Notes under the pieces: model-generated
Seen by the model: the letters and a program-made list of their open reading frames with translations, nothing else
Told to the model about the DNA's origin: nothing
Database searches by the model: none
Virus record (IMG/VR): IMGVR_UViG_3300020469_000002
Coordinates: 1 to 64,000 of that record
Source of the DNA: a virus
Strand: one strand, 5' to 3'
Length of the DNA: 64,000 bases
Position numbers and translations under genes: made by a program
Part shown: positions 1-64,000 of the stretch, in pieces
Numbering within the stretch: position 1 is the first letter of the stretch
How the letters are laid out: each line of letters starts with the position of its first letter

Positions 1-156
1 CACAGCGACGCTCTCAGCGTCTCAGCGTCTCACAGACGCTCACAGCGTCTCAGCGTCGCTCACAGACGCTCACAGCGACTCACAGACGCTCACAGCGTCT
101 CAGAGCGTCTCAGAGCGTCTCAGCGTCGCTCACAGCGACTCACAGCGACACACGTC
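1..156. repeat. Degenerate tandem repeat of 8-10 bp units (CTCACAGCGT/CTCACAGACG/CTCAGCGT)
   Basis: Directly visible units; the first 156 nt contain no AA, CC, GG or TT dinucleotide. Confidence 0.9.
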
Positions 157-304
157 TTCTATGCGAAGTCGATCTCTCAGTCGAAGACTGCTCACGGATC
201 TGCTGATAGTCGAGCTTTTCGAGATCTCACGAGATCTCACAGAATCGCACGCTCTGACGAAGAGAACGCGTCGATCGACGAGAAGAAGCGGATCATCGTC
301 GCTC

Positions 305-1028
305 TCGACGGATCAGCATCGCTCACAGAATCGAGCAGATGCGTCAGAATGACGTGAGGCTCAGCGCTTAGCCGATTTTCGTGCGCTCGCTCGCTTCGCT
401 TCGCTCGCTTCGCTGCGATCGTCGTCTCGACTCGCTGAGAGCGTCAGAAGTCGAGATCGTAGAGCGACAAGTACACTTCGTGTATCTCGACGGATCGCGC
501 TTCTTCGCTGCGCTCTGAGAGATCGTGCTGCGCTCTCGCAGCGCAGCGATCGACGCGTGCGATCTTCGTCGCGAAGAATTGCGGGAAGAAGTGCGATCCG
601 TCGATCTTCTCGTCGCACTGTATCGACTCGAATCGCTGCTCTCAGAGCGTCGCTCTCTCGACGCACGACGCGCGCTGTGAGACGCTGTGAGAGAGCGCAT
701 TCTGCGAGAATGGGCTGATGGACGCACGATCCGTCGATTCTTCGTCTCAGATCGACAGATGCGCGATCCGCGATCTTGACGCTCGCGATCTCGTGCTGTG
801 AGACGACGCGCGAAGATCGCGAAGAGATGCACGGATCGATCGTGTTCATCACGGATCTCACGTTTTCTGCGCGATCTGTACACGACTCGACGCACGTGTA
901 CAAGATCCATCGACGAAAGCATCGTAGCACCCATGATTCCCGTCGATCCGTCGCAACTTTCTCGTGTGAGATCGTTGACTTCTGAGATCCGTCGAGAATC
1001 AGCGATGGATGCACGTTCTCGACGGATC
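305..1028. repeat. Dispersed TCGACGGATC 10-mer array in both orientations
   Basis: Exact copies at 305, 487, 1019 (+) and 595, 728, 986 (reverse complement); near matches at 904 and 945. Confidence 0.85.
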
Positions 1029-1077
1029 GACGGGAACGTCGTGACGGAGCACGTTCTGCCGAGAATGGGCTGATGGA
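705..1077 (+). repeat. 18-bp direct repeat CGAGAATGGGCTGATGGA
   Basis: Copies at 705-722 and 1060-1077. Confidence 0.85.
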
Positions 1078-1572
1078 GCGGGTTCCCGAGAAGGGGGGGC
1101 AGGATCAGCGATCCATGAGGATCCTCGACGAATGCTGAGGCGGTCTCGCGCCTGATTTTCCACATTCCGCACCCCCCTGCGCAGCGATTTTTTCTGCTGA
1201 TTTTTTTGTGCGCAGTGATGAGTGGTCCTTTCGCACTCGCTTCGTTTTACGATTTTGAGAAAACGAGATTCCGTGAAAGGGACTGGTCGATCTTCTTTGA
1301 TCCTCTTTGTGCGCTCGTGAATCGCTGACGCTACAATCAGATCGCACGCGTGACGATTCGCCTCGTGTCTGCGAACGACTCACACTCCCCCTCTGAGTCC
1401 GCAGTCCTAAGCCGGCTGCACTTTCGCACCCCCCTTTCCACGAAGCGTCGTCACGCGTGCTTCTCCAGCCAGTGTCTCGATTCATCGCATGTTTTCGAGA
1501 AATAGCTGTACGATTTGTGTGTGCGATCTTCGTCGCGCACGTCTATCTACAGATGAAAACTGCGAGAACACA

Positions 1573-1866
1573 ATGACCACGAGACATGCCCGCTCACTTA
1601 TCGAAGCCATCGACAGTCATCCCGATGTCTCTTCGTACACCACACTCGGCTGCGCCGCGTACTGTCTGAGACTCGAAAATCTCACATGGCGTGTAGTCGG
1701 ACTCAATCTGTACGCAGACAGCGAGAACAAGCGAGACGAGACTCCGACTGCATACGCGCAACGATGCGCGATCAAAGCTCAAATGGCTGCGATGCACTTC
1801 GCGAAACGACACGCGATGCCCTGGCCCGCCCCCTGCAAGCGTTCATCGAACACTGCGAGAGCATGA
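1573..1866 (+). CDS. Hypothetical protein
   Basis: GAGAACACAATG start context; ATGA overlap with next gene. Confidence 0.6.
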   Translation: MTTRHARSLIEAIDSHPDVSSYTTLGCAAYCLRLENLTWRVVGLNLYADSENKRDETPTAYAQRCAIKAQMAAMHFAKRHAMPWPAPCKRSSNTARA

Positions 1867-2105
1867 TGCCTGAAGAAAAGCCACTCACAGAATGGCTCAC
1901 TTTCGGGAACGGCTTTCGTCGCACGTCGCAAAACCCGCTCGCGACTGCTGATGTCTACCCCTTCGCAAAAAGCTGGCGCTTCGTCGTCATTCATGAAGAG
2001 TCACAGAGAGTGATCTCACAAGGGGTGCGACCGACTGCGACTGACGCGAGAGCGTGCTCCAGTGCTGTGCTCTACGACATGCAAGAAGACAGCTTGCCAT
2101 GGTAG
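1863..2105 (+). CDS. Hypothetical protein
   Basis: Coupled to upstream gene by ATGA overlap; protein-like composition. Confidence 0.6.
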   Translation: MMPEEKPLTEWLTFGNGFRRTSQNPLATADVYPFAKSWRFVVIHEESQRVISQGVRPTATDARACSSAVLYDMQEDSLPW

Positions 2106-2308
2106 ACGCTCGACGAAAGATCGTGACTGCGCACTGTGCAACGTGCGGGAAGAAAGCCCGTCTCACGTTCTTGTCGAAGTGCTGCACGATGCATTGTGCT
2201 GCCCGAGAAATGCTTGCTCGAATCAGCGCGGGTGACCCCGCTCACTGTCGATTCTGCGGAGAGTACAACTTCATTCGATGCTGTCGCTGGCAAGGAGTGG
2301 AGGAATGA
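2099..2308 (+). CDS. Small Cys-rich, probable zinc-binding protein
   Basis: CATC, CC..HC, CRFC, CC motifs; overlaps both neighbours. Confidence 0.55.
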   Translation: MVDARRKIVTAHCATCGKKARLTFLSKCCTMHCAAREMLARISAGDPAHCRFCGEYNFIRCCRWQGVEE

Positions 2309-3531
2309 ACTCGGGCTCGATTGACCGCATGTCTTCTGCTGAAGAACTCGGTCGTCTTGCTGTCTCGTTGCCGAACTGGCGGTGGATGCCGGGGATGAAC
2401 ATACCCGGTCATGGCCGAATCATCGTCAGTTGGTACAAGGACAAAGAAGGCGACAAGTGGCCCGACCTCGACGACCCCGCGACCGCTGGGTGTCTACTGA
2501 AGATGCTCGGTGAAGTCGTTTCTGTGATGCAGTCGAAAGACAAATCATGGTGGGTGACCTCCCCGCGACATAACGGCTGGAAAGGCGAGTCCGCGACGTT
2601 AGGGCGAGCATGTGTTCTTGCTGCTCACGCAATCGGAAAATGGGAAGAACAAAGTCATGCCGATCTACCAGCACAGATGCAAGAAGTGTCTACATCGCTT
2701 CGAAAAGCTGATTCCGATGTCGCAAGCAAACATCATTCAGACGTGTCCGAAGTGTCTGAGCAACGCAACGATCCGAGTAATCAGCAAAACGAGCTTCATG
2801 CTGAAAGGAAGCGGCTGGGCGAAAGACGGGTACGCAAGTCAAGAGTGAAAGCAGCCCAGCTTGGGCTCTTCGCCTCTCGCGCTTCGTCGAACGATGAAAG
2901 CAATACTCGACTGGACTGGTCGTCAATCGAGTACACGCCCGCTCGAATCATGGTCGAGAAGTTTCACTACTCGAAGAAAATGCCGCGCGGAAGAAACATT
3001 TGCTACGGCTGGAAGCACTCGCACGACTTGTACGCAGCAGCAGTGTACGGAAACGGCGTGAACCCGTATCAAGCGAAGTATCTTTCGAAGATCACAGGGA
3101 TCGAAATCACGAACGCCACATACGTGGAGTTGAAGCGACTCGTTCGTGTAGAACCACGTCTTGAAGACGTGTATTTGTCGCAGCTTATGAATCTGTGTCA
3201 TCGCGATCTTGCTCGTCTCGGGTATCGCTGCGTGATTGCGTTCAGCGACCCCGACGAAGGGCACGAAGGCACAATCTACAAAGCCGCGAACTTCACTCAC
3301 ATGGGCAAAACCCAAGCTGAATGGCACTGCATCGACCGCGACGGAAACAAAGTGCATCGTCGCGTCGCGTATCGAGTCGCGAAAGCGAAGAACATCCCAA
3401 TCGAATGGGCGCGAGAAAATCTCGGGCTCACAAGAGTGAAGACGACACCGAGAGACCGATGGATCTGGTTCATCAGCAAGTCAGATCGTCGTCGCTTTCA
3501 CAGACACTTGAAAAAAGAGAGAGAATCATGA
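2305..3531 (+). CDS. Long ORF: N-terminal domain paralogous to 3528-3887, in frame with C-terminal Mom-like domain
   Basis: GGAGGA-ATG start; WRWMPGM..PDLDDPATAGCLL..LGRACV..AIGKW matches the downstream paralog; no stop before the Mom domain. Confidence 0.6.
   Translation: MNSGSIDRMSSAEELGRLAVSLPNWRWMPGMNIPGHGRIIVSWYKDKEGDKWPDLDDPATAGCLLKMLGEVVSVMQSKDKSWWVTSPRHNGWKGESATLGRACVLAAHAIGKWEEQSHADLPAQMQEVSTSLRKADSDVASKHHSDVSEVSEQRNDPSNQQNELHAERKRLGERRVRKSRVKAAQLGLFASRASSNDESNTRLDWSSIEYTPARIMVEKFHYSKKMPRGRNICYGWKHSHDLYAAAVYGNGVNPYQAKYLSKITGIEITNATYVELKRLVRVEPRLEDVYLSQLMNLCHRDLARLGYRCVIAFSDPDEGHEGTIYKAANFTHMGKTQAEWHCIDRDGNKVHRRVAYRVAKAKNIPIEWARENLGLTRVKTTPRDRWIWFISKSDRRRFHRHLKKERES
2657..2848 (+). 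CDS. FmdB-family zinc ribbon protein (nested, alternative frame)
   Basis: MPIYxxxCxxC..FE..CPxC..RVIS..FxLKGSGW follows the FmdB consensus over its whole length. Confidence 0.85.
   Translation: MPIYQHRCKKCLHRFEKLIPMSQANIIQTCPKCLSNATIRVISKTSFMLKGSGWAKDGYASQE
2845..3531 (+). CDS. Mom-like GNAT-fold DNA modification enzyme (probable internal GTG start)
   Basis: HYSK..ELKRL..VIAFSDPDEGHEGTIYKAANF motifs typical of the Mom family; GTGA overlap with the FmdB stop. Confidence 0.8.
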   Translation: MKAAQLGLFASRASSNDESNTRLDWSSIEYTPARIMVEKFHYSKKMPRGRNICYGWKHSHDLYAAAVYGNGVNPYQAKYLSKITGIEITNATYVELKRLVRVEPRLEDVYLSQLMNLCHRDLARLGYRCVIAFSDPDEGHEGTIYKAANFTHMGKTQAEWHCIDRDGNKVHRRVAYRVAKAKNIPIEWARENLGLTRVKTTPRDRWIWFISKSDRRRFHRHLKKERES

Positions 3532-3887
3532 GTGACAGAACGAAAGAAGAATGGGGAGCACTCGCAGCGTCAATCGAAGGCTGGGACTGGTTGCCGGGAA
3601 TGCGCGATGTCGCGGGCTTTCGATTGCTTCGCGCAGGAAACCCTGAAGATCAGCCAAACTGCGTTCCTGACGTAGACGACATGGCGACTGCCGGGTGTAT
3701 GCTCGAACTTCTCGGCTACCCGCAGCTTACTCTCGTCGGAAAAGTCGATGGCGTCCCGCACTACCGTGTGCGAGTTCTCGATACGAACAATGCTTTCGTC
3801 TACGCTACCGGACAAGCATGGGGTCTCGGTCGAGCGTGTGTCGCTGCTGCTGCTGCACTCGGTCGCTGGTGCGGGGGTGACGTATGA
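3528..3887 (+). CDS. Hypothetical protein, paralog of N-terminus of 2305 ORF
   Basis: WDWLPGM..PDVDDMATAGCML..LGRACV..ALGRW; ATGA coupling. Confidence 0.8.
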   Translation: MSDRTKEEWGALAASIEGWDWLPGMRDVAGFRLLRAGNPEDQPNCVPDVDDMATAGCMLELLGYPQLTLVGKVDGVPHYRVRVLDTNNAFVYATGQAWGLGRACVAAAAALGRWCGGDV

Positions 3888-4123
3888 CGAAATCTCAGAT
3901 CGCAAGAGTGCTCGCAGTGCTTGTCTGGACATCATCGTGCGCGATGATCTGGCTTGCATGGACATACTCAGTCATCGACGAGTCTACGAAAGACACAGCG
4001 GACCCAGCTTTCGAAGCAGCAGGCATCGTAGGCGGAACAATGTGTACGACCGGCTGCATGGGCGGTCTCTGGTTCATGGGACTCATCGTTGCAGCACTTG
4101 TCTGGGCACTGATCAGACGATGA
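3884..4123 (+). CDS. Small membrane protein (2 TM)
   Basis: Two hydrophobic stretches; ATGA coupling on both sides. Confidence 0.7.
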   Translation: MTKSQIARVLAVLVWTSSCAMIWLAWTYSVIDESTKDTADPAFEAAGIVGGTMCTTGCMGGLWFMGLIVAALVWALIRR

Positions 4124-4482
4124 AACACAGATTCACGAGCGCAGATCTGGTCAAAATCAAGAAGCGATGGGAAACCGAAACGCTGCAAGAGATCGCAGAT
4201 AGCTACGACACCCCAATCGGGACTCTCAAATCGCTGCTGCATCGACAGAACATCAAGTGCCCGAGATCAAATGCGCAAGGGTCTCGTCGAAAGTTCGGGC
4301 CAGTCACTATCGAAGAGCGAGATCGAAACAGACGATGGTATCGCATGTATCACGGGATGCGGACCGAAGGCGTATCTTCGAAAGACGCGATGTCTGCGCT
4401 CAAAGCAGATGGATGCACACTCAAACGTCATCAGATTACATGTGGATGGTGGCATTACTCAAAGAGAGCTTTCAACAAATGA
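4120..4482 (+). CDS. Putative HTH DNA-binding protein
   Basis: TLQEIADSYDTPIGTLKSLL HTH-like segment. Confidence 0.6.
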   Translation: MKHRFTSADLVKIKKRWETETLQEIADSYDTPIGTLKSLLHRQNIKCPRSNAQGSRRKFGPVTIEERDRNRRWYRMYHGMRTEGVSSKDAMSALKADGCTLKRHQITCGWWHYSKRAFNK

Positions 4483-4778
4483 AACCCAGCATCGAAGAAC
4501 TTGACCCGTACACAGATCGCGCGATTCGCGAACATTCGAAAGCGACACACATCATCGCTCGCTTCGTTGAAAGATGGTCTCGTCACAACAAGCAGACCGT
4601 TTTGCTGATTCGAAGCTGCGATGGGATTCGTTTGATCGACGTAGACGGCGACAGATGGTCGTCTTTCGATATTCAAGAAAGTGAACTGGGCGAGATCTGC
4701 GCGACTCTGAAGCAGTTGTCCGAGACGCGAAGACTCTTCAATGTCGGAGCGTGTATGCCCCGCGGAGCTTTGCGATAG
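4479..4778 (+). CDS. Hypothetical protein
   Basis: ATG overlapping upstream TAA. Confidence 0.6.
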   Translation: MKPSIEELDPYTDRAIREHSKATHIIARFVERWSRHNKQTVLLIRSCDGIRLIDVDGDRWSSFDIQESELGEICATLKQLSETRRLFNVGACMPRGALR

Positions 4779-4816
4779 CAGATGCGCAACACTGCGCAGC
4801 GTGGTAGTGTCGTCGC

Positions 4817-5764
4817 ATGAAACAGCAGCACGACGACAATCCCGGCGCGCAGCAGAGTGTAGATCGAACAGGCGGTCGTGGAGCACTACCTCGTGCTACG
4901 CACGTCGAGTCGATACCGGACTCGTTGAAGCAGCGTGAAAACGAATCGGACACTGCGCATTCCGCGTTTCTTCTTTACGCGATGCAAGTGCCCGAAGATC
5001 GTTCAAATCGTCTCGTTGCGAGAGTGCTCTCTACAGCGGAATCGAACATTCGACTCTGGCGAACGAAGTTCAAATGGCGAGAGCGATGCGCGAGTTGTCC
5101 GAACGTAGAATGGATAGCTCTCGACGTGTATCGAAGACGTATGGACGAGCACGTCGGCAGCGTACACGCTGATCGCTTGCGCGTAGCGTTAGATACAGTG
5201 CTCGACAGCGCAGGCTTCGCGTCTCTGCGTCGCGAAGTGCAGAGACAGCGCACAGCACAGACATCGCGACTCGACGCACGTACTGAGACGACAGACAGCA
5301 CCAAATCGACCGCTGTTTCCACGCAAAATGCGTATGCTTCGAAGCTCGCGACCAACGAGATTGACCAGATTGACGCTGCTCGACAGATGCGAGATCTCGC
5401 AGATCGAATCCGCAAAGATCATCTTCGACCAGAGGATGTCAAGCGTCAGATCGTGCTGATCGACGCTGTTCTCGGGCTCGTTGCGAAGAAGGTCAAGAGC
5501 GGAGAGTTGAAGGTTCGTGTGAGCGACATTCCTGCACTTCTGAAAGCTCGCGCAGCAATCACGGGACTTCCGATGGATCTGACATCGCAGCAGCAGCAGA
5601 GTCCGCAGCTTCATCAACATGCCCATGTACACGTTGTTGAATCTGTGCGTATGCGAGACGCACGAGCGACTGGAGATGACTCAGTAGTTCTCGACGCGAT
5701 GCGCAGTGAAGTGGACGATCTGCGTGTGATTCTCAATGCTGTTCCAGATCGTCGAGGGCAATAA
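4817..5764 (+). CDS. Putative terminase small subunit
   Basis: ESxxAxxAFxxY..RSxxxVA..IRxW..WRER HTH-like N-terminus, helical remainder, upstream of TerL. Confidence 0.55.
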   Translation: MKQQHDDNPGAQQSVDRTGGRGALPRATHVESIPDSLKQRENESDTAHSAFLLYAMQVPEDRSNRLVARVLSTAESNIRLWRTKFKWRERCASCPNVEWIALDVYRRRMDEHVGSVHADRLRVALDTVLDSAGFASLRREVQRQRTAQTSRLDARTETTDSTKSTAVSTQNAYASKLATNEIDQIDAARQMRDLADRIRKDHLRPEDVKRQIVLIDAVLGLVAKKVKSGELKVRVSDIPALLKARAAITGLPMDLTSQQQQSPQLHQHAHVHVVESVRMRDARATGDDSVVLDAMRSEVDDLRVILNAVPDRRGQ

Positions 5765-6090
5765 TGTCGGTCATCGCTTCACCGAACGAGTTTTCAAAGC
5801 TGGGAACAGACAAACGATCAAACGCTCAGAGCGACACTCTCGTGGGTGAGCACTCAATCGGTGGCCCTCTTTCGCTTCGTGACTCGCGCATGTTTCTGGA
5901 CGTTGCGACGCTTCGTCGTCTTCTCGAAGTGGCTGAAGCATCGAGCATCAAGCGAGTGCAGATCGACCGCTGCGGTTTGAGAATCAGATCATGGAAAGAC
6001 AGACACGGGCATGTCTACGAAACATGGCAGATCATCGGCGTTGAGCCGAAGCCAGAGAAGCATCTGATTTTTGACGGAGACACGAAATGA
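5764..6090 (+). CDS. Hypothetical protein
   Basis: TAATG coupling within operon. Confidence 0.7.
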   Translation: MSVIASPNEFSKLGTDKRSNAQSDTLVGEHSIGGPLSLRDSRMFLDVATLRRLLEVAEASSIKRVQIDRCGLRIRSWKDRHGHVYETWQIIGVEPKPEKHLIFDGDTK

Positions 6091-6656
6091 TCAGCGGAGC
6101 AGAAGTTGCAGCAGTCTACGTGGACATCGACTCACTGACGCCATGGGCAGACAACCCGCGTCAAAATGAGCACGCTGTTGACCCGATCATGCGTTCGATC
6201 GAAGAGTTTGGATTCACTTCTCCGATTGTTGCTCGCACAGAAGATCGAGAGATCATCGCCGGTCACACTCGCTGGACAGCAGCAAAGCGGCTCGGGATGA
6301 AACGCGTTCCTGTTCGATTTGTAGATCTGACACAGCAGCAAGCTCGCGCGCTCGCAATCGCAGACAACAGACTCGGAGAGCTTGCAGACTGGGACGCCAC
6401 ACTTCTCGAATCAACGCTGCGAGAGTTGGGCGACTTCGATCAGTCTCTTCTCGACGTGACAGGCTTTGCAGAAGAGCTGGATTCTCTTTTCTCGCAAGAA
6501 GACGACGGTTTCGGTGATGATGGGAGCGGTGCTGGGAACGACCCGACTAAGCTCGAATATCGCGTGGTGATCGAGAATCTGGACGAAAAACAACAAGCGT
6601 CGCTCGTAGAAAAGCTGGAGAAGGAGGGATTCAAGTGCCACGCCTTGATCTCGTGA
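6087..6656 (+). CDS. ParB/Srx N-terminal domain protein
   Basis: NPR..SIEEFGF..PIV..IIAGHTR..A..LG..VPV..IADNR signature. Confidence 0.9.
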   Translation: MISGAEVAAVYVDIDSLTPWADNPRQNEHAVDPIMRSIEEFGFTSPIVARTEDREIIAGHTRWTAAKRLGMKRVPVRFVDLTQQQARALAIADNRLGELADWDATLLESTLRELGDFDQSLLDVTGFAEELDSLFSQEDDGFGDDGSGAGNDPTKLEYRVVIENLDEKQQASLVEKLEKEGFKCHALIS

Positions 6657-7822
6657 TCTCTACTCCGCTGTCCTCTTCGACTCGTGCTCGACAAGTGTGC
6701 AGCATGTTCGATGTCCCGCCCGAGCAGAAGTGTGTTCGAGAGTGGCACGGAGAACTTCCGATAGACGAAAAGAAGTGGAACGTAGGTCTCGTTGTCGGGC
6801 CGAGCGGTTCGGGCAAGTCTTCAATCATGCGACAGCTATGGGGAGACGAGCCGAAGTTCGAGTGGAAAAGCAAGTCGATGCTCGACGACTTCTCGGAGAA
6901 TCTGTCGATCGAAGAGATCGCGAATGTCTGCAACGCTGTCGGGTTCAGCACGATCCCAGCTTGGCTTCGACCGTTTCGAGTGCTTTCCAACGGCGAGCAG
7001 TTTCGTGCGGACTTGGCTCGACGACTGATCGAGTTGCCCGATCCTGTTGTCGTTGACGAGTTCACGAGCGTCGTCGATCGACAAGTCGCAAAGATTGGTT
7101 CTCACGCTGTACAAAAGTGGGCTCGTCGAAAAGATCGGAAGTTCGTAGCGGTCACATGTCACTTCGACGTGATCGACTGGCTTCAGCCTGACTGGATACT
7201 CGAACCGGACACGATGACGTTCCGTTGGAGGTCACTTCAACCGCGACCACAGATCGCAGTCCGAATCGAGCGCATCGCGTATGAAGAATGGCAACGCTTC
7301 GCTCCATTTCACTATCTGAGTGCGCAGCTTTCTCGTGCTGCTCGATGTTTTGGGCTGTTCGTGGAAGGCGTGAGTCACCCCGTCGCCTTCACTTCGACGC
7401 TTCATCGACCACACCCGCGAGTGCATGACGTGATGGGCTTCAGTCGCACAGTGGTTCTTCCGGACTGGCAAGGAATCGGTCTCTCGTATGCTCTCAAAGA
7501 GACTGTCGCGTCTGCGTTCTCAGCGGTGGGCAAGCGCGTTCACAGCTATCCGGCGCACCCGGGCTACGTTCGATCTCTCGTTTCATCTGACAAGTGGAAG
7601 CAGGTGAAGTCTGCTGGTCTGTTTTCTCCCGCTGCCGGTTCAAGCTCTACAGTCGCAGGCTTCGGGGGCAGACCGTGTGCTGTGTTTCGGTACGTCGGAT
7701 CAAAGATGGATCTACGCACTGCTGAATCGTTGCTCGATGTCTCCGCATCAAATCTTCAACAGCGACAACGAGCACTCGTTTTGCGGAAGAAGCCATCGCG
7801 TATGCGAAGGAGAAAAAAGTGA
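6635..7822 (+). CDS. ABC-type ATPase fused to GNAT acetyltransferase
   Basis: Walker A GPSGSGKS, signature LSNGEQFR, Walker B VVVDEF; C-terminal HYL..SRTVVLPDWQGIGL acetyl-CoA motif. Confidence 0.85.
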   Translation: MPRLDLVISTPLSSSTRARQVCSMFDVPPEQKCVREWHGELPIDEKKWNVGLVVGPSGSGKSSIMRQLWGDEPKFEWKSKSMLDDFSENLSIEEIANVCNAVGFSTIPAWLRPFRVLSNGEQFRADLARRLIELPDPVVVDEFTSVVDRQVAKIGSHAVQKWARRKDRKFVAVTCHFDVIDWLQPDWILEPDTMTFRWRSLQPRPQIAVRIERIAYEEWQRFAPFHYLSAQLSRAARCFGLFVEGVSHPVAFTSTLHRPHPRVHDVMGFSRTVVLPDWQGIGLSYALKETVASAFSAVGKRVHSYPAHPGYVRSLVSSDKWKQVKSAGLFSPAAGSSSTVAGFGGRPCAVFRYVGSKMDLRTAESLLDVSASNLQQRQRALVLRKKPSRMRRRKK

Positions 7823-9465
7823 GCAACGCGCATACAGCAGGTGTTGTGGACGCGCTTTCTGCTGAGTTTCCACTGCTCGGAATCGCTCTGCGTCACCATC
7901 GCAACACGCGTGGACACCCGATGTCGTTTGCTACTCGACCGTACTTGGTGGAGTTGTACTGCGATGCTCCGCATATCGACGGCTTCGACGCGATGAAAGC
8001 AGTGCAGGTCGGCTGGTCAGAGCTTCTCGTTCAGTTGATTCTGGAGCGTGCCGGTTGGGGCGGTCGAATCGCAGCGTATGTTCTTCCGTCGTATCAGCTT
8101 CGCGATCGCTTCGTGAAGAACCGTGTCAACCCGCTTCTCGATAGAGTTGCTGCCTATCAACAGAAAGTCCCTGCTCACGATCCTGGTTCTTTGAAAATCA
8201 AGCGATTTGGTAATGGTTCGCTACTGTTTCTCGGGTCAAACACAGTCAACGACTTCGTGGAGTTCTCGGCAGACGTACTGGTCGTGGACGAGTTTGACCG
8301 ATGCGTAGCGGAGCACCTTGCGCTTGCTCGCGACCGTCTTCGAGAGTCGCCTTACCCGCAGCTTTTTCGTATCGGAAACCCCACAATGCCGGGTGTCGGT
8401 ATTGCAGCACTCTTCGATCACAGTGACGGGCGAAGATGGCACCACAAATGCACTCGATGTGGAGAAAGACAGCCGCTCGAATGGGCGACAAACATCGTTG
8501 AGCGAGACACGTCTGGGCGATGGGTTCCACTCGACAAGAAGCGCATAGAGGCGGGAAACATTCGTCCCATTTGTCGTCGGTGTAAAAAGCCGTTCGATCG
8601 AGTTGCAGACGGTGCTGAGTGGGTCGCAGAGAGACCTTCTCAGACGAGACGCGGCTATCAGATCTCTCGATTGGACGTGTTGTCGCAAGAGCTTCGACCG
8701 CTGCTGCACGAGTGGAGTGAAGCTCAGGGTGATGCAAGCAAGCTGGAGGCGTTCTATCGAAGCGTTCTCGGCAGACCATACGAGCCGAAGGGCATGGCGA
8801 TTGACAGAGAGATTCTGGCAAACTGCACGATTGGAGACCCGCTGGATGAGGGTGGTGGTGCGAGGCTCAGAGATCAGACAGTCGTTGTGGGGGTCGATGT
8901 TGGGCGTCTTCTGCACATCAACGTGTCTTGTGTGGAATACGATGAAGAGCGAGAGCAGAGTGTTCGAACATGTCTGTGGGTCGGGACGGTACAGACGTTC
9001 GATCAGGTCTACGACATCCTCGTTCGATACTGCGCGCGAGTGTGTGTGATTGACTCTCGACCAGAGGTCCGAAAGGCCCAAGAGCTGCGCGACAAGTGCA
9101 TTTCGAGCGGAGTCTGCGAAGTCTGGTTGGCTCAGTTTACGAGAGCAGACAAGATCGGCCGCATGGCGTACGGGATGACGCTCGACTACCGACGACGCGT
9201 TGTCAGTGTGGACAGAACACAGCTTCTCGATGCGACACTGGACGACTTGCAGGTTGACCCTCCGCGCAAAAAGTTTTCAGAAGACGTTTGGCGAGTGAAG
9301 GGCTGGGCAGACCAAATGGTCGCACCGAAACGTCGAAAAAGCGCGAACTCTGACAGATTCATCTGGGACGAGGGGAACGCAGAAGATCACTTTCGTTTCG
9401 CGGACGCTTACGAACGGGTCGCAGCAGACCTACACAACAGATCTGGTTCATATCTGGGGGCATGA
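7819..9465 (+). CDS. Terminase large subunit, GpA-like
   Basis: KAVQVGWSE variant P-loop, LVVDEFD, GNPT, CxxC..CxxC, nuclease GVDVG and EDHFRFAD. Confidence 0.9.
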   Translation: MSNAHTAGVVDALSAEFPLLGIALRHHRNTRGHPMSFATRPYLVELYCDAPHIDGFDAMKAVQVGWSELLVQLILERAGWGGRIAAYVLPSYQLRDRFVKNRVNPLLDRVAAYQQKVPAHDPGSLKIKRFGNGSLLFLGSNTVNDFVEFSADVLVVDEFDRCVAEHLALARDRLRESPYPQLFRIGNPTMPGVGIAALFDHSDGRRWHHKCTRCGERQPLEWATNIVERDTSGRWVPLDKKRIEAGNIRPICRRCKKPFDRVADGAEWVAERPSQTRRGYQISRLDVLSQELRPLLHEWSEAQGDASKLEAFYRSVLGRPYEPKGMAIDREILANCTIGDPLDEGGGARLRDQTVVVGVDVGRLLHINVSCVEYDEEREQSVRTCLWVGTVQTFDQVYDILVRYCARVCVIDSRPEVRKAQELRDKCISSGVCEVWLAQFTRADKIGRMAYGMTLDYRRRVVSVDRTQLLDATLDDLQVDPPRKKFSEDVWRVKGWADQMVAPKRRKSANSDRFIWDEGNAEDHFRFADAYERVAADLHNRSGSYLGA

Positions 9466-10196
9466 TGACAGCTTCACTCACTGATGAATGGTTCAAGCAA
9501 ACAGCGATCAGATTCCATGATTTGCGCGAGCAGTACGCGAATGAAGACCCATTCGAGCACGTGGTTCTCAACGACTTTTGGCCCAAGGACTTCGCTGAAG
9601 ATCTTGCGGATGCTCTCGCTGAAAAGCCCACAAACACAGACTCGTGGCACCACTTCGTCAACAGACGAGAGCGAAAGCGAGCGACGAAGCCGGGCAAGGC
9701 ACTCGTCGGTCAACCAGGGATTGTTCGAGAAGCTCTGTCGGCTCTGAATGACGATCGATTCGTCGCTGCGCTCGCAGATGTGTCCGCCACTCGCGATCTC
9801 GTCGCTGATCCCGAGTACGTGGGTGGCGGTGTTCATCGAATCGAGCGAGGAGGGATGCTTGCTGTTCATGTGGACTTCAACAGACACCCTACGACTCGGC
9901 TTTTTCGCCGCCTCAATCTTCTGATCTACATGAATCGTGACTGGAAAGAAGAGTGGAACGGCGAGCTTGAACTTTGGGCCAGAGATCGCTCGCGACTCGT
10001 GAAGAGTGTTTTTCCGCATGAAAACGTGGCAGTGCTCTTCGACACAGCACGCGACTCGTGGCACGGTCACCCGACACCGCTCGCTTGCCCCCCATCGAGA
10101 GCAAGAGTCTCTTTAGCGACCTATTACTATGCACCAGAAGCAGGTTCACAGCGTCGTCGTCAACACTCTACGAGATTCTTGGAGGACGAACGATGA
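9462..10196 (+). CDS. 2OG-Fe(II) oxygenase
   Basis: HVD..RRLNLLIY..WNGELELW..WHG..RVS (HxD...H...RxS). Confidence 0.9.
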   Translation: MMTASLTDEWFKQTAIRFHDLREQYANEDPFEHVVLNDFWPKDFAEDLADALAEKPTNTDSWHHFVNRRERKRATKPGKALVGQPGIVREALSALNDDRFVAALADVSATRDLVADPEYVGGGVHRIERGGMLAVHVDFNRHPTTRLFRRLNLLIYMNRDWKEEWNGELELWARDRSRLVKSVFPHENVAVLFDTARDSWHGHPTPLACPPSRARVSLATYYYAPEAGSQRRRQHSTRFLEDER

Positions 10197-10510
10197 AGCG
10201 ATCCTCTCTGATGCTGTTTTCAGCCACGAACAGTCAAATGATGAAGGACCCCAATCTTTCGTCTTTGCTGGAGAGAGCGTCTCCAGAAGAGGTAGAGGCG
10301 TTCGGTCGCGCTCTGAGATCCGCGTATGTTGCAGGTCAAGATGACAGCGATGCGAGAACGGGGAAGCTCATGGCTCGAATCTTTGGTGGATTCGTGGGCG
10401 TCACACCTGGGATCGATGTCAATCGAGAAGACGATTCGGCTACTCCGCGAGAGCGACTGAAAGGCATCGTCTCTCTACTCGCAGGAGCAACTCGAAGAGG
10501 TGGTGGATGA
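10193..10510 (+). CDS. Hypothetical protein
   Basis: GGAGGA RBS, ATGA coupling. Confidence 0.65.
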   Translation: MKRSSLMLFSATNSQMMKDPNLSSLLERASPEEVEAFGRALRSAYVAGQDDSDARTGKLMARIFGGFVGVTPGIDVNREDDSATPRERLKGIVSLLAGATRRGGG

Positions 10511-10530
10511 GGCTCACTCGTGTCTGAAGA

Positions 10531-11226
10531 TCATGCCGACTGGTTTGATTGACCCGCTGCGAGCAGACACTTCACGCTCGACGCGTGCCACTTCCCCCCC
10601 GTTCTCGTTTCGAACCCATGCTTGATCAACGACTCTCCGATTTTTCTGAGTGACAGCCCCTCGCTTCTCAGTCTGAGCGCGAGAGAAATAGCATCGCGCT
10701 CCTTTTCATTCTCGATCTCTTTGCCGTCGATCACATCGAAGCCGAATCGAGCATGACCACCAGTGTGCTCTCCCTTCTTTCGTTTTTGCGCGAGTGCTGC
10801 TCTTGTCCGTGCTCGAATCAGTTCTCGCTCGTACTGAGCGAACAGATCGAGCATTCCGCGGAGAAGCATGTCTTCTGGTGAGCTTCCGTTTGCCACCCCG
10901 TCTGCACAAAGCACTCTGGCACCGTGCCTTTCGACAAGTCGATGCACCATCGCAGCCACATACCCGTCGCGAGCGAGCCGACAACGCTTTGCGACGATCA
11001 GCCCCGTTGCTCTCTCGTCTCGAATCTCGTCGATCGCGGCGAGAAGTGCTGGTCGCTTGTCAAGCTCCAAACCCCCTGAAACGCCGTGGTCAACATGCTC
11101 TGCGATGATGATTAGGTCGTTCTTTCGACAGTACGACTGAACCATGTCTCTTTGCGCTTCGAGACCCAGCTTTTGATCGTCTGTAGAGACTCGGAAGTAT
11201 GCGACGACTGGTGTGCTTTCGGTCAT
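10531..11226 (-). CDS. Serine recombinase (resolvase/invertase type)
   Basis: YFRVSTDDQ..LEAQ, DHGVSG..RPAL, RLAR, ERELIRART; C-terminal SLRKI..TRTGGKWHASSV. Confidence 0.92.
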   Translation of the reverse strand: MTESTPVVAYFRVSTDDQKLGLEAQRDMVQSYCRKNDLIIIAEHVDHGVSGGLELDKRPALLAAIDEIRDERATGLIVAKRCRLARDGYVAAMVHRLVERHGARVLCADGVANGSSPEDMLLRGMLDLFAQYERELIRARTRAALAQKRKKGEHTGGHARFGFDVIDGKEIENEKERDAISLALRLRSEGLSLRKIGESLIKHGFETRTGGKWHASSVKCLLAAGQSNQSA

Positions 11227-11253
11227 TTCGCGCTCTCTCTTGTGATCTTTTCT

Positions 11254-11282
11254 CTTATACGCGAGTGATAAAACCCGTGCAA
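11254..11282 (-). promoter_or_regulatory. Sigma70-type promoter for recombinase
   Basis: TTGCAC-17 nt-TATAAG on - strand. Confidence 0.7.
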
Positions 11283-11372
11283 GAGTAAAGATTGAAGAGA
11301 TCGGCTCCGAGCAATAGATAGTCTTCCGAGAATCCTTGTTGCGCGATACCATGCGGCAAACGGAGGGCCGAA

Positions 11373-14300
11373 ATGGCATCGAAGTTCACACCGGCTCAAC
11401 CGCAAATCGTCTCGATTGGTCGAAAGTCGATCGCAAACACTGATCGCACCGTTCTCAGTGCTGGTGGTTGGCTCAGTGGTCCCCCCCGTGGCGTACAAGA
11501 TGCGAGAGAGCGTCTTGGCTACTCACAGGCTGCACAGACTTCGAGTCTGTACGAGTCCCCAGAGTCTCACTACTCATTCTACCGATCCTATCGATCTCTC
11601 ATGCCCTCTCAATATTGGTCGCTGTACAAGAGCAGCCCCGATGTCCGAGTGTGTGTTGACTCGATCGTTCGACGAATCGCAACGCGAGATTGGATCATCA
11701 AGCCGACCACTGATCCGCGAGAGACTGACGAGTACAAGCGTCTCTCTGCAAAGTCTGCGGAGGTTGCTCAGTTTCTTCGAGTGCCAAACAAAGACGGTCA
11801 GACGTGGCAAGAGTTGATGACCGCGATGGTCACCGACTTGCTTGTGTATGACAGTGGTATTCTTGAAATGGTTGAGGACGGCGAAGGCAATCTCACAGAG
11901 GTTGTCTCGTGGCTCGGCAGTGAGTGGTTCGAGGTGATTGACACTCACGGCAATCTGGTTCGATACGATCAGACGCCAGAGAACTCCAACGAGCCTCCAG
12001 TCGAGGTTTCGCCAGAAAAAATCTGCGCGTTCAAGCTGTTCACGAACAACCGCTCTACGAACGGTCTCCCGATTTTGGAGTCTGTGATCACTGAGTGTTT
12101 GACTGTCCTTCTGTCGAGTGAACACGCGATGTTGGCGCTCGATGCGAACGAGATTCCGCCCGGTCTTCTTGTTCTCGGTGGTGTTGCGGGAGCAGCAGCA
12201 GAGCGAGCCCGCGCAGATCTACAGCAGATGAAGGGTCGAGATCACCGAATCCGCGTCGTGACTTCTCCTGAGCCGAACGGAATCGAGGCGAAGTGGGTTG
12301 AGCTTCGACACAACATCAAAGATCTGGAAATGCTGAGGGTGATTGACACCATGCGAAAGACCATTTGGCGGGTCTTCGGGGTGTCACCAACGGAGCTTGG
12401 CGAGACGATGAACCTCGCTCGCGCTGCTGCTGAAGTTCAGATGGATGTGTCCTCGTCTCACTTGATCTCTCCGATTCTGGAGACGATTCAGGCACGGGTC
12501 AACGCTCAGATTCTTCCTCGTCTGCTTGGAGAAGACGCTGGCAAAATCACGTTTGCTTTCGAGCGTGGTGCTGTTGCGTCTGCGAAAGAACGACTGCAAA
12601 TCGCAGAGCGAAGCGAGATTCTTCTGCGACGTGGAGTGATGACCGTAAACGAGGTTCGAGACGAGCTTGGTCTTCTCCCGATTGAGGGCGGAGATATTGC
12701 GACTGTTGAGACAAATCTCGGTCCCGTTCCTCTTGAAACACTTGTGGTTGGAATCGCAGATTCAGATGAGGTTCAATCTGCTCCTCAAACAGAAGATCAG
12801 GGCAGTGACGCAAGTTTTGAAGAGCTTTCGAAGCTGGGAGATCTCTCAAAGGCTGTGCAGAAGAACCTTCGAGAGCGGGCCAAGAAGCACAACGAAAAAA
12901 TGAAGGGTCGAGCAGCATGGCGTCGAACGAACGCGGGAACACTCGCGAAAGTGTTTGATCGTGGAGTGGGTGCATACCACAACAACCCGCAGTCGGTCAG
13001 GCCGGGCGTCGCAAGTGCAGAGCAGTGGGGATACGGTCGAGTCGATTCTTTCCTGCATGTGCTCGACAAGGACAAGTTCAGGAAAGGAAAGCACGACACT
13101 GACTTGCTCCCGAAGCAGCACCCTCTCTCCAGCAAGGGAGAAGAGCGTGGTGTTGTGAGTCGTGCTCCTTCGTTTGATCGTGCTGATCTGAATACCGCTT
13201 GGGGATGGAACGATCGACAAAGAGACAGACTGCTTGGCGATCCCTCAGATTGGCGACGATACGCCCGAGCACATCTTTGGAATGACGGAAGTGGCGACGA
13301 GCGTTTCGGGGCGTACAAGTTTCCGATCGCTCGTGTAGTGAAAGCGAACGATGAAGATCCCAAAATCGTGTTTCGCGGTGTCGCGTCTGTCATTGGCGCA
13401 CTGAATGAAGACGGAAAGCACGAGTCGCTTACGGGTGTCACACTCGAAGAGCAGCGACAAGTCTATGCCCGCGTCGCATCGCTGTACGACGACTTCGGAC
13501 AAGAGGTTCCCGTCGTTGCTCGACTGGAAGACGACCGCGCTCTGCGAGCGGTCGGGGATGTAGACCCGACAAACTTCCCTGCATCTGGAGACGACAAGGC
13601 TGTTTCACTTGCGAACTCTCAGTGGGAGATCTTCGATCACAAGTACGCAAAGAAGCTGAAAGACGAGTATCCAGAGATTTGGAAGAAGGGTGGAAACATT
13701 CGAGGCAACTCGCAGTGGAGAAAGCTGCTTCCGATCGTCGAGCGTGGCGGCTCAATGAAGCCGAAGAACGACACCGAGGAAGGTGCCATTCGATTGCGTG
13801 AAGCATGGAACGCGCGCCACTTCAAAGATCATCGAATCGCGGGAGTGATTGCGCAGGTAAAATGGCTCGCTGTGGGCTCTCGCGGTGAAGTCTACATGAA
13901 GAAGCTGATCGACGAAGAAAAGAAGAAGATCGACGACAAGCGGTCAAAGCATCACCATCACGATCATGATTGCGAAGAACATGGCTGTTTCGGGGGTCGC
14001 GAGACTTCGATTCCAGATGCTCGTCAACGATTGAGAGGCATGCACCCCGCTTCTCGGCTGATCGAAATCGAGAGAGCAGCGGCACAGACTTATCTGCCAA
14101 GTGAGTGGCAGCCGTCGTCCAAGTTTGCGAGCGTCCGAACTCTCGATCTGTCTTCGCTGGCAGACGAGATCGCTGCATACACAAGGACTGCTGCACGATT
14201 GTATGCAGACGCCGCTGGAGACATTGAGTCTTCGATTCGGGCTGCGTATGACGCTTCAGGAAAGCTGAGTGTTCAAAATGCCGCCTCGGTGCAAAGGCAG

Positions 14301-15020
14301 ATTGACGATAGGCTCAATGCTCTGGCGGCAAAGTGGGATGCCATCGGTCGAGAGTATTACCGTTCCGCTGCTCAGAACGGGGCACGCTCGGCAGAGAAGA
14401 TGTCTGGGACTTCGAGCGTCAGCGCGCTGTCTGTTGATGCGACTGCGGGTGCTTATGCGAACGAAGCGATGTCGTACCTCACAGACCAACAGGGGCTCGT
14501 TGGTACGCTCAGAGAGCAGCTTCGCAGACTTGTGAACAACGCAAGCGCGCCGAAGCAAGTGCGAAGCGTAGATCGCGACATCGACGACATCGACAACGAC
14601 TCAGAGCGATCAGAAGTGCTCGCGACAACCGGCGCGGTATTCGCTGCAAACGCACATCGAGTATCAAACTGGACGGGTAAGCTGGTTGGCTTGGCGAATC
14701 GGATGCTCGCAGAAACGCTTGAAAGTGTTGTCTCTATTGGAGACGGCAAAGCGACTGTCTGGTACTACGAGTGGGTGAGTGCTGGCGGTAGATCTTGTCC
14801 GATCTGTGCAGAAGAAGGAGTGCAGGGTTTTCGACGGCTCGACAGAATCGGTCGATACCCAGGGGAAGACACATACTGCGGCGCAAACTGCCGATGCGTG
14901 CTCGTTCTGTGGACAGAGGACGAGGTTCGAAGTGGGGCGGCAGAGTCACTCTCAACACCGGCTGGAGAGGTCTCGTCAAACCCGATGGAGACCAACTACT
15001 TGCCTCCTGGCATGATCTGA
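11373..15020 (+). CDS. Portal protein fused to accessory domains and MuF-like minor head domain
   Basis: HK97-like portal core (NGLPILE, VFGVSPTELG, GVMTVNEVRDELGLLPIEGGD); C-terminal CPIC..CGANCRC. Confidence 0.85.
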   Translation: MASKFTPAQPQIVSIGRKSIANTDRTVLSAGGWLSGPPRGVQDARERLGYSQAAQTSSLYESPESHYSFYRSYRSLMPSQYWSLYKSSPDVRVCVDSIVRRIATRDWIIKPTTDPRETDEYKRLSAKSAEVAQFLRVPNKDGQTWQELMTAMVTDLLVYDSGILEMVEDGEGNLTEVVSWLGSEWFEVIDTHGNLVRYDQTPENSNEPPVEVSPEKICAFKLFTNNRSTNGLPILESVITECLTVLLSSEHAMLALDANEIPPGLLVLGGVAGAAAERARADLQQMKGRDHRIRVVTSPEPNGIEAKWVELRHNIKDLEMLRVIDTMRKTIWRVFGVSPTELGETMNLARAAAEVQMDVSSSHLISPILETIQARVNAQILPRLLGEDAGKITFAFERGAVASAKERLQIAERSEILLRRGVMTVNEVRDELGLLPIEGGDIATVETNLGPVPLETLVVGIADSDEVQSAPQTEDQGSDASFEELSKLGDLSKAVQKNLRERAKKHNEKMKGRAAWRRTNAGTLAKVFDRGVGAYHNNPQSVRPGVASAEQWGYGRVDSFLHVLDKDKFRKGKHDTDLLPKQHPLSSKGEERGVVSRAPSFDRADLNTAWGWNDRQRDRLLGDPSDWRRYARAHLWNDGSGDERFGAYKFPIARVVKANDEDPKIVFRGVASVIGALNEDGKHESLTGVTLEEQRQVYARVASLYDDFGQEVPVVARLEDDRALRAVGDVDPTNFPASGDDKAVSLANSQWEIFDHKYAKKLKDEYPEIWKKGGNIRGNSQWRKLLPIVERGGSMKPKNDTEEGAIRLREAWNARHFKDHRIAGVIAQVKWLAVGSRGEVYMKKLIDEEKKKIDDKRSKHHHHDHDCEEHGCFGGRETSIPDARQRLRGMHPASRLIEIERAAAQTYLPSEWQPSSKFASVRTLDLSSLADEIAAYTRTAARLYADAAGDIESSIRAAYDASGKLSVQNAASVQRQIDDRLNALAAKWDAIGREYYRSAAQNGARSAEKMSGTSSVSALSVDATAGAYANEAMSYLTDQQGLVGTLREQLRRLVNNASAPKQVRSVDRDIDDIDNDSERSEVLATTGAVFAANAHRVSNWTGKLVGLANRMLAETLESVVSIGDGKATVWYYEWVSAGGRSCPICAEEGVQGFRRLDRIGRYPGEDTYCGANCRCVLVLWTEDEVRSGAAESLSTPAGEVSSNPMETNYLPPGMI

Positions 15021-15141
15021 ACCGACATCGCTCAATCAACCGTATCAGAACCCCATTGGCCTTATCGAGATCTGAATGATACTGTCATCTTCGGACGCCC
15101 AGCCAGCAGGCGCAGAACTCGAAATCACGGGAGCGCCAAAA

Positions 15142-17568
15142 ATGCACGTCCGCATCGATCTTCCATCTTGTAGTGGCGAGTCTACACAGCTTCATCTTCG
15201 TCAGATTGAATCTGTAGAAGAAAACAAGCGTCGATGGTCCGCCCGTTGTCGAATCCCGATGGCTGGCGTGCTCTCGGTTCGAGATTTGAGCGTTCGAAAC
15301 GATGCTTCGGTTGTCTCTGCGGACGCACAATGCGAAGACCGCGCATACCACGACGACGACGAAGAAAAGAAGAAGCGTTCCGACGAAATGGTCCTCGAAG
15401 GGATCGCAAGCTCGTCCTCGACGGACTGGCACGGAACCTCGATGTCTTTGTCTGCTTTGCAGCGTATGGCAGATCAGTTTCGATCTGGAGTGCCCTACGT
15501 CGCGACGCATCATGATGCAGAGTGGATGCACATGCTCGGGCGCACGTTCGACGCAGAGGTCGTCTCCAGTCAGGCTGCGCGAGCAGCATACGGAGAGGAT
15601 GTCGGATACGAGCTGAAGGTTCGAACGACTCTGTTCATGGACGACGAGCGTTCGAAGAAGCTTCTGCGACACTTGCAGCGTGGTGTTCCTGTTGGTTGGA
15701 GCATCGGTGGCTGGTTCACGGAAATGGAAATCGTGACCAACGATCAGGACGAAGTGGAAGCGATGATTGTTCGAGAGGTTGAGCTTGATCACCTCGCGAC
15801 AACTCGCACTCCATCAAACCCAGACTCTTTCGTTGCGAGCATCGTGGGTGATACCGGGGAAGCACTGCGCGCAGCACTTACTGGGGATGAGGTCAGTCGC
15901 AGTGCGTCTCCGGATTCCTCTAAGGTTTGGCGAGCCACAAGAGCATCAGGTCAAGTGCATGTTTCACTTCTCGATTCGGAGACTGGCAAGATGGATTCAG
16001 AAACCGATGATCGTGCGACTGTGGGAATCGAAGCGCCAGAAGGTCATCACTGGATGGACTATGAAGACGGTCCAGTCTTGATGCCTGGAGAAGACACCGA
16101 TCATGAGGGCGCAACCGACGTTTATGAGTTCGAGGTGGTCGAAAAGCATGATCCTGAACGCATGAATGAAGACACCGAGTATAGGTCGGATGATTGCGCG
16201 GAGACTCGTGAAGCGTCTGATTTTCAAGATCTGCCGGTAGCTGATGCTGGTACTCAGTGGGACTGGAGTACGGATGTCGCAAACGAGATTCTGTACTCGG
16301 AAGATCACAGCGAAGAAGATCCAAACTGGGTGATGTTCAAGAAGGCTCACTTGTGGGTTGACCCCGACAAAGATGAAACGCGCGAAGGCTACAAGCTGCC
16401 AATCGCGATGATGATGGACGGTGAGCTTAAAGTCGTTCCGCGTGCAGTCATCGCAGCGGTCGCGGCACTGAATGGTGCTCGTGGCGGTGTCGATATTCCA
16501 GAGTCAGACCGAAAAGAGGTCTACGACTTGATCGTCAAATACTACGCATCGTGGGGCGACGACGATCCTCCAGATTTGATGGCATACGACGACATGGAGT
16601 CAGAGAAGCGGTCAGTCATGAGCTACCACTCTCTCCCTCTCGAAGAGTCAGCGTCGCTGAACTGGGGTCGCGCAGCAGCCGACGAGGTTCTTGGCGCAGA
16701 ACAAGACTGGCAGCGATTCCAGCTTGCACATCTCGTCTACGACGCGTCTCGTCCAAACGAGCGAGAATCATACAAATACCCATTTGCCCGCATGTTCGAT
16801 GGCGAGCTTCGCGCAGTGTTGGAGACGATTCGATCGCTTCTCGACGCACTGAACGCAGGAGAGCTGGAGCTTGGTGAACCAGACCGAGCGAAAGCCCTCG
16901 AACATCTATCGCAGTATACAAGCGGCATCGACGATGCCGAACTGTATCGTGAGTCCCTTGACAGTCGATCTCGACTGTGTTCCAGTGCCAATGAAGGGAT
17001 CGACGCTCGACGAAGCGCAACCCCGGCACAATCCACAACACCCCATGCCGAGGATGCAGCCATGTCCGACACCCCTGTCGAACTCCCTGTTGCAGCGCCC
17101 GAAGCGTCGCAGAGCGATCGTCTCGACCGGATCGAGACCTTGCTGCTGCGCACGGTTGAGGCGATTAGCAACCCCACCGCAAGCGTCGAATCGACGCCCG
17201 AACCCCAGCCTGCCGTCGAGCAGATCGATCCCGAGGTTACCGAGCTTCGCTCTCGCCTCGCTGCCGCTGAGCAGAAAATCGTTCAACTCGCACAGCAGCC
17301 GCAGCGTCGCGGTCGTCCCCACGTCGCTCATGCCGTGCTTGGTGCTCCCAGCACTGCCTTCGACGGCTTTGTTCGTAGTGCTGAAAAGCATCTTCCGAGC
17401 AACAGTGCCCTCGTCGCTGTTTGCCGCGAGCAGGCTCCGCGTCGCTCCGCAGAGCGCGATGCTCTCCCCACTCGCCAGTCTCTCGAAGCTGATCTTCGTG
17501 CAGTCCTGCACGCAGCGATGGCAGACGGTGTGATCACCAACCCCGACGCTCGCGCCGCTTGGCGCTAA
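15142..17568 (+). CDS. Prohead maturation protease / scaffold fusion
   Basis: LEGIASS..D..H..GWSIGG..ELDHLA..PSNPDS protease motifs; acidic linkers and C-terminal coiled coil; GGAG RBS before 15142 (ORF is open from 15076). Confidence 0.85.
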   Translation: MHVRIDLPSCSGESTQLHLRQIESVEENKRRWSARCRIPMAGVLSVRDLSVRNDASVVSADAQCEDRAYHDDDEEKKKRSDEMVLEGIASSSSTDWHGTSMSLSALQRMADQFRSGVPYVATHHDAEWMHMLGRTFDAEVVSSQAARAAYGEDVGYELKVRTTLFMDDERSKKLLRHLQRGVPVGWSIGGWFTEMEIVTNDQDEVEAMIVREVELDHLATTRTPSNPDSFVASIVGDTGEALRAALTGDEVSRSASPDSSKVWRATRASGQVHVSLLDSETGKMDSETDDRATVGIEAPEGHHWMDYEDGPVLMPGEDTDHEGATDVYEFEVVEKHDPERMNEDTEYRSDDCAETREASDFQDLPVADAGTQWDWSTDVANEILYSEDHSEEDPNWVMFKKAHLWVDPDKDETREGYKLPIAMMMDGELKVVPRAVIAAVAALNGARGGVDIPESDRKEVYDLIVKYYASWGDDDPPDLMAYDDMESEKRSVMSYHSLPLEESASLNWGRAAADEVLGAEQDWQRFQLAHLVYDASRPNERESYKYPFARMFDGELRAVLETIRSLLDALNAGELELGEPDRAKALEHLSQYTSGIDDAELYRESLDSRSRLCSSANEGIDARRSATPAQSTTPHAEDAAMSDTPVELPVAAPEASQSDRLDRIETLLLRTVEAISNPTASVESTPEPQPAVEQIDPEVTELRSRLAAAEQKIVQLAQQPQRRGRPHVAHAVLGAPSTAFDGFVRSAEKHLPSNSALVAVCREQAPRRSAERDALPTRQSLEADLRAVLHAAMADGVITNPDARAAWR

Positions 17569-17579
17569 GGAGACCTACG

Positions 17580-18575
17580 ATGGCAAACCCAACTTGGGCA
17601 GCACTCGACGGACAGCGACGCGAGGCGTTTCAGCGTGCAGTCAACGTGTCGAACGCTGGTTCGTACCTGATCCAGAACTACACAAACCGCATCATCGAGC
17701 AGCTTTCGGTTCGCGAGTTTGGTGCTCTCGGAACTATGGACCGCCGACCCGGTCAGGGCTCGCAGGCCATGGTCAACCGACGCACCGGCGCGACGATGAA
17801 CGCAGCGAACGTGTGGGTGTCGGACACTGTGGCTCTTACTGAGTCCACTGGTTCCTACGATCAGGCGACCTTCACCTACATGACTCTCGCCACTCGTGGC
17901 AAGGTCACTCGGAAGATGCGCGCTCGCGGTCGTTCGTACCTCGACATTCTCGCGGACGAAATGACCCACAAGCTCGACGACTTCAACAACTCGCTGGAAA
18001 GCGCGATCTTCACTGGCGACTCGGGTGCCATCTCGACTCAGATGGACGGTCTGCTCACGCAGATCAACGCCGTCTCGACTCAGGTGATCGCGAACACCAA
18101 CGCAACTGTTGGCGACTCGCTCACCTTGTCGAAGCTCGATGAAGCAATCGACGCTGTTCGTGGAGCAGGCAATCGTTCAGATCTTGCGATCTACGCATCG
18201 TTCCTCGGCGCCCGCAAGCTGAACGCTGCACTTCAGGCTGATCAGCAGTTCTCCAACATGGTTGAAGTGGCTGCTGGCTTCCGCGTGCGGACCTACGATG
18301 GCATCCCGATCATCGTTTCGACTGGTCTCGGTGACGACCTCGGTTGGAGCGGTAGCGCGCTGGACAAGCTCGCTGGCGAGACCACCGAGCCGACCACTTC
18401 GCTCGTGATCGTCAACAAGCGCCACGCATGGCTGGAGGAGCTTACGCCCACCACCATGATGCCGCTTGCTCGCGACGACAGCCAGTTCGAGCAGTTCGAC
18501 ATCTTCTGGGATGGCGCTTGCGTGCTGGGCAACACCAGCGGTGCAGCAATCCTTGGCGGAATCTCGATCTCCTGA
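17580..18575 (+). CDS. Major capsid protein (HK97 fold)
   Basis: Follows protease; strong RBS TAAGGAG; LESAIFTGD..MDGL, TYDGIPII; followed by a hairpin. Confidence 0.85.
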   Translation: MANPTWAALDGQRREAFQRAVNVSNAGSYLIQNYTNRIIEQLSVREFGALGTMDRRPGQGSQAMVNRRTGATMNAANVWVSDTVALTESTGSYDQATFTYMTLATRGKVTRKMRARGRSYLDILADEMTHKLDDFNNSLESAIFTGDSGAISTQMDGLLTQINAVSTQVIANTNATVGDSLTLSKLDEAIDAVRGAGNRSDLAIYASFLGARKLNAALQADQQFSNMVEVAAGFRVRTYDGIPIIVSTGLGDDLGWSGSALDKLAGETTEPTTSLVIVNKRHAWLEELTPTTMMPLARDDSQFEQFDIFWDGACVLGNTSGAAILGGISIS

Positions 18576-18606
18576 TCGTCTCGCGCACACTGCGCGGTCG
18601 TTCTTT

Positions 18607-18640
18607 ACGCGCCGACGGCATGTTCGTCGGCGCGTTTGTG
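18607..18640 (+). terminator. Intrinsic terminator-like hairpin after capsid gene
   Basis: ACGCGCCGACG-7 nt-CGTCGGCGCGT then TTGTG. Confidence 0.7.
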
Positions 18641-18689
18641 CGTCTGGACTAAAAAGATTTCCGATGATACAGTTCGCATCGGAGGTCAG

Positions 18690-19163
18690 ATGGGTATCCA
18701 GACCGAGGTTCCTGAGCGTGGCACTTACGAGCACGTTTTGATTCGCAAGGATCGCGACGCAAGTGTCGAGCGCGGTGTTCCCATGCGGTTCGTTTGCTAC
18801 GGCGAAAACACCGTATCTCGCAGCGTAGAGTGGCAAGGGAATCGTGTACACACGATTTTTCTTCGAGACCATGTTTCTGCGAAACGCGCATGGCGAAAAG
18901 GGTGGATCGACATCACTGATCCATGGTTTGCGATGCTCGACGATCAGATCTGTGAGCCGACGAGCATTCCACAGCAGGCAATCTTTGAGGCTCTTGACGA
19001 CAAAGAGTGGAAGTCGAAAGCTGAGATCGTGAAGCAGGCTCAGATCAAGGACAGTGAGTGGCGAACAGCCATTCGCACTCTGATCGAAAAAGATCTTGTG
19101 AAGGTCACGGGTGCGACGAATCGAAGCTACCGATACCGTAGAACGGATGTGATCGATGGCTGA
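18690..19163 (+). CDS. Hypothetical protein with C-terminal winged HTH
   Basis: GGAGG RBS; KAEIV..WRTAIRTLIEKDLVKVTG..YRY. Confidence 0.7.
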   Translation: MGIQTEVPERGTYEHVLIRKDRDASVERGVPMRFVCYGENTVSRSVEWQGNRVHTIFLRDHVSAKRAWRKGWIDITDPWFAMLDDQICEPTSIPQQAIFEALDDKEWKSKAEIVKQAQIKDSEWRTAIRTLIEKDLVKVTGATNRSYRYRRTDVIDG

Positions 19164-19728
19164 TCTCACGACGCAAGCGAAGTGCAAGCGAGCACTTGGA
19201 ATCCCATCTGCTCTGACCATGCACGACGACTATCTGGACACTCTGATTGAAGTCGCAGACGCACAGGTCGTCGGGTACTGCGGCGTGGCTGGATTCACTT
19301 CGAGCACCGTCACTGCGGAAGCATACGACATCGAAATGACCTCTCAATCAGAGGTTGTTCTTCGGAACTTCCCCGTTTCTGCTGTTTCTGCTGTAGTTTC
19401 CGCGGGGACGACTCTGAACGAAAACGCATGGTATTTCGACAGCAATACGGGAACGATTCGTCTGGTCTCGTTGGGTGGCTTCTTTCCGCAGGGAAATCAA
19501 ACAGTCAAAGTGTCTTACACATACGGCTTTTCTACAATCCCCAGCGACCTCTCACACGCTGCAACGATTGTGGTGTGTGGACTATTCAACCGCACGAGAC
19601 ATGCTGGTCTCGCGACGGAAGCTGCTGCTGGATACCGATACAGAGTTGAAGATCAAGGGATTCCAAGAGCAGCAGAGGCGATTCTGTCTCGATACAGACG
19701 ACTCATTCCACGAGGGAGTCAACCATGA
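19156..19728 (+). CDS. Head-tail connector (adaptor)
   Basis: DDYLDTLIEVA..YCG..FPVSAV..VKVSYTYGF..IPSDL..ILSRYRR; position. Confidence 0.85.
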   Translation: MADLTTQAKCKRALGIPSALTMHDDYLDTLIEVADAQVVGYCGVAGFTSSTVTAEAYDIEMTSQSEVVLRNFPVSAVSAVVSAGTTLNENAWYFDSNTGTIRLVSLGGFFPQGNQTVKVSYTYGFSTIPSDLSHAATIVVCGLFNRTRHAGLATEAAAGYRYRVEDQGIPRAAEAILSRYRRLIPRGSQP

Positions 19729-20090
19729 TGTACGAACGCTTCGTAGCCAGCGGCGATCCTACTGGCACTACAATGAAAGTTCGACTCCCTGAACGATACG
19801 CAAAAGCAAATCGTGATGGAGATCGATGGATCGTTCAAGCTCTCAATGCCGGCGAAGCAAGTCGATTGAAGCGAGAAGACTGGCGAGTCATGATCGCGGT
19901 CGCAGAACCCGCTGAAACCATTCCCTCCTTCGACGTTCTTCTAAGTACGGTCTCTGCTCTGGAGACAGCACTCGCGTCTGGAATCTTCGACGCGTTTTTG
20001 CACGAGCTTCGTGAGGAAGAGACATTCAACAAGAACCGAAGAACTGCACTCGCAGCGATCGATGAACGAATCGAAACGGTTGATGGTTGA
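19725..20090 (+). CDS. Hypothetical virion-associated protein
   Basis: EE..NKNRRTALAAIDERI motif; operon coupling. Confidence 0.65.
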   Translation: MMYERFVASGDPTGTTMKVRLPERYAKANRDGDRWIVQALNAGEASRLKREDWRVMIAVAEPAETIPSFDVLLSTVSALETALASGIFDAFLHELREEETFNKNRRTALAAIDERIETVDG

Positions 20091-21085
20091 TGCGCGCTCT
20101 GATTACAGGCGGCGCGGGCTTCATCGGAACGAGACTCGTGACATGGCTGCACGATCGCGCCGACGAGATCTTCGTATACGACTCTCGTGAGAAGCCTGCG
20201 ACTGGCTGGGGTACGTGCGTGAATCTTCTCGGTCATGATCGTGTGCTTCTTGGCCATGTTCAAGACATGCAGAGAATGTCTGACTTGGTTCAGCGAATCA
20301 GGCCCGACGTGGTTCTTCATCTTGCCGCTCAGTCGCACGTCGATGCTTCGATTAAGTCACCAACAGAAACGATTGAGGCGAATGTACTTGGAACTCACGT
20401 CGTTGCGATGGTTTGTGCAAGATGGAAAGTGCCTCTCGTGTACTGCTCGACGGACGAGGTGTACGGCGACGCTCTCGGGTGTGAAAGAGCATCGCGCGAA
20501 TATGACCCGCTCGAACCTTCCAGCCCCTACAGTGCGTCCAAAGCGTCAGGTGAGTTGTTGGTTCGTGCGATCTCGAGAACTTTTGGACTCGACTTCGCAA
20601 TCACACGAGGAACGAACGCGTTTGGTCCCGGTCAGTATCCCGAGAAGCTGATTCCTATCGCTTGCCGAATGCTGCATAGCGGAGAGCGAGTGCAGCTTCA
20701 TGGCGGCGGTTTTCAGATTCGACAATGGGTACACGTTGACGAGTTCGCAGAGTGTCTCGCGCTCGTGGCGCAGCGACTCGTCGAGAGAGATGAAGACGTG
20801 ATCGGGCAGACGTTCAATATCGCAGGACCCGAACGAATCAGTGTGATTGGACTTGTAGAAATGCTCGCGAAGCGAATGGGTGTGTCAGTCGATGACGCCC
20901 ACGAAGCTACTGCCGATCGGCCGGGTGGAGATGCAGAGTACTATGTTGATGGATCTCGGGCACGAGACGTTCTCGGTTTCCAAGCTAAACGAGTAATCAC
21001 GCACGATAACGAGCTTGAACTCTTGATTTCCGAATACGCATCTGTCGGATGCTTTCACGCGACAGTGTATGGAGGTGCAGCATGA
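20087..21085 (+). CDS. rmlB: dTDP-glucose 4,6-dehydratase-like SDR
   Basis: GGAGFIG, HLAAQSHVD, STDEVYG, PYSASK, GPGQYPEKLIP, DRPG. Confidence 0.9.
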   Translation: MMRALITGGAGFIGTRLVTWLHDRADEIFVYDSREKPATGWGTCVNLLGHDRVLLGHVQDMQRMSDLVQRIRPDVVLHLAAQSHVDASIKSPTETIEANVLGTHVVAMVCARWKVPLVYCSTDEVYGDALGCERASREYDPLEPSSPYSASKASGELLVRAISRTFGLDFAITRGTNAFGPGQYPEKLIPIACRMLHSGERVQLHGGGFQIRQWVHVDEFAECLALVAQRLVERDEDVIGQTFNIAGPERISVIGLVEMLAKRMGVSVDDAHEATADRPGGDAEYYVDGSRARDVLGFQAKRVITHDNELELLISEYASVGCFHATVYGGAA

Positions 21086-21615
21086 GAAACGGTATCAGCG
21101 GTGTCGGGGTGGTGCTCGAAGCCTCAAATCTTCAGCCTTCTGATTGGAGCGCGATGCACAGGCTTGATGCTGTGATTTCTGCTCCCTTCCCTGCTCGCTA
21201 CGATCAGGACATCTTCTGCTTGGTGTTTCAGTCCGAAGATGATGCAGAGGACGCAGATACCATTCGAACTGCTGATGCATTACGAATCGTCTTCATCGGC
21301 AAGCCGGGAAAGAAAACACTCGCTGCGTTGATCGCGCGACACGAACCATCTGGTCTCGTGAAAGCGTTTGTGGTTGATACGACGGTTTTCTGTTTTCGTG
21401 TGTACTGGAAAGATTGGCAGCCGCCTTTGATTGAGAAGTCTCCTAACTTTGAGACCCGAGCGATGAAGTGCGTGACAGAGACACACGCTCAGAAACGCTC
21501 TCAGAAGCGCGCTCAGTCTTCGCGAGCGAAGAAGACGCGCAACGTGTCAGACAACAGCACGACAAGCAGCACAGACGCAGACAGACGCGCTACCGATGCT
21601 GCTGGGGATGAATAG
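21082..21615 (+). CDS. Hypothetical protein with low-complexity C-terminus
   Basis: GGAGG RBS, ATGA coupling. Confidence 0.65.
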   Translation: MRNGISGVGVVLEASNLQPSDWSAMHRLDAVISAPFPARYDQDIFCLVFQSEDDAEDADTIRTADALRIVFIGKPGKKTLAALIARHEPSGLVKAFVVDTTVFCFRVYWKDWQPPLIEKSPNFETRAMKCVTETHAQKRSQKRAQSSRAKKTRNVSDNSTTSSTDADRRATDAAGDE

Positions 21616-22125
21616 ATGCACGCTTCGATTTGCGCATGGGTCACACAGCTTCGACGAAAGTACCCGAAGCACTTTGATGTCGGCTGTAGAGTGCTCGAAT
21701 ACGGATCACGAGATGTGAACGGAAGCGTTCGACCATATTTCATGGCTCCGAAAGAGTACGTCGGGATCGACTGCTACGCTGGCCCGTGCGTTGACGTGGT
21801 TGGGGTTGCTCACGAGTATGAGCCGAAAAAGGCGAACTTCGATGTCGTGATCACGACGGAAATGCTGGAGCACGACCCGCACTGGAAGCTCACGCTGGAA
21901 CATGCTGCGCGTATGCTTCGATCTGGTGGTCTTCTGATCTTGACCTGCGCGGCACCCAAGCGACCCCCACACAACCACTCAGACAGCCCGACTCCCGGGT
22001 ACTATGAGAACCGTACACCGGCTGAAGTAGTTGACGAGCTTTCCAAGCACTGCAAATGGAAAGAACTCGACGCATGGCTGGAGCGAGCAGACTTGGATCT
22101 GCACTGCGTAGGAATCAAGAAGTGA
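21616..22125 (+). CDS. Class I SAM-dependent methyltransferase
   Basis: VLEYGS.DVNGS, YVGID..VDVV, FDVVITTEMLEH, LRSGGLLIL. Confidence 0.88.
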   Translation: MHASICAWVTQLRRKYPKHFDVGCRVLEYGSRDVNGSVRPYFMAPKEYVGIDCYAGPCVDVVGVAHEYEPKKANFDVVITTEMLEHDPHWKLTLEHAARMLRSGGLLILTCAAPKRPPHNHSDSPTPGYYENRTPAEVVDELSKHCKWKELDAWLERADLDLHCVGIKK

Positions 22126-22748
22126 GCACCGTTACCTCGATGGCGACGAGATACTGGACCTTCTATCGAAGGACCGCGTTCGTCGTAGACAGCACGACTC
22201 TCGCCGCCACAATCGCGGTGTCGAGAAACCTTGACTCGGCTGCTCACATCGACTTGGTGGTCACACTCGATACTGGTGGAAGCATCAACGCAACGATCAC
22301 GATCGTCGGGACAGACTCAGCGGGAAGCTCTACAACAGAGGCGATTGCCTTCACGGGAGCCGGTGCGCGTTCATCTACGAAAAGATGGTCGAGCATCACA
22401 GAGTTGCAGGTCTCGGGAAGCTACACTGGGGCGACGATTAAAGCACGCGCCGCAAGTGCAGACGGAACAGCAAACCTGATTCGATACGTCGCCGCGTCGA
22501 GCAGACCAATCGCCTTTGCGTTTGCAGGAGCAGCGAAGTACCCAGCACTGAATCAGGGGTCCCACGAGCTTGATCAGGGCACAGTTTTGATTGACTATGA
22601 AGAAGTCTGGACGCCCAGAGTCGGGGACATCGCGATCGACGATCAGAACAACGAAGAGTGGGAGATTCGCGGGGTGAGACAGCAAATCTTGGGCTTCGGG
22701 GTTCGACCACACCACTACCGGCTACATGCAACGATACTGGACTCGTAA
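22122..22748 (+). CDS. Putative head-closure (stopper) protein with N-terminal extension
   Basis: PRVGD...WEIRGV..HHY C-terminus; position among neck genes. Confidence 0.55.
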   Translation: MSTVTSMATRYWTFYRRTAFVVDSTTLAATIAVSRNLDSAAHIDLVVTLDTGGSINATITIVGTDSAGSSTTEAIAFTGAGARSSTKRWSSITELQVSGSYTGATIKARAASADGTANLIRYVAASSRPIAFAFAGAAKYPALNQGSHELDQGTVLIDYEEVWTPRVGDIAIDDQNNEEWEIRGVRQQILGFGVRPHHYRLHATILDS

Positions 22749-22781
22749 TACACACTACGCCGCAGAAACCTTGGAGGTTCA

Positions 22782-25586
22782 ATGGCTACACAGTGGAAGC
22801 GTGACGAAACGAACAGCACGCTGATCATCATTCCCACGATGGGCAACCCGTCTCTCATCTTGCCCGCAGTACAGCGGGTGGTGATGCACAGCGGGTCTGA
22901 GTCTTTTCATCTTTGCATCGTTGCGAACCCACAGTGGGAGCATCGAGACGCAGTTGCCGCTGCCGAGCGTCAATGTCGGGTGATTGTCGAGGCGACAAAC
23001 GCGCTTCGAGAAAACAAGATTCACCTGACTTGGGAGCAGATGCCGGGACCTGCTGGATGGGTTGGCGCTGTTAATCAGGGTGTAGAGGTTGTCTCACAGC
23101 GCACAGGTCTTCCAGAGCACATCGTTGTCATGAACGACGATCTTCTGGTGACTGCTGGCTGGACTGATCGACTTCGTGCTGCGTTCGAGACTGAAAATGT
23201 CCATCTTCGAATCGAGCTTGTGACGCATGGGCAGCGGTATCTCGAAGGAGACGGGCACAGCGCGAAGGCATACGGCAAGATCGGAATGGTTGGTCCGGTG
23301 AGCGCGAATGTCGCTGGTGCTCAGAATCTTCAGCCCCCGTCTGCACGCGTTCCATCCGGTGCTCTTTTCGAGATTGACCCAGCGCAAGCTCTCGATGACT
23401 TCGCGGTTCAGAACGCTGATCAGAACGATGGTGTCGTGCTTTCCGCAGACTTCTTGTCTGGCTTCTGCACCATGTATACGCGGGACTGCTTCATCGCGCT
23501 TTGCGAGGACAGCGATGACGGGCTTCTGCTCGACCCGACATACCGAATCGGTGGTTTTGACGACAACGATGTCAGTGCCCGAGCCAGCATCCTTGGCTAT
23601 CGGTTGGGAATCGCGGTCGACTGCTACGTGCATCATCTTGGACATCGCACCTTGGACAAGGTGTATCCATCGCAAGCGCGAGGATTGGCGAACGCGCCAC
23701 ACTTCCTGAAGAAGTGGATGCCTCGAACCAAGCGAGATCAGCGACTCGTCGCCGTCTATCGAGTGGGCTTCTCTACATCGTGGGACATCACTATGTTCCG
23801 CACTTCACTCGAACGCACTGCCGAGCTTGTCGATGGCATCGCGGTTCTCGTGACCAACAATCCTAACGACATTCATCGTCATTCGTCGTTTCGGCTGGGC
23901 GAGCTTGGCCCTGATGAAGCAGAGCTTGTTGCGTCTACTGGACCAGACTACCCCGACAAAAAGAGTCCGATCGAAAAGTGGCTCAAAACGGTCGTGGACA
24001 CAGAGAAGGTCGATCTCGCAGTAGAGTTTCGAGACTCTGAAAAGCATGAGTGGAACGAACGAGACGAGCGAAACCAAGCAATCGAGCTTGCCGAGAGTCT
24101 GAGTCCAGACTGGATGATCTCGATCGATCATGACGAAATCGTGGAAGATCGTGTCACTCGCGAAAGTCTCGCTCGACTGATGCGTCACCCAAACCCACTC
24201 GTTCAGTCATACGACATCGGGTTTTTGACTCACTGGGACACTCCGCGTCTTCACCGCACAGATCGACCATACGCAAACGGCTACTCGTCGAATATGCGCG
24301 GTTTTCGTATGTGGCGATTCAACGCTGCTTCTCCCGCACGAATCCAGACCGGTACTCGAAAGGGTCTGCACTGCGGGAACGTCCCGCCGTTCAGTGAAAC
24401 GTCGCAGCGAGTATCGGGCATCCGTATGCGTCACTTCGGCTACTTGCGAGGCAGTGATCGTCTGCGGAAGTTCAAACGATACGCGGCTTGGATGGACCCG
24501 AATCCAAACGATCGACTGACTGGTGGTGGATACGGGCATATTCTCTGTGAAGAGGGCATGGAGATCAACGCGTACAGCCCGCGAAACGGAATCGTCTTCT
24601 CGATGCTCATGCACTCGGGCGAGCGTTCGTGGGATCTGTACCGTCACTTGGATACTCTGTACGGTCTCGTAGACAAGATCATTCTCGTGTGGACTGACTC
24701 TGCTGAGATCCCTGATGACATTCGCACAATCGCAGACGCGTTTGAGTGCAAGTGGGTGCATTCTCCATTCGAGGAGTCTTCGTCTCTCGCGAAGTGTCGA
24801 AACGCAGCGATTGATCTTGCTCACGAAGAGGGTGTTCAGTCTCTACGGTGGATGCTCACTTTCGATCCAGACGAGCATCTGGCTGCACCCGTCAATGATG
24901 TGATCGCACTGCGTCGAATGGCCGAAGTGACAGACTCGCTTGGTTGGATGATGCAGTTTCGCAATCACCGATCAGACGGTCAGTTCAATATGTCTGAGAC
25001 TGTTCGGATGTTCACGCTCGATGATCAACGAGTCATGCGGTATTCGGGCAGAGTTCACGAACGACTTGAAGACGCGATGAAGGAGCTTGGGTCTCGCGGG
25101 ATTCACCCGAAGATTCGATACTCTCCCTTCATCATCAACCACTATGGTCTCGCGAAAAGCGACCAGCAGATGCAGGATAAGCTGGAGAGGTACACGACTC
25201 TTCTTCATGCTGCGATCAAGGAAAACCCATACGAGTGCGGTCACTGGACATCACTCGGGCTTCAATACGCAAATGACGGCGAAGCCCAGAAGTTCGAAGA
25301 GTGTATGCGGATCGCTCGCGAGTGCAGCGGAAGTGCGTATCTTCCGTGGAAAGTCAGCGGTCAACATGCGCTCCGTCAAGCACGCAAGTATTTTGAGCAC
25401 TGCGTTCAATCACTTGTCCCAAGTCATCCATACGCACGCGATCTGACTCGCATTGTCGAGTGGCTTCGCGAGAACGCTCCGGACATGCCTGTTTCTGGTC
25501 ACGCTCGAACCGGTGCTGCCTCTCCACCAAAAATCGACCTCGACGAGCTTCTGGATCGATACAACAATGGAAGTGAGCAGGAGTAG
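22782..25586 (+). CDS. Multidomain GT2 glycosyltransferase (three GT-A domains plus TPR-like tail)
   Basis: IIIPT..MNDD..GFDDND..HHLG; RNQAI..SIDHDE..HFGY; RNAAI..FDPDE..GRVHE..HYG..KLERY..ENP. Confidence 0.88.
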   Translation: MATQWKRDETNSTLIIIPTMGNPSLILPAVQRVVMHSGSESFHLCIVANPQWEHRDAVAAAERQCRVIVEATNALRENKIHLTWEQMPGPAGWVGAVNQGVEVVSQRTGLPEHIVVMNDDLLVTAGWTDRLRAAFETENVHLRIELVTHGQRYLEGDGHSAKAYGKIGMVGPVSANVAGAQNLQPPSARVPSGALFEIDPAQALDDFAVQNADQNDGVVLSADFLSGFCTMYTRDCFIALCEDSDDGLLLDPTYRIGGFDDNDVSARASILGYRLGIAVDCYVHHLGHRTLDKVYPSQARGLANAPHFLKKWMPRTKRDQRLVAVYRVGFSTSWDITMFRTSLERTAELVDGIAVLVTNNPNDIHRHSSFRLGELGPDEAELVASTGPDYPDKKSPIEKWLKTVVDTEKVDLAVEFRDSEKHEWNERDERNQAIELAESLSPDWMISIDHDEIVEDRVTRESLARLMRHPNPLVQSYDIGFLTHWDTPRLHRTDRPYANGYSSNMRGFRMWRFNAASPARIQTGTRKGLHCGNVPPFSETSQRVSGIRMRHFGYLRGSDRLRKFKRYAAWMDPNPNDRLTGGGYGHILCEEGMEINAYSPRNGIVFSMLMHSGERSWDLYRHLDTLYGLVDKIILVWTDSAEIPDDIRTIADAFECKWVHSPFEESSSLAKCRNAAIDLAHEEGVQSLRWMLTFDPDEHLAAPVNDVIALRRMAEVTDSLGWMMQFRNHRSDGQFNMSETVRMFTLDDQRVMRYSGRVHERLEDAMKELGSRGIHPKIRYSPFIINHYGLAKSDQQMQDKLERYTTLLHAAIKENPYECGHWTSLGLQYANDGEAQKFEECMRIARECSGSAYLPWKVSGQHALRQARKYFEHCVQSLVPSHPYARDLTRIVEWLRENAPDMPVSGHARTGAASPPKIDLDELLDRYNNGSEQE

Positions 25587-25590
25587 TGTC

Positions 25591-26115
25591 ATGGAAGTTG
25601 AGATCAGATTCCCAGAAATGGGGACAACGCTGAAGGACATCGACAAGTTCGGCAGCAAGAAGGCATCAAAGGCAAAGAAGAAGGCACTCCAGAACGCTGG
25701 AGCAGTCTTGAAGATTGCGATCCAACAACATCTGAGCTTGACTACCTACACGCTCGCAGATCTCGAACGTATGGACCACCCATATGCGAAGCGACACGGA
25801 TCAATCAAAGTTCATCCATCTCGACCGTTTGTGGTTCATCAAAGAAGCACGAAAATGCGCAACTCCGTCACGAGTGAGTCGAAGTGGCGAGCAGGCGGGT
25901 ACGGCGGTGGAGGTGGGTGGGGGCAGCTTGTCGGACTTGACTACGGAAAGGAAAAATACTTCAAGTACGTGATCGAAGGAACCAACAAGATGCTTCCTCG
26001 AAACACTGTTTTCATGGTGAGTCAGCTTAAAAGTGTTCGCAAGGGCATGATGATGGCTGTTGTTCAAACGCTCGGTCGTCAGCTTCGCACCAAAGCAACT
26101 GTGAGATTCAAATAA
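25591..26115 (+). CDS. Tail completion protein (HK97 gp10-like)
   Basis: Basic protein with KYVIEGTNKMLPR motif; position. Confidence 0.7.
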   Translation: MEVEIRFPEMGTTLKDIDKFGSKKASKAKKKALQNAGAVLKIAIQQHLSLTTYTLADLERMDHPYAKRHGSIKVHPSRPFVVHQRSTKMRNSVTSESKWRAGGYGGGGGWGQLVGLDYGKEKYFKYVIEGTNKMLPRNTVFMVSQLKSVRKGMMMAVVQTLGRQLRTKATVRFK

Positions 26116-26531
26116 TGCCTGCCGCAAGTCTCGCAGACGCGAAGTTTCTGATTCGTGATGTTCTACTCAATGACAGCGATGTTTCTGCCATTGTTGGTGG
26201 TCGCGTATTCGGTGCTCATCTTCAAGATCCTGATGCACGAACAGTCGAGTACCCGATCGTGATTTTGGATCTTCGATCTGGAGTCGCCTCTACTTCAAGT
26301 GTTTCACGAGCAACGCTCGATCTGTGGGCATACTCGCGGAAGAGTGGTGGAGACGCGTTGCGACTCTACGATGCTTGTCAAAAGGCGCTTCAGCAGGAGC
26401 TTCTTCGTCGAGAAGGGATCGCAGTTGCCGGTTACGTGGTTGAGCAGAACAGACCCAATGAAGGCTGGAATGACAACGTGCGCGCCTACTACGCGCAGGG
26501 TGATTTCACCGTTCGCACTGTCAACAGGTGA
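26115..26531 (+). CDS. Tail terminator protein
   Basis: L..D.DVSAIVGGRVF..YPIV..DLWA; position before tail tube. Confidence 0.8.
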   Translation: MPAASLADAKFLIRDVLLNDSDVSAIVGGRVFGAHLQDPDARTVEYPIVILDLRSGVASTSSVSRATLDLWAYSRKSGGDALRLYDACQKALQQELLRREGIAVAGYVVEQNRPNEGWNDNVRAYYAQGDFTVRTVNR

Positions 26532-26534
26532 AAA

Positions 26535-26765
26535 ATGCGTAGTCAAGACTGGTCGAACAGCGCCTCGAAACCCACATCCAGACCTCGATCTCGTGTTTTG
26601 ATTCGATGTCGTACTTGTGATGAGCTTGTCGAGGTGACTCCCAGCATTTCTGCTGAAACATTCGCAGAAGCGCAACGAGAAGGAAAGCGTGTAGCGGATT
26701 GCTCACGAGTCGTTTCCGCTCGATGTTCATGCGGAGAGATTTCGTCAACCAGAGGGGCTCTCTGA
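26535..26765 (+). CDS. Small putative zinc-binding protein
   Basis: CRTC..CSCG; fills operon gap. Confidence 0.4.
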   Translation: MRSQDWSNSASKPTSRPRSRVLIRCRTCDELVEVTPSISAETFAEAQREGKRVADCSRVVSARCSCGEISSTRGAL

Positions 26766-26883
26766 TGCACGCTCATTTCGCAAACTGTCATGGTGAATGG
26801 ATCATCGTCGCAACCATTTTCACTCATTGTGCTGTGATGGTCAGTTGGCTGCGTTGCCGATTCGTTTCGTCGGAAGGTGATTC

Positions 26884-27219
26884 GTGAGTGTTGAGGATAA
26901 GCCCGAAGATCGGCTCACTCAGATGGAGCGCGTTGTTGCAGAGCAAGAGCAAGCGATCCATATGATTTTTGCTACAGTTCAAGCGATGCGTCGTGGAGAT
27001 GCAGAGCAGACGCCTCAGCAGGACCGTGCCCCAATGCGGGACGAGATCTGGTCTTGCTCAAACTGCTCTGCTCGTCTCGGGCTCTACAACAAAGAACGAG
27101 AAGAAATGCGCGTTCGATACAAGGACTTTCTCGTTTACGTGAAGCCCGGTGTGGGTGGAGTGCTTCGCGTCCCGTGTAGACGTTGCGGAGAAGAGAACAT
27201 TCTGAATAGTACAGACTGA
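26884..27219 (+). CDS. Coiled coil plus Com-like zinc ribbon
   Basis: CSNCSARLG..VPCRRCGEEN. Confidence 0.7.
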   Translation: MSVEDKPEDRLTQMERVVAEQEQAIHMIFATVQAMRRGDAEQTPQQDRAPMRDEIWSCSNCSARLGLYNKEREEMRVRYKDFLVYVKPGVGGVLRVPCRRCGEENILNSTD

Positions 27220-27336
27220 CTCTCTGCTGATCGACGCGTACTGGCGAATGTTCCTCACTCGTGGTAGAACAGAGTCCAGCACGACGCCATACGAAGGCGC
27301 ACGCGATCTCCATCTACGAACCTCTCGGAGCACGCG

Positions 27337-27891
27337 ATGCCGTTCAACGTACCTACCGTCACCACAAGCGACATTTCCTTCGGCCCAGCGGTCGTCTATC
27401 TCGGAGCAGCAGGCGCGACTCCGAGTGTTGATGTCGGGGCAATCACCGAGGATGGGGTCTCTGTCGAGATCACCAGTGAAAAGCGATACATCGCTCAGGG
27501 CAACCCTCGGATCAACTACTACAACTTCACTCAGGCTCAGTCCGTCATGGTCGGCTTCACGTCGATCGAATGGGACTTCGAGAACTTTGTGAAGGCACTC
27601 GGAGCAGGTGTCACCACCGGCAGTGGTGCAAGCCCCGACACTTTCTCGTTTGGCGGTGACCCGCTGGTCGATGAGGTTGCGATTCATGTTCAGCACTACA
27701 TGGCGAGCAGTGGAAACACTCTCAACGTGTACGTGTGGAAGGCAACAAGTGAGCAGGGTCTCACGATGCCATTCGGTCAAGATGAGCACCAGTTCGAGTT
27801 CAAGTTCACCGCGCTTGCGTCGAACACTGAATGGAACGGTGGTGCTACCGCTGCGTCCACACGCCTGATCAAGCTGTCTCGCGAAGCGTGA
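27337..27891 (+). CDS. Major tail tube protein
   Basis: GPAVVY..DVGAITEDGVSVE..FKFTAL; position. Confidence 0.85.
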   Translation: MPFNVPTVTTSDISFGPAVVYLGAAGATPSVDVGAITEDGVSVEITSEKRYIAQGNPRINYYNFTQAQSVMVGFTSIEWDFENFVKALGAGVTTGSGASPDTFSFGGDPLVDEVAIHVQHYMASSGNTLNVYVWKATSEQGLTMPFGQDEHQFEFKFTALASNTEWNGGATAASTRLIKLSREA

Positions 27892-27900
27892 TCTATAGTG

Positions 27901-27937
27901 TCGCTCACAGTGCGAGATTCGCGCTGTGAGCGATTCT
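27901..27937 (+). terminator. 15-bp stem hairpin after tail tube gene
   Basis: TCGCTCACAGTGCGA-GAT-TCGCGCTGTGAGCGA (one G-U pair), weak U tract. Confidence 0.6.
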
Positions 27938-28078
27938 GATCGCTGCACTGACGAATGATGCACGCTCGACGCTTGCGCTCACACAGCGAGCGGCGAGCGT
28001 CGCTTCTGCGCGTCTGCGGTATGTCGCTGGACTACATGCTCGGCAAACGCTACACTGCGACAACGCCCTGGAGGTGAA

Positions 28079-28576
28079 ATGTCTGAAGTGTCTCAGCCCG
28101 ATCAAGAGCCTACTGTTCCAGTCGATTTTCTCGACAACCTCGAAAAGCTGCTTTCAAAGCTGGTTCCACCGTCAAGCGTGACCGTGACGAAGTGCGATGG
28201 CACCGAAATCACGCTCCCTGGTGCAATCCCAGCACGACGACAGGTCGAGGTCTTCCGTTTGATGCGAGATCTCTCGGAGCAACCTGTTGTGAAACAAGCT
28301 CTCGCTGGTGCGGGCACCGGAGCAGCAGCGAGCATCGTTGACGCAATCCTTCTGTTGGCGATCGACATCGAAGTGGCAGAGTCGCTCGGAAAGATCTTCG
28401 ACGTTGCATACCCAGGGGTTTTGATCGACGAAGACGGCAACAGTCCAGAATCGATCGACGTAATGCCGATTGAGGAGATTGTGGTTGCCCTCGTCCCTTT
28501 TTCGGAGAGGTTCATTCGCAGGGTGGGGGGCGGGTTGTCCGTCCTCGCAGCGAGCGCGATGGACCTCAACGAGTAG
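28079..28576 (+). CDS. Tail assembly chaperone (G)
   Basis: Between tube and tape measure; GGAGG RBS. Confidence 0.75.
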   Translation: MSEVSQPDQEPTVPVDFLDNLEKLLSKLVPPSSVTVTKCDGTEITLPGAIPARRQVEVFRLMRDLSEQPVVKQALAGAGTGAAASIVDAILLLAIDIEVAESLGKIFDVAYPGVLIDEDGNSPESIDVMPIEEIVVALVPFSERFIRRVGGGLSVLAASAMDLNE

Positions 28577-28866
28577 AGATCGAAGACATCGAACGCGCGC
28601 TCGGGATGCTTTTTTCGAGCGGTTGGCGACTCGACGATGTTCTCGATCTTTCGTGGACTCAGATCACCGTCGTGGTCTCGTGCGTGTTGTCGTACAAGGT
28701 GGAGCAGGCGAATATCGTCACTGACGCTGTGACCACTGCTCTCGGCGGCAAAGTCGAGAAGAAAGGCTCGAAGCGAAAGCGCCCGAATCGAGCCAAGCAG
28801 CAGGAATCAAAAGACCGAGCCGTTCTCGCTCACTTTGCGAATCACGGATTCGACGTGGGTGTCTAA
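28495..28866 (+). CDS. Tail assembly chaperone -1 frameshift extension (GT)
   Basis: Slippery C CCT TTT at 28495-28501; -1 frame open 28474-28866; GWRLDDVLDLSW motif. Confidence 0.7.
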   Translation, partial: PFFGEVHSQGGGRVVRPRSERDGPQRVEIEDIERALGMLFSSGWRLDDVLDLSWTQITVVVSCVLSYKVEQANIVTDAVTTALGGKVEKKGSKRKRPNRAKQQESKDRAVLAHFANHGFDVGV

Positions 28867-28934
28867 TCCGATCCAGTCGAGACTTCACGAGTCTCGTTGG
28901 ATAGAGTGTGAGAGCACTCGAACGGAGACGGACA

Positions 28935-31900
28935 ATGGCCGATTCCACCATAGCCAAGCTGTTCGTCGAGCTTGGATTCAAGGACAAGGACTTCAAGAGG
29001 GGTCTGAAGAGCACGAAGTCCGGCTTGAAGAACATGGAGAAAGTCGGTCAACAGATCTCAGGGATCTTTGGCGGAATCGTCGTTCGCGCGTTCAAGGCTG
29101 CGACAGCTTCGATCACTGCTCTGGGCGCGGCGAGTGCTGTTGTTGGCGCGAAGTTCGAGCAGGAGATCACGACCGTTGCGGCTGTTTCTGGTGCGACCGC
29201 TGCCGATCTTGAAAGACTGACGAATACAGCGAGAGACTTCGGTTCGACAACCACGTACTCAGCGACACAGGCTGCGACCGCTATGCAGTCACTTGCTCGC
29301 GCGGGTATGGAAACGAACGAGATCATCACAGCTACTGGACCTGCACTGAACCTCGCTGGTGCATCCGGCGAAAGCATGTCTCTTGCTACTGAATCGCTCG
29401 CAGCGACGATGGCCCAGTTTTCACTCGACGCATCAGAAGCAGGTCGAGTCAGTGACGTGTTCGCAGAGGCTTTGCGTTCCTCTCTCTTCAATCTCGGTTC
29501 TCTCCGAGAGGCGATGAAGTACGCAGGTACCGTTGGTGCCGGCTTCAACATGACACTGGAAGAAACAGTCGCAGCGGTCGCTCAGTTCCGAGATCTTGGT
29601 CTCGAAGGCAGCATGGCTGGTACGCAGTTGCGAATGGCGATGTCTTCCGCGGCACGAGGAACGGAACGAAGCAAAGAGGCACTGAAGAAGCTCGGGCTGG
29701 TACAGGCACAGATCAACCCGACAATGAACACATTTTCAGAGATTCTAAAGACCGTCGGTGACGCCGGAATCCAAGCCGACGATGCGATCGCAATCTTCGG
29801 ATCACGCGCTGGCTCGAACATGGCACTGCTCGCAAAGCAGTTCGCAGCAGGCGGCGAGAAGTACAACGAGTTGCTTTCTAAGTTGGAGACATCAACGGGC
29901 ACTGCACAGCAGATGTTCGAGGAAATGACGGATACAGTGAGAGGTCAGTTCACGATCGCAAGAAGCGCGATGGAAGAGCTATTGATCTCCCTCTTCGACT
30001 CGTACAAAGGCCCACTCAAAGACGCTCTCAGTGCGGTTGCCGAGGTGATTCAAGACATCGCAACCGAGTTCAAACGATCAAGCGATCAAATCGCAGGTAC
30101 AGCCGAAAGTGTTTTCGGCAGCTTCGCGAGAGACATTCGAGCGAACAGCGAAGAAATCGCGAAGCAGTTTGTCTCCATCATTGAGTTTGTGACCACTCTG
30201 ATCGGAATGTTCGCGAGTCTTCGACCGATCGCGAAAGAGCTTTTCCTGATCATGACTGCGGTGTTTGCAGTCGGTCAAATCATCGTGTTCATGGCTGTTC
30301 TGGGACAGGCAGTTCTTGGCTTTCATTTGCTCAAAGCCGCAATAATCTCAACCGCAGCGACACTCACAGCGACAACAGGTGGGCTTTACGCGCTTGTGGT
30401 TGCGGTTGGAATTCTAATCACAACCGTCGGGGTGCTGACTGTCAAATACTCTTCTGCTGGTGCGGCGGCAGAGAGGCTGTCGAAAGCACAGGCGGAAATA
30501 GACAAGCAAAGAGCGAAAGAAGACGCTCTTGCGATGGAGGGTGCACAAAACGCTCAGACCATCACCGCAGAGCTAATGCGGCAGAAAGAGCTGGAGTTGA
30601 AGTCTCAGAATACTCTTACTGAGTCGTACTCTCGACAGTTGAAAATGCTCCAGAAGCTCAGTGCAGAGCAGCTTCGACAGAAAGAGCTTTCTGGTGAAGT
30701 CGTTCGAGTCAATCAAGATGGGCAGGAGGTCTTCAAGACTACCGCGATGCTCGTCGAAGAGGCTTCGAACGCGTCTCTCGGAAGCGCAGACGCGGCAGAA
30801 CAGCTTTCCGGAGCGATTCGGAATCTGCAACAGAGTTTCGCAGACAACTCAGCAGAGCTGGAAGCGGGTCACGCAGAGATTGACAAGTACGAAGAGGTGT
30901 TGGAGGCAACAGGCGGATCAGTCAAACTTGCCGGCGTAGAGTTGAAGTCATTTGGTGGTTCAGTCGAGAAAGCCACCAAGCAGATGGCGTTTCTCGGTGA
31001 GAAAAATCAGGTTCTCACAAAGACCTTTGAAGGGCTCGAAAAGAACATCAAGGAGACCCAACATTCTTTGGCGAGAGGAGAGGTTTCAAAGGCGTTGTTC
31101 GTCGAGGGAGAGAATGCAGAAGAGGCAGCGAAAAAGCTGAAGGAGTACCAAAAGGCACTGGATGCTGCTCGAAAGGCTCGGAAAGATCTCGTAGATCAGA
31201 TGTCGGAGGACTTCACTGCTACCTTCGAAACGGAAACACAAGCTCGTAGACGCGCACTGGACGAGCAGGTTGCTCTAATCGAGGAGACTTTCGCAAAAGA
31301 GATCGCTCTGGTCTCGAAAAACAAGGCTCTTGTTGAGACACTGGAGCGCCTGAAGCAAGACACGATTCTTCAAGCGAGAATCGTTGCCGGGCACGAGCAG
31401 CGAGACGAGACGCAATCTCAGGTAGACCAGCTTCTCGATATTCGCAGACATGAAGGTCTGTCTGAAAGCATGATGCGGGCAAAGAACCGCCAGTCCCAAC
31501 TTGAAGAAATGAAAGCCGCGTTCGTGATTGAAGCTGGACTTCATCAAGAGGGTTCTGCTGAAAGACAGGCGGTTCTGGTTCGCGAGCAAGAGGCTCTTTC
31601 TGTCCTTCGAAACCAGTTTCGCGCAGAAGATCTACGAATCGCGTCTGCGACAGCGAAAGAGACAGCGGAAGTAGTCGCAGGGATCGAGAAGCAGGTCACG
31701 CTCGAAAACGGTCACGAGTTGACCCGAATCAACATGGAGCTTGCAGACGCGAAGAAGTCGATTTCGAAAGGGTCAGCGGACGAGCTTGCTCGTGTAGACG
31801 AGATTTATGCTGATCGAGCGAAGAAGGTTGGTCAGCGAATCAAGGAAGATGCGAAGGCGATTACGGACTCGCGATACGCAGAGCAGCTTGCGTTGACGAG

Positions 31901-33662
31901 AGAGAAGGAAGAAGCACTCGCGAAGATTCCTGAAGAGTTTGGAGAAGAAAGACTCGCGGTATCGCAATTCTACGACCAGCAGATGCTCGCGCTGAAGGCA
32001 CAACAGAAAGAGGAGATGGAAGAACCGCCAGAACCGACAAAGTTTGAAGCGGCGATGAAGAAGATTGGGGAGGTCGGCAAGAAGACCTTCAAGGGCATCG
32101 CCAAGTCGGTCGAAGTGATGAAAAAAGCCGTGGACAGCGCCATGGCAGGATTCGGCAAGCTCAGAGGTGGCTTCGAAACACTAACGGGCATGAACGTCGA
32201 TCTCATGGGTGCTGTCACTGATGTGAACAGTTCAATGGAGAAGCGTCAGGAGCTTTCGGCACAGTTGGCCGCAGGAGAGATCTCGCAGGAGGACTACAAC
32301 GCGCAGATGGCTGATCTTCCGTCTTCTGCCAGCGAGGCAGCGACATCGTATGTCACTGAAATGGTCGAAGGCGCGGCTCAGATGGTCGAAACGCTTGTCG
32401 AGGTTGTCCCTGTAGTTGTGGACGCGTTCGTCGAAGCCTTGCCGGGTCTGGTGCAGAAGGTTGTCAACGCTGTACCCGTCCTCTTCGACGCGCTGATCAC
32501 CGCACTTCCCGTAATCATGGAAGCAGTGGGTAATGCTGTTCCGCATCTGATCAACACGTTCGCAGAAAAGCTCCCGCTGCTGATCCAAGCCTTCGTTGAC
32601 TCACTGCCAGATCTCGTCTCGAAGATCGCCGCTGCTCTACCGACACTGATCACCGCGCTCGCAGACGGTATCGGTCAGCTTGTCTCGATGCTTCCGCAGT
32701 TCATCGACGCGTTCCTGTCCGAGCTTCCAAGAATCATCACCGCTCTGTTCGACGCGCTGGACACGATCATTCTTGCGATAGTCGCTGCTTTGCCAGGAAT
32801 CTTGGACGCAATCATTTCGAATCTGCCCGAGATCATCGCTTCGATCATCAACGGTCTGATGGGATTCGTCACCATGGTTATTGGTGCAATCCCGCGAATC
32901 ATCAAGGCGGTGCTGTTCGCGATTCCAAAACTTATCGGTGCGATTCTCAATTCTGTTCCGCTGATCATACGAGGGTTCATTACGCTTCTTCCAGAACTGG
33001 TCACGAATCTCGTTCGGATTTTTCCTCGAATCGCAAGTGGTTTGATCGCTTTGATTCCAGGGATCGTGATCGCAGTGATCAACGCAATCCCCGAGATTGT
33101 GATGGCTCTGGTGACAGAGCTTATTCCAGCACTTTTGGAAGCGATTCCGAAGCTCGTTGTTCGCTTTCTCAAAATGCTTCTCAGATTCTTTCAGGACGTG
33201 TTCACTGAGATCGCAGGGTTCATCAAGCACCCAGCAAGTCCAAAGAAGCGACCGAAAACGAGAACATTCGGAGATACACCGGGAGCACTCGCGGTTGGGG
33301 CACGAGGTTTGAGAGCAGATTTCAGTCCCGGCGACTTCGTTGCAGCAGCACGAAACCCGATGAACCTTCTCGCGCAGGCTGTGTCAGCGGTGGGCTCTAC
33401 ACAGTATGTCCCTGGAAGACTTGCTCTTCCTCAAACGTCTGGTGGTCTCGACGAAGAGGCTTTGCAGCGAGTCGTGGGTGCCGCTCGCACCACTGAGCCT
33501 TTGCGAGTCACAGTGACAGCAGAGGGCCGAACGCTTGACGATGTTCTGCACGTCGCGTCTAAGCGCGGGACAGCCCCTCGCCTTTCGCGTATGGTCAAGC
33601 GAGCAACGCAAGCGGGCGCACATGTAGGATTCGATCGCGGGCGATACAGTCCCGCAAGCTGA
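28935..33662 (+). CDS. Tail tape measure protein (TP901-like core)
   Basis: T.YSATQAA..LARAG..GLEGSMAGT; coiled coils; ~11-aa LPxII repeats at ~32350-33230. Confidence 0.93.
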   Translation: MADSTIAKLFVELGFKDKDFKRGLKSTKSGLKNMEKVGQQISGIFGGIVVRAFKAATASITALGAASAVVGAKFEQEITTVAAVSGATAADLERLTNTARDFGSTTTYSATQAATAMQSLARAGMETNEIITATGPALNLAGASGESMSLATESLAATMAQFSLDASEAGRVSDVFAEALRSSLFNLGSLREAMKYAGTVGAGFNMTLEETVAAVAQFRDLGLEGSMAGTQLRMAMSSAARGTERSKEALKKLGLVQAQINPTMNTFSEILKTVGDAGIQADDAIAIFGSRAGSNMALLAKQFAAGGEKYNELLSKLETSTGTAQQMFEEMTDTVRGQFTIARSAMEELLISLFDSYKGPLKDALSAVAEVIQDIATEFKRSSDQIAGTAESVFGSFARDIRANSEEIAKQFVSIIEFVTTLIGMFASLRPIAKELFLIMTAVFAVGQIIVFMAVLGQAVLGFHLLKAAIISTAATLTATTGGLYALVVAVGILITTVGVLTVKYSSAGAAAERLSKAQAEIDKQRAKEDALAMEGAQNAQTITAELMRQKELELKSQNTLTESYSRQLKMLQKLSAEQLRQKELSGEVVRVNQDGQEVFKTTAMLVEEASNASLGSADAAEQLSGAIRNLQQSFADNSAELEAGHAEIDKYEEVLEATGGSVKLAGVELKSFGGSVEKATKQMAFLGEKNQVLTKTFEGLEKNIKETQHSLARGEVSKALFVEGENAEEAAKKLKEYQKALDAARKARKDLVDQMSEDFTATFETETQARRRALDEQVALIEETFAKEIALVSKNKALVETLERLKQDTILQARIVAGHEQRDETQSQVDQLLDIRRHEGLSESMMRAKNRQSQLEEMKAAFVIEAGLHQEGSAERQAVLVREQEALSVLRNQFRAEDLRIASATAKETAEVVAGIEKQVTLENGHELTRINMELADAKKSISKGSADELARVDEIYADRAKKVGQRIKEDAKAITDSRYAEQLALTREKEEALAKIPEEFGEERLAVSQFYDQQMLALKAQQKEEMEEPPEPTKFEAAMKKIGEVGKKTFKGIAKSVEVMKKAVDSAMAGFGKLRGGFETLTGMNVDLMGAVTDVNSSMEKRQELSAQLAAGEISQEDYNAQMADLPSSASEAATSYVTEMVEGAAQMVETLVEVVPVVVDAFVEALPGLVQKVVNAVPVLFDALITALPVIMEAVGNAVPHLINTFAEKLPLLIQAFVDSLPDLVSKIAAALPTLITALADGIGQLVSMLPQFIDAFLSELPRIITALFDALDTIILAIVAALPGILDAIISNLPEIIASIINGLMGFVTMVIGAIPRIIKAVLFAIPKLIGAILNSVPLIIRGFITLLPELVTNLVRIFPRIASGLIALIPGIVIAVINAIPEIVMALVTELIPALLEAIPKLVVRFLKMLLRFFQDVFTEIAGFIKHPASPKKRPKTRTFGDTPGALAVGARGLRADFSPGDFVAAARNPMNLLAQAVSAVGSTQYVPGRLALPQTSGGLDEEALQRVVGAARTTEPLRVTVTAEGRTLDDVLHVASKRGTAPRLSRMVKRATQAGAHVGFDRGRYSPAS

Positions 33663-33671
33663 GAGGAAACA

Positions 33672-36600
33672 ATGGCACTGCGATTCTGCGACGGTTTCGA
33701 GACCGGCATCGCGATCACTCTGTACAACGCAGATCTCGACGCAAACGGATGGCAGTTCAACTACGGACCTGCTGGTCCGCCAGATGCAGCGAGCACAAGC
33801 TCTCTGCGATGGACTCACACGTCAGGCTATGGCGGGGGCTCATACGCGCTTGCTCTCCCGTACAACGCTCGCGCACGAACGATGGCTATGCCAGCCCGCG
33901 GGGTGTTCACTCTGGAGTCTTTCGTCATCGCCTTCTGCTTTGCGATGGACGCTGACGCAGCGGGAATCACTGACAATCAAGATCTGGTTCGGGCACTCGA
34001 CACAAGCGGCACAGAGTACATCCGCGTGCGAACGAACGGGTCTTCTGACCCTGTTGCTCTGGACATCGAGGTCTATGACGGAGCTTCCTGGCAGAACGTC
34101 GGGTCTTCAACCGCTCAGTTTGAGGTCGGGAAGAAATACTGGCTCGCTCTCGAAGTTCAACGCGCAGCACTCGCACCGTTCATCGCAACAGCCAAGCTCT
34201 ACGTCGGGACTGAGACCACTGATCCTGTTGAAACAATCACTGGGACACCGCAGAACTTGAACAGCGCGCGAGAGCTTGGGTTCGTGCAGTGGAGAGGAAT
34301 CGTAAGCACGACGGGAGGGGGCAACGGAGACACCATCATCGACTCGACGTTCGTTTGGGACGACCCGACTGCCGATGCGACAAACGCTACTCAGCGACGA
34401 TGGTGGATCGATGGCTTCGAGGCTGAAGCAACGCAGGCGACTGACGGTCCCGGCACATGGTCTGCGCAAGGGGGCGCAGCAAGCATTGACGCGGCTGTGA
34501 GGACAAAGACTGGATCTGAGTGGGCTCAGATTCAAAGTGGCGCACCACACGGCGCGCAGATCAACACCCAAGCACTTCAGATCGCGAATGTTTCGACTGG
34601 ACTCGCCACGATTCTTGGGACAGTTCTTTGTGTTTCTGGCAAGGGGATCGTGTCTCAGTGTTCTGGGCAAACGCTGAAGCCGCTTGCTTGGCGTGGCGGT
34701 GCATACGAGCCGGTTGGGCCGACAGTGAGCGATGGATCAACCAACTCTCGATACATCACTGCCTTGTACGAGCTTGATCCGACAAGTACCGTCTGGACCA
34801 GATCTACATTCGATGATGCAAGCGGGATTTTGTATGCGAGCACATCTACCTCTGTGACCGCTCGATTCGAGCGATTCATCATCGAGCTTGCATGGAACGA
34901 TTTCAACGCGCCGGGCGGTCGCGTTCGTCCCACCTTTCCCGAGCCCAAGACGTTCCTGCTTCCGCATGATCGCAAGATGGTTCGCTCGAACACTTCGCTC
35001 AATCATGAAGATGGGGTGACCACGCCATCGCAGCTTGGCCCGTACATCGGCACGACTTTTCCCGCTTCGACAAACAGCGGCAACGTCATGCCTTTCCACA
35101 ACGCAGACTCTTGGGAAACGGGCGCGACAACCAAACATCCCGTCCCTACGGGATTCACGTATCGACTACAGGTCGCTGGCGGCGTGCTGTCTGCTGCTGA
35201 GTTTGCATGGAAGTTCTTGGAAGACGACGAGGCGCAGTACCGAGGCGAGATCGACATTCGGCATGAGTGTGATCACCACAATCCATGGTCAAACGACAAG
35301 CAGGCACACGCTCTGATCGCGGTCTACTCCAAGGCGTTCAATCGTCTGATCTGCGGTCGATACGAGGGCTTCGCATCGATCAACTATTGGTGGGAACTGA
35401 AGTACAAGTCCATCTCTAAGTCAGATCGCAGATCATGGGATGGCTCATTCTTCTACCCGAGTGCTGCTGGACTCGCGGCGTTTGGGTATGCGCCCGAACG
35501 TCTACCCGACACAGCGAACTGCTCGTGGGCGATCGCTTGGGAGACTCCAGATGGTGCTCTTCGAGTCGGGTACGTGTACAAAGCGTCGTTTTCATCTACA
35601 GCAGATTTGGACATTTGGGGGAGCGTAGATGGAGGCGAAACGTGGCAGATTCTCCGCGAGCGCGTTCTGTCTGAGACTTTCGGAAGAAATGTCCTTCCCA
35701 GCTACGTCACATGCGACACGAGTGGTGACTGGGTTCGCATCATGATCTTCGACACAGCATCCACTCCAAATGCTGGTCTCTGTACGATCGCGAGTAGTGA
35801 TCGAGGCGCATCGTGGAAGATCGTCAACGCATCAGCGGACGGTTTCGACGTGTTCCCGGGCAACTACATCAACTCGGTCCTTGGCGGTGCGAGCAGAGCA
35901 ACGAGCGACATCGTTGGGGTTGACAGTGTGGATGGGGCGTTCATTCGCGCGCGGTCGTACTGGGACGGCGTGAACCCTCTGACGAAGGAGCTTTACATTG
36001 ACTACGCAGCAGGAACAGATGATTTCGTGAACATCTGGGGGAGTCTCGTCACTCACCAGTGGGATTCTCGAAACCTTCAACGAGTACACGCGTTTCGCAC
36101 ATCGAACCATCTTGCGCTTCTCTTCGAGTACACAGACGGAACACGAGACGATTTCAAGCTCACCGGCTTGCTGATTCCACGAGACAAGGTTCTCAGTGGG
36201 CTTTGGACAGACGCTACAGATCAGCCGATCACAGATGAATGGACGATGTTTTCGTACCAGTTCAATCGCGGCGCGATGGGTCTGGACGACAACGTGTACA
36301 CAGCACCAATGCGGAATCGCATGGTTTGGGCGGGTGATTCCATCGCTCACGTTGCTGGTCTGTACTCGCAAGGCAGAAGCGCGGGCAGTCTCGCAGAAGA
36401 CTTTACATACGTCTCCTACTTGGGCGGCTGGGATCGACGAGCACTGCACATCTCAGAACCAGATGACATTGGAATCAGGGGCGGGTTCTTCGAAAAGAAG
36501 TTTTCGAGTCAGTTCGGGAACATTCAAGACTACAACACGCCATCATGGCTTGAAGCGTCAGCCGGAACACCCATTCTGACCTGGGACCCATTCGCTCTTC

Positions 36601-38327
36601 ATCTACGCACACCCGTGTCTTCGAGCATTTATTGGATCTCGTCTACTCTCACAACGGCGGTCACTGAGCACTTGGCAGACGAGAGCATCATTGTCTGGAC
36701 AATGAACTCGGGAGTCACGACCGCACTGACGGCTCCGACAAGCTCTGCCGACTACGACAAGCCGAAGCTGGGGATGTACACGACAGCAACAGCAAGCGCA
36801 GGAACAACGGTCCACATTGGTGTTCACTACACGACGACCGGAATCCACATCTACGATCAGTTTGCTGGGACAACGATCTACACTGACTCCACTACTGACT
36901 TCGAGCAAGAGCGAGAGTATCGTTTATCGCTTGCTTTTGGTCAGCGTATTGGACTTGGCGGTGTGAACTACTATGCGGAGTTTGCTCACAAAGCGAGAGG
37001 CGTTGATGAAGCATGGGTCGCATCTGGTCTTCTGACGCTCACGAATGGACACATCGCAGGTCACATTTCGGAGGTCATTCACTGGGGGCACATCCAAGCA
37101 CCTACCGGAACAACGACGTTCAGCAACTGGAGCGACGTTGCGTTTCAGCGTGACTGGCTCTCGAATCGACCTGGGTTCGTGAACCCGAGAGACTTGCGAG
37201 GGGCACAGCTTTCTCCATTCGCTCGACACTCCGCACAAGGGATTCATGTCGCATGGGGAGGCGGTGGCGGGTTCGTTGGCGACTACTGGTCTTCGAGAGT
37301 GAAGTATGAGTATGGGGTCGATCAGCTTGCTTCACCATCACCGAGCATGTTTTGGCAGACTGACGGCGCAGTCACCACGTCCATCATCTTTGACGCGTCT
37401 ACGAATGACCCGTCTTCTGCGACTCACGCTTCTGCGTTTCTTCACAATGCGACTGCAATCGTTGGATCAAACTTCCGAAAGTGTGTCGTCGAGTACGCGG
37501 CCACGACCAGCTTCGCGTCTCCGGTGTCTGCTCTACTGACGCTCGATGCGGCGGTTTTCACCTTGCGCGTGACCTCTGCATCAACAAACAGCGTGACGGT
37601 TGACAGAGCTACTGCCGCTGGAGATCTGCTTCGATCCAATATCTGTGCGGGCTGGTATGCCGAGATCTCGTACCCAACAGCAGGCGCGACTCTCGACGGT
37701 GAGGTTCTGAAGATTCACTCTACGTGGGATGACAAGATCACATTCGAGCAACCGCACGAATCGCTGAATCTTCTCGCAGGAGCAACACTGACGTTCTTCC
37801 CGTCAACGATGCTTCTTCCGTTTGAGAATATCGACTCGTCGTATGCTTCTGGAGTCGAGGCTCGATTCATGCGGCTGAAGCTCGACCCCAGCGTTGCGAA
37901 GCCGAGAAGCGGAGACGCAGGCTTTCGAGTCGGTCGAGTAGTCGCTGGCATGACGCTGCCAATCGACGTTCCGCTTGATTGGAAGTACAGAGACGAGCAA
38001 GAGTCGAACGTCGATCTTTTCACTGCTGATAGCGGGACTCGCAGTGCGTACCGACAGGGCAAAGAGCGCAGAGTGATTCGCGCAGACAGCATCGGAGACG
38101 TTGATCGATGGAGAGAATCGTTCCGCGGTACTATTCGAAAAGTCGCTGAGTACGAAGCGAACCCGATGGTGCTCGTGATGGACTCACTCAGCCCGAATGA
38201 CTCAATGCTGTATTCTCGTCTGGTCAGCAGCACTGAGCTTGAAAACGACGGCTGGCGGTACGATGGCGACAACACTCGCTGGTACTCGGTGGGTGATGTG
38301 TCTGCCATCTGGGAAGAGGAAGTCTGA
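33672..38327 (+). CDS. Large tail tip protein
   Basis: 1551 aa, beta-rich, SxDGGxTW Asp-box motifs, after tape measure. Confidence 0.75.
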   Translation: MALRFCDGFETGIAITLYNADLDANGWQFNYGPAGPPDAASTSSLRWTHTSGYGGGSYALALPYNARARTMAMPARGVFTLESFVIAFCFAMDADAAGITDNQDLVRALDTSGTEYIRVRTNGSSDPVALDIEVYDGASWQNVGSSTAQFEVGKKYWLALEVQRAALAPFIATAKLYVGTETTDPVETITGTPQNLNSARELGFVQWRGIVSTTGGGNGDTIIDSTFVWDDPTADATNATQRRWWIDGFEAEATQATDGPGTWSAQGGAASIDAAVRTKTGSEWAQIQSGAPHGAQINTQALQIANVSTGLATILGTVLCVSGKGIVSQCSGQTLKPLAWRGGAYEPVGPTVSDGSTNSRYITALYELDPTSTVWTRSTFDDASGILYASTSTSVTARFERFIIELAWNDFNAPGGRVRPTFPEPKTFLLPHDRKMVRSNTSLNHEDGVTTPSQLGPYIGTTFPASTNSGNVMPFHNADSWETGATTKHPVPTGFTYRLQVAGGVLSAAEFAWKFLEDDEAQYRGEIDIRHECDHHNPWSNDKQAHALIAVYSKAFNRLICGRYEGFASINYWWELKYKSISKSDRRSWDGSFFYPSAAGLAAFGYAPERLPDTANCSWAIAWETPDGALRVGYVYKASFSSTADLDIWGSVDGGETWQILRERVLSETFGRNVLPSYVTCDTSGDWVRIMIFDTASTPNAGLCTIASSDRGASWKIVNASADGFDVFPGNYINSVLGGASRATSDIVGVDSVDGAFIRARSYWDGVNPLTKELYIDYAAGTDDFVNIWGSLVTHQWDSRNLQRVHAFRTSNHLALLFEYTDGTRDDFKLTGLLIPRDKVLSGLWTDATDQPITDEWTMFSYQFNRGAMGLDDNVYTAPMRNRMVWAGDSIAHVAGLYSQGRSAGSLAEDFTYVSYLGGWDRRALHISEPDDIGIRGGFFEKKFSSQFGNIQDYNTPSWLEASAGTPILTWDPFALHLRTPVSSSIYWISSTLTTAVTEHLADESIIVWTMNSGVTTALTAPTSSADYDKPKLGMYTTATASAGTTVHIGVHYTTTGIHIYDQFAGTTIYTDSTTDFEQEREYRLSLAFGQRIGLGGVNYYAEFAHKARGVDEAWVASGLLTLTNGHIAGHISEVIHWGHIQAPTGTTTFSNWSDVAFQRDWLSNRPGFVNPRDLRGAQLSPFARHSAQGIHVAWGGGGGFVGDYWSSRVKYEYGVDQLASPSPSMFWQTDGAVTTSIIFDASTNDPSSATHASAFLHNATAIVGSNFRKCVVEYAATTSFASPVSALLTLDAAVFTLRVTSASTNSVTVDRATAAGDLLRSNICAGWYAEISYPTAGATLDGEVLKIHSTWDDKITFEQPHESLNLLAGATLTFFPSTMLLPFENIDSSYASGVEARFMRLKLDPSVAKPRSGDAGFRVGRVVAGMTLPIDVPLDWKYRDEQESNVDLFTADSGTRSAYRQGKERRVIRADSIGDVDRWRESFRGTIRKVAEYEANPMVLVMDSLSPNDSMLYSRLVSSTELENDGWRYDGDNTRWYSVGDVSAIWEEEV

Positions 38328-40021
38328 TGGCGTCGAGTGAAGCCGAGGTCACTTCTGCACACCCTGCCTACACTCGATGGAGGATGAACAGGTCTGCGAT
38401 AGCCGGTGAGCTTAATGAGTATTGGATCAACATTCTCGAAGAGGATTTGAGTCTGCGAGATGTCGTATTTTGTGTGGAGCTGGTCTTTGGGAAAGATAAG
38501 ATCGTGCGAATCGCAAACAAGTCATGCAGTGTTGTGAGCGGGAGAACAGGGGAGGTTGTCTCGTATCTACCCGTGCTTCAGGACACTCCTGACTTCGTGC
38601 AAGCGTACAGCTTTGGCGATGCAACCAGCGAGGCAAGATCGCTCACATTCAAGCTGCCCAGTTCTCTCGTGAATGTTCGAGAGCTTATTCGTGATGGGCG
38701 AACGCTCGCAGGAGTCGCGGAGATCACTCTTCAGGTTGATGGTGGAGACTACGATCAAAGATGCGTTCTGATGCGGGGCGACATGGCAGACGGGGTTTCG
38801 TTTGCATCCATCGACGAGTTGATCGAGCTTACTGTCCAAGATCCAAAAACTACCGTTGATGTCTACGCTCCCCCATTCGTGATCGACTCCGACACCTTCA
38901 GCACGAACGAAGCGGAAACAACGATCGGTCAGAGGTACGCCGTTGTTCTTCCGAAGTACAGTGGAATCCCTGCACCATTCATTTCGACCTCTGTTTTTCA
39001 GGCAAAGGTTTTGGTTGGGTATGGGCGATTGACTGACATCGCGAATCGAGTGATCATCGACGGAGACTCGTTTTCGAGAACGCACGCCACATACGGGTAC
39101 ACCTTCGCATACGAGCTGGACAATGACGGGAACAGCGTGACCACAGTTACTTTCGGCACTACGGCAAGTGGAACATTCGAGTTCAGTGAGCAGATTTACT
39201 TTTCCGCTTCGTCGAGCTTCGAGAGTGCTTCTCCCATCGATCAGGTTCACGAGATCGCAAACCGATTCACCGCTCTCGGTTTGATCGGACTGTCCCCAGA
39301 GCTTTTCGCGGCTGCACAGGCGAAGATGGGCGGGATGAAGTCTCGCATGTTGCTCAATGCGGGAGGAGCAGCGACGGCAACGGCCATCTCGTATATTGAG
39401 GGCGAGTTCTTGGCTTCGTTCCCGATGGTCTCGATGCTGTTTCACGGGAGCGGCTACGGGCCAATCGTTGTAGACAGGCGAAGCGATATTTCCGTAATGA
39501 GGCTTGATGCAGACCAGTGGCCGATTCTGGACAGAGCTTCATACGTGACTGAGACACCGAAGGACGACTGCTCCAACGAGTTCGTTCTTTCGTATGCTTA
39601 CGACCCTGTTGAGGACGTGTACACAAAGATCGTGACCCGAGGCGTTTCGGATTCTTTGCTCTGCTCAATCTCGCAGCAGCAAATCGGGCATCGACCCCAT
39701 GAAGTGATCGAGTCCAGATACATTCACGACGAGAACACCGCTCGTGCAGTTGTAGACTGGATGGTTGATCATCTGACGCTGCCCTCATACCTCGTAGAGT
39801 ACGCGGTAGACGCTTCTCTCGTCATGCGAGTCAAGCCGGGAGACAACATCCGACTCACAGATCCCGAGTTCGGCTGGAGTGAGATCGCTGCTACGATTGA
39901 GTCCATCGTCTACAAACGAAGTCACAGCGTTCTTCTTCTCCGTGTGTGGTGGAGATACTACACGCTCGGAACAGGCGCTCTGAACGCTCAGGGTGGCTTC
40001 GCAAGCGGAGGTCAGGGCTAA
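38327..40021 (+). CDS. Tail hub/baseplate protein
   Basis: C-terminal VKPGDNIRLTD motif; position. Confidence 0.7.
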   Translation: MASSEAEVTSAHPAYTRWRMNRSAIAGELNEYWINILEEDLSLRDVVFCVELVFGKDKIVRIANKSCSVVSGRTGEVVSYLPVLQDTPDFVQAYSFGDATSEARSLTFKLPSSLVNVRELIRDGRTLAGVAEITLQVDGGDYDQRCVLMRGDMADGVSFASIDELIELTVQDPKTTVDVYAPPFVIDSDTFSTNEAETTIGQRYAVVLPKYSGIPAPFISTSVFQAKVLVGYGRLTDIANRVIIDGDSFSRTHATYGYTFAYELDNDGNSVTTVTFGTTASGTFEFSEQIYFSASSSFESASPIDQVHEIANRFTALGLIGLSPELFAAAQAKMGGMKSRMLLNAGGAATATAISYIEGEFLASFPMVSMLFHGSGYGPIVVDRRSDISVMRLDADQWPILDRASYVTETPKDDCSNEFVLSYAYDPVEDVYTKIVTRGVSDSLLCSISQQQIGHRPHEVIESRYIHDENTARAVVDWMVDHLTLPSYLVEYAVDASLVMRVKPGDNIRLTDPEFGWSEIAATIESIVYKRSHSVLLLRVWWRYYTLGTGALNAQGGFASGGQG

Positions 40022-41130
40022 TGGCTGGCAACCTCAAACGTCTTCGACAGAACCTCGCAGACAACCCGCCGAAGCTGAGAGACACTCTCGCAGGCAACAC
40101 GACTGATTCCGCTCATGGCCAGGTTCTCGCCTGGGATACGAACACAGAAGCGTTTCACTTGGTGAACAACTCGGGTGGCGGCGGCGGTGGTGGAGCGCCA
40201 ACCGACGCCTTCTACTTCGTCGGCGCAGCGAGCGGAGGCTTGTCCAACGAAAGAGTGCTCACTGTTGGCTCTGGACTCGCATACGTCGATGGTGGTCCCG
40301 GCGCAGCTTTCACTCTCTCAGCGACGGGTGGTGGGGGAGGCGGTGCTCCGACAAACGCTCAGTACATGGTGCTTGCAGCCGACTCGACTCTTTCGCAAGA
40401 GCGCATTTTCACCGTGGGCACAGGTCTGACGTTCGTTGATGGTGGAGCAGGCGCAGCGTTTACGATCTCGACCACTGGTGCTGGGTATGCTCCAGACAAC
40501 GCTCAGTATTTTGTTCTGGCTGCCGACGCGACGCTCCAGTACGAGCGCGTTTTGACAATCGGAACTGGTCTGACGTTCACAGATGCCGGTGCAGGCGGTG
40601 CGTTCACGATCTCTACGACTGGCGATGGTCAAGCACCCAGTACCGCTCAGTACGTGGTTGTCTCTACAGACACCACTCTGACGAATGAAAGGGTCCTCAC
40701 GGTCGGCGCAGGGTTGTCGCTACAAGACGGCGGTGCTGGAGCAGCATTGACGATCGCTGCTCTTTCCGATGTCGAGATCGTTCCCGTTCTCTCCAGTGCA
40801 ACCGATGTCCGCAAGCGTGATTCGATCGTCGTCGCGTCTGCGTTCTCTCACGCGGCGAGTGAGTACATTGGAAGCACGACGATGGTGGGGATTCTGGCGA
40901 GTCAACAATCACACGTCACGAGAGCGCGACTCTTCGATGTCTCTACGCAGTCGTATATCGCTTCTGCGACGCTCACGACAGACAGCACTACCCCGACACG
41001 TCTAACGTCGAGCGCGCTCGCTCTGACGACTACAGCGACGATCTACGAGCTACATATCGACACTGTAAGCGCAGCACAGGATGACGATTCGTCGATCGTG
41101 TCCAGCGTGACTCTCGAAGTGGCTGACTGA
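40021..41130 (+). CDS. Tail fibre-like protein with four ~48-aa repeats
   Basis: AP.NAQY.V...D.TL..ERVLTVG.GL...DGGAG..FTIS x4. Confidence 0.75.
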   Translation: MAGNLKRLRQNLADNPPKLRDTLAGNTTDSAHGQVLAWDTNTEAFHLVNNSGGGGGGGAPTDAFYFVGAASGGLSNERVLTVGSGLAYVDGGPGAAFTLSATGGGGGGAPTNAQYMVLAADSTLSQERIFTVGTGLTFVDGGAGAAFTISTTGAGYAPDNAQYFVLAADATLQYERVLTIGTGLTFTDAGAGGAFTISTTGDGQAPSTAQYVVVSTDTTLTNERVLTVGAGLSLQDGGAGAALTIAALSDVEIVPVLSSATDVRKRDSIVVASAFSHAASEYIGSTTMVGILASQQSHVTRARLFDVSTQSYIASATLTTDSTTPTRLTSSALALTTTATIYELHIDTVSAAQDDDSSIVSSVTLEVAD

Positions 41131-41402
41131 TGCCTTTCGAGTACACCAATCGCGCACGAAACACGGGCACGGGAGCGTTCGTTTACTGGGTCACACAGAC
41201 GAGTGCAGATCCTACAATGACTGCCTCTAACGCTCCAAACTCAGCCTCTCACACTCAGTCCGTTGTCGTCGCGAGAAGACAGGTTGACTCTCCTTCATCG
41301 ACACAAGATCCAAATCTTTGTATTTCCGTCTCGTCTCGACACATCCTTGTTGACGCAGTTCCGCCACTGCAAGTCACGAGCGCCCCAACGCGCGTTCAGT
41401 AG
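41130..41402 (+). CDS. Small Ser/Thr-rich hypothetical protein
   Basis: TGATG coupling. Confidence 0.55.
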   Translation: MPFEYTNRARNTGTGAFVYWVTQTSADPTMTASNAPNSASHTQSVVVARRQVDSPSSTQDPNLCISVSSRHILVDAVPPLQVTSAPTRVQ

Positions 41403-41411
41403 GAGACTTCT

Positions 41412-42491
41412 GTGCCTCTTCCAACATTGACATGGCATCAACGATTTCTCGGAAGCGTCAGCGATGGGAATGACCCAGTGACCGTTTTGACTGCGCTTCG
41501 CGACTATCTCGCGACAAGCGTCTCCCCTTCGTTCAAGTGGACGGTCACTGCTGATGGTGTCTCGAACACTGAGTCGGGAGGCTCAGTTGCTGCTCCGTAT
41601 CTGGAGCTTACGAGTGCAGCGAACGTCGGTGCCAACCCGATCAAGATCCTTATTGCAGGATCAGACTCTTCGAGCTTCCCGACGAACGACAGCTTCTACG
41701 GCGGAAACTCCGGTATCGGGGACTACAAGCCGTCTCTGAGTCGTCAGAACTCGATCGTCATCGGGATTGCTCCTGACGGCGGCACACTCAACGGTCCTCA
41801 CACTCAAGCGAACCCATACGGAAGTGCTCGTTGGTCAGGGTACGTGAAGCTCCACGAGCCTTTGACGGCAACACAAATCGACAATCTTTGGGTTGTGGAT
41901 AGCGCAGAGGTGATCGCTATTCTAACCCAAGGGTCGGACAACTTGATTCGCGGAGTAATCGCTGGTGCTTGCATCGCTCCGCTCAGTGACAATGCAGGTG
42001 AAACGCAGCACGGTGGCGTCGGTAGAACATACGGAATCGTGACGATTCACGCAGGGCTCGGGTTCAGAAACTACTGGCGAAAGAACCCGCCAACAGCGAA
42101 CTTCCTTTCTCCGCAAAGCAACAACGGGAACAACACCGATGGAAAGGGGGGTCAGGGAATCAGCTTGTGCTGGGACCCCGATGGTGGCGGGTTGGCACAC
42201 TTCGCGTACTACCACGTTGTCCCGACTCAAACGAATACAGGTACAACCATCTTCCCCGGTGCTCTTCTCGATAGTGTCGGGAACTACGCAACGATCCCCA
42301 TTCCTCTCGTGAATCGAAGCACTACCACGTATCAGCAGACTCGAATGATCGGCGTGATGCGGCAAGTGAAGTATGCGGCAACCAGTCGATGTCGCGCGGT
42401 CTTTCAAGATTCTACGGGTAACGATGTAGGGTTCGTAGTATCTACGACTCTTACCGCTGATGGTGAGGCGTTTGCGTTCACGAACAGCTAA
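41412..42491 (+). CDS. Putative virion/receptor-binding protein
   Basis: AGGAG RBS; Gly/Ser/Thr/Asn-rich; end of tail operon. Confidence 0.65.
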   Translation: MPLPTLTWHQRFLGSVSDGNDPVTVLTALRDYLATSVSPSFKWTVTADGVSNTESGGSVAAPYLELTSAANVGANPIKILIAGSDSSSFPTNDSFYGGNSGIGDYKPSLSRQNSIVIGIAPDGGTLNGPHTQANPYGSARWSGYVKLHEPLTATQIDNLWVVDSAEVIAILTQGSDNLIRGVIAGACIAPLSDNAGETQHGGVGRTYGIVTIHAGLGFRNYWRKNPPTANFLSPQSNNGNNTDGKGGQGISLCWDPDGGGLAHFAYYHVVPTQTNTGTTIFPGALLDSVGNYATIPIPLVNRSTTTYQQTRMIGVMRQVKYAATSRCRAVFQDSTGNDVGFVVSTTLTADGEAFAFTNS

Positions 42492-43249
42492 TCGCTGGCT
42501 CTGCTTCGAGAATCAAACACTGCCGACATCGCACTTCCAAGTATTCCGGTCAACACGAGCAGCACTCTCTCGACCATGGCGATCCCCTCGATGTCGCTTG
42601 TCCCGGTGACCCACTGACCGACAACGAGCGCACCGAGCAGACACACGAGCAACACGGTTCCGCCGTAGATTTGTCTGAGAAGAGTGATCTGACCCGAGAG
42701 ACGCCTTTGTCTAAGCAGACCGTTCTCTGCCGCTCTGCGAGCGTTTTCCGCTTCATCGCGAAGCTGCTCTGCCTCCCCTCTGAGTCGATCGGCTTCGCTT
42801 AGGGCGTCTTCGCCTTCACGTACTGCGGAGGCAAGTGCCTCTTCTCGGGCGTAGTATTCGGTTCGATCCATAAAGAGAGCGACGAAGTACCGCTCTCCTG
42901 AGTGCTCAACGGGCGCGACGTTCGCAAGTACAGGCACGAGTGCGCCGTCTCGTCTCTTCGCGTCGAGTCTTCGCCATGTGCCCATCACTGAAGAACGACT
43001 GTGCTTTCTTGTGGACTTGATGTGGCGCTCTACGATCTCCTGATGTTTGCTTGCGATCTCTTCGGACATAAGCTCGCGAACATTCATTTGGTTCATGAGC
43101 GTGCCGCTGGAATATCCAAACAATATCGCGGCGCTGTTGTTCGCGAAAAGAACGAATATCTCGCCGCTCTCGTCATCTGGAAAGGTCCCGACTACGAATC
43201 CTATTTGTAGCCGAGACCCAACCTGTTCGAGTGTTTCGAGGACATTCAT
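42488..43249 (-). CDS. FixL-like PAS domain + coiled coil + two C-terminal TM helices
   Basis: FANNSAAILFGY..NVRELM..SKH..GTWRRLDAKRRDG..P..GERYFVALFMDRTE. Confidence 0.85.
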   Translation of the reverse strand: MNVLETLEQVGSRLQIGFVVGTFPDDESGEIFVLFANNSAAILFGYSSGTLMNQMNVRELMSEEIASKHQEIVERHIKSTRKHSRSSVMGTWRRLDAKRRDGALVPVLANVAPVEHSGERYFVALFMDRTEYYAREEALASAVREGEDALSEADRLRGEAEQLRDEAENARRAAENGLLRQRRLSGQITLLRQIYGGTVLLVCLLGALVVGQWVTGTSDIEGIAMVERVLLVLTGILGSAMSAVFDSRSRASD

Positions 43250-43272
43250 GCGCGGATCATACCGCGCCACGT

Positions 43273-45261
43273 TCAGTGCCGCGAGCCCATGGGCGTCTGC
43301 TCCCATGTGTCTGCGTAAACGCAAGCCTCTGGATCGTAGAACAGAACGACTCTCGCCCCCTGCAATCCGAACTCACTTCTGCACTTGTCCACGTGAACAG
43401 CAGTTGCGGGGTGTTCAACGCCTCTTCCCGGCAAGAGTCGTTCGAGCACGATTCCGACATGAGCATCCTGTCTGATCGCGCTTGCTCCTTTGAGGTCTGA
43501 GATTCGCACTCTGCGCTGTTGAGAGATTGAGAGGTTGTTCGGGTGACAAATCAGAATGACCGAGATCTCCAGTTGCACGGCGAGCATCGCGAGCTTTCGA
43601 ACTGCGTTTTCGATTCCTCTTCTTTCGTCTTCCGCCCCATCTACGAGAAAGCCCAAGTGATCGATGATCACCCATCGAGCATCGCGTCTGCGAACAGCGT
43701 AGGAGATCAAGCGAAGAAGCTCCTCGAACTCCAAGTGACCGTAGTGATCGAGCAAATAGATCGGGAGAGATCCAAGTCGAGCAAGTGCGGTTCGTCGCTG
43801 ATTCTCAGTGAAGGCTGTGAAGTCTCCACCCATTTCGGCTCGCAACAGCTTTTGGACCTGCCCGATGGGTCTTTGCTCAAACGATGTCATCATTCCAGGG
43901 ATGCCTCTTCTTCCTTGTTCGAGACCAACCCAGTTTGTGAATGAAGTCTTCCCTGCTGCTGTGTCGCCTGTCACCACGATTAGCCCGGGTCTGAGACCAC
44001 CGAGTGCAGCATCGAGACCCATGCTTCCAAACGTGAGCCCTCGAAGACTGCCTGGATTCTGAACAAGATCTTCCAGTTCGTCCGCAAACGCATCGACACG
44101 AACCAGCCCAGCTTCGAGCAGCGGTTGGGCTGCATCGAGAACATCGCGCATCGTCTGTTCGGACACTCCATTTCTCAAACAGTCCGCAGCATCGTTGTGC
44201 GGGAGTCGAGCGCGAGAGCATCGATCTCGACCCAGCTTGTCTGCAACCGACTTTGCTCCCTTGTCTCCAGCAGCATCGTCGTCGTAGGCAAGAATGAAGT
44301 GTCTGTATGGTTCGAGCGTGTCGAGCCATTCGTCGGCCCATGTTCCCGCCCCCGCTGTTCCCGAGACAAGATGCTCTCTGAATCCAAGCTGCCAAAGTGC
44401 CATCGCGTCAAGCTCGCCCTCGGTGATAATCACGTCCTTGTCGTGATCTTCAGTGAGAGTTGCGATTCCGAAGAGAGTCGTAGGTCGACCCGGTGCTCGT
44501 CGGTATGTCTTCTTCACTTCCCCCTGATCACATCTTCTGCAACCAGCTCCATCGCAGTGAAGGCATTTTCCAGGCACGCTGCGAAAGCGCATGTTCACAG
44601 GCTTTTCATGCTTGTCGAGAACGGGAATCGAAACGTACTGCTCGACTGTCTTCCCATTTCTGTCTCGAACGATGAGTGCCCCAACCTTCCAAGCCTTCAG
44701 CGTTCGATCTTCAAACCCACGACTGAGCAAGTATTCGCGCACGGCTTGCCCATCGTCTGACCACAGATTGTTGATGCACTCGTCCGTCAACGAGTCAGAC
44801 CACTTGAATGGCCCATTGTAGTTCTTCGCGTCTTCGACCTTCGGCTTGGTTTGTTCTCGTTTTCTGCGAGTGTTCGAGACAGGCAGAATCTTGGAGGCGA
44901 TGTCGTCCCGTGTGCAGAGCCCGAGATCAGCAGCGCGTTTCCGAACATCATCAAACTGATCTCGATTCAGTGTCCGCAAAGGAGTGCTGTGCACGTCATA
45001 CGAGATCAGATCAACACCGTCTCCCGCGCGATCGCACACAAAGCACTTCCATCCCTGTCCGTCAGGTCTCGCACCGATGGGACCTCGCGAGTCTGAGCTT
45101 CCACGCTTCTCAGCGTTGCAGCCGGGACAAGGTGAGATCGATCGCGATCTCTTCATCGTCATCCCGAGAGCTTGGGCCACCTCTCGAACGTCATGCTCTT
45201 TGATTTGCTCAATCCATCTACGAATCATTGGAAGAGCCTTCGTCTGTTGAGTGTGGTTCAT
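43273..45261 (-). CDS. Bifunctional primase-helicase (T7 gp4/Twinkle-like); start may be 45228
   Basis: CPGC..CFVC zinc finger, TOPRIM ITEGELDA and YDDDAAG, Walker A GDTAAGKT, IIDHL, LKGASAIRQDA. Confidence 0.92.
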   Translation of the reverse strand: MNHTQQTKALPMIRRWIEQIKEHDVREVAQALGMTMKRSRSISPCPGCNAEKRGSSDSRGPIGARPDGQGWKCFVCDRAGDGVDLISYDVHSTPLRTLNRDQFDDVRKRAADLGLCTRDDIASKILPVSNTRRKREQTKPKVEDAKNYNGPFKWSDSLTDECINNLWSDDGQAVREYLLSRGFEDRTLKAWKVGALIVRDRNGKTVEQYVSIPVLDKHEKPVNMRFRSVPGKCLHCDGAGCRRCDQGEVKKTYRRAPGRPTTLFGIATLTEDHDKDVIITEGELDAMALWQLGFREHLVSGTAGAGTWADEWLDTLEPYRHFILAYDDDAAGDKGAKSVADKLGRDRCSRARLPHNDAADCLRNGVSEQTMRDVLDAAQPLLEAGLVRVDAFADELEDLVQNPGSLRGLTFGSMGLDAALGGLRPGLIVVTGDTAAGKTSFTNWVGLEQGRRGIPGMMTSFEQRPIGQVQKLLRAEMGGDFTAFTENQRRTALARLGSLPIYLLDHYGHLEFEELLRLISYAVRRRDARWVIIDHLGFLVDGAEDERRGIENAVRKLAMLAVQLEISVILICHPNNLSISQQRRVRISDLKGASAIRQDAHVGIVLERLLPGRGVEHPATAVHVDKCRSEFGLQGARVVLFYDPEACVYADTWEQTPMGSRH

Positions 45262-46267
45262 TCAGCATGTAGAGGTTGTTTCCGTCAGAGCTTCGCTGAG
45301 CCAAGTAGACATCGAACCCAGCTCCGCGAAGCTCAGACAGTCGAGCCCCGTACCTTCGACCGATTTTCGCAAGCTCGCTCGTGGTCACACCCTTTTCGCC
45401 TCTCTCTCGAAAGAGAGCCAGAATCTCGCAGCACTGAGCAGACAATCGTTCAGCACCATCTGGTGATGTCGAGACTGTGCCAATAGGCCCTCGTCTTCGA
45501 TACGCAGCAAGCGGACCAAGAGTTGTACCAGACTCACTCTTCACGTCGCCCTGTTTTGCTGTGAACGCTCGCATGGCTTCGATCCGACCCGCGATTCGAG
45601 TGATTCGAAGAAGATTGTCGAGCCCGAGATACGTTCTCTGACTCGGGTTCTCGCCTCTCCAGTATCGTGGACCTGCATCGTCGCTTGTGTATGCGTACTC
45701 GATGAAATCGCACAGACTGTCCACGTCTGACTCTCGAAGAGCGGGCTCGATCATTCGCTTCGCGCCTGCACCAAGCCTGCATCGGGATGGTTCACGTTGA
45801 TGCTTTTTCCAAGAATCGAATACACGCTCGACATCTCGCGAGACGATTCCTGACGCTTTCGATCGCTTGCTGCCAAACGCGCGAGGCGACGCTCTACGCG
45901 CTTCGGCAGTAGTTGCGCGTCTACTGAGCAGCAGAGACAGCGTAGCACGCACCAAATCGCGCGAGGGGGGCGGCAAAGCGTATGAAGCGCAAGCAAGAGC
46001 GCCTCTCGTCGGCTGCTCACCCGATCGAGTCACCCATGCGTATCTGTTTCCGTCTGGTGCAAGGTAGATCGCGATGTGACCCGCATCGACCAGCTTTTCC
46101 ATGGCTGCATCTTGAAAGTGAAGAAACCGAGAGTCGAGCAGAACGATTCCGTCTCGATCTGTGTGTGAGTAGAGCCGCAGAAGCTCCAGCTTCTCTCTGT
46201 GTTCCATCTTCTGAATCGACTGATCGTGCCAGAACGATGCTCGAAGAACCAAGTCTCTGGTAGTCAT
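45218..46267 (-). CDS. Putative replication initiator with C-terminal HTH
   Basis: GAGGACAC RBS; C-terminal GVTTSEL..YGARLSELR.AG; upstream of primase-helicase. Confidence 0.6.
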   Translation of the reverse strand: MTTRDLVLRASFWHDQSIQKMEHREKLELLRLYSHTDRDGIVLLDSRFLHFQDAAMEKLVDAGHIAIYLAPDGNRYAWVTRSGEQPTRGALACASYALPPPSRDLVRATLSLLLSRRATTAEARRASPRAFGSKRSKASGIVSRDVERVFDSWKKHQREPSRCRLGAGAKRMIEPALRESDVDSLCDFIEYAYTSDDAGPRYWRGENPSQRTYLGLDNLLRITRIAGRIEAMRAFTAKQGDVKSESGTTLGPLAAYRRRGPIGTVSTSPDGAERLSAQCCEILALFRERGEKGVTTSELAKIGRRYGARLSELRGAGFDVYLAQRSSDGNNLYMLNEPHSTDEGSSNDS

Positions 46268-46352
46268 TGTGTCCTCTTGTTGATGTGGTCCGAACGAAAA
46301 GCGCGCACGACGAAATCGCCGCACGCGCTGAAGGTCCTTGCAGGCGTGCAGA

Positions 46353-46895
46353 TTAGAACGGGATGTCAGACCCGCCCACCGCCGAGTAGCTACCGCCACC
46401 GCTTGCAGGAGCAGCACTCTTCTTCTTCGCTCCTTCTGCGTAGTCTTCGAGCGCGACCACCAGTTCTTCCATCTGCTTCGTGATCTCGCCCTTGTAGGGA
46501 TCGATCTGACCCTTCGCAAGCTGCGGGCGCTCTGCGTTCTTGTTGTTCACCCACGTCGAGACGCCGCACTGCACGGGACGGGAGGTCAGAATGTCCCGAG
46601 TCCGCTCCTGATCGCTTGCGTCCCACGACTCGTTGTGACCAACAGCACGAGCGAATCGAGACAGCTTCCATGCAGCGCCAGCAGTCAGGTAGAACCGCTC
46701 GTACATGCGAGCCCCAGCCTGTTCGCCTTGAACACAGCAGAACAGCACTTCGATCACGGTGTCTCCGCGCTTGCTCTGATTGTAGTTCAGATCCGCAGCC
46801 CAGCAGACATGATTGCCGGCGGTGAGCCAAGGCGGTGCGCTCACTCCAGAGCCGTTGGTAGAAGAGTCATCTTGCGGGTTGATGATGAATGACAT
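46353..46895 (-). CDS. Single-stranded DNA-binding protein (DUF669-like)
   Basis: SKRGDTVI..AAWKL; acidic SDIPF C-terminus; next to Sak4-like ATPase. Confidence 0.8.
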   Translation of the reverse strand: MSFIINPQDDSSTNGSGVSAPPWLTAGNHVCWAADLNYNQSKRGDTVIEVLFCCVQGEQAGARMYERFYLTAGAAWKLSRFARAVGHNESWDASDQERTRDILTSRPVQCGVSTWVNNKNAERPQLAKGQIDPYKGEITKQMEELVVALEDYAEGAKKKSAAPASGGGSYSAVGGSDIPF

Positions 46896-46954
46896 CGAGT
46901 GTCCTCACTTTGCGCATTTGCGCGGTTGTTGCGGCAAAGCCGCGATTGAATGTT

Positions 46955-47815
46955 TCAAGCCAGGGTTGCGCCGGTTGTACGACGACGAGAGCGACGACGC
47001 TTCTTTGCGCCACCCGTCTCTTTCGGATCAGCATCGCTGACGCCCGCTTCGACCACAGGCGCGTCGTTGCTCATGATCTTTTTGACCCAGTTGCTCATGT
47101 TCGGATCTTCCACAGCATCAAGCTGCGGGAGAGACTTCGTGAGATAGTTCGAAGCCCCGCGCAACAGAACACGGTGCGACAAAACCTGCGAGCCATCTTC
47201 GTTTTCCTCACTGCGACGAAAGACGTACCCGACGACGTTGAAGTACCCAGCGACCTCGTTCGGCAGCTTCTTGCCCTGAAACGATGGGACAACGTAGCGA
47301 GTCCCACTGTCGTCAGTCTCGGTGTCCGACAGACAGATCGCGACGACATGAAACGGCAGGTCGCGAATGGTGCGAACCAGCTTTCGCATACGATCGGTCA
47401 GGGTAGACCAGTCTTCGAGAGTCCACTTGACCTCTCCGTTCGGACCAGCACGCTTGCTCGACATGATCTCGTCTCGCAGCATCCGTTGAAGCTCGGTGAG
47501 AGAGTCGATCACAACAGTCTTGACTTCCGCGTTCGCGAGCGTTCCGTCGAGTGCAGCGGTGAAGAACTCTCGAACAATCTGCATCGAAGAGACGTTCCGA
47601 TTCTGCGAAGTGCTCACGACATCGACAACGATGGCATCGGGATTCGACGCTCGAATCGAGAGCAGCCCGTTCGGCTCCGTGAGCAAGAAGCACGGTCGAG
47701 GCATCTTCGAAGCAGCGGTTGTCTTACCGGCACCACTGTCGCCGTGCAGCAGTGCGCGAAGCAGAATCGTGTCCTCTGCTCGCTCGCGAAGAGGTGAAAG
47801 ATTCAGAAGGGACAT
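46955..47815 (-). CDS. AAA_24/Sak4-like annealing ATPase
   Basis: HGDSGAGKTT, TVVIDSLTEL, W..L, YFNVVGY. Confidence 0.88.
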   Translation of the reverse strand: MSLLNLSPLRERAEDTILLRALLHGDSGAGKTTAASKMPRPCFLLTEPNGLLSIRASNPDAIVVDVVSTSQNRNVSSMQIVREFFTAALDGTLANAEVKTVVIDSLTELQRMLRDEIMSSKRAGPNGEVKWTLEDWSTLTDRMRKLVRTIRDLPFHVVAICLSDTETDDSGTRYVVPSFQGKKLPNEVAGYFNVVGYVFRRSEENEDGSQVLSHRVLLRGASNYLTKSLPQLDAVEDPNMSNWVKKIMSNDAPVVEAGVSDADPKETGGAKKRRRSRRRTTGATLA

Positions 47816-49212
47816 TTGATCTCCGTGGTTTGGGGTGCCTCAGACTGAGTGAGGCTGTTTTGTGAAAGCCAGCGCAGTGCGGGGCTTTCGATGAAGTCGC
47901 GACGCGCTTCGGTACTGTCGTGTAGGCAGATAGACTTGAAATCGCACCCGTGACCCTGCACGCGACAAACCGCAGTGCGAGGGAAGTGCGCTGATACTGC
48001 ATCTTCGTTGACTCGCTCACATCCGCTGCTCATGCGAATCGAGTTCCGACGCATTTTCGCGAATCTTTGCGCGTCTGCAAAGAGCTCCATTTCGAAGCGA
48101 CGCATCAAGCGTTCATCGAAGGTTCCGAACTCTCGCAAGTACAGCTTTTGATCCACAGTGAACTCGCTCTCTCGGGCGAGAGCTTCGATCTTGTCCCACT
48201 CGGCATCGGTGTGCTTCGCTTCAATGCCCGGTGTTTCGACGCACTTTTTCCAAGCCCACGAGGGCACGCTTGCTTGTGTTCTCGCGGCAGTCGAGAGCTT
48301 GCCCGATTTGAGAAACTTCGGTCGAGACCAACCACGTGAAGAGATCACATCATACTGATACCCGATCACGTTTCCGCTCCCTTCGAACCAGTCTGCGAAG
48401 TGTCTCCCGTGGTTCAGCAGCCGCATGTACCCGGGGATCTGTGTGTCCAGATGAAGATCTCGAACGAAGCTCGTGGGGTTCGCACTGGTCTTGAACTCGT
48501 GAACCAGCAGATCTCCCGTCTTTCGATTCTGAAGAACCGCGTCCAGCCTGCCGACTTGATAGAATGGCAACAGCACCTCGTCAATCGGTTGCTTGAACTG
48601 GTCGCCGGGACGAGCCATTCGCCATCCCCCTTCTTCTTCGACCACGGGAACTTTCGAGCGATAGATTTTGCCGGTGCGCCACGAGACCACAGGACACGCG
48701 AAAGCACGCTCCGTATCAACGACCTTCCAGTCGCTCAGAGGGTACGCCCCCCAACGCTCGATGTACCCTTGCAGCATTTGGCTGAGTCGGCTCTCTTCTT
48801 CGTCCCACTCAATCGAAAGCTCTTGATTGGCCCACCAGTCTCTACGCATCGACTCCATGCAGATCTCGACGATTCCGCCACCCGTACCATCACAGACAGG
48901 ACAATCTGAATCGTATTGATCGCGAACTTTGCAGAGCGGGCAGACGCGTGCCCAATCATGAGGGACCGGCAAGTCGGTGTGTTTGTAGAAGGTGAACAAC
49001 GCGTCCAGTGCATCATGCACCCAGCGACCGCGGGACATCGCCTTGTTGCCCGCCCCCTTCATTCGCAACGCATACGCGAAGTGCCAGCGACGGTCGCACC
49101 ACGCTGACTTTCGCTCGCTGTTTGTGAACGCCATGGCTGCTGCCGGCAAGCCGAGAACGTCGTCCTCGTACCTCGGCAAGATCGTCTGTGTTGGCTTGAA
49201 AGGTCGTGTCAT
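47803..49212 (-). CDS. PD-(D/E)XK exonuclease (Cas4/RecB-like)
   Basis: CDRRW, G..VH, GRLDAV..VHEFKT, QIPGY, C-terminal C..C..C. Confidence 0.85.
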   Translation of the reverse strand: MTRPFKPTQTILPRYEDDVLGLPAAAMAFTNSERKSAWCDRRWHFAYALRMKGAGNKAMSRGRWVHDALDALFTFYKHTDLPVPHDWARVCPLCKVRDQYDSDCPVCDGTGGGIVEICMESMRRDWWANQELSIEWDEEESRLSQMLQGYIERWGAYPLSDWKVVDTERAFACPVVSWRTGKIYRSKVPVVEEEGGWRMARPGDQFKQPIDEVLLPFYQVGRLDAVLQNRKTGDLLVHEFKTSANPTSFVRDLHLDTQIPGYMRLLNHGRHFADWFEGSGNVIGYQYDVISSRGWSRPKFLKSGKLSTAARTQASVPSWAWKKCVETPGIEAKHTDAEWDKIEALARESEFTVDQKLYLREFGTFDERLMRRFEMELFADAQRFAKMRRNSIRMSSGCERVNEDAVSAHFPRTAVCRVQGHGCDFKSICLHDSTEARRDFIESPALRWLSQNSLTQSEAPQTTEIKCPF

Positions 49213-49375
49213 GTTCTCTCCCTCGCTGTCTGATGTTAGCCTTCGTGTGTAATCTTCACACACTGATCAGCAGTATGACTGCCAAAAAGTGTCCGACAAA
49301 GTGAAGTCACGCAGGGCTATCTCGCACAATGAGGCGCGCGGCCGCGAATCGACCACGCGCACTCGAAGCGCGGTA

Positions 49376-50299
49376 TCATGCAGAAGCCGCAGTCTCAGTA
49401 GACTCGATTGCGGGCTCGCTGACGGGCTGAGTCTTCGAGAGCAAGATCGTGAGGAACTTGGTCTCGGAGTCCTTTTTGACTTTGACGTTGAAGCCGCGTT
49501 CGATCAGCATCTTGCCAGCCTGACCGCTGCTGTACCAGATTGCGCGATGCTTGGTCCACGACTTGGGTGCATCGAAGCCCAGAGTCGAGCACTCGATGAC
49601 GAGCGTTCCATCATCCGTTTCGACTGCTGCTGCCATGAACTGATCGAATCGCGCGATCGTGTTGGGACGCGGTTGACTCTTCGTCTTCTTCTTGGTCGGC
49701 TTGTCCGCGAGCAGGTCTGCCACAACCGCACTCTTCGCGATCGCTTCTGCTCGCTTCTTCTGCTTCTCGTCGGCTTCCTGAGACTGCTCGCTGTCGGCAC
49801 TTTCGACAACCATATCGAACTTGACCACGGTCACGTCGGAGTCGTCTTCGACCGACACCTCGGGCTCGGCTTCATCCTCGGTGTTCGGTGCTTCCATCGC
49901 TTCGAGAACTTCGCGAGTGTTCACAGTGCGAACATCGACGATCTCTCCACCCTGCACGGTCTCGATGACGAGATCCCCATCGTTGTCGAACGAGGCGTAC
50001 CCCTCTTCCGTGTGAGCGACTTCTTCGTCATGCTCGACAGTCGAGTCTCCGATGATTGCGGCTTCGAAAAGCTCCTGATGATTCTTGACGCTGATTGGTC
50101 CTTCGAAGCCCGAACTCCGAATCTTCGCAACCTTCGTCGCGTAGGTATACACGTCTTTCTTGTTCCAGCCATCGCTCTTCCGAGCAGCCTTGACCCCACC
50201 CGACGCTTTCGCATCGCGCAGAGCACTCATAAGGTAGGCGAGAGAGGTTCGAGCGTTGATGCTCTCGATCATGGTCTTCTTGGGCTTGGTAGCAGGCAT
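49376..50299 (-). CDS. Hypothetical acidic/Lys-rich protein
   Basis: GAGAACACTACAATG start; own promoter. Confidence 0.75.
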   Translation of the reverse strand: MPATKPKKTMIESINARTSLAYLMSALRDAKASGGVKAARKSDGWNKKDVYTYATKVAKIRSSGFEGPISVKNHQELFEAAIIGDSTVEHDEEVAHTEEGYASFDNDGDLVIETVQGGEIVDVRTVNTREVLEAMEAPNTEDEAEPEVSVEDDSDVTVVKFDMVVESADSEQSQEADEKQKKRAEAIAKSAVVADLLADKPTKKKTKSQPRPNTIARFDQFMAAAVETDDGTLVIECSTLGFDAPKSWTKHRAIWYSSGQAGKMLIERGFNVKVKKDSETKFLTILLSKTQPVSEPAIESTETAASA

Positions 50300-50356
50300 T
50301 GTAGTGTTCTCACGTTTGAGTGATCGCGAGACGACACAGACGCCGCTCGCAGGTCT

Positions 50357-50385
50357 CTTCTACTAAAGAGCTAAGACCCATACAA
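50357..50385 (-). promoter_or_regulatory. Sigma70-type promoter
   Basis: TTGTAT-17 nt-TAGAAG. Confidence 0.5.
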
Positions 50386-50476
50386 GCGTTTTCTGCCAAA
50401 AGATGCTTCCACCCGTAGTCACAGAGCGACAAGTGATTTCGTGATCGCGCTGTCAGACAATGTTCCACTCACTGTC

Positions 50477-51976
50477 TTAGGCGACCATCATCGCTTCAAT
50501 CTTTCGCAGATCTTCGAGATCGCGAACATCCATCGTGTGTTCGATCTCGATGGAAAGCTGCTCTCGATACGCGATTCGTCTCGACTTCCATTGTGAGCGA
50601 AACGGTCCCGGGTCAACAATCTCAATGACGAGCGGAGGTCTTTTGTCCGCAGCCTTTCGAAGCACGCGTCCTACTCTTTGAATCGCTCGACCTGCGGCAC
50701 GCCCGGTACTTGCGTTGATCAGAGTGTCGAGCACCGGGACATCGAGACCTTCATCTGCAAGCTGAGTCGCGACGGCGACCTGTATTCGCCTCTCTCTGAG
50801 GGCGCGTAGTGCTCCCTCTCTTTGAGTCTTCGAGACGGAACTCGAAAGCGCAACAGCGGAGACTCCGCGCTCACAGAGGGTAGTGGCAAGCGAGTGCGCG
50901 AGAGCCTTTCTCGGTACGAGCAGAAGAACGGTTCTTCCGTTTGATGCAGCAGACTTTGCCAGTCCAGCCAGTAGCTCGTTTCTTCCCTCGTCTTCGCAAA
51001 GAGCCGACACCGCACTGCTCATGTTCAATCGACCAGAACGATTTGTGTGATCGTCGAAGTTTATCGGGACACGAGTGATGACGGCTATGATAGACGGCTT
51101 GACAAGATGTCCGAGATTGAGCAGATCGGATGTCGTCATTCCGTAAAGCTCAGGCCCGATGACGAGTGGAAGTGCGAACGTCCAGCCGTCTGCTCTTTCT
51201 GGTGTCGCTGTCAGACCCCACCTGAATCGAGCGGAACAGTTTTCGAAGACCGCTCGAAATGTACTCGCGGGAGCATGATGGCACTCGTCCAGCAAAACGC
51301 ACCCGGCACTTTGCAGCAGAGCGTGAGAAGCGCGCCCTGCATTATGAATCGCTTGAACCATGACAACGGCGATCTCACCGGGCTTCAGCGGTCGAAATGA
51401 CTGATGTGTTCGAACTTTTCGACCGTACAGCTTCGAGAACGTGTCTGCCCACTGCATCGCGAGATCAATCGTGTGGACAATAACGATCGTTGATTCTCCG
51501 GTCATCAGAACCGCAGCACAGCCCAGCACCGTCTTCCCTGCTCCACACGGAAGACGGACATAGCCCTGCACTCGTTGAATCATAGAGTTGACCGCCTCTT
51601 TTTGGTACGGTCTGAGATCGATCGACAGTTCTTCCATCGAGAGCGTTGAGCCACGAGAAGACATGGTTTCGTTGATGAATCGCAGCGAGACCCCGCAGCG
51701 GTCTGCAACTCTTCGGAGGATGTCCAAAGCGCCTCTTGCGATTCGCAAAATCGAACCATCACTTCGAGCGAAAGAAACTCGATGCGGAATGTTGTGTGTC
51801 CTGACGTTCATCGCAGATCGCTTCACATGATCTGGATTATCGAAAGTGAGTAACTGACGAAGCGTCTGCTCCATGCTGGTTGGGAGATCTTGTCGCGCGA
51901 TCTCGAACTCGCTTCCGACCCGTACCTCAACTTCTTTCGTGAACATAGGCGACACCACCTGCAAATGCGAGGACAC
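50477..51976 (-). CDS. SF2 DExH helicase
   Basis: LRPYQ, PCGAGKT, DECH, GLTATPER, EGLDVP, QRVGRVLR. Confidence 0.93.
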   Translation of the reverse strand: MSSHLQVVSPMFTKEVEVRVGSEFEIARQDLPTSMEQTLRQLLTFDNPDHVKRSAMNVRTHNIPHRVSFARSDGSILRIARGALDILRRVADRCGVSLRFINETMSSRGSTLSMEELSIDLRPYQKEAVNSMIQRVQGYVRLPCGAGKTVLGCAAVLMTGESTIVIVHTIDLAMQWADTFSKLYGRKVRTHQSFRPLKPGEIAVVMVQAIHNAGRASHALLQSAGCVLLDECHHAPASTFRAVFENCSARFRWGLTATPERADGWTFALPLVIGPELYGMTTSDLLNLGHLVKPSIIAVITRVPINFDDHTNRSGRLNMSSAVSALCEDEGRNELLAGLAKSAASNGRTVLLLVPRKALAHSLATTLCERGVSAVALSSSVSKTQREGALRALRERRIQVAVATQLADEGLDVPVLDTLINASTGRAAGRAIQRVGRVLRKAADKRPPLVIEIVDPGPFRSQWKSRRIAYREQLSIEIEHTMDVRDLEDLRKIEAMMVA

Positions 51977-52134
51977 GTGCCTTGCAGGCGATGTCGCCCA
52001 GTGCGATGACTATAGCGTATCGCGACATCGATCGCACAGTGCGAAACGCTCACCCACGCGCTATGAAGTAGAAAGCGCGTCGAGGGTCAGACACCCCTCG
52101 ACGCGCAAGCCCGAGAACCAAGGAAGCAGTAGCA

Positions 52135-54393
52135 GTGACTTCAGTGAGAGAGAACACGGTTCCCGAACAGATTGAACCGTATCAAGAGCGCAGCATCGCG
52201 TCCAGCCTTGTTGCTATTGCAGACGGTCGAAACGCAGCAGCGGTCGGGTTGAAGGCGTTTCTGTGGGTATGCGCGATCGCTAAGAGAGCGGACTGGCAGA
52301 AGACATCCTGCGGCTTGATGATGGAGCTTTGCCCGGCGTATCTTCGAACAATCGAGGGCGTGACTCAATGGGCGGGAAGGTGTGGCTGGAACGCCGCTCG
52401 TGATCTTCTCAAATGGCAGGAGATTCAGCCCGATAGAGCCAGAGAGCTTGGAGCAGAGCTTAGATTCGTCGGCAAAGGCAGAAGAAGAGGTCGACTGATC
52501 CTGCTTTCGGAAGAGCAGCTTCGAAACATCGAGACTGCCCACACAAAACTGAAGCGTCTCGAATCCTCTCACGAATGTGAGAACGAAACCGACAACTCTT
52601 GCAGACTGGAGCACGTAGCGAATCTTCCTCGAAAAGAGCTTCTCAACAGGAGATCATTCGCTGTCTGCTGCCCCGCTCACAATGACGCTCACCCTTCACT
52701 GGTTGTTTGGCCGAACGCAGACAAGCGAACGGGCGGAGCACGTTGCATGGTGTGTGAGAGAGAAGGGCGGCCAGCTACTTGGGCGGTGAGGTTTGAAGAT
52801 TCAGAAATCAAAATGTTTCGTCCGCGGGCAGCAGACTCTTGGTCGAGCATGTCAAGTCAGTCGAGCTTTTCCCTCTCTCGCAACAATAAAGACCCCCAAG
52901 CGAGCACAGCGCAGCAGATCACCCGCTCGCGTGTTGACTCTTTCGTCTCTACCCAAGAGAGCAGCGCGACACAGATCAACGCACTGATCGAGGGCTACAC
53001 TCATGCAGATGGGTACTCGACTGCTCGAAGAGTGACCGGTCGGGCTCGCAGAGATCTGATCTCGACTCTGAAGTGGCACGATCAACGAAGTGCAGGTCCA
53101 GCGGCAAGCACTCGTGCCGCTATGCTTTGCTCGTTTATGATGGAAAACGAGAGTCGAGTCGAAATGCTGTGCCCGTCTCGGTTGATCTCTGTCTCGAATA
53201 TGCGACCGACAGCAAGAGATCAGTTCGGCAAGCCAATCTCATGGAAAGCTGCTCGTCAACGATGGATCTTGCTCGACATTGACGACATCGATCTTTCCGC
53301 GTGCGATCTCGACAAGTGCGCTGAGAGAATCGCGAAAGTGGTCGAACAGAACGAGCACTGCTCTGGTCGCTCTGCGATTGTGCAGACCAGCCCGACCGGG
53401 CTTCAGGTGTGGTGTGAGTTGAGCCGCGTAAGACATTCACCAGAGAAGTGGCATCGACTTCCAGCCGTCGTTGACTGGTACAGCAGGCTTGGGGAGAAAG
53501 TGCTGAAAGCCGCCCGTAGCGAAAACGCAGACGGGGGCTATTTGGACATGTCAGCGTGTGCAGCGGGCAGATTCGGCAGACGACCCGGCTGGCGGCTCTA
53601 TTCCGATGGCTCAGTCTTTCGAGCCCGACTCCTGCTCACGGTTGATTTCAACCGCGACGTTCAGCCACCCGTCGTCGTCGAAGCATCGGCCGATGTCCCC
53701 TGCTTCTCGCATGTTGATGCTCGCGCTACCGGCAGGAGCCCGTCGGTTGAGGCATTTGAAGTGCCACCATGCGTGCCATACTCTCGACAGAGTGTTCCAC
53801 GGAAGTACGAAAGAGACTCGACCTTGGGAAAAGTGCAGAAGCACAGCCGCGAACCCACCCTCACGATTCCACTGATCGAGTCGAAGAGCTTGATGCTCGT
53901 GAAGGTTCGAGAGAGACCATCTTTTAGAACCGCAGTTCTTCGCTTCGAGCATGAAGGCGATCCCGCTCGAAATGGCGATGTAGTCGGGCGGCCCGGCAGA
54001 ATCGTAGACAGCGACAAACTGTCCAGGGGCTTTCGTTTGTCGAATGATCCTCATGGTGGGAGGCGTTCGAACCACACACGCTCGTTTTTCCGCAACGTAG
54101 CGGGAGTGATGCCACTCCAAAAGCGACTCAAACGCCTTCCCTCGGTTCGCGTGAGACCGCGACTTCACTACGACCGCCTCTTTCGTCGGCGCGCGACTCT
54201 CATTCCGTCCCCGTCAACGATGATCTGGCAGTTGACTGCGTTGCACAACCAAATCAGCTTCGCCCAGGTAGGACTTCGACCACCGCTGCCTGTTTTCCAC
54301 TGTGAGCATGACTGCGGTGAGATTTCCAAGATCTGCGCGAGCCCGGCATTTGAGACCTCGAATCGATCGCAGTACAAATCCGCAAGCTCGTAG
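52135..54393 (+). CDS. Zinc-finger + AEP/RepB-like primase domain protein with long antisense tail
   Basis: CPAHNDAHPSL..CMVC; ILLDIDD and QTSPTGLQVW; the last ~250 codons lie antisense to recU and the HTH gene. Confidence 0.6.
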   Translation: MTSVRENTVPEQIEPYQERSIASSLVAIADGRNAAAVGLKAFLWVCAIAKRADWQKTSCGLMMELCPAYLRTIEGVTQWAGRCGWNAARDLLKWQEIQPDRARELGAELRFVGKGRRRGRLILLSEEQLRNIETAHTKLKRLESSHECENETDNSCRLEHVANLPRKELLNRRSFAVCCPAHNDAHPSLVVWPNADKRTGGARCMVCEREGRPATWAVRFEDSEIKMFRPRAADSWSSMSSQSSFSLSRNNKDPQASTAQQITRSRVDSFVSTQESSATQINALIEGYTHADGYSTARRVTGRARRDLISTLKWHDQRSAGPAASTRAAMLCSFMMENESRVEMLCPSRLISVSNMRPTARDQFGKPISWKAARQRWILLDIDDIDLSACDLDKCAERIAKVVEQNEHCSGRSAIVQTSPTGLQVWCELSRVRHSPEKWHRLPAVVDWYSRLGEKVLKAARSENADGGYLDMSACAAGRFGRRPGWRLYSDGSVFRARLLLTVDFNRDVQPPVVVEASADVPCFSHVDARATGRSPSVEAFEVPPCVPYSRQSVPRKYERDSTLGKVQKHSREPTLTIPLIESKSLMLVKVRERPSFRTAVLRFEHEGDPARNGDVVGRPGRIVDSDKLSRGFRLSNDPHGGRRSNHTRSFFRNVAGVMPLQKRLKRLPSVRVRPRLHYDRLFRRRATLIPSPSTMIWQLTALHNQISFAQVGLRPPLPVFHCEHDCGEISKICASPAFETSNRSQYKSASS
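53611..54168 (-). CDS. recU: RecU-like Holliday junction resolvase
   Basis: ANRGKAFE, PDY..G..LEAK, NLHEHQ. Confidence 0.85.
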   Translation of the reverse strand: MKSRSHANRGKAFESLLEWHHSRYVAEKRACVVRTPPTMRIIRQTKAPGQFVAVYDSAGPPDYIAISSGIAFMLEAKNCGSKRWSLSNLHEHQALRLDQWNREGGFAAVLLHFSQGRVSFVLPWNTLSRVWHAWWHFKCLNRRAPAGSASINMREAGDIGRCFDDDGWLNVAVEINREQESGSKD

Positions 54394-54503
54394 AAGACGA
54401 GATTCGTCGGGCTGGGGTAGTACAGATGGGCCTTTTTGATCGGTCGAAGATTGTCTCTCAGTGATTCGAGAACAAAATCGGTAGGTTCTGGTACTTCTTT
54501 CAT
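54168..54503 (-). CDS. XRE-type HTH regulator
   Basis: SNAGLAQILEISPQSCSQWKTG..PT. Confidence 0.75.
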   Translation of the reverse strand: MKEVPEPTDFVLESLRDNLRPIKKAHLYYPSPTNLVFYELADLYCDRFEVSNAGLAQILEISPQSCSQWKTGSGGRSPTWAKLIWLCNAVNCQIIVDGDGMRVARRRKRRS

Positions 54504-54985
54504 TGTTCCATTCCTTCGGCTCGCTCTGCGAGTCGAGCCACACGTCGCCGCACAGAAAACGGCGCACAGTTCAAACGGTCGCGAATCTCTCGCTCAGTCC
54601 AGCCTTCGACCCGAGCGCGTACTGCATCGCGCTCGTCCTTGGTCGCAAGCTCCAAAACTCGTTGTGCTTCCACACCTGCTTCGATCTTCTTCTGAGAAGC
54701 GTTGCTGGGGTGCTCGTTGTCCAAATACTCGGTCTCCGTCATTCTTCGACGACGTTGACGAAGAAGTGTGGTCGCAACAGCCCTGCACTGCCATGAAGCC
54801 CAGGTTGCCGCGTTGCTTCTCGACTCGTCGAACCTGCTGTGACACTCGACCAGTCGAACCACGAGGGACTGACGAACATCATCAACGTCCAGACGTTTTG
54901 ATCGAGCCCAGTGAGCGGCGGTCCGCTCGACGATGTTGATCCTTGCGAGCCAGTAGACCCACGCTTCAGCGTTGCTCTCGCTCAT
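54500..54985 (-). CDS. Sigma70-family (ECF-like) RNA polymerase sigma factor
   Basis: Region 2 DDVRQ..RFDESRS..TW; region 4 EGWTEREI..LNC..SVRRR. Confidence 0.75.
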   Translation of the reverse strand: MSESNAEAWVYWLARINIVERTAAHWARSKRLDVDDVRQSLVVRLVECHSRFDESRSNAATWASWQCRAVATTLLRQRRRRMTETEYLDNEHPSNASQKKIEAGVEAQRVLELATKDERDAVRARVEGWTEREIRDRLNCAPFSVRRRVARLAERAEGMEQ

Positions 54986-55590
54986 CCGTCAATCTCCTTG
55001 TTCCAGTCGAACGCGACCTTGTGAACCAGATCTGGGTTTTCGTGAGGGCTCTTTCTGTACTCGTCGGTTCCGTCGTATTCGTGAGAACAGATGTTCAAGA
55101 CCCAGGACTCTGTGGACCCCAGTGCTTTCCAGCCGTGTGCGACTCCAGGCGGCACACAAACAACTCGCGGGTTTCGCTGACTGTCGAGGACGAGTCTCGT
55201 AGCTTTGCCCGTTTGCAGATTGCACAGGCCCAGCAAGATGCGCCCTCGCAGCACGACGAAGCGGTCCGTCTGCTTTGAGTGAAGATGCCAGCCCTTGATC
55301 ACTCCAGGCGCAGTCGTAGAAATGTACGCTTGCCCAAACGTGGCTGCCATCTTGCCCATGAACGGGGTCAGAGCTTCGAGTGTCGTGAAAGATTCCTCAG
55401 CCCAGGACGCTCGATACAACTCTACGAGCGACCCGCGCTCGTCAAGATGCCAGCGAAGGGAGAAGGAGTAGTGCGTCTCGTCCCACGTCTCGTGTGGTTT
55501 CGGGATGTTGATTGGCTCCGTGAAGTGCTGCGAGTATCCATTCGCAAGCGCACGGCGCACAACAGATTCAGGTGGTTCATTCTCACTCAT
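54982..55590 (-). CDS. rmlC: dTDP-4-dehydrorhamnose 3,5-epimerase
   Basis: DERGSLVE, Q..IS...GVIKGWHLH..Q, VPPGVAHGW. Confidence 0.88.
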   Translation of the reverse strand: MSENEPPESVVRRALANGYSQHFTEPINIPKPHETWDETHYSFSLRWHLDERGSLVELYRASWAEESFTTLEALTPFMGKMAATFGQAYISTTAPGVIKGWHLHSKQTDRFVVLRGRILLGLCNLQTGKATRLVLDSQRNPRVVCVPPGVAHGWKALGSTESWVLNICSHEYDGTDEYRKSPHENPDLVHKVAFDWNKEIDG

Positions 55591-55979
55591 TTTGTGTCCT
55601 CCTTTTGGATCGGTACAAGTTCGAGTGGGGGCGCGTACCCATGCACGCGAATCCACTCCTGACGCAAAGCGCCGTAGACTGCGCCCGAGACTGGTGCCCG
55701 AGACGCGTTTAGAACTCGCCACAGCGCGCCTACTGCGCTGCGACGCGTTGATCGAGTCGAGACAAGCGCAGACGCGTAGAACGCGCGCAGGCGAGCAGAT
55801 AGCGCGTGCCATCGACGTGCAAAGAGACAAGCGCGATCGACATCTTGACAAGTCATTCCATCATTTTCGTGAAGTGCGAGAACGATCGTCTCGATTGTAG
55901 ATCCCACGAACTCCACGTCTCGGAGAGAGTGAAGAACCGCAAGCGCGTGCAAGAGTCGCACGCGCGTGTCCGTTTTCAT
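55587..55979 (-). CDS. Hypothetical protein
   Basis: Fills operon gap, ATGA coupling to rmlC. Confidence 0.5.
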   Translation of the reverse strand: MKTDTRVRLLHALAVLHSLRDVEFVGSTIETIVLALHENDGMTCQDVDRACLFARRWHALSARLRAFYASALVSTRSTRRSAVGALWRVLNASRAPVSGAVYGALRQEWIRVHGYAPPLELVPIQKEDTK

Positions 55980-55989
55980 TTTCACGAAC

Positions 55990-57408
55990 TCAGGCGAGGG
56001 CACTGGCAACCTCTTTGTCGCTCGCAGTGTCCACATCGACAATCTCGTGAGCGAGCGAGCGAACAGCAGCAGACAGGGACCCGCCGCCAACCGTCAGTGC
56101 GTAGAGTCGCATCCCATTCTCGCGTGATTCATCGAGTCGAGCAGACACCCCGGTGGGGACGGTCGCGTACCCGTCAGTGATCAGCACGAGGTCGGCCCGC
56201 TCTTGCTCGATTCCATGCTCGTGATCGAGTGCGTGCTTCAGTGCAGGTCCAAAGTCTGTTCCGCCGCCAAGTCGAGAGCGAGCGATCGACAAGATCATCT
56301 CCGCGCATCCCCCGGGAAGATCGCTCGTCCCGTCTGCTTTCAGCGTGTGTGACCATCGAACGCGAGTGTCGAATCCGATGACAGTGCAGGCGCGACCTTC
56401 TCGCTGCGCCATTCCAAGCACCGCGATAGCGCACGCACTCGCGTATTGTTGACGGGTCATTCCGTCGCGAGCTTCGATCCCCATGCTGCCCGATTCATCG
56501 ACACACACAACGACTGGCCCGCGACCCTGCGGCTCAGAGCCGGCCATCCGATACTGACGCATCTGCCCGCTTGCGAATCGAGCCATCGCGATTGCTTGCA
56601 GTGCGCGATTCGGAGACTTCAGCAGGGCAAGCTCGCTGGGAAGGGCGCGAGTGATGTTCCGCCCAACCTCGACGCCGATGATCTTGCTTCTCGCAGAAGT
56701 GCTGTCCATCTTGCGGTCTGCACTTGCGAGACGACGAAGACGACCGGCAAGCTCCAGCACCTTCTTCAGCCCTTCGTTCGAGCCCAGCATCGCAGCCAGC
56801 TCCAGTCTCGACGTGTCTTCTGCATCGTACTGAGCAGACTTGGTGCCCGTAGACGGTGCGAGAGTCTGAAGTGCCTCCGTCAACGATTCGACTTCACGAG
56901 CAGCGTCGTCCGACTCGACCCGCATGATTGCTCGCGCCATGTCGCCCGCAGTCGCACTCGAATCGTCTCCCTTCTCCGCTGCTTCGAGCTTCATGTCTGC
57001 AACCATCGGCGCGATCTTCGAAAGCATCCGAGCAGCAGCGACCGCAGCCATGTCTGCATCGTCTCGCGTCGTCGCGAGAAGTCGCGAGTCGTATCCGATA
57101 GCGTCGTGAATCATGTCCACGAACTCGGTGTCGGGAGCAGGGAAGTCAAGCTGCTCCGTCTCGCCCGAAAACATCATCGAGAAAACCTCGCACGCGATTC
57201 CGTCCGCGAGCGCTCGAACTCGGGCAGACGAACCGCGCTCAGTCTCGTGCTGCTTGACCGCTGCGACTGCGAGCCCCTTCTCGACCGCCTTCACAGCGTC
57301 GCGAAGATCTGCGAGTCGAGCAGAGCGAATGGTGTACATGGCGTCCGACCAAGCACTGACTCTTCGGGTCAGTTGAGGTCGATTTCCGACTGTGAACTGG
57401 TAGGTCAT
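55990..57408 (-). CDS. vWA domain protein (ViaA-like)
   Basis: MIDAS DESGSM, GGTDF, LITDG; LPSELALL. Confidence 0.9.
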   Translation of the reverse strand: MTYQFTVGNRPQLTRRVSAWSDAMYTIRSARLADLRDAVKAVEKGLAVAAVKQHETERGSSARVRALADGIACEVFSMMFSGETEQLDFPAPDTEFVDMIHDAIGYDSRLLATTRDDADMAAVAAARMLSKIAPMVADMKLEAAEKGDDSSATAGDMARAIMRVESDDAAREVESLTEALQTLAPSTGTKSAQYDAEDTSRLELAAMLGSNEGLKKVLELAGRLRRLASADRKMDSTSARSKIIGVEVGRNITRALPSELALLKSPNRALQAIAMARFASGQMRQYRMAGSEPQGRGPVVVCVDESGSMGIEARDGMTRQQYASACAIAVLGMAQREGRACTVIGFDTRVRWSHTLKADGTSDLPGGCAEMILSIARSRLGGGTDFGPALKHALDHEHGIEQERADLVLITDGYATVPTGVSARLDESRENGMRLYALTVGGGSLSAAVRSLAHEIVDVDTASDKEVASALA

Positions 57409-57458
57409 AGTGTCCTCACAAGCGGCGATAACGAAGCGCGATCGCTTCTCGCCTCTCA

Positions 57459-57487
57459 GTTATACAAGAGCGCGAATCCTAACGCAA
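57459..57487 (-). promoter_or_regulatory. Sigma70-type promoter
   Basis: TTGCGT-17 nt-TATAAC. Confidence 0.72.
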
Positions 57488-57534
57488 GCGATTTTATACT
57501 CCTGCGTTAAGATTCTTCTCGCGCGATCGTCCAG

Positions 57535-64000: not shown

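What the first reader, a model, noticed from the sequence alone, without database searches (positions are those of the whole stretch)
22782..25586. Three GT2 catalytic domains and a TPR-like tail in one polypeptide
Seen: three DxD-type centres (NDD, DHDE, DPDE), each with its own GT-A flanking motifs. Domain 1 resembles rhamnosyltransferase-type GT2s (GFC...GFDDND..HHLG). Domains 2 and 3 resemble the SunS/flagellin-glycosylating GT2 type (RN.A...W...D.DE...GRVHE...HYG), followed by a helical TPR-like segment. Inference: an assembly line in which the TPR-linked domain primes a protein acceptor and the other two extend a short glycan, with the neighbouring methyltransferase capping it.
Basis: partly seen in the sequence, partly recalled or inferred. 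Interest (0 to 1): 0.8.

Follow-up and report, generated by a model that had tools for sequence, protein, structure and literature searches.

The report
Triple glycosyltransferase in phage neck operon
An uncultured marine phage carries, between its head-closing and tail-joining genes, one 934-residue soluble enzyme made of three intact sugar-transferase domains plus a protein-binding repeat. It most likely builds a short glycan on the phage's own particle proteins, but no chemistry has been done.

Summary
ORF 22782-25586 (+) encodes a 934-aa soluble protein that AlphaFold2 models with high confidence (pLDDT 92.9, pTM 0.90). It has three GT-A glycosyltransferase folds and a C-terminal TPR-like helical domain.

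- D1 (1-318) is a canonical GT2 with the motifs NDD and GGxDND.
- D2 (319-600) and D3 (601-793) are diverged paralogs of the SunS/ThuS/GmaR type, which glycosylates proteins.
- D3 plus the TPR reproduces the ThuS/GmaR architecture.

All three metal-binding centres are conserved in 45 of 46 distinct relatives, down to 25% identity. In two relatives, canonical inteins sit exactly at the D1 DND motif and the D2 HC|GN motif.

The gene is a syntenic core gene of an uncultured marine phage lineage, represented by at least 219 clusters at 50% identity. It always lies between the head genes and the neck/tail-completion genes. Variable nucleotide-sugar genes lie upstream; here these are an RmlB-like dehydratase and a SAM methyltransferase, with RmlC- and RmlD-like genes elsewhere in the genome. 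I found no cultured-phage or cellular full-length homolog.

Virion-protein glycosylation is the best reading (about 0.6), but the acceptor, the sugars and the order of domain action are untested. The scan noted the same architecture before in another genome (e1-6030850).

The parts
22782..25586 (+). Whole gene: 934-aa D1-D2-D3-TPR trifunctional glycosyltransferase. It is soluble, with no TM segment.
   Evidence: ORF and translation. SD GGAGG upstream. AF2 pLDDT 92.9, pTM 0.90. The highest 19-aa Kyte-Doolittle window is 1.35. 81 full-length homologs.
22782..23735 (+). D1 (aa 1-318): canonical GT2-type GT-A domain.
   Evidence: VIA Z 17-18 against ppGalNAc-Ts, WrtF, Leptospira GT 6p61 and SpsA over model residues about 9-290. 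Profile A5 hits DPMS at 2.4e-7 and the K4CP chondroitin polymerase at 1e-6.
23133..23141 (+). D1 metal/nucleotide-sugar motif N118-D119-D120 (DxD equivalent), directly after strand 113-117.
   Evidence: N118 and D120 invariant, D119 at least 90%. NDD, NND or SDD in all 46 loci. Strand position.
23562..23570 (+). D1 D261-N262-D263 of GGFDDND. It aligns with the GGEDNE motif of K4CP and is the candidate catalytic-base loop. H285 (23634-23636) is also invariant.
   Evidence: Invariant. Alignment to K4CP. In relative P0200 an HNH intein is inserted directly after this motif.
23736..24581 (+). D2 (aa 319-600): SunS-like GT-A domain with a helical insertion (about 361-410) that the short forms lack.
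   Evidence: Domain-only model pLDDT 92.4. SunS Z 15.0 (204 aa, rmsd 3.2), against 11.7 or less for other GT-A folds. Foldseek SunS/ThuS E about 1e-6. hhalign D2 vs D3 94%, E 1e-7. GmaR E 0.022.
24126..24137 (+). D2 DxDE centre, D449-H450-D451-E452, after strand 444-447.
   Evidence: D449, H450 and D451 are at least 90% conserved and E452 is invariant in the 62-sequence alignment. DxDE in 45 of 46 loci; only L043 is degenerate (ETSE).
24369..24380 (+). D2-specific motif H530-C531-G532-N533.
   Evidence: At least 90% conserved. In relative P0151 a LAGLIDADG intein is inserted exactly between H and C, with canonical Cys1 ... Asn | Cys+1 boundaries.
24582..25160 (+). D3 (aa 601-793): GmaR/SunS/ThuS-family GT2 domain.
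   Evidence: Profile A4 hits GmaR at 8.9e-20, SunS at 1.9e-14 and ThuS at 6.3e-10, with aRN, W..DxDE, VHE and HxG aligned. VIA ThuS Z 18.7 and SunS Z 17.5.
24864..24875 (+). D3 DxDE centre, D695-P696-D697-E698. The partner motifs are R673-N674 (24798-24803), V758-H759-E760 (25053-25061) and H787-Y788-G789 (25140-25148).
   Evidence: D695, D697, E698, H759, E760 and G789 invariant. DxDE and VHE (IHE in L061) in all 44 loci that reach this region.
25161..25583 (+). C-terminal TPR-like helical domain (aa 794-934, seven helices).
   Evidence: Helices. Profile hits to consensus TPR proteins over positions 800-895. Pfam TPR_1/2/8 hits in relatives. The ThuS/SunS structural alignment runs on to residue about 899.
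20087..21085 (+). RmlB-like NDP-hexose 4,6-dehydratase. It is part of a variable sugar cassette.
   Evidence: TIGR01181 at 1.9e-69, 234 bits, below the equivalog cut-off of 365. Pfam Epimerase and GDP_Man_Dehyd. Detected in about 38 of 60 related loci.
21616..22125 (+). SAM-dependent methyltransferase, an optional tailoring gene.
   Evidence: Methyltransf_23 at 8e-10 and phrog_32762 at 1.7e-32. Detected upstream of the enzyme in 16 of 60 related loci, about 10 distinct.
22140..22748 (+). Conserved upstream neighbour 'orf230' (about 202 aa, beta-rich, function unknown). It could be a head-closure-type structural protein or a candidate acceptor.
   Evidence: Detected upstream in about 50 of 60 loci, directly adjacent in most. 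No Pfam, PHROG, NCBIfam or PDB assignment. The Atlas finds only viral hypotheticals.
25591..26115 (+). Neck1/tail-completion-like gene. Its ATG lies 4 nt after the enzyme's stop codon.
   Evidence: phrog_5 at 5e-4. Sequence. Syntenic in most related loci.
54982..55851 (-). RmlC-like cupin (dTDP-sugar 3,5-epimerase family), distant from the cassette.
   Evidence: PF00908 at 40.7 bits, above its cut-off, at 55057-55464. TIGR01221 only 3e-5.
60287..61036 (-). RmlD-like reductase.
   Evidence: PF04321 at 49.1 bits, above its cut-off. TIGR01214 at 4.4e-15, below the equivalog cut-off.

Best explanation
The gene encodes a soluble, late-expressed, single-chain trifunctional glycosyltransferase. It most likely decorates the phage's own virion protein(s) with a short, defined glycan.

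Shown:
- There are three separate GT-A catalytic domains, each with a conserved metal/nucleotide-sugar centre, and a C-terminal TPR-like domain. All are modelled as one compact body.
- D3+TPR is a homolog of the protein glycosyltransferases GmaR (flagellin O-GlcNAc transferase) and SunS/ThuS (peptide S-glycosyltransferases).
- D2 is a diverged paralog of D3.
- D1 is a canonical GT2.

Inferred:
- The TPR docks a folded phage structural protein.
- One SunS-like domain, most simply D3, puts the first sugar on a Ser/Thr (or Cys) side chain. The other two domains each add one further sugar.
- The donors come partly from phage genes. RmlB-, RmlC- and RmlD-like enzymes would convert host dTDP-glucose to a 6-deoxyhexose, and the neighbouring SAM methyltransferase may O-methylate the glycan in this phage.
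- In relatives the enzyme is constant, but the upstream nucleotide-sugar genes differ. The glycan is therefore probably diversified between phages.
For: Fold and homology:
- Whole-protein model pLDDT 92.9, pTM 0.90.
- D1 Z about 18 to GT-A enzymes; D3+TPR Z 18.7 to ThuS.
- D2 alone Z 15.0 to SunS, more than 3 units above other GT-A folds.
- D3 profile hits GmaR at 8.9e-20 and SunS at 1.9e-14.
- D2 and D3 are paralogs: hhalign 94%, E 1e-7.

Catalytic integrity:
- All three centres are invariant or nearly so and are kept in 45 of 46 loci down to 25% identity.
- Homing inteins with canonical boundaries sit exactly at the D1 DND motif and the D2 H|CGN motif in two relatives. From established knowledge, inteins home to conserved functional sites.

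Context:
- The order MCP, adaptor, [variable sugar genes], orf230, enzyme, neck1, tail completion, tail tube is syntenic over 60 viral loci.
- There is no promoter or terminator excess between these genes, the SD is strong, and the gap to the next gene is 4 nt.
- Contigs from a marine RNA library cover the gene at 100% identity.
- There is no TM segment.
- RmlB-, RmlC- and RmlD-like genes are present.
- Variable cassettes in relatives include a UDP-glucose dehydrogenase, an SGNH esterase and dehydratases.

Precedents:
- GmaR glycosylates flagellin, and its TPR is proposed to recognise the substrate (PMC9638930).
- PBCV-1 A111/114R is a three-GT-domain capsid-glycan enzyme (PMC7826918).
Against: - There is no direct evidence for any acceptor, sugar or linkage.
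- The G-x-T-[GA] sequon reported for other phage GT2-TPR systems is not enriched in this phage's structural proteins: 4 observed against 8.2 expected.
- No Ser/Thr-rich C-terminal extension like those of mycobacteriophage capsids is evident in the MCP or tail-tube candidate.
- Gene position in a structural operon shows timing, not target.
- The RNA-library contigs cannot exclude DNA carry-over.
- D2 lacks the VHE motif shared by D3, GmaR and SunS, and one relative (L043) has lost the D2 centre. D2 may therefore be dispensable or act differently.
- The window's protein fails Pfam GT2 gathering thresholds.
Confidence: 0.6

Rival explanations
1. The enzyme glycosylates a host protein rather than the virion. 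Candidates are flagellin, pilin, an S-layer protein or a receptor protein. The effect would be to block superinfection, alter motility or take over the host late in infection.
For: D3 is closest to GmaR, a flagellin O-GlcNAc transferase (PMC9638930). SunS and ThuS act on non-viral peptides. The TPR only implies some protein partner.
Against: The gene is a syntenic core gene inside the head-tail structural block in all 60 loci, and is not among early or moron genes. Late expression leaves little time for a benefit from host modification.
Confidence: 0.13
2. It builds or modifies a non-protein glycan, acting like a multi-domain polysaccharide polymerase of the K4CP or PmHS2 type. The target could be host envelope polysaccharide, O-antigen, teichoic acid or a free oligosaccharide.
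For: Foldseek's top whole-chain hits include the two-GT-domain polymerases K4CP and heparosan synthase 2. D1 aligns to K4CP including the GGEDNE motif. Rml-type genes usually feed cell-surface polysaccharides.
Against: There is no TM segment or amphipathic membrane anchor. Two of the three domains, plus the TPR, belong to the protein/peptide-glycosylating SunS/GmaR group. The gene sits in the structural module. The K4CP alignments have rmsd 11-16 A, which means shared domains only, not a shared arrangement.
Confidence: 0.12
3. It glycosylates hypermodified phage DNA to evade restriction.
For: Phage GTs commonly glycosylate DNA (reviewed in PMC12619734). This genome carries a Mom-like DNA-modification gene near the terminase.
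Against: No thymidylate-synthase-like hydroxymethylase is detected in the complete genome. The gene lies far from nucleotide-metabolism genes. SunS/GmaR homology and the TPR point to a protein acceptor.
Confidence: 0.04
4. Only one or two domains are catalytic. The remaining GT-A fold(s) serve as a scaffold, a lectin-like glycan binder or an assembly chaperone.
For: One relative (L043) has lost the D2 DxDE and HCG motifs. D2 lacks the VHE motif of its family. The window's domains score below Pfam thresholds.
Against: All three DxD-type centres are conserved in 45 of 46 loci. Inteins sit at the D1 and D2 motifs. In relatives, Pfam detects GT2 in three separate stretches (P0200, 210 bits).
Confidence: 0.1

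Closest known systems
GmaR of Listeria monocytogenes (flagellin O-GlcNAc transferase; GT2 domain + TPR; PDB 22ao; PMC9638930)
   Same: The D3 profile matches the GmaR GT domain at E 8.9e-20, with the aRN, W..DxDE, (V/I)HE and HxG(Y) motifs aligned. In both, the GT domain is followed directly by a TPR domain. GmaR has a protein acceptor.
   Different: GmaR has one GT domain and a C-terminal antirepressor domain. The phage protein has two further GT-A domains upstream and no antirepressor. The acceptor is unknown.
SunS / ThuS glycocin S-glycosyltransferases (PDB 7msp, 7msn, 7msk)
   Same: They are the best structural matches for D3+TPR (Z 18.7 and 17.5) and for D2 alone (Z 15.0). They also match D3 by sequence profile (1.9e-14 and 6.3e-10). 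Both have a GT-A domain followed by a helical TPR-like domain.
   Different: SunS and ThuS are single-GT enzymes that modify Cys of small secreted peptides encoded next to them. No glycocin-like precursor, transporter or thiol-disulfide oxidoreductase gene accompanies the phage gene.
Chlorovirus PBCV-1 A111/114R (three GT domains) and A064R (two rhamnosyltransferase domains + methyltransferase) (PMC7826918)
   Same: Both are virus-encoded single polypeptides with three transferase domains of about 300 aa. The chlorovirus enzymes build a capsid-protein glycan independently of host machinery. Deoxy-sugar and methylation steps appear in both systems.
   Different: The chlorovirus enzymes belong to a eukaryotic giant virus, make N-linked glycans and have no TPR. 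No sequence or structural relationship was demonstrated here, and they are not among the top 50 BFVD hits.
Mycobacteriophage virion glycosylation (Che8 gp110, Corndog gp38, Myrna; Freeman et al. 2023, as cited in PMC12363180 and PMC12619734)
   Same: Both involve phage-encoded glycosyltransferases. In the mycobacteriophages these modify the capsid and tail-tube subunits, and the phage carries its own tailoring genes.
   Different: The mycobacteriophages use separate single-domain GTs. tblastn of the whole protein or of D1 or D3+TPR finds no match in 50,697 cultured phage records. The hosts are also different; this lineage is marine and uncultured.
Two-domain GT2 polymerases K4CP and PmHS2 (PDB 2z86, 8vh8)
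   Same: They carry several GT-A domains in one chain. D1 aligns to the K4CP A1 domain, including the GGEDNE-type motif.
   Different: They are polysaccharide polymerases with two domains, no TPR and a different domain arrangement (rmsd 11-16 A).

Membership tests
GT-A fold, GT2-like glycosyltransferase (each of the three domains) | Rossmann-like alpha/beta/alpha GT-A fold | tested here: met
   D1 scores Z 17-18 against ppGalNAc-Ts, WrtF, 6p61 and SpsA. D3 scores Z 18.7 against ThuS. D2 modelled alone scores Z 15.0 against SunS and 11 or more against many GT2s.
GT-A fold, GT2-like glycosyltransferase (each of the three domains) | DxD-type acidic motif immediately after beta-4, conserved across homologs | tested here: met
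   NDD 118-120 follows strand 113-117, DHDE 449-452 follows strand 444-447, and DPDE 695-698 follows strand 688-694. All are conserved.
GT-A fold, GT2-like glycosyltransferase (each of the three domains) | Score above the Pfam GT2 gathering thresholds (PF00535, PF13641, PF13704) | tested here: inconclusive
   The window protein scores 19.6 bits (cut-off 23.3) and 17.6 bits (cut-off 27.5), both below threshold. Relatives pass: P0200 scores 210 bits on PF00535 in 3 stretches and 79.8 bits on PF13704 in 2 stretches. Precomputed PF13641 and PF00535 hits are present in most homologs.
GT-A fold, GT2-like glycosyltransferase (each of the three domains) | Nucleotide-sugar-dependent transfer activity | not testable with these tools
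   This needs enzyme assays.
SunS/ThuS/GmaR-type protein glycosyltransferase (GT2 + TPR) | Sequence homology of the catalytic domain, with the aRN, W..DxD(E/N), VHE and HxG(Y) motifs | tested here: met
   For D3: GmaR 8.9e-20, SunS 1.9e-14, ThuS 6.3e-10, with all motifs aligned. D2 is only partial: GmaR E 0.022, 94% to D3 by hhalign, and no VHE.
SunS/ThuS/GmaR-type protein glycosyltransferase (GT2 + TPR) | Helical TPR-like domain directly C-terminal to the GT domain | tested here: met
   Seven helices at 794-933. TPR profile hits. The ThuS and SunS alignments extend to residue about 899.
SunS/ThuS/GmaR-type protein glycosyltransferase (GT2 + TPR) | Protein or peptide side chain (Ser/Thr/Cys) as acceptor | not testable with these tools
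   No acceptor was identified. The G-x-T-[GA] sequon is not enriched.
Phage virion glycosylation system (mycobacteriophage type) | Glycans demonstrated on capsid or tail subunits | not testable with these tools
   The phage is uncultured. Only gene context is available.
Phage virion glycosylation system (mycobacteriophage type) | Homology to the known virion GTs of cultured phages | tested here: not met
   tblastn against 50,697 phage records finds no match for the whole protein at 1e-5, or for D1 or D3+TPR at 0.05.
dTDP-L-rhamnose pathway (RmlA-D) as donor supply | RmlB, RmlC and RmlD equivalogs present | tested here: inconclusive
   All three pass Pfam family cut-offs but fall below NCBIfam equivalog cut-offs: 234 against 365, 23.9 against 155.75, and 55.5 against 224.05 bits. 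They are 6-deoxyhexose-pathway-like enzymes. The product sugar is not determined.
dTDP-L-rhamnose pathway (RmlA-D) as donor supply | RmlA (glucose-1-phosphate thymidylyltransferase) | tested here: not met
   PF00483 is not found in the complete 74.9-kb genome. The host would have to supply dTDP-glucose.
Three-GT-domain viral capsid-glycan enzyme (PBCV-1 A111/114R type) | Three GT domains of about 300 aa in one virus-encoded polypeptide | tested here: met
Three-GT-domain viral capsid-glycan enzyme (PBCV-1 A111/114R type) | Homology to A111/114R | tested here: inconclusive
   It is not among the 50 listed BFVD matches, which are dominated by other multi-GT proteins of uncultured phages and giant viruses. 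This is an analogy, not membership.

The most novel reading that the evidence does not exclude
A widespread lineage of uncultured marine tailed phages uses one core, single-chain enzyme with three active glycosyltransferase domains and a TPR docking module to write a defined tri-saccharide-type glycan onto its own virion proteins. The glycan would be diversified between phages by swapping upstream sugar-tailoring genes. This would be the first virion glycosylation system outside actinobacteriophages, and the first single-polypeptide protein-glycan assembly line in a prokaryotic virus.
Probability: 0.45. Interest if true: 0.72.

Novelty: new variant of a known kind. Interest (0 to 1): 0.55.

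Why it matters
Among tailed phages, virion glycosylation is established only for mycobacteriophages, where it shields particles from antibodies. Here the candidate system is a core gene of a large marine phage lineage: at least 219 clusters at 50% identity, and 60 viral contigs with the same synteny.

If these particles are glycosylated, sugar coats may be a common feature of environmental phages. That would bear on adsorption, grazing, particle stickiness, defence evasion and marine carbon chemistry.

The enzyme is also of biochemical interest. It is a compact, soluble chain with three GT-A active sites and a substrate-docking TPR. That makes it a tractable model, and possibly a tool, for programmed multi-step protein glycosylation in the bacterial cytoplasm.

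Tried and rejected
1. Direct family scans of the window protein gave only sub-threshold GT2 hits in Pfam, and nothing in PHROGs or NCBIfam. The architecture had to be shown by profiles and structure.
2. Cultured-phage relatives: none for the whole protein, D1 or D3+TPR. The MCP has only one weak hit, to Bacillus phage PK2.
3. Cellular homologs: the pattern-limited scan of 185,579 species found only single-domain partial matches. No full-length form was seen. This does not exclude one.
4. Split forms: the 'shorter' search returned nothing at E 0.001 or below. The unrestricted representative search shows mostly 750-1100-aa proteins; the short ones are probably contig-end fragments.
5. G-x-T-[GA] and G-x-[ST]-[GA] sequon enrichment, a lead from earlier scan notes on other phage GT2-TPR enzymes: not enriched in the structural proteins (4 against 8.2, and 7 against 17.3 expected). 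The greedy ORF set used there omitted the MCP, the tail-tube candidate and orf230, so those three went unscored. The translations were not checked for the motif.
6. Identity of orf230 (22140-22748) and orf188 (21049-21615): PDB profile, PHROGs, Pfam, NCBIfam and the ESM Atlas gave nothing usable. My impression that the C-terminus of orf230 resembles head-closure proteins is untested. orf188 has no homolog in the related loci and may not be a gene.
8. The primary papers on the SunS/ThuS structures and Freeman et al. 2023 are not held. They are cited only through PDB titles and secondary papers.
9. RNA evidence: only Logan contigs of one metatranscriptome sample were available. They show presence at 100% identity, not strand, ends or level.
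No complex with candidate acceptors could be modelled, and inter-domain geometry could not be inspected beyond pTM.


Full report
**Setting.** The window is the first 64 kb of a complete 74,927-bp IMG/VR viral record with direct terminal repeats. Near-identical DNA occurs in marine metagenomes from several studies. On the + strand, from about 4.8 kb to 42 kb, lies a typical tailed-phage late block:
- small and large terminase, a 1215-aa portal and an 830-aa protease-like protein;
- an SU10/HK97-type major capsid protein (17559-18575) and a head-tail adaptor (19156-19728);
- after the region of interest, a Neck1/tail-completion-like gene (25591-26115), a gp17-type tail-completion gene (26115-26531), an Ig-domain protein that is probably the tail tube (27337-27891), and two giant proteins of 1584 and 1551 aa.

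**Observation.** ORF 22782-25586 (+) is open for 934 codons and is preceded by GGAGG 5 nt before the ATG. The next gene's ATG lies 4 nt after its stop. Between the adaptor and the tail genes there is no excess of promoter- or terminator-like sites. The only convincing + strand hairpin follows the capsid gene.

One correction is needed: D2 has no GRVHE and carries an invariant GLHCGN instead. Direct family scans are nearly blind to this protein. Pfam gives 19.6 and 17.6 bits, both below threshold, and PHROGs and NCBIfam give nothing.

**Family.** A database search returned 81 full-length homologs of 788-1104 aa at 27-100% identity, all from metagenomes. In a 62-sequence alignment the invariant or nearly invariant positions cluster in three centres:
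- N118/D119/D120, D261/N262/D263 and H285;
- W444, S447, D449/H450/D451/E452, H530/C531/G532/N533, and H551/G553/Y554;
- R673/N674, W690, D695/D697/E698, R757/V758/H759/E760, and G789.

A profile of D2 alone, run against 1.84 billion representatives, finds 219 clusters at E 1e-30 or better. In nearly all of them D2 sits at residue about 290-340 of a 750-1100-aa protein. Local domain HMMs assign D1-D2-D3-TPR to about 190 of the 214 proteins collected; the rest are mostly contig-end fragments. The short forms of about 780 aa lack only a helical insertion in D2 and some D1 loops.

**Structure.** AlphaFold2 on the 62-sequence alignment gives pLDDT 92.9 and pTM 0.90 for the whole chain, so a single compact body is predicted. 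Each DxD-type motif follows the fourth strand of its own alpha/beta domain.

- **D1 (model residues about 9-290):** matches polypeptide GalNAc-transferases, the WrtF fucosyltransferase, a Leptospira GT, SpsA and others at Z 16-18. Its profile hits dolichol-phosphate mannose synthase (2.4e-7) and the K4CP chondroitin polymerase (1e-6). In the K4CP alignment GGxDND pairs with GGEDNE. D1 is therefore a generic GT2.
- **D3 plus the helical tail:** aligns to ThuS (Z 18.7, 257 residues, rmsd 3.2) and SunS (Z 17.5) up to residue about 899. The D3 profile hits the GmaR GT domain at 8.9e-20, SunS at 1.9e-14 and ThuS at 6.3e-10, with the aRN, W..DxDE, VHE and HxG motifs aligned.
- **TPR tail:** positions 800-895 match consensus TPR proteins.
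- **D2, modelled alone from a 42-sequence alignment (pLDDT 92.4):** its best matches are SunS (Z 15.0, 204 residues, rmsd 3.2). The next GT-A folds reach at most Z 11.7. Foldseek agrees, with SunS/ThuS at about 1e-6. Profile-profile comparison makes D2 and D3 paralogs (94%, E 1e-7), while D1 against D3 is only 49%.

The highest 19-residue hydropathy window is 1.35, so no membrane segment is expected.

**Independent evidence that D1 and D2 matter.** Across 46 distinct viral loci down to 25% identity, all three centres are retained, with one exception: L043, whose D2 reads ETSE and lacks HCG.

Two relatives carry inteins (Pfam Intein_splicing with LAGLIDADG or HNH). Their boundaries are canonical:
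- In P0151 the intein lies exactly between H and C of the D2 GLH|CGN motif (Cys1 ... Asn | Cys+1).
- In P0200 it lies directly after the D1 DND motif (Cys1 ... His-Asn | Cys+1).

Inteins characteristically occupy conserved functional sites of important proteins (established knowledge). This marks both motifs as such sites.

**Context across relatives.** In 60 IMG/VR loci the order MCP, orf175, adaptor, [variable genes], orf230, enzyme, Neck1-like, tail completion, orf111, Ig protein, orf165, giant protein is conserved. The enzyme and its upstream neighbour orf230 (unknown function) are nearly constant. The genes between the adaptor and orf230 vary:
- an RmlB-like dehydratase in about 38 loci;
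- the methyltransferase in 16 loci (about 10 distinct);
- elsewhere a UDP-glucose/GDP-mannose dehydrogenase (L034), an SGNH/GDSL esterase (L030), or a dehydratase with an insertion (L029).

In this genome the adjacent dehydratase is RmlB-like (TIGR01181, 1.9e-69). RmlC-like (55057-55464, -) and RmlD-like (60287-61036, -) genes pass Pfam cut-offs but not NCBIfam equivalog cut-offs. There is no RmlA. This confirms a lead from an earlier scan note, but only at the level of '6-deoxyhexose pathway-like'. No thymidylate-synthase-like hydroxymethylase is present. Two Pfam GT models (GT2 and GT1/4) found no other glycosyltransferase. That search has limited sensitivity, because it also missed this gene.

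**Expression hint.** Four RNA-seq runs of one marine metatranscriptome sample contain contigs 100% identical to the region, including several inside the gene, for example 22467-22940, 23916-24388, 24373-24837 and 25214-25753. These are assembled contigs. They show presence in an RNA library, not transcription as such, and DNA carry-over is not excluded.

**Mechanism.** The best-supported reading is a cytoplasmic, late, single-chain assembly line acting on a protein acceptor.
- **Shown:** three conserved GT-A centres; a GmaR/SunS-type domain fused to a TPR; a constant position within the structural operon; accompanying nucleotide-sugar tailoring genes that differ between phages.
- **Inferred:** the TPR docks a phage structural protein; one SunS-like domain primes a side chain, and D3 is the simplest guess because it keeps the full family motif set and adjoins the TPR; the other two domains each extend by one sugar; a 6-deoxyhexose is among the donors; this phage may methylate the glycan.

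I put about 0.6 on a virion-protein acceptor, about 0.95 on the three-domain architecture, and no more than 0.4 on the proposed order of action. The rivals are a host protein acceptor, a non-protein glycan, DNA, and one or more non-catalytic domains. They are listed separately with their refuting tests.

The G-x-T-[GA] sequon reported by earlier scan notes for SgtA-like phage GT2-TPR enzymes is not enriched here. If there is a sequon, it is a different one.

**Comparison with what is known.**
- D3+TPR is a member of the SunS/ThuS/GmaR group by sequence, motifs, fold and the following TPR.
- The whole protein is not a member of any described family. No cultured phage has a relative. A pattern-limited scan of 185,579 prokaryotic species found only single-domain partial hits.
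- The literature searches found no description of it.
- Functionally it resembles mycobacteriophage virion glycosylation, which uses separate, unrelated GTs. It most closely resembles the chlorovirus PBCV-1 multidomain enzymes A111/114R and A064R, which are analogous rather than homologous (PMC7826918).
- BFVD shows that other multi-GT proteins exist in uncultured phages and giant viruses, for example a 1443-aa 'uncultured Caudovirales' protein at E 5e-24. All are uncharacterised.
- The scan itself has already flagged the 800-residue form of this architecture in another genome (e1-6030850). The present case is therefore a second, longer member with added evidence: the domain-2 structure, the inteins, the lineage-wide synteny, the Rml-like genes and the RNA-library presence.

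**Verdict.** This is a new variant of a known kind: phage- or virus-encoded protein glycosylation carried out by an undescribed three-GT + TPR single-chain enzyme. Interest is moderate to high (0.55). The claim is robust, widespread and experimentally tractable, but function and acceptor are untested and there are conceptual precedents.

Noticed in passing
relatives P0151 (aa ~418-747) and P0200 (aa ~198-532): Two family members carry homing inteins (LAGLIDADG and HNH types) with canonical boundaries. They sit at the D2 GLH|CGN motif and directly after the D1 DND motif. Inteins in a phage glycosyltransferase are unusual, and they mark these motifs as functional sites.
   Followed up: partly
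window 18581-18597 (+): A terminator-like hairpin lies just after the capsid gene. In four RNA-library runs of one sample, the long contigs covering the capsid gene end at 18529-18595. This fits an attenuator that boosts capsid mRNA, but contigs cannot prove it.
   Followed up: partly
window 22140-22748 (+): orf230 is a beta-rich protein of about 202 aa with conserved Gly/Thr-rich strands. It is detected upstream of the enzyme in about 50 of 60 related loci and has no detectable family. It could be a head-closure-type protein or the enzyme's acceptor.
   Followed up: partly
window 21049-21615 (+): orf188 has no homolog in any related locus, a low-confidence Atlas model (pLDDT 0.39) and a Ser/Thr/Ala/Asp/Arg/Lys-rich tail. 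It may be a lineage-specific small gene or not a gene at all.
   Followed up: partly
L043:10859-11665: In one relative D2 is degenerate (ETSE instead of DxDE, HCG deleted) while D1 and D3 are intact. This looks like a natural two-active-site variant, or else an assembly error.
   Followed up: no
L029:8189-9886, L030:7846-9888, L034:5138-7186, L030:5594-6253: Related phages carry different genes upstream of the enzyme. These include a UDP-glucose/GDP-mannose dehydrogenase with a ~220-aa N-terminal extension, an SGNH/GDSL esterase-like gene, and extra ORFs of 565-680 aa with no Pfam match between orf230 and the enzyme.
   Followed up: partly
window 11373-15020, 15076-17568, 28908-33662, 33672-38327 (+): Several structural genes are unusually large: a 1215-aa portal (the portal match covers only about residues 66-596), an 830-aa protein with a weak protease match, and two consecutive giant proteins of 1584 and 1551 aa downstream of the tail tube.
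   Followed up: no
window 55990-57408 (-): A 472-aa protein resembles the RavA stimulator ViaA (VWA-type; 1.7e-16). It lies next to the RmlC-like gene in the non-structural arm.
   Followed up: no
P0197 (1027 aa): This family member has a rearranged architecture: D1, a D2 fragment, a 275-aa non-intein insertion with a TPR_2 hit, then the rest of D2 at the C-terminus.
   Followed up: no
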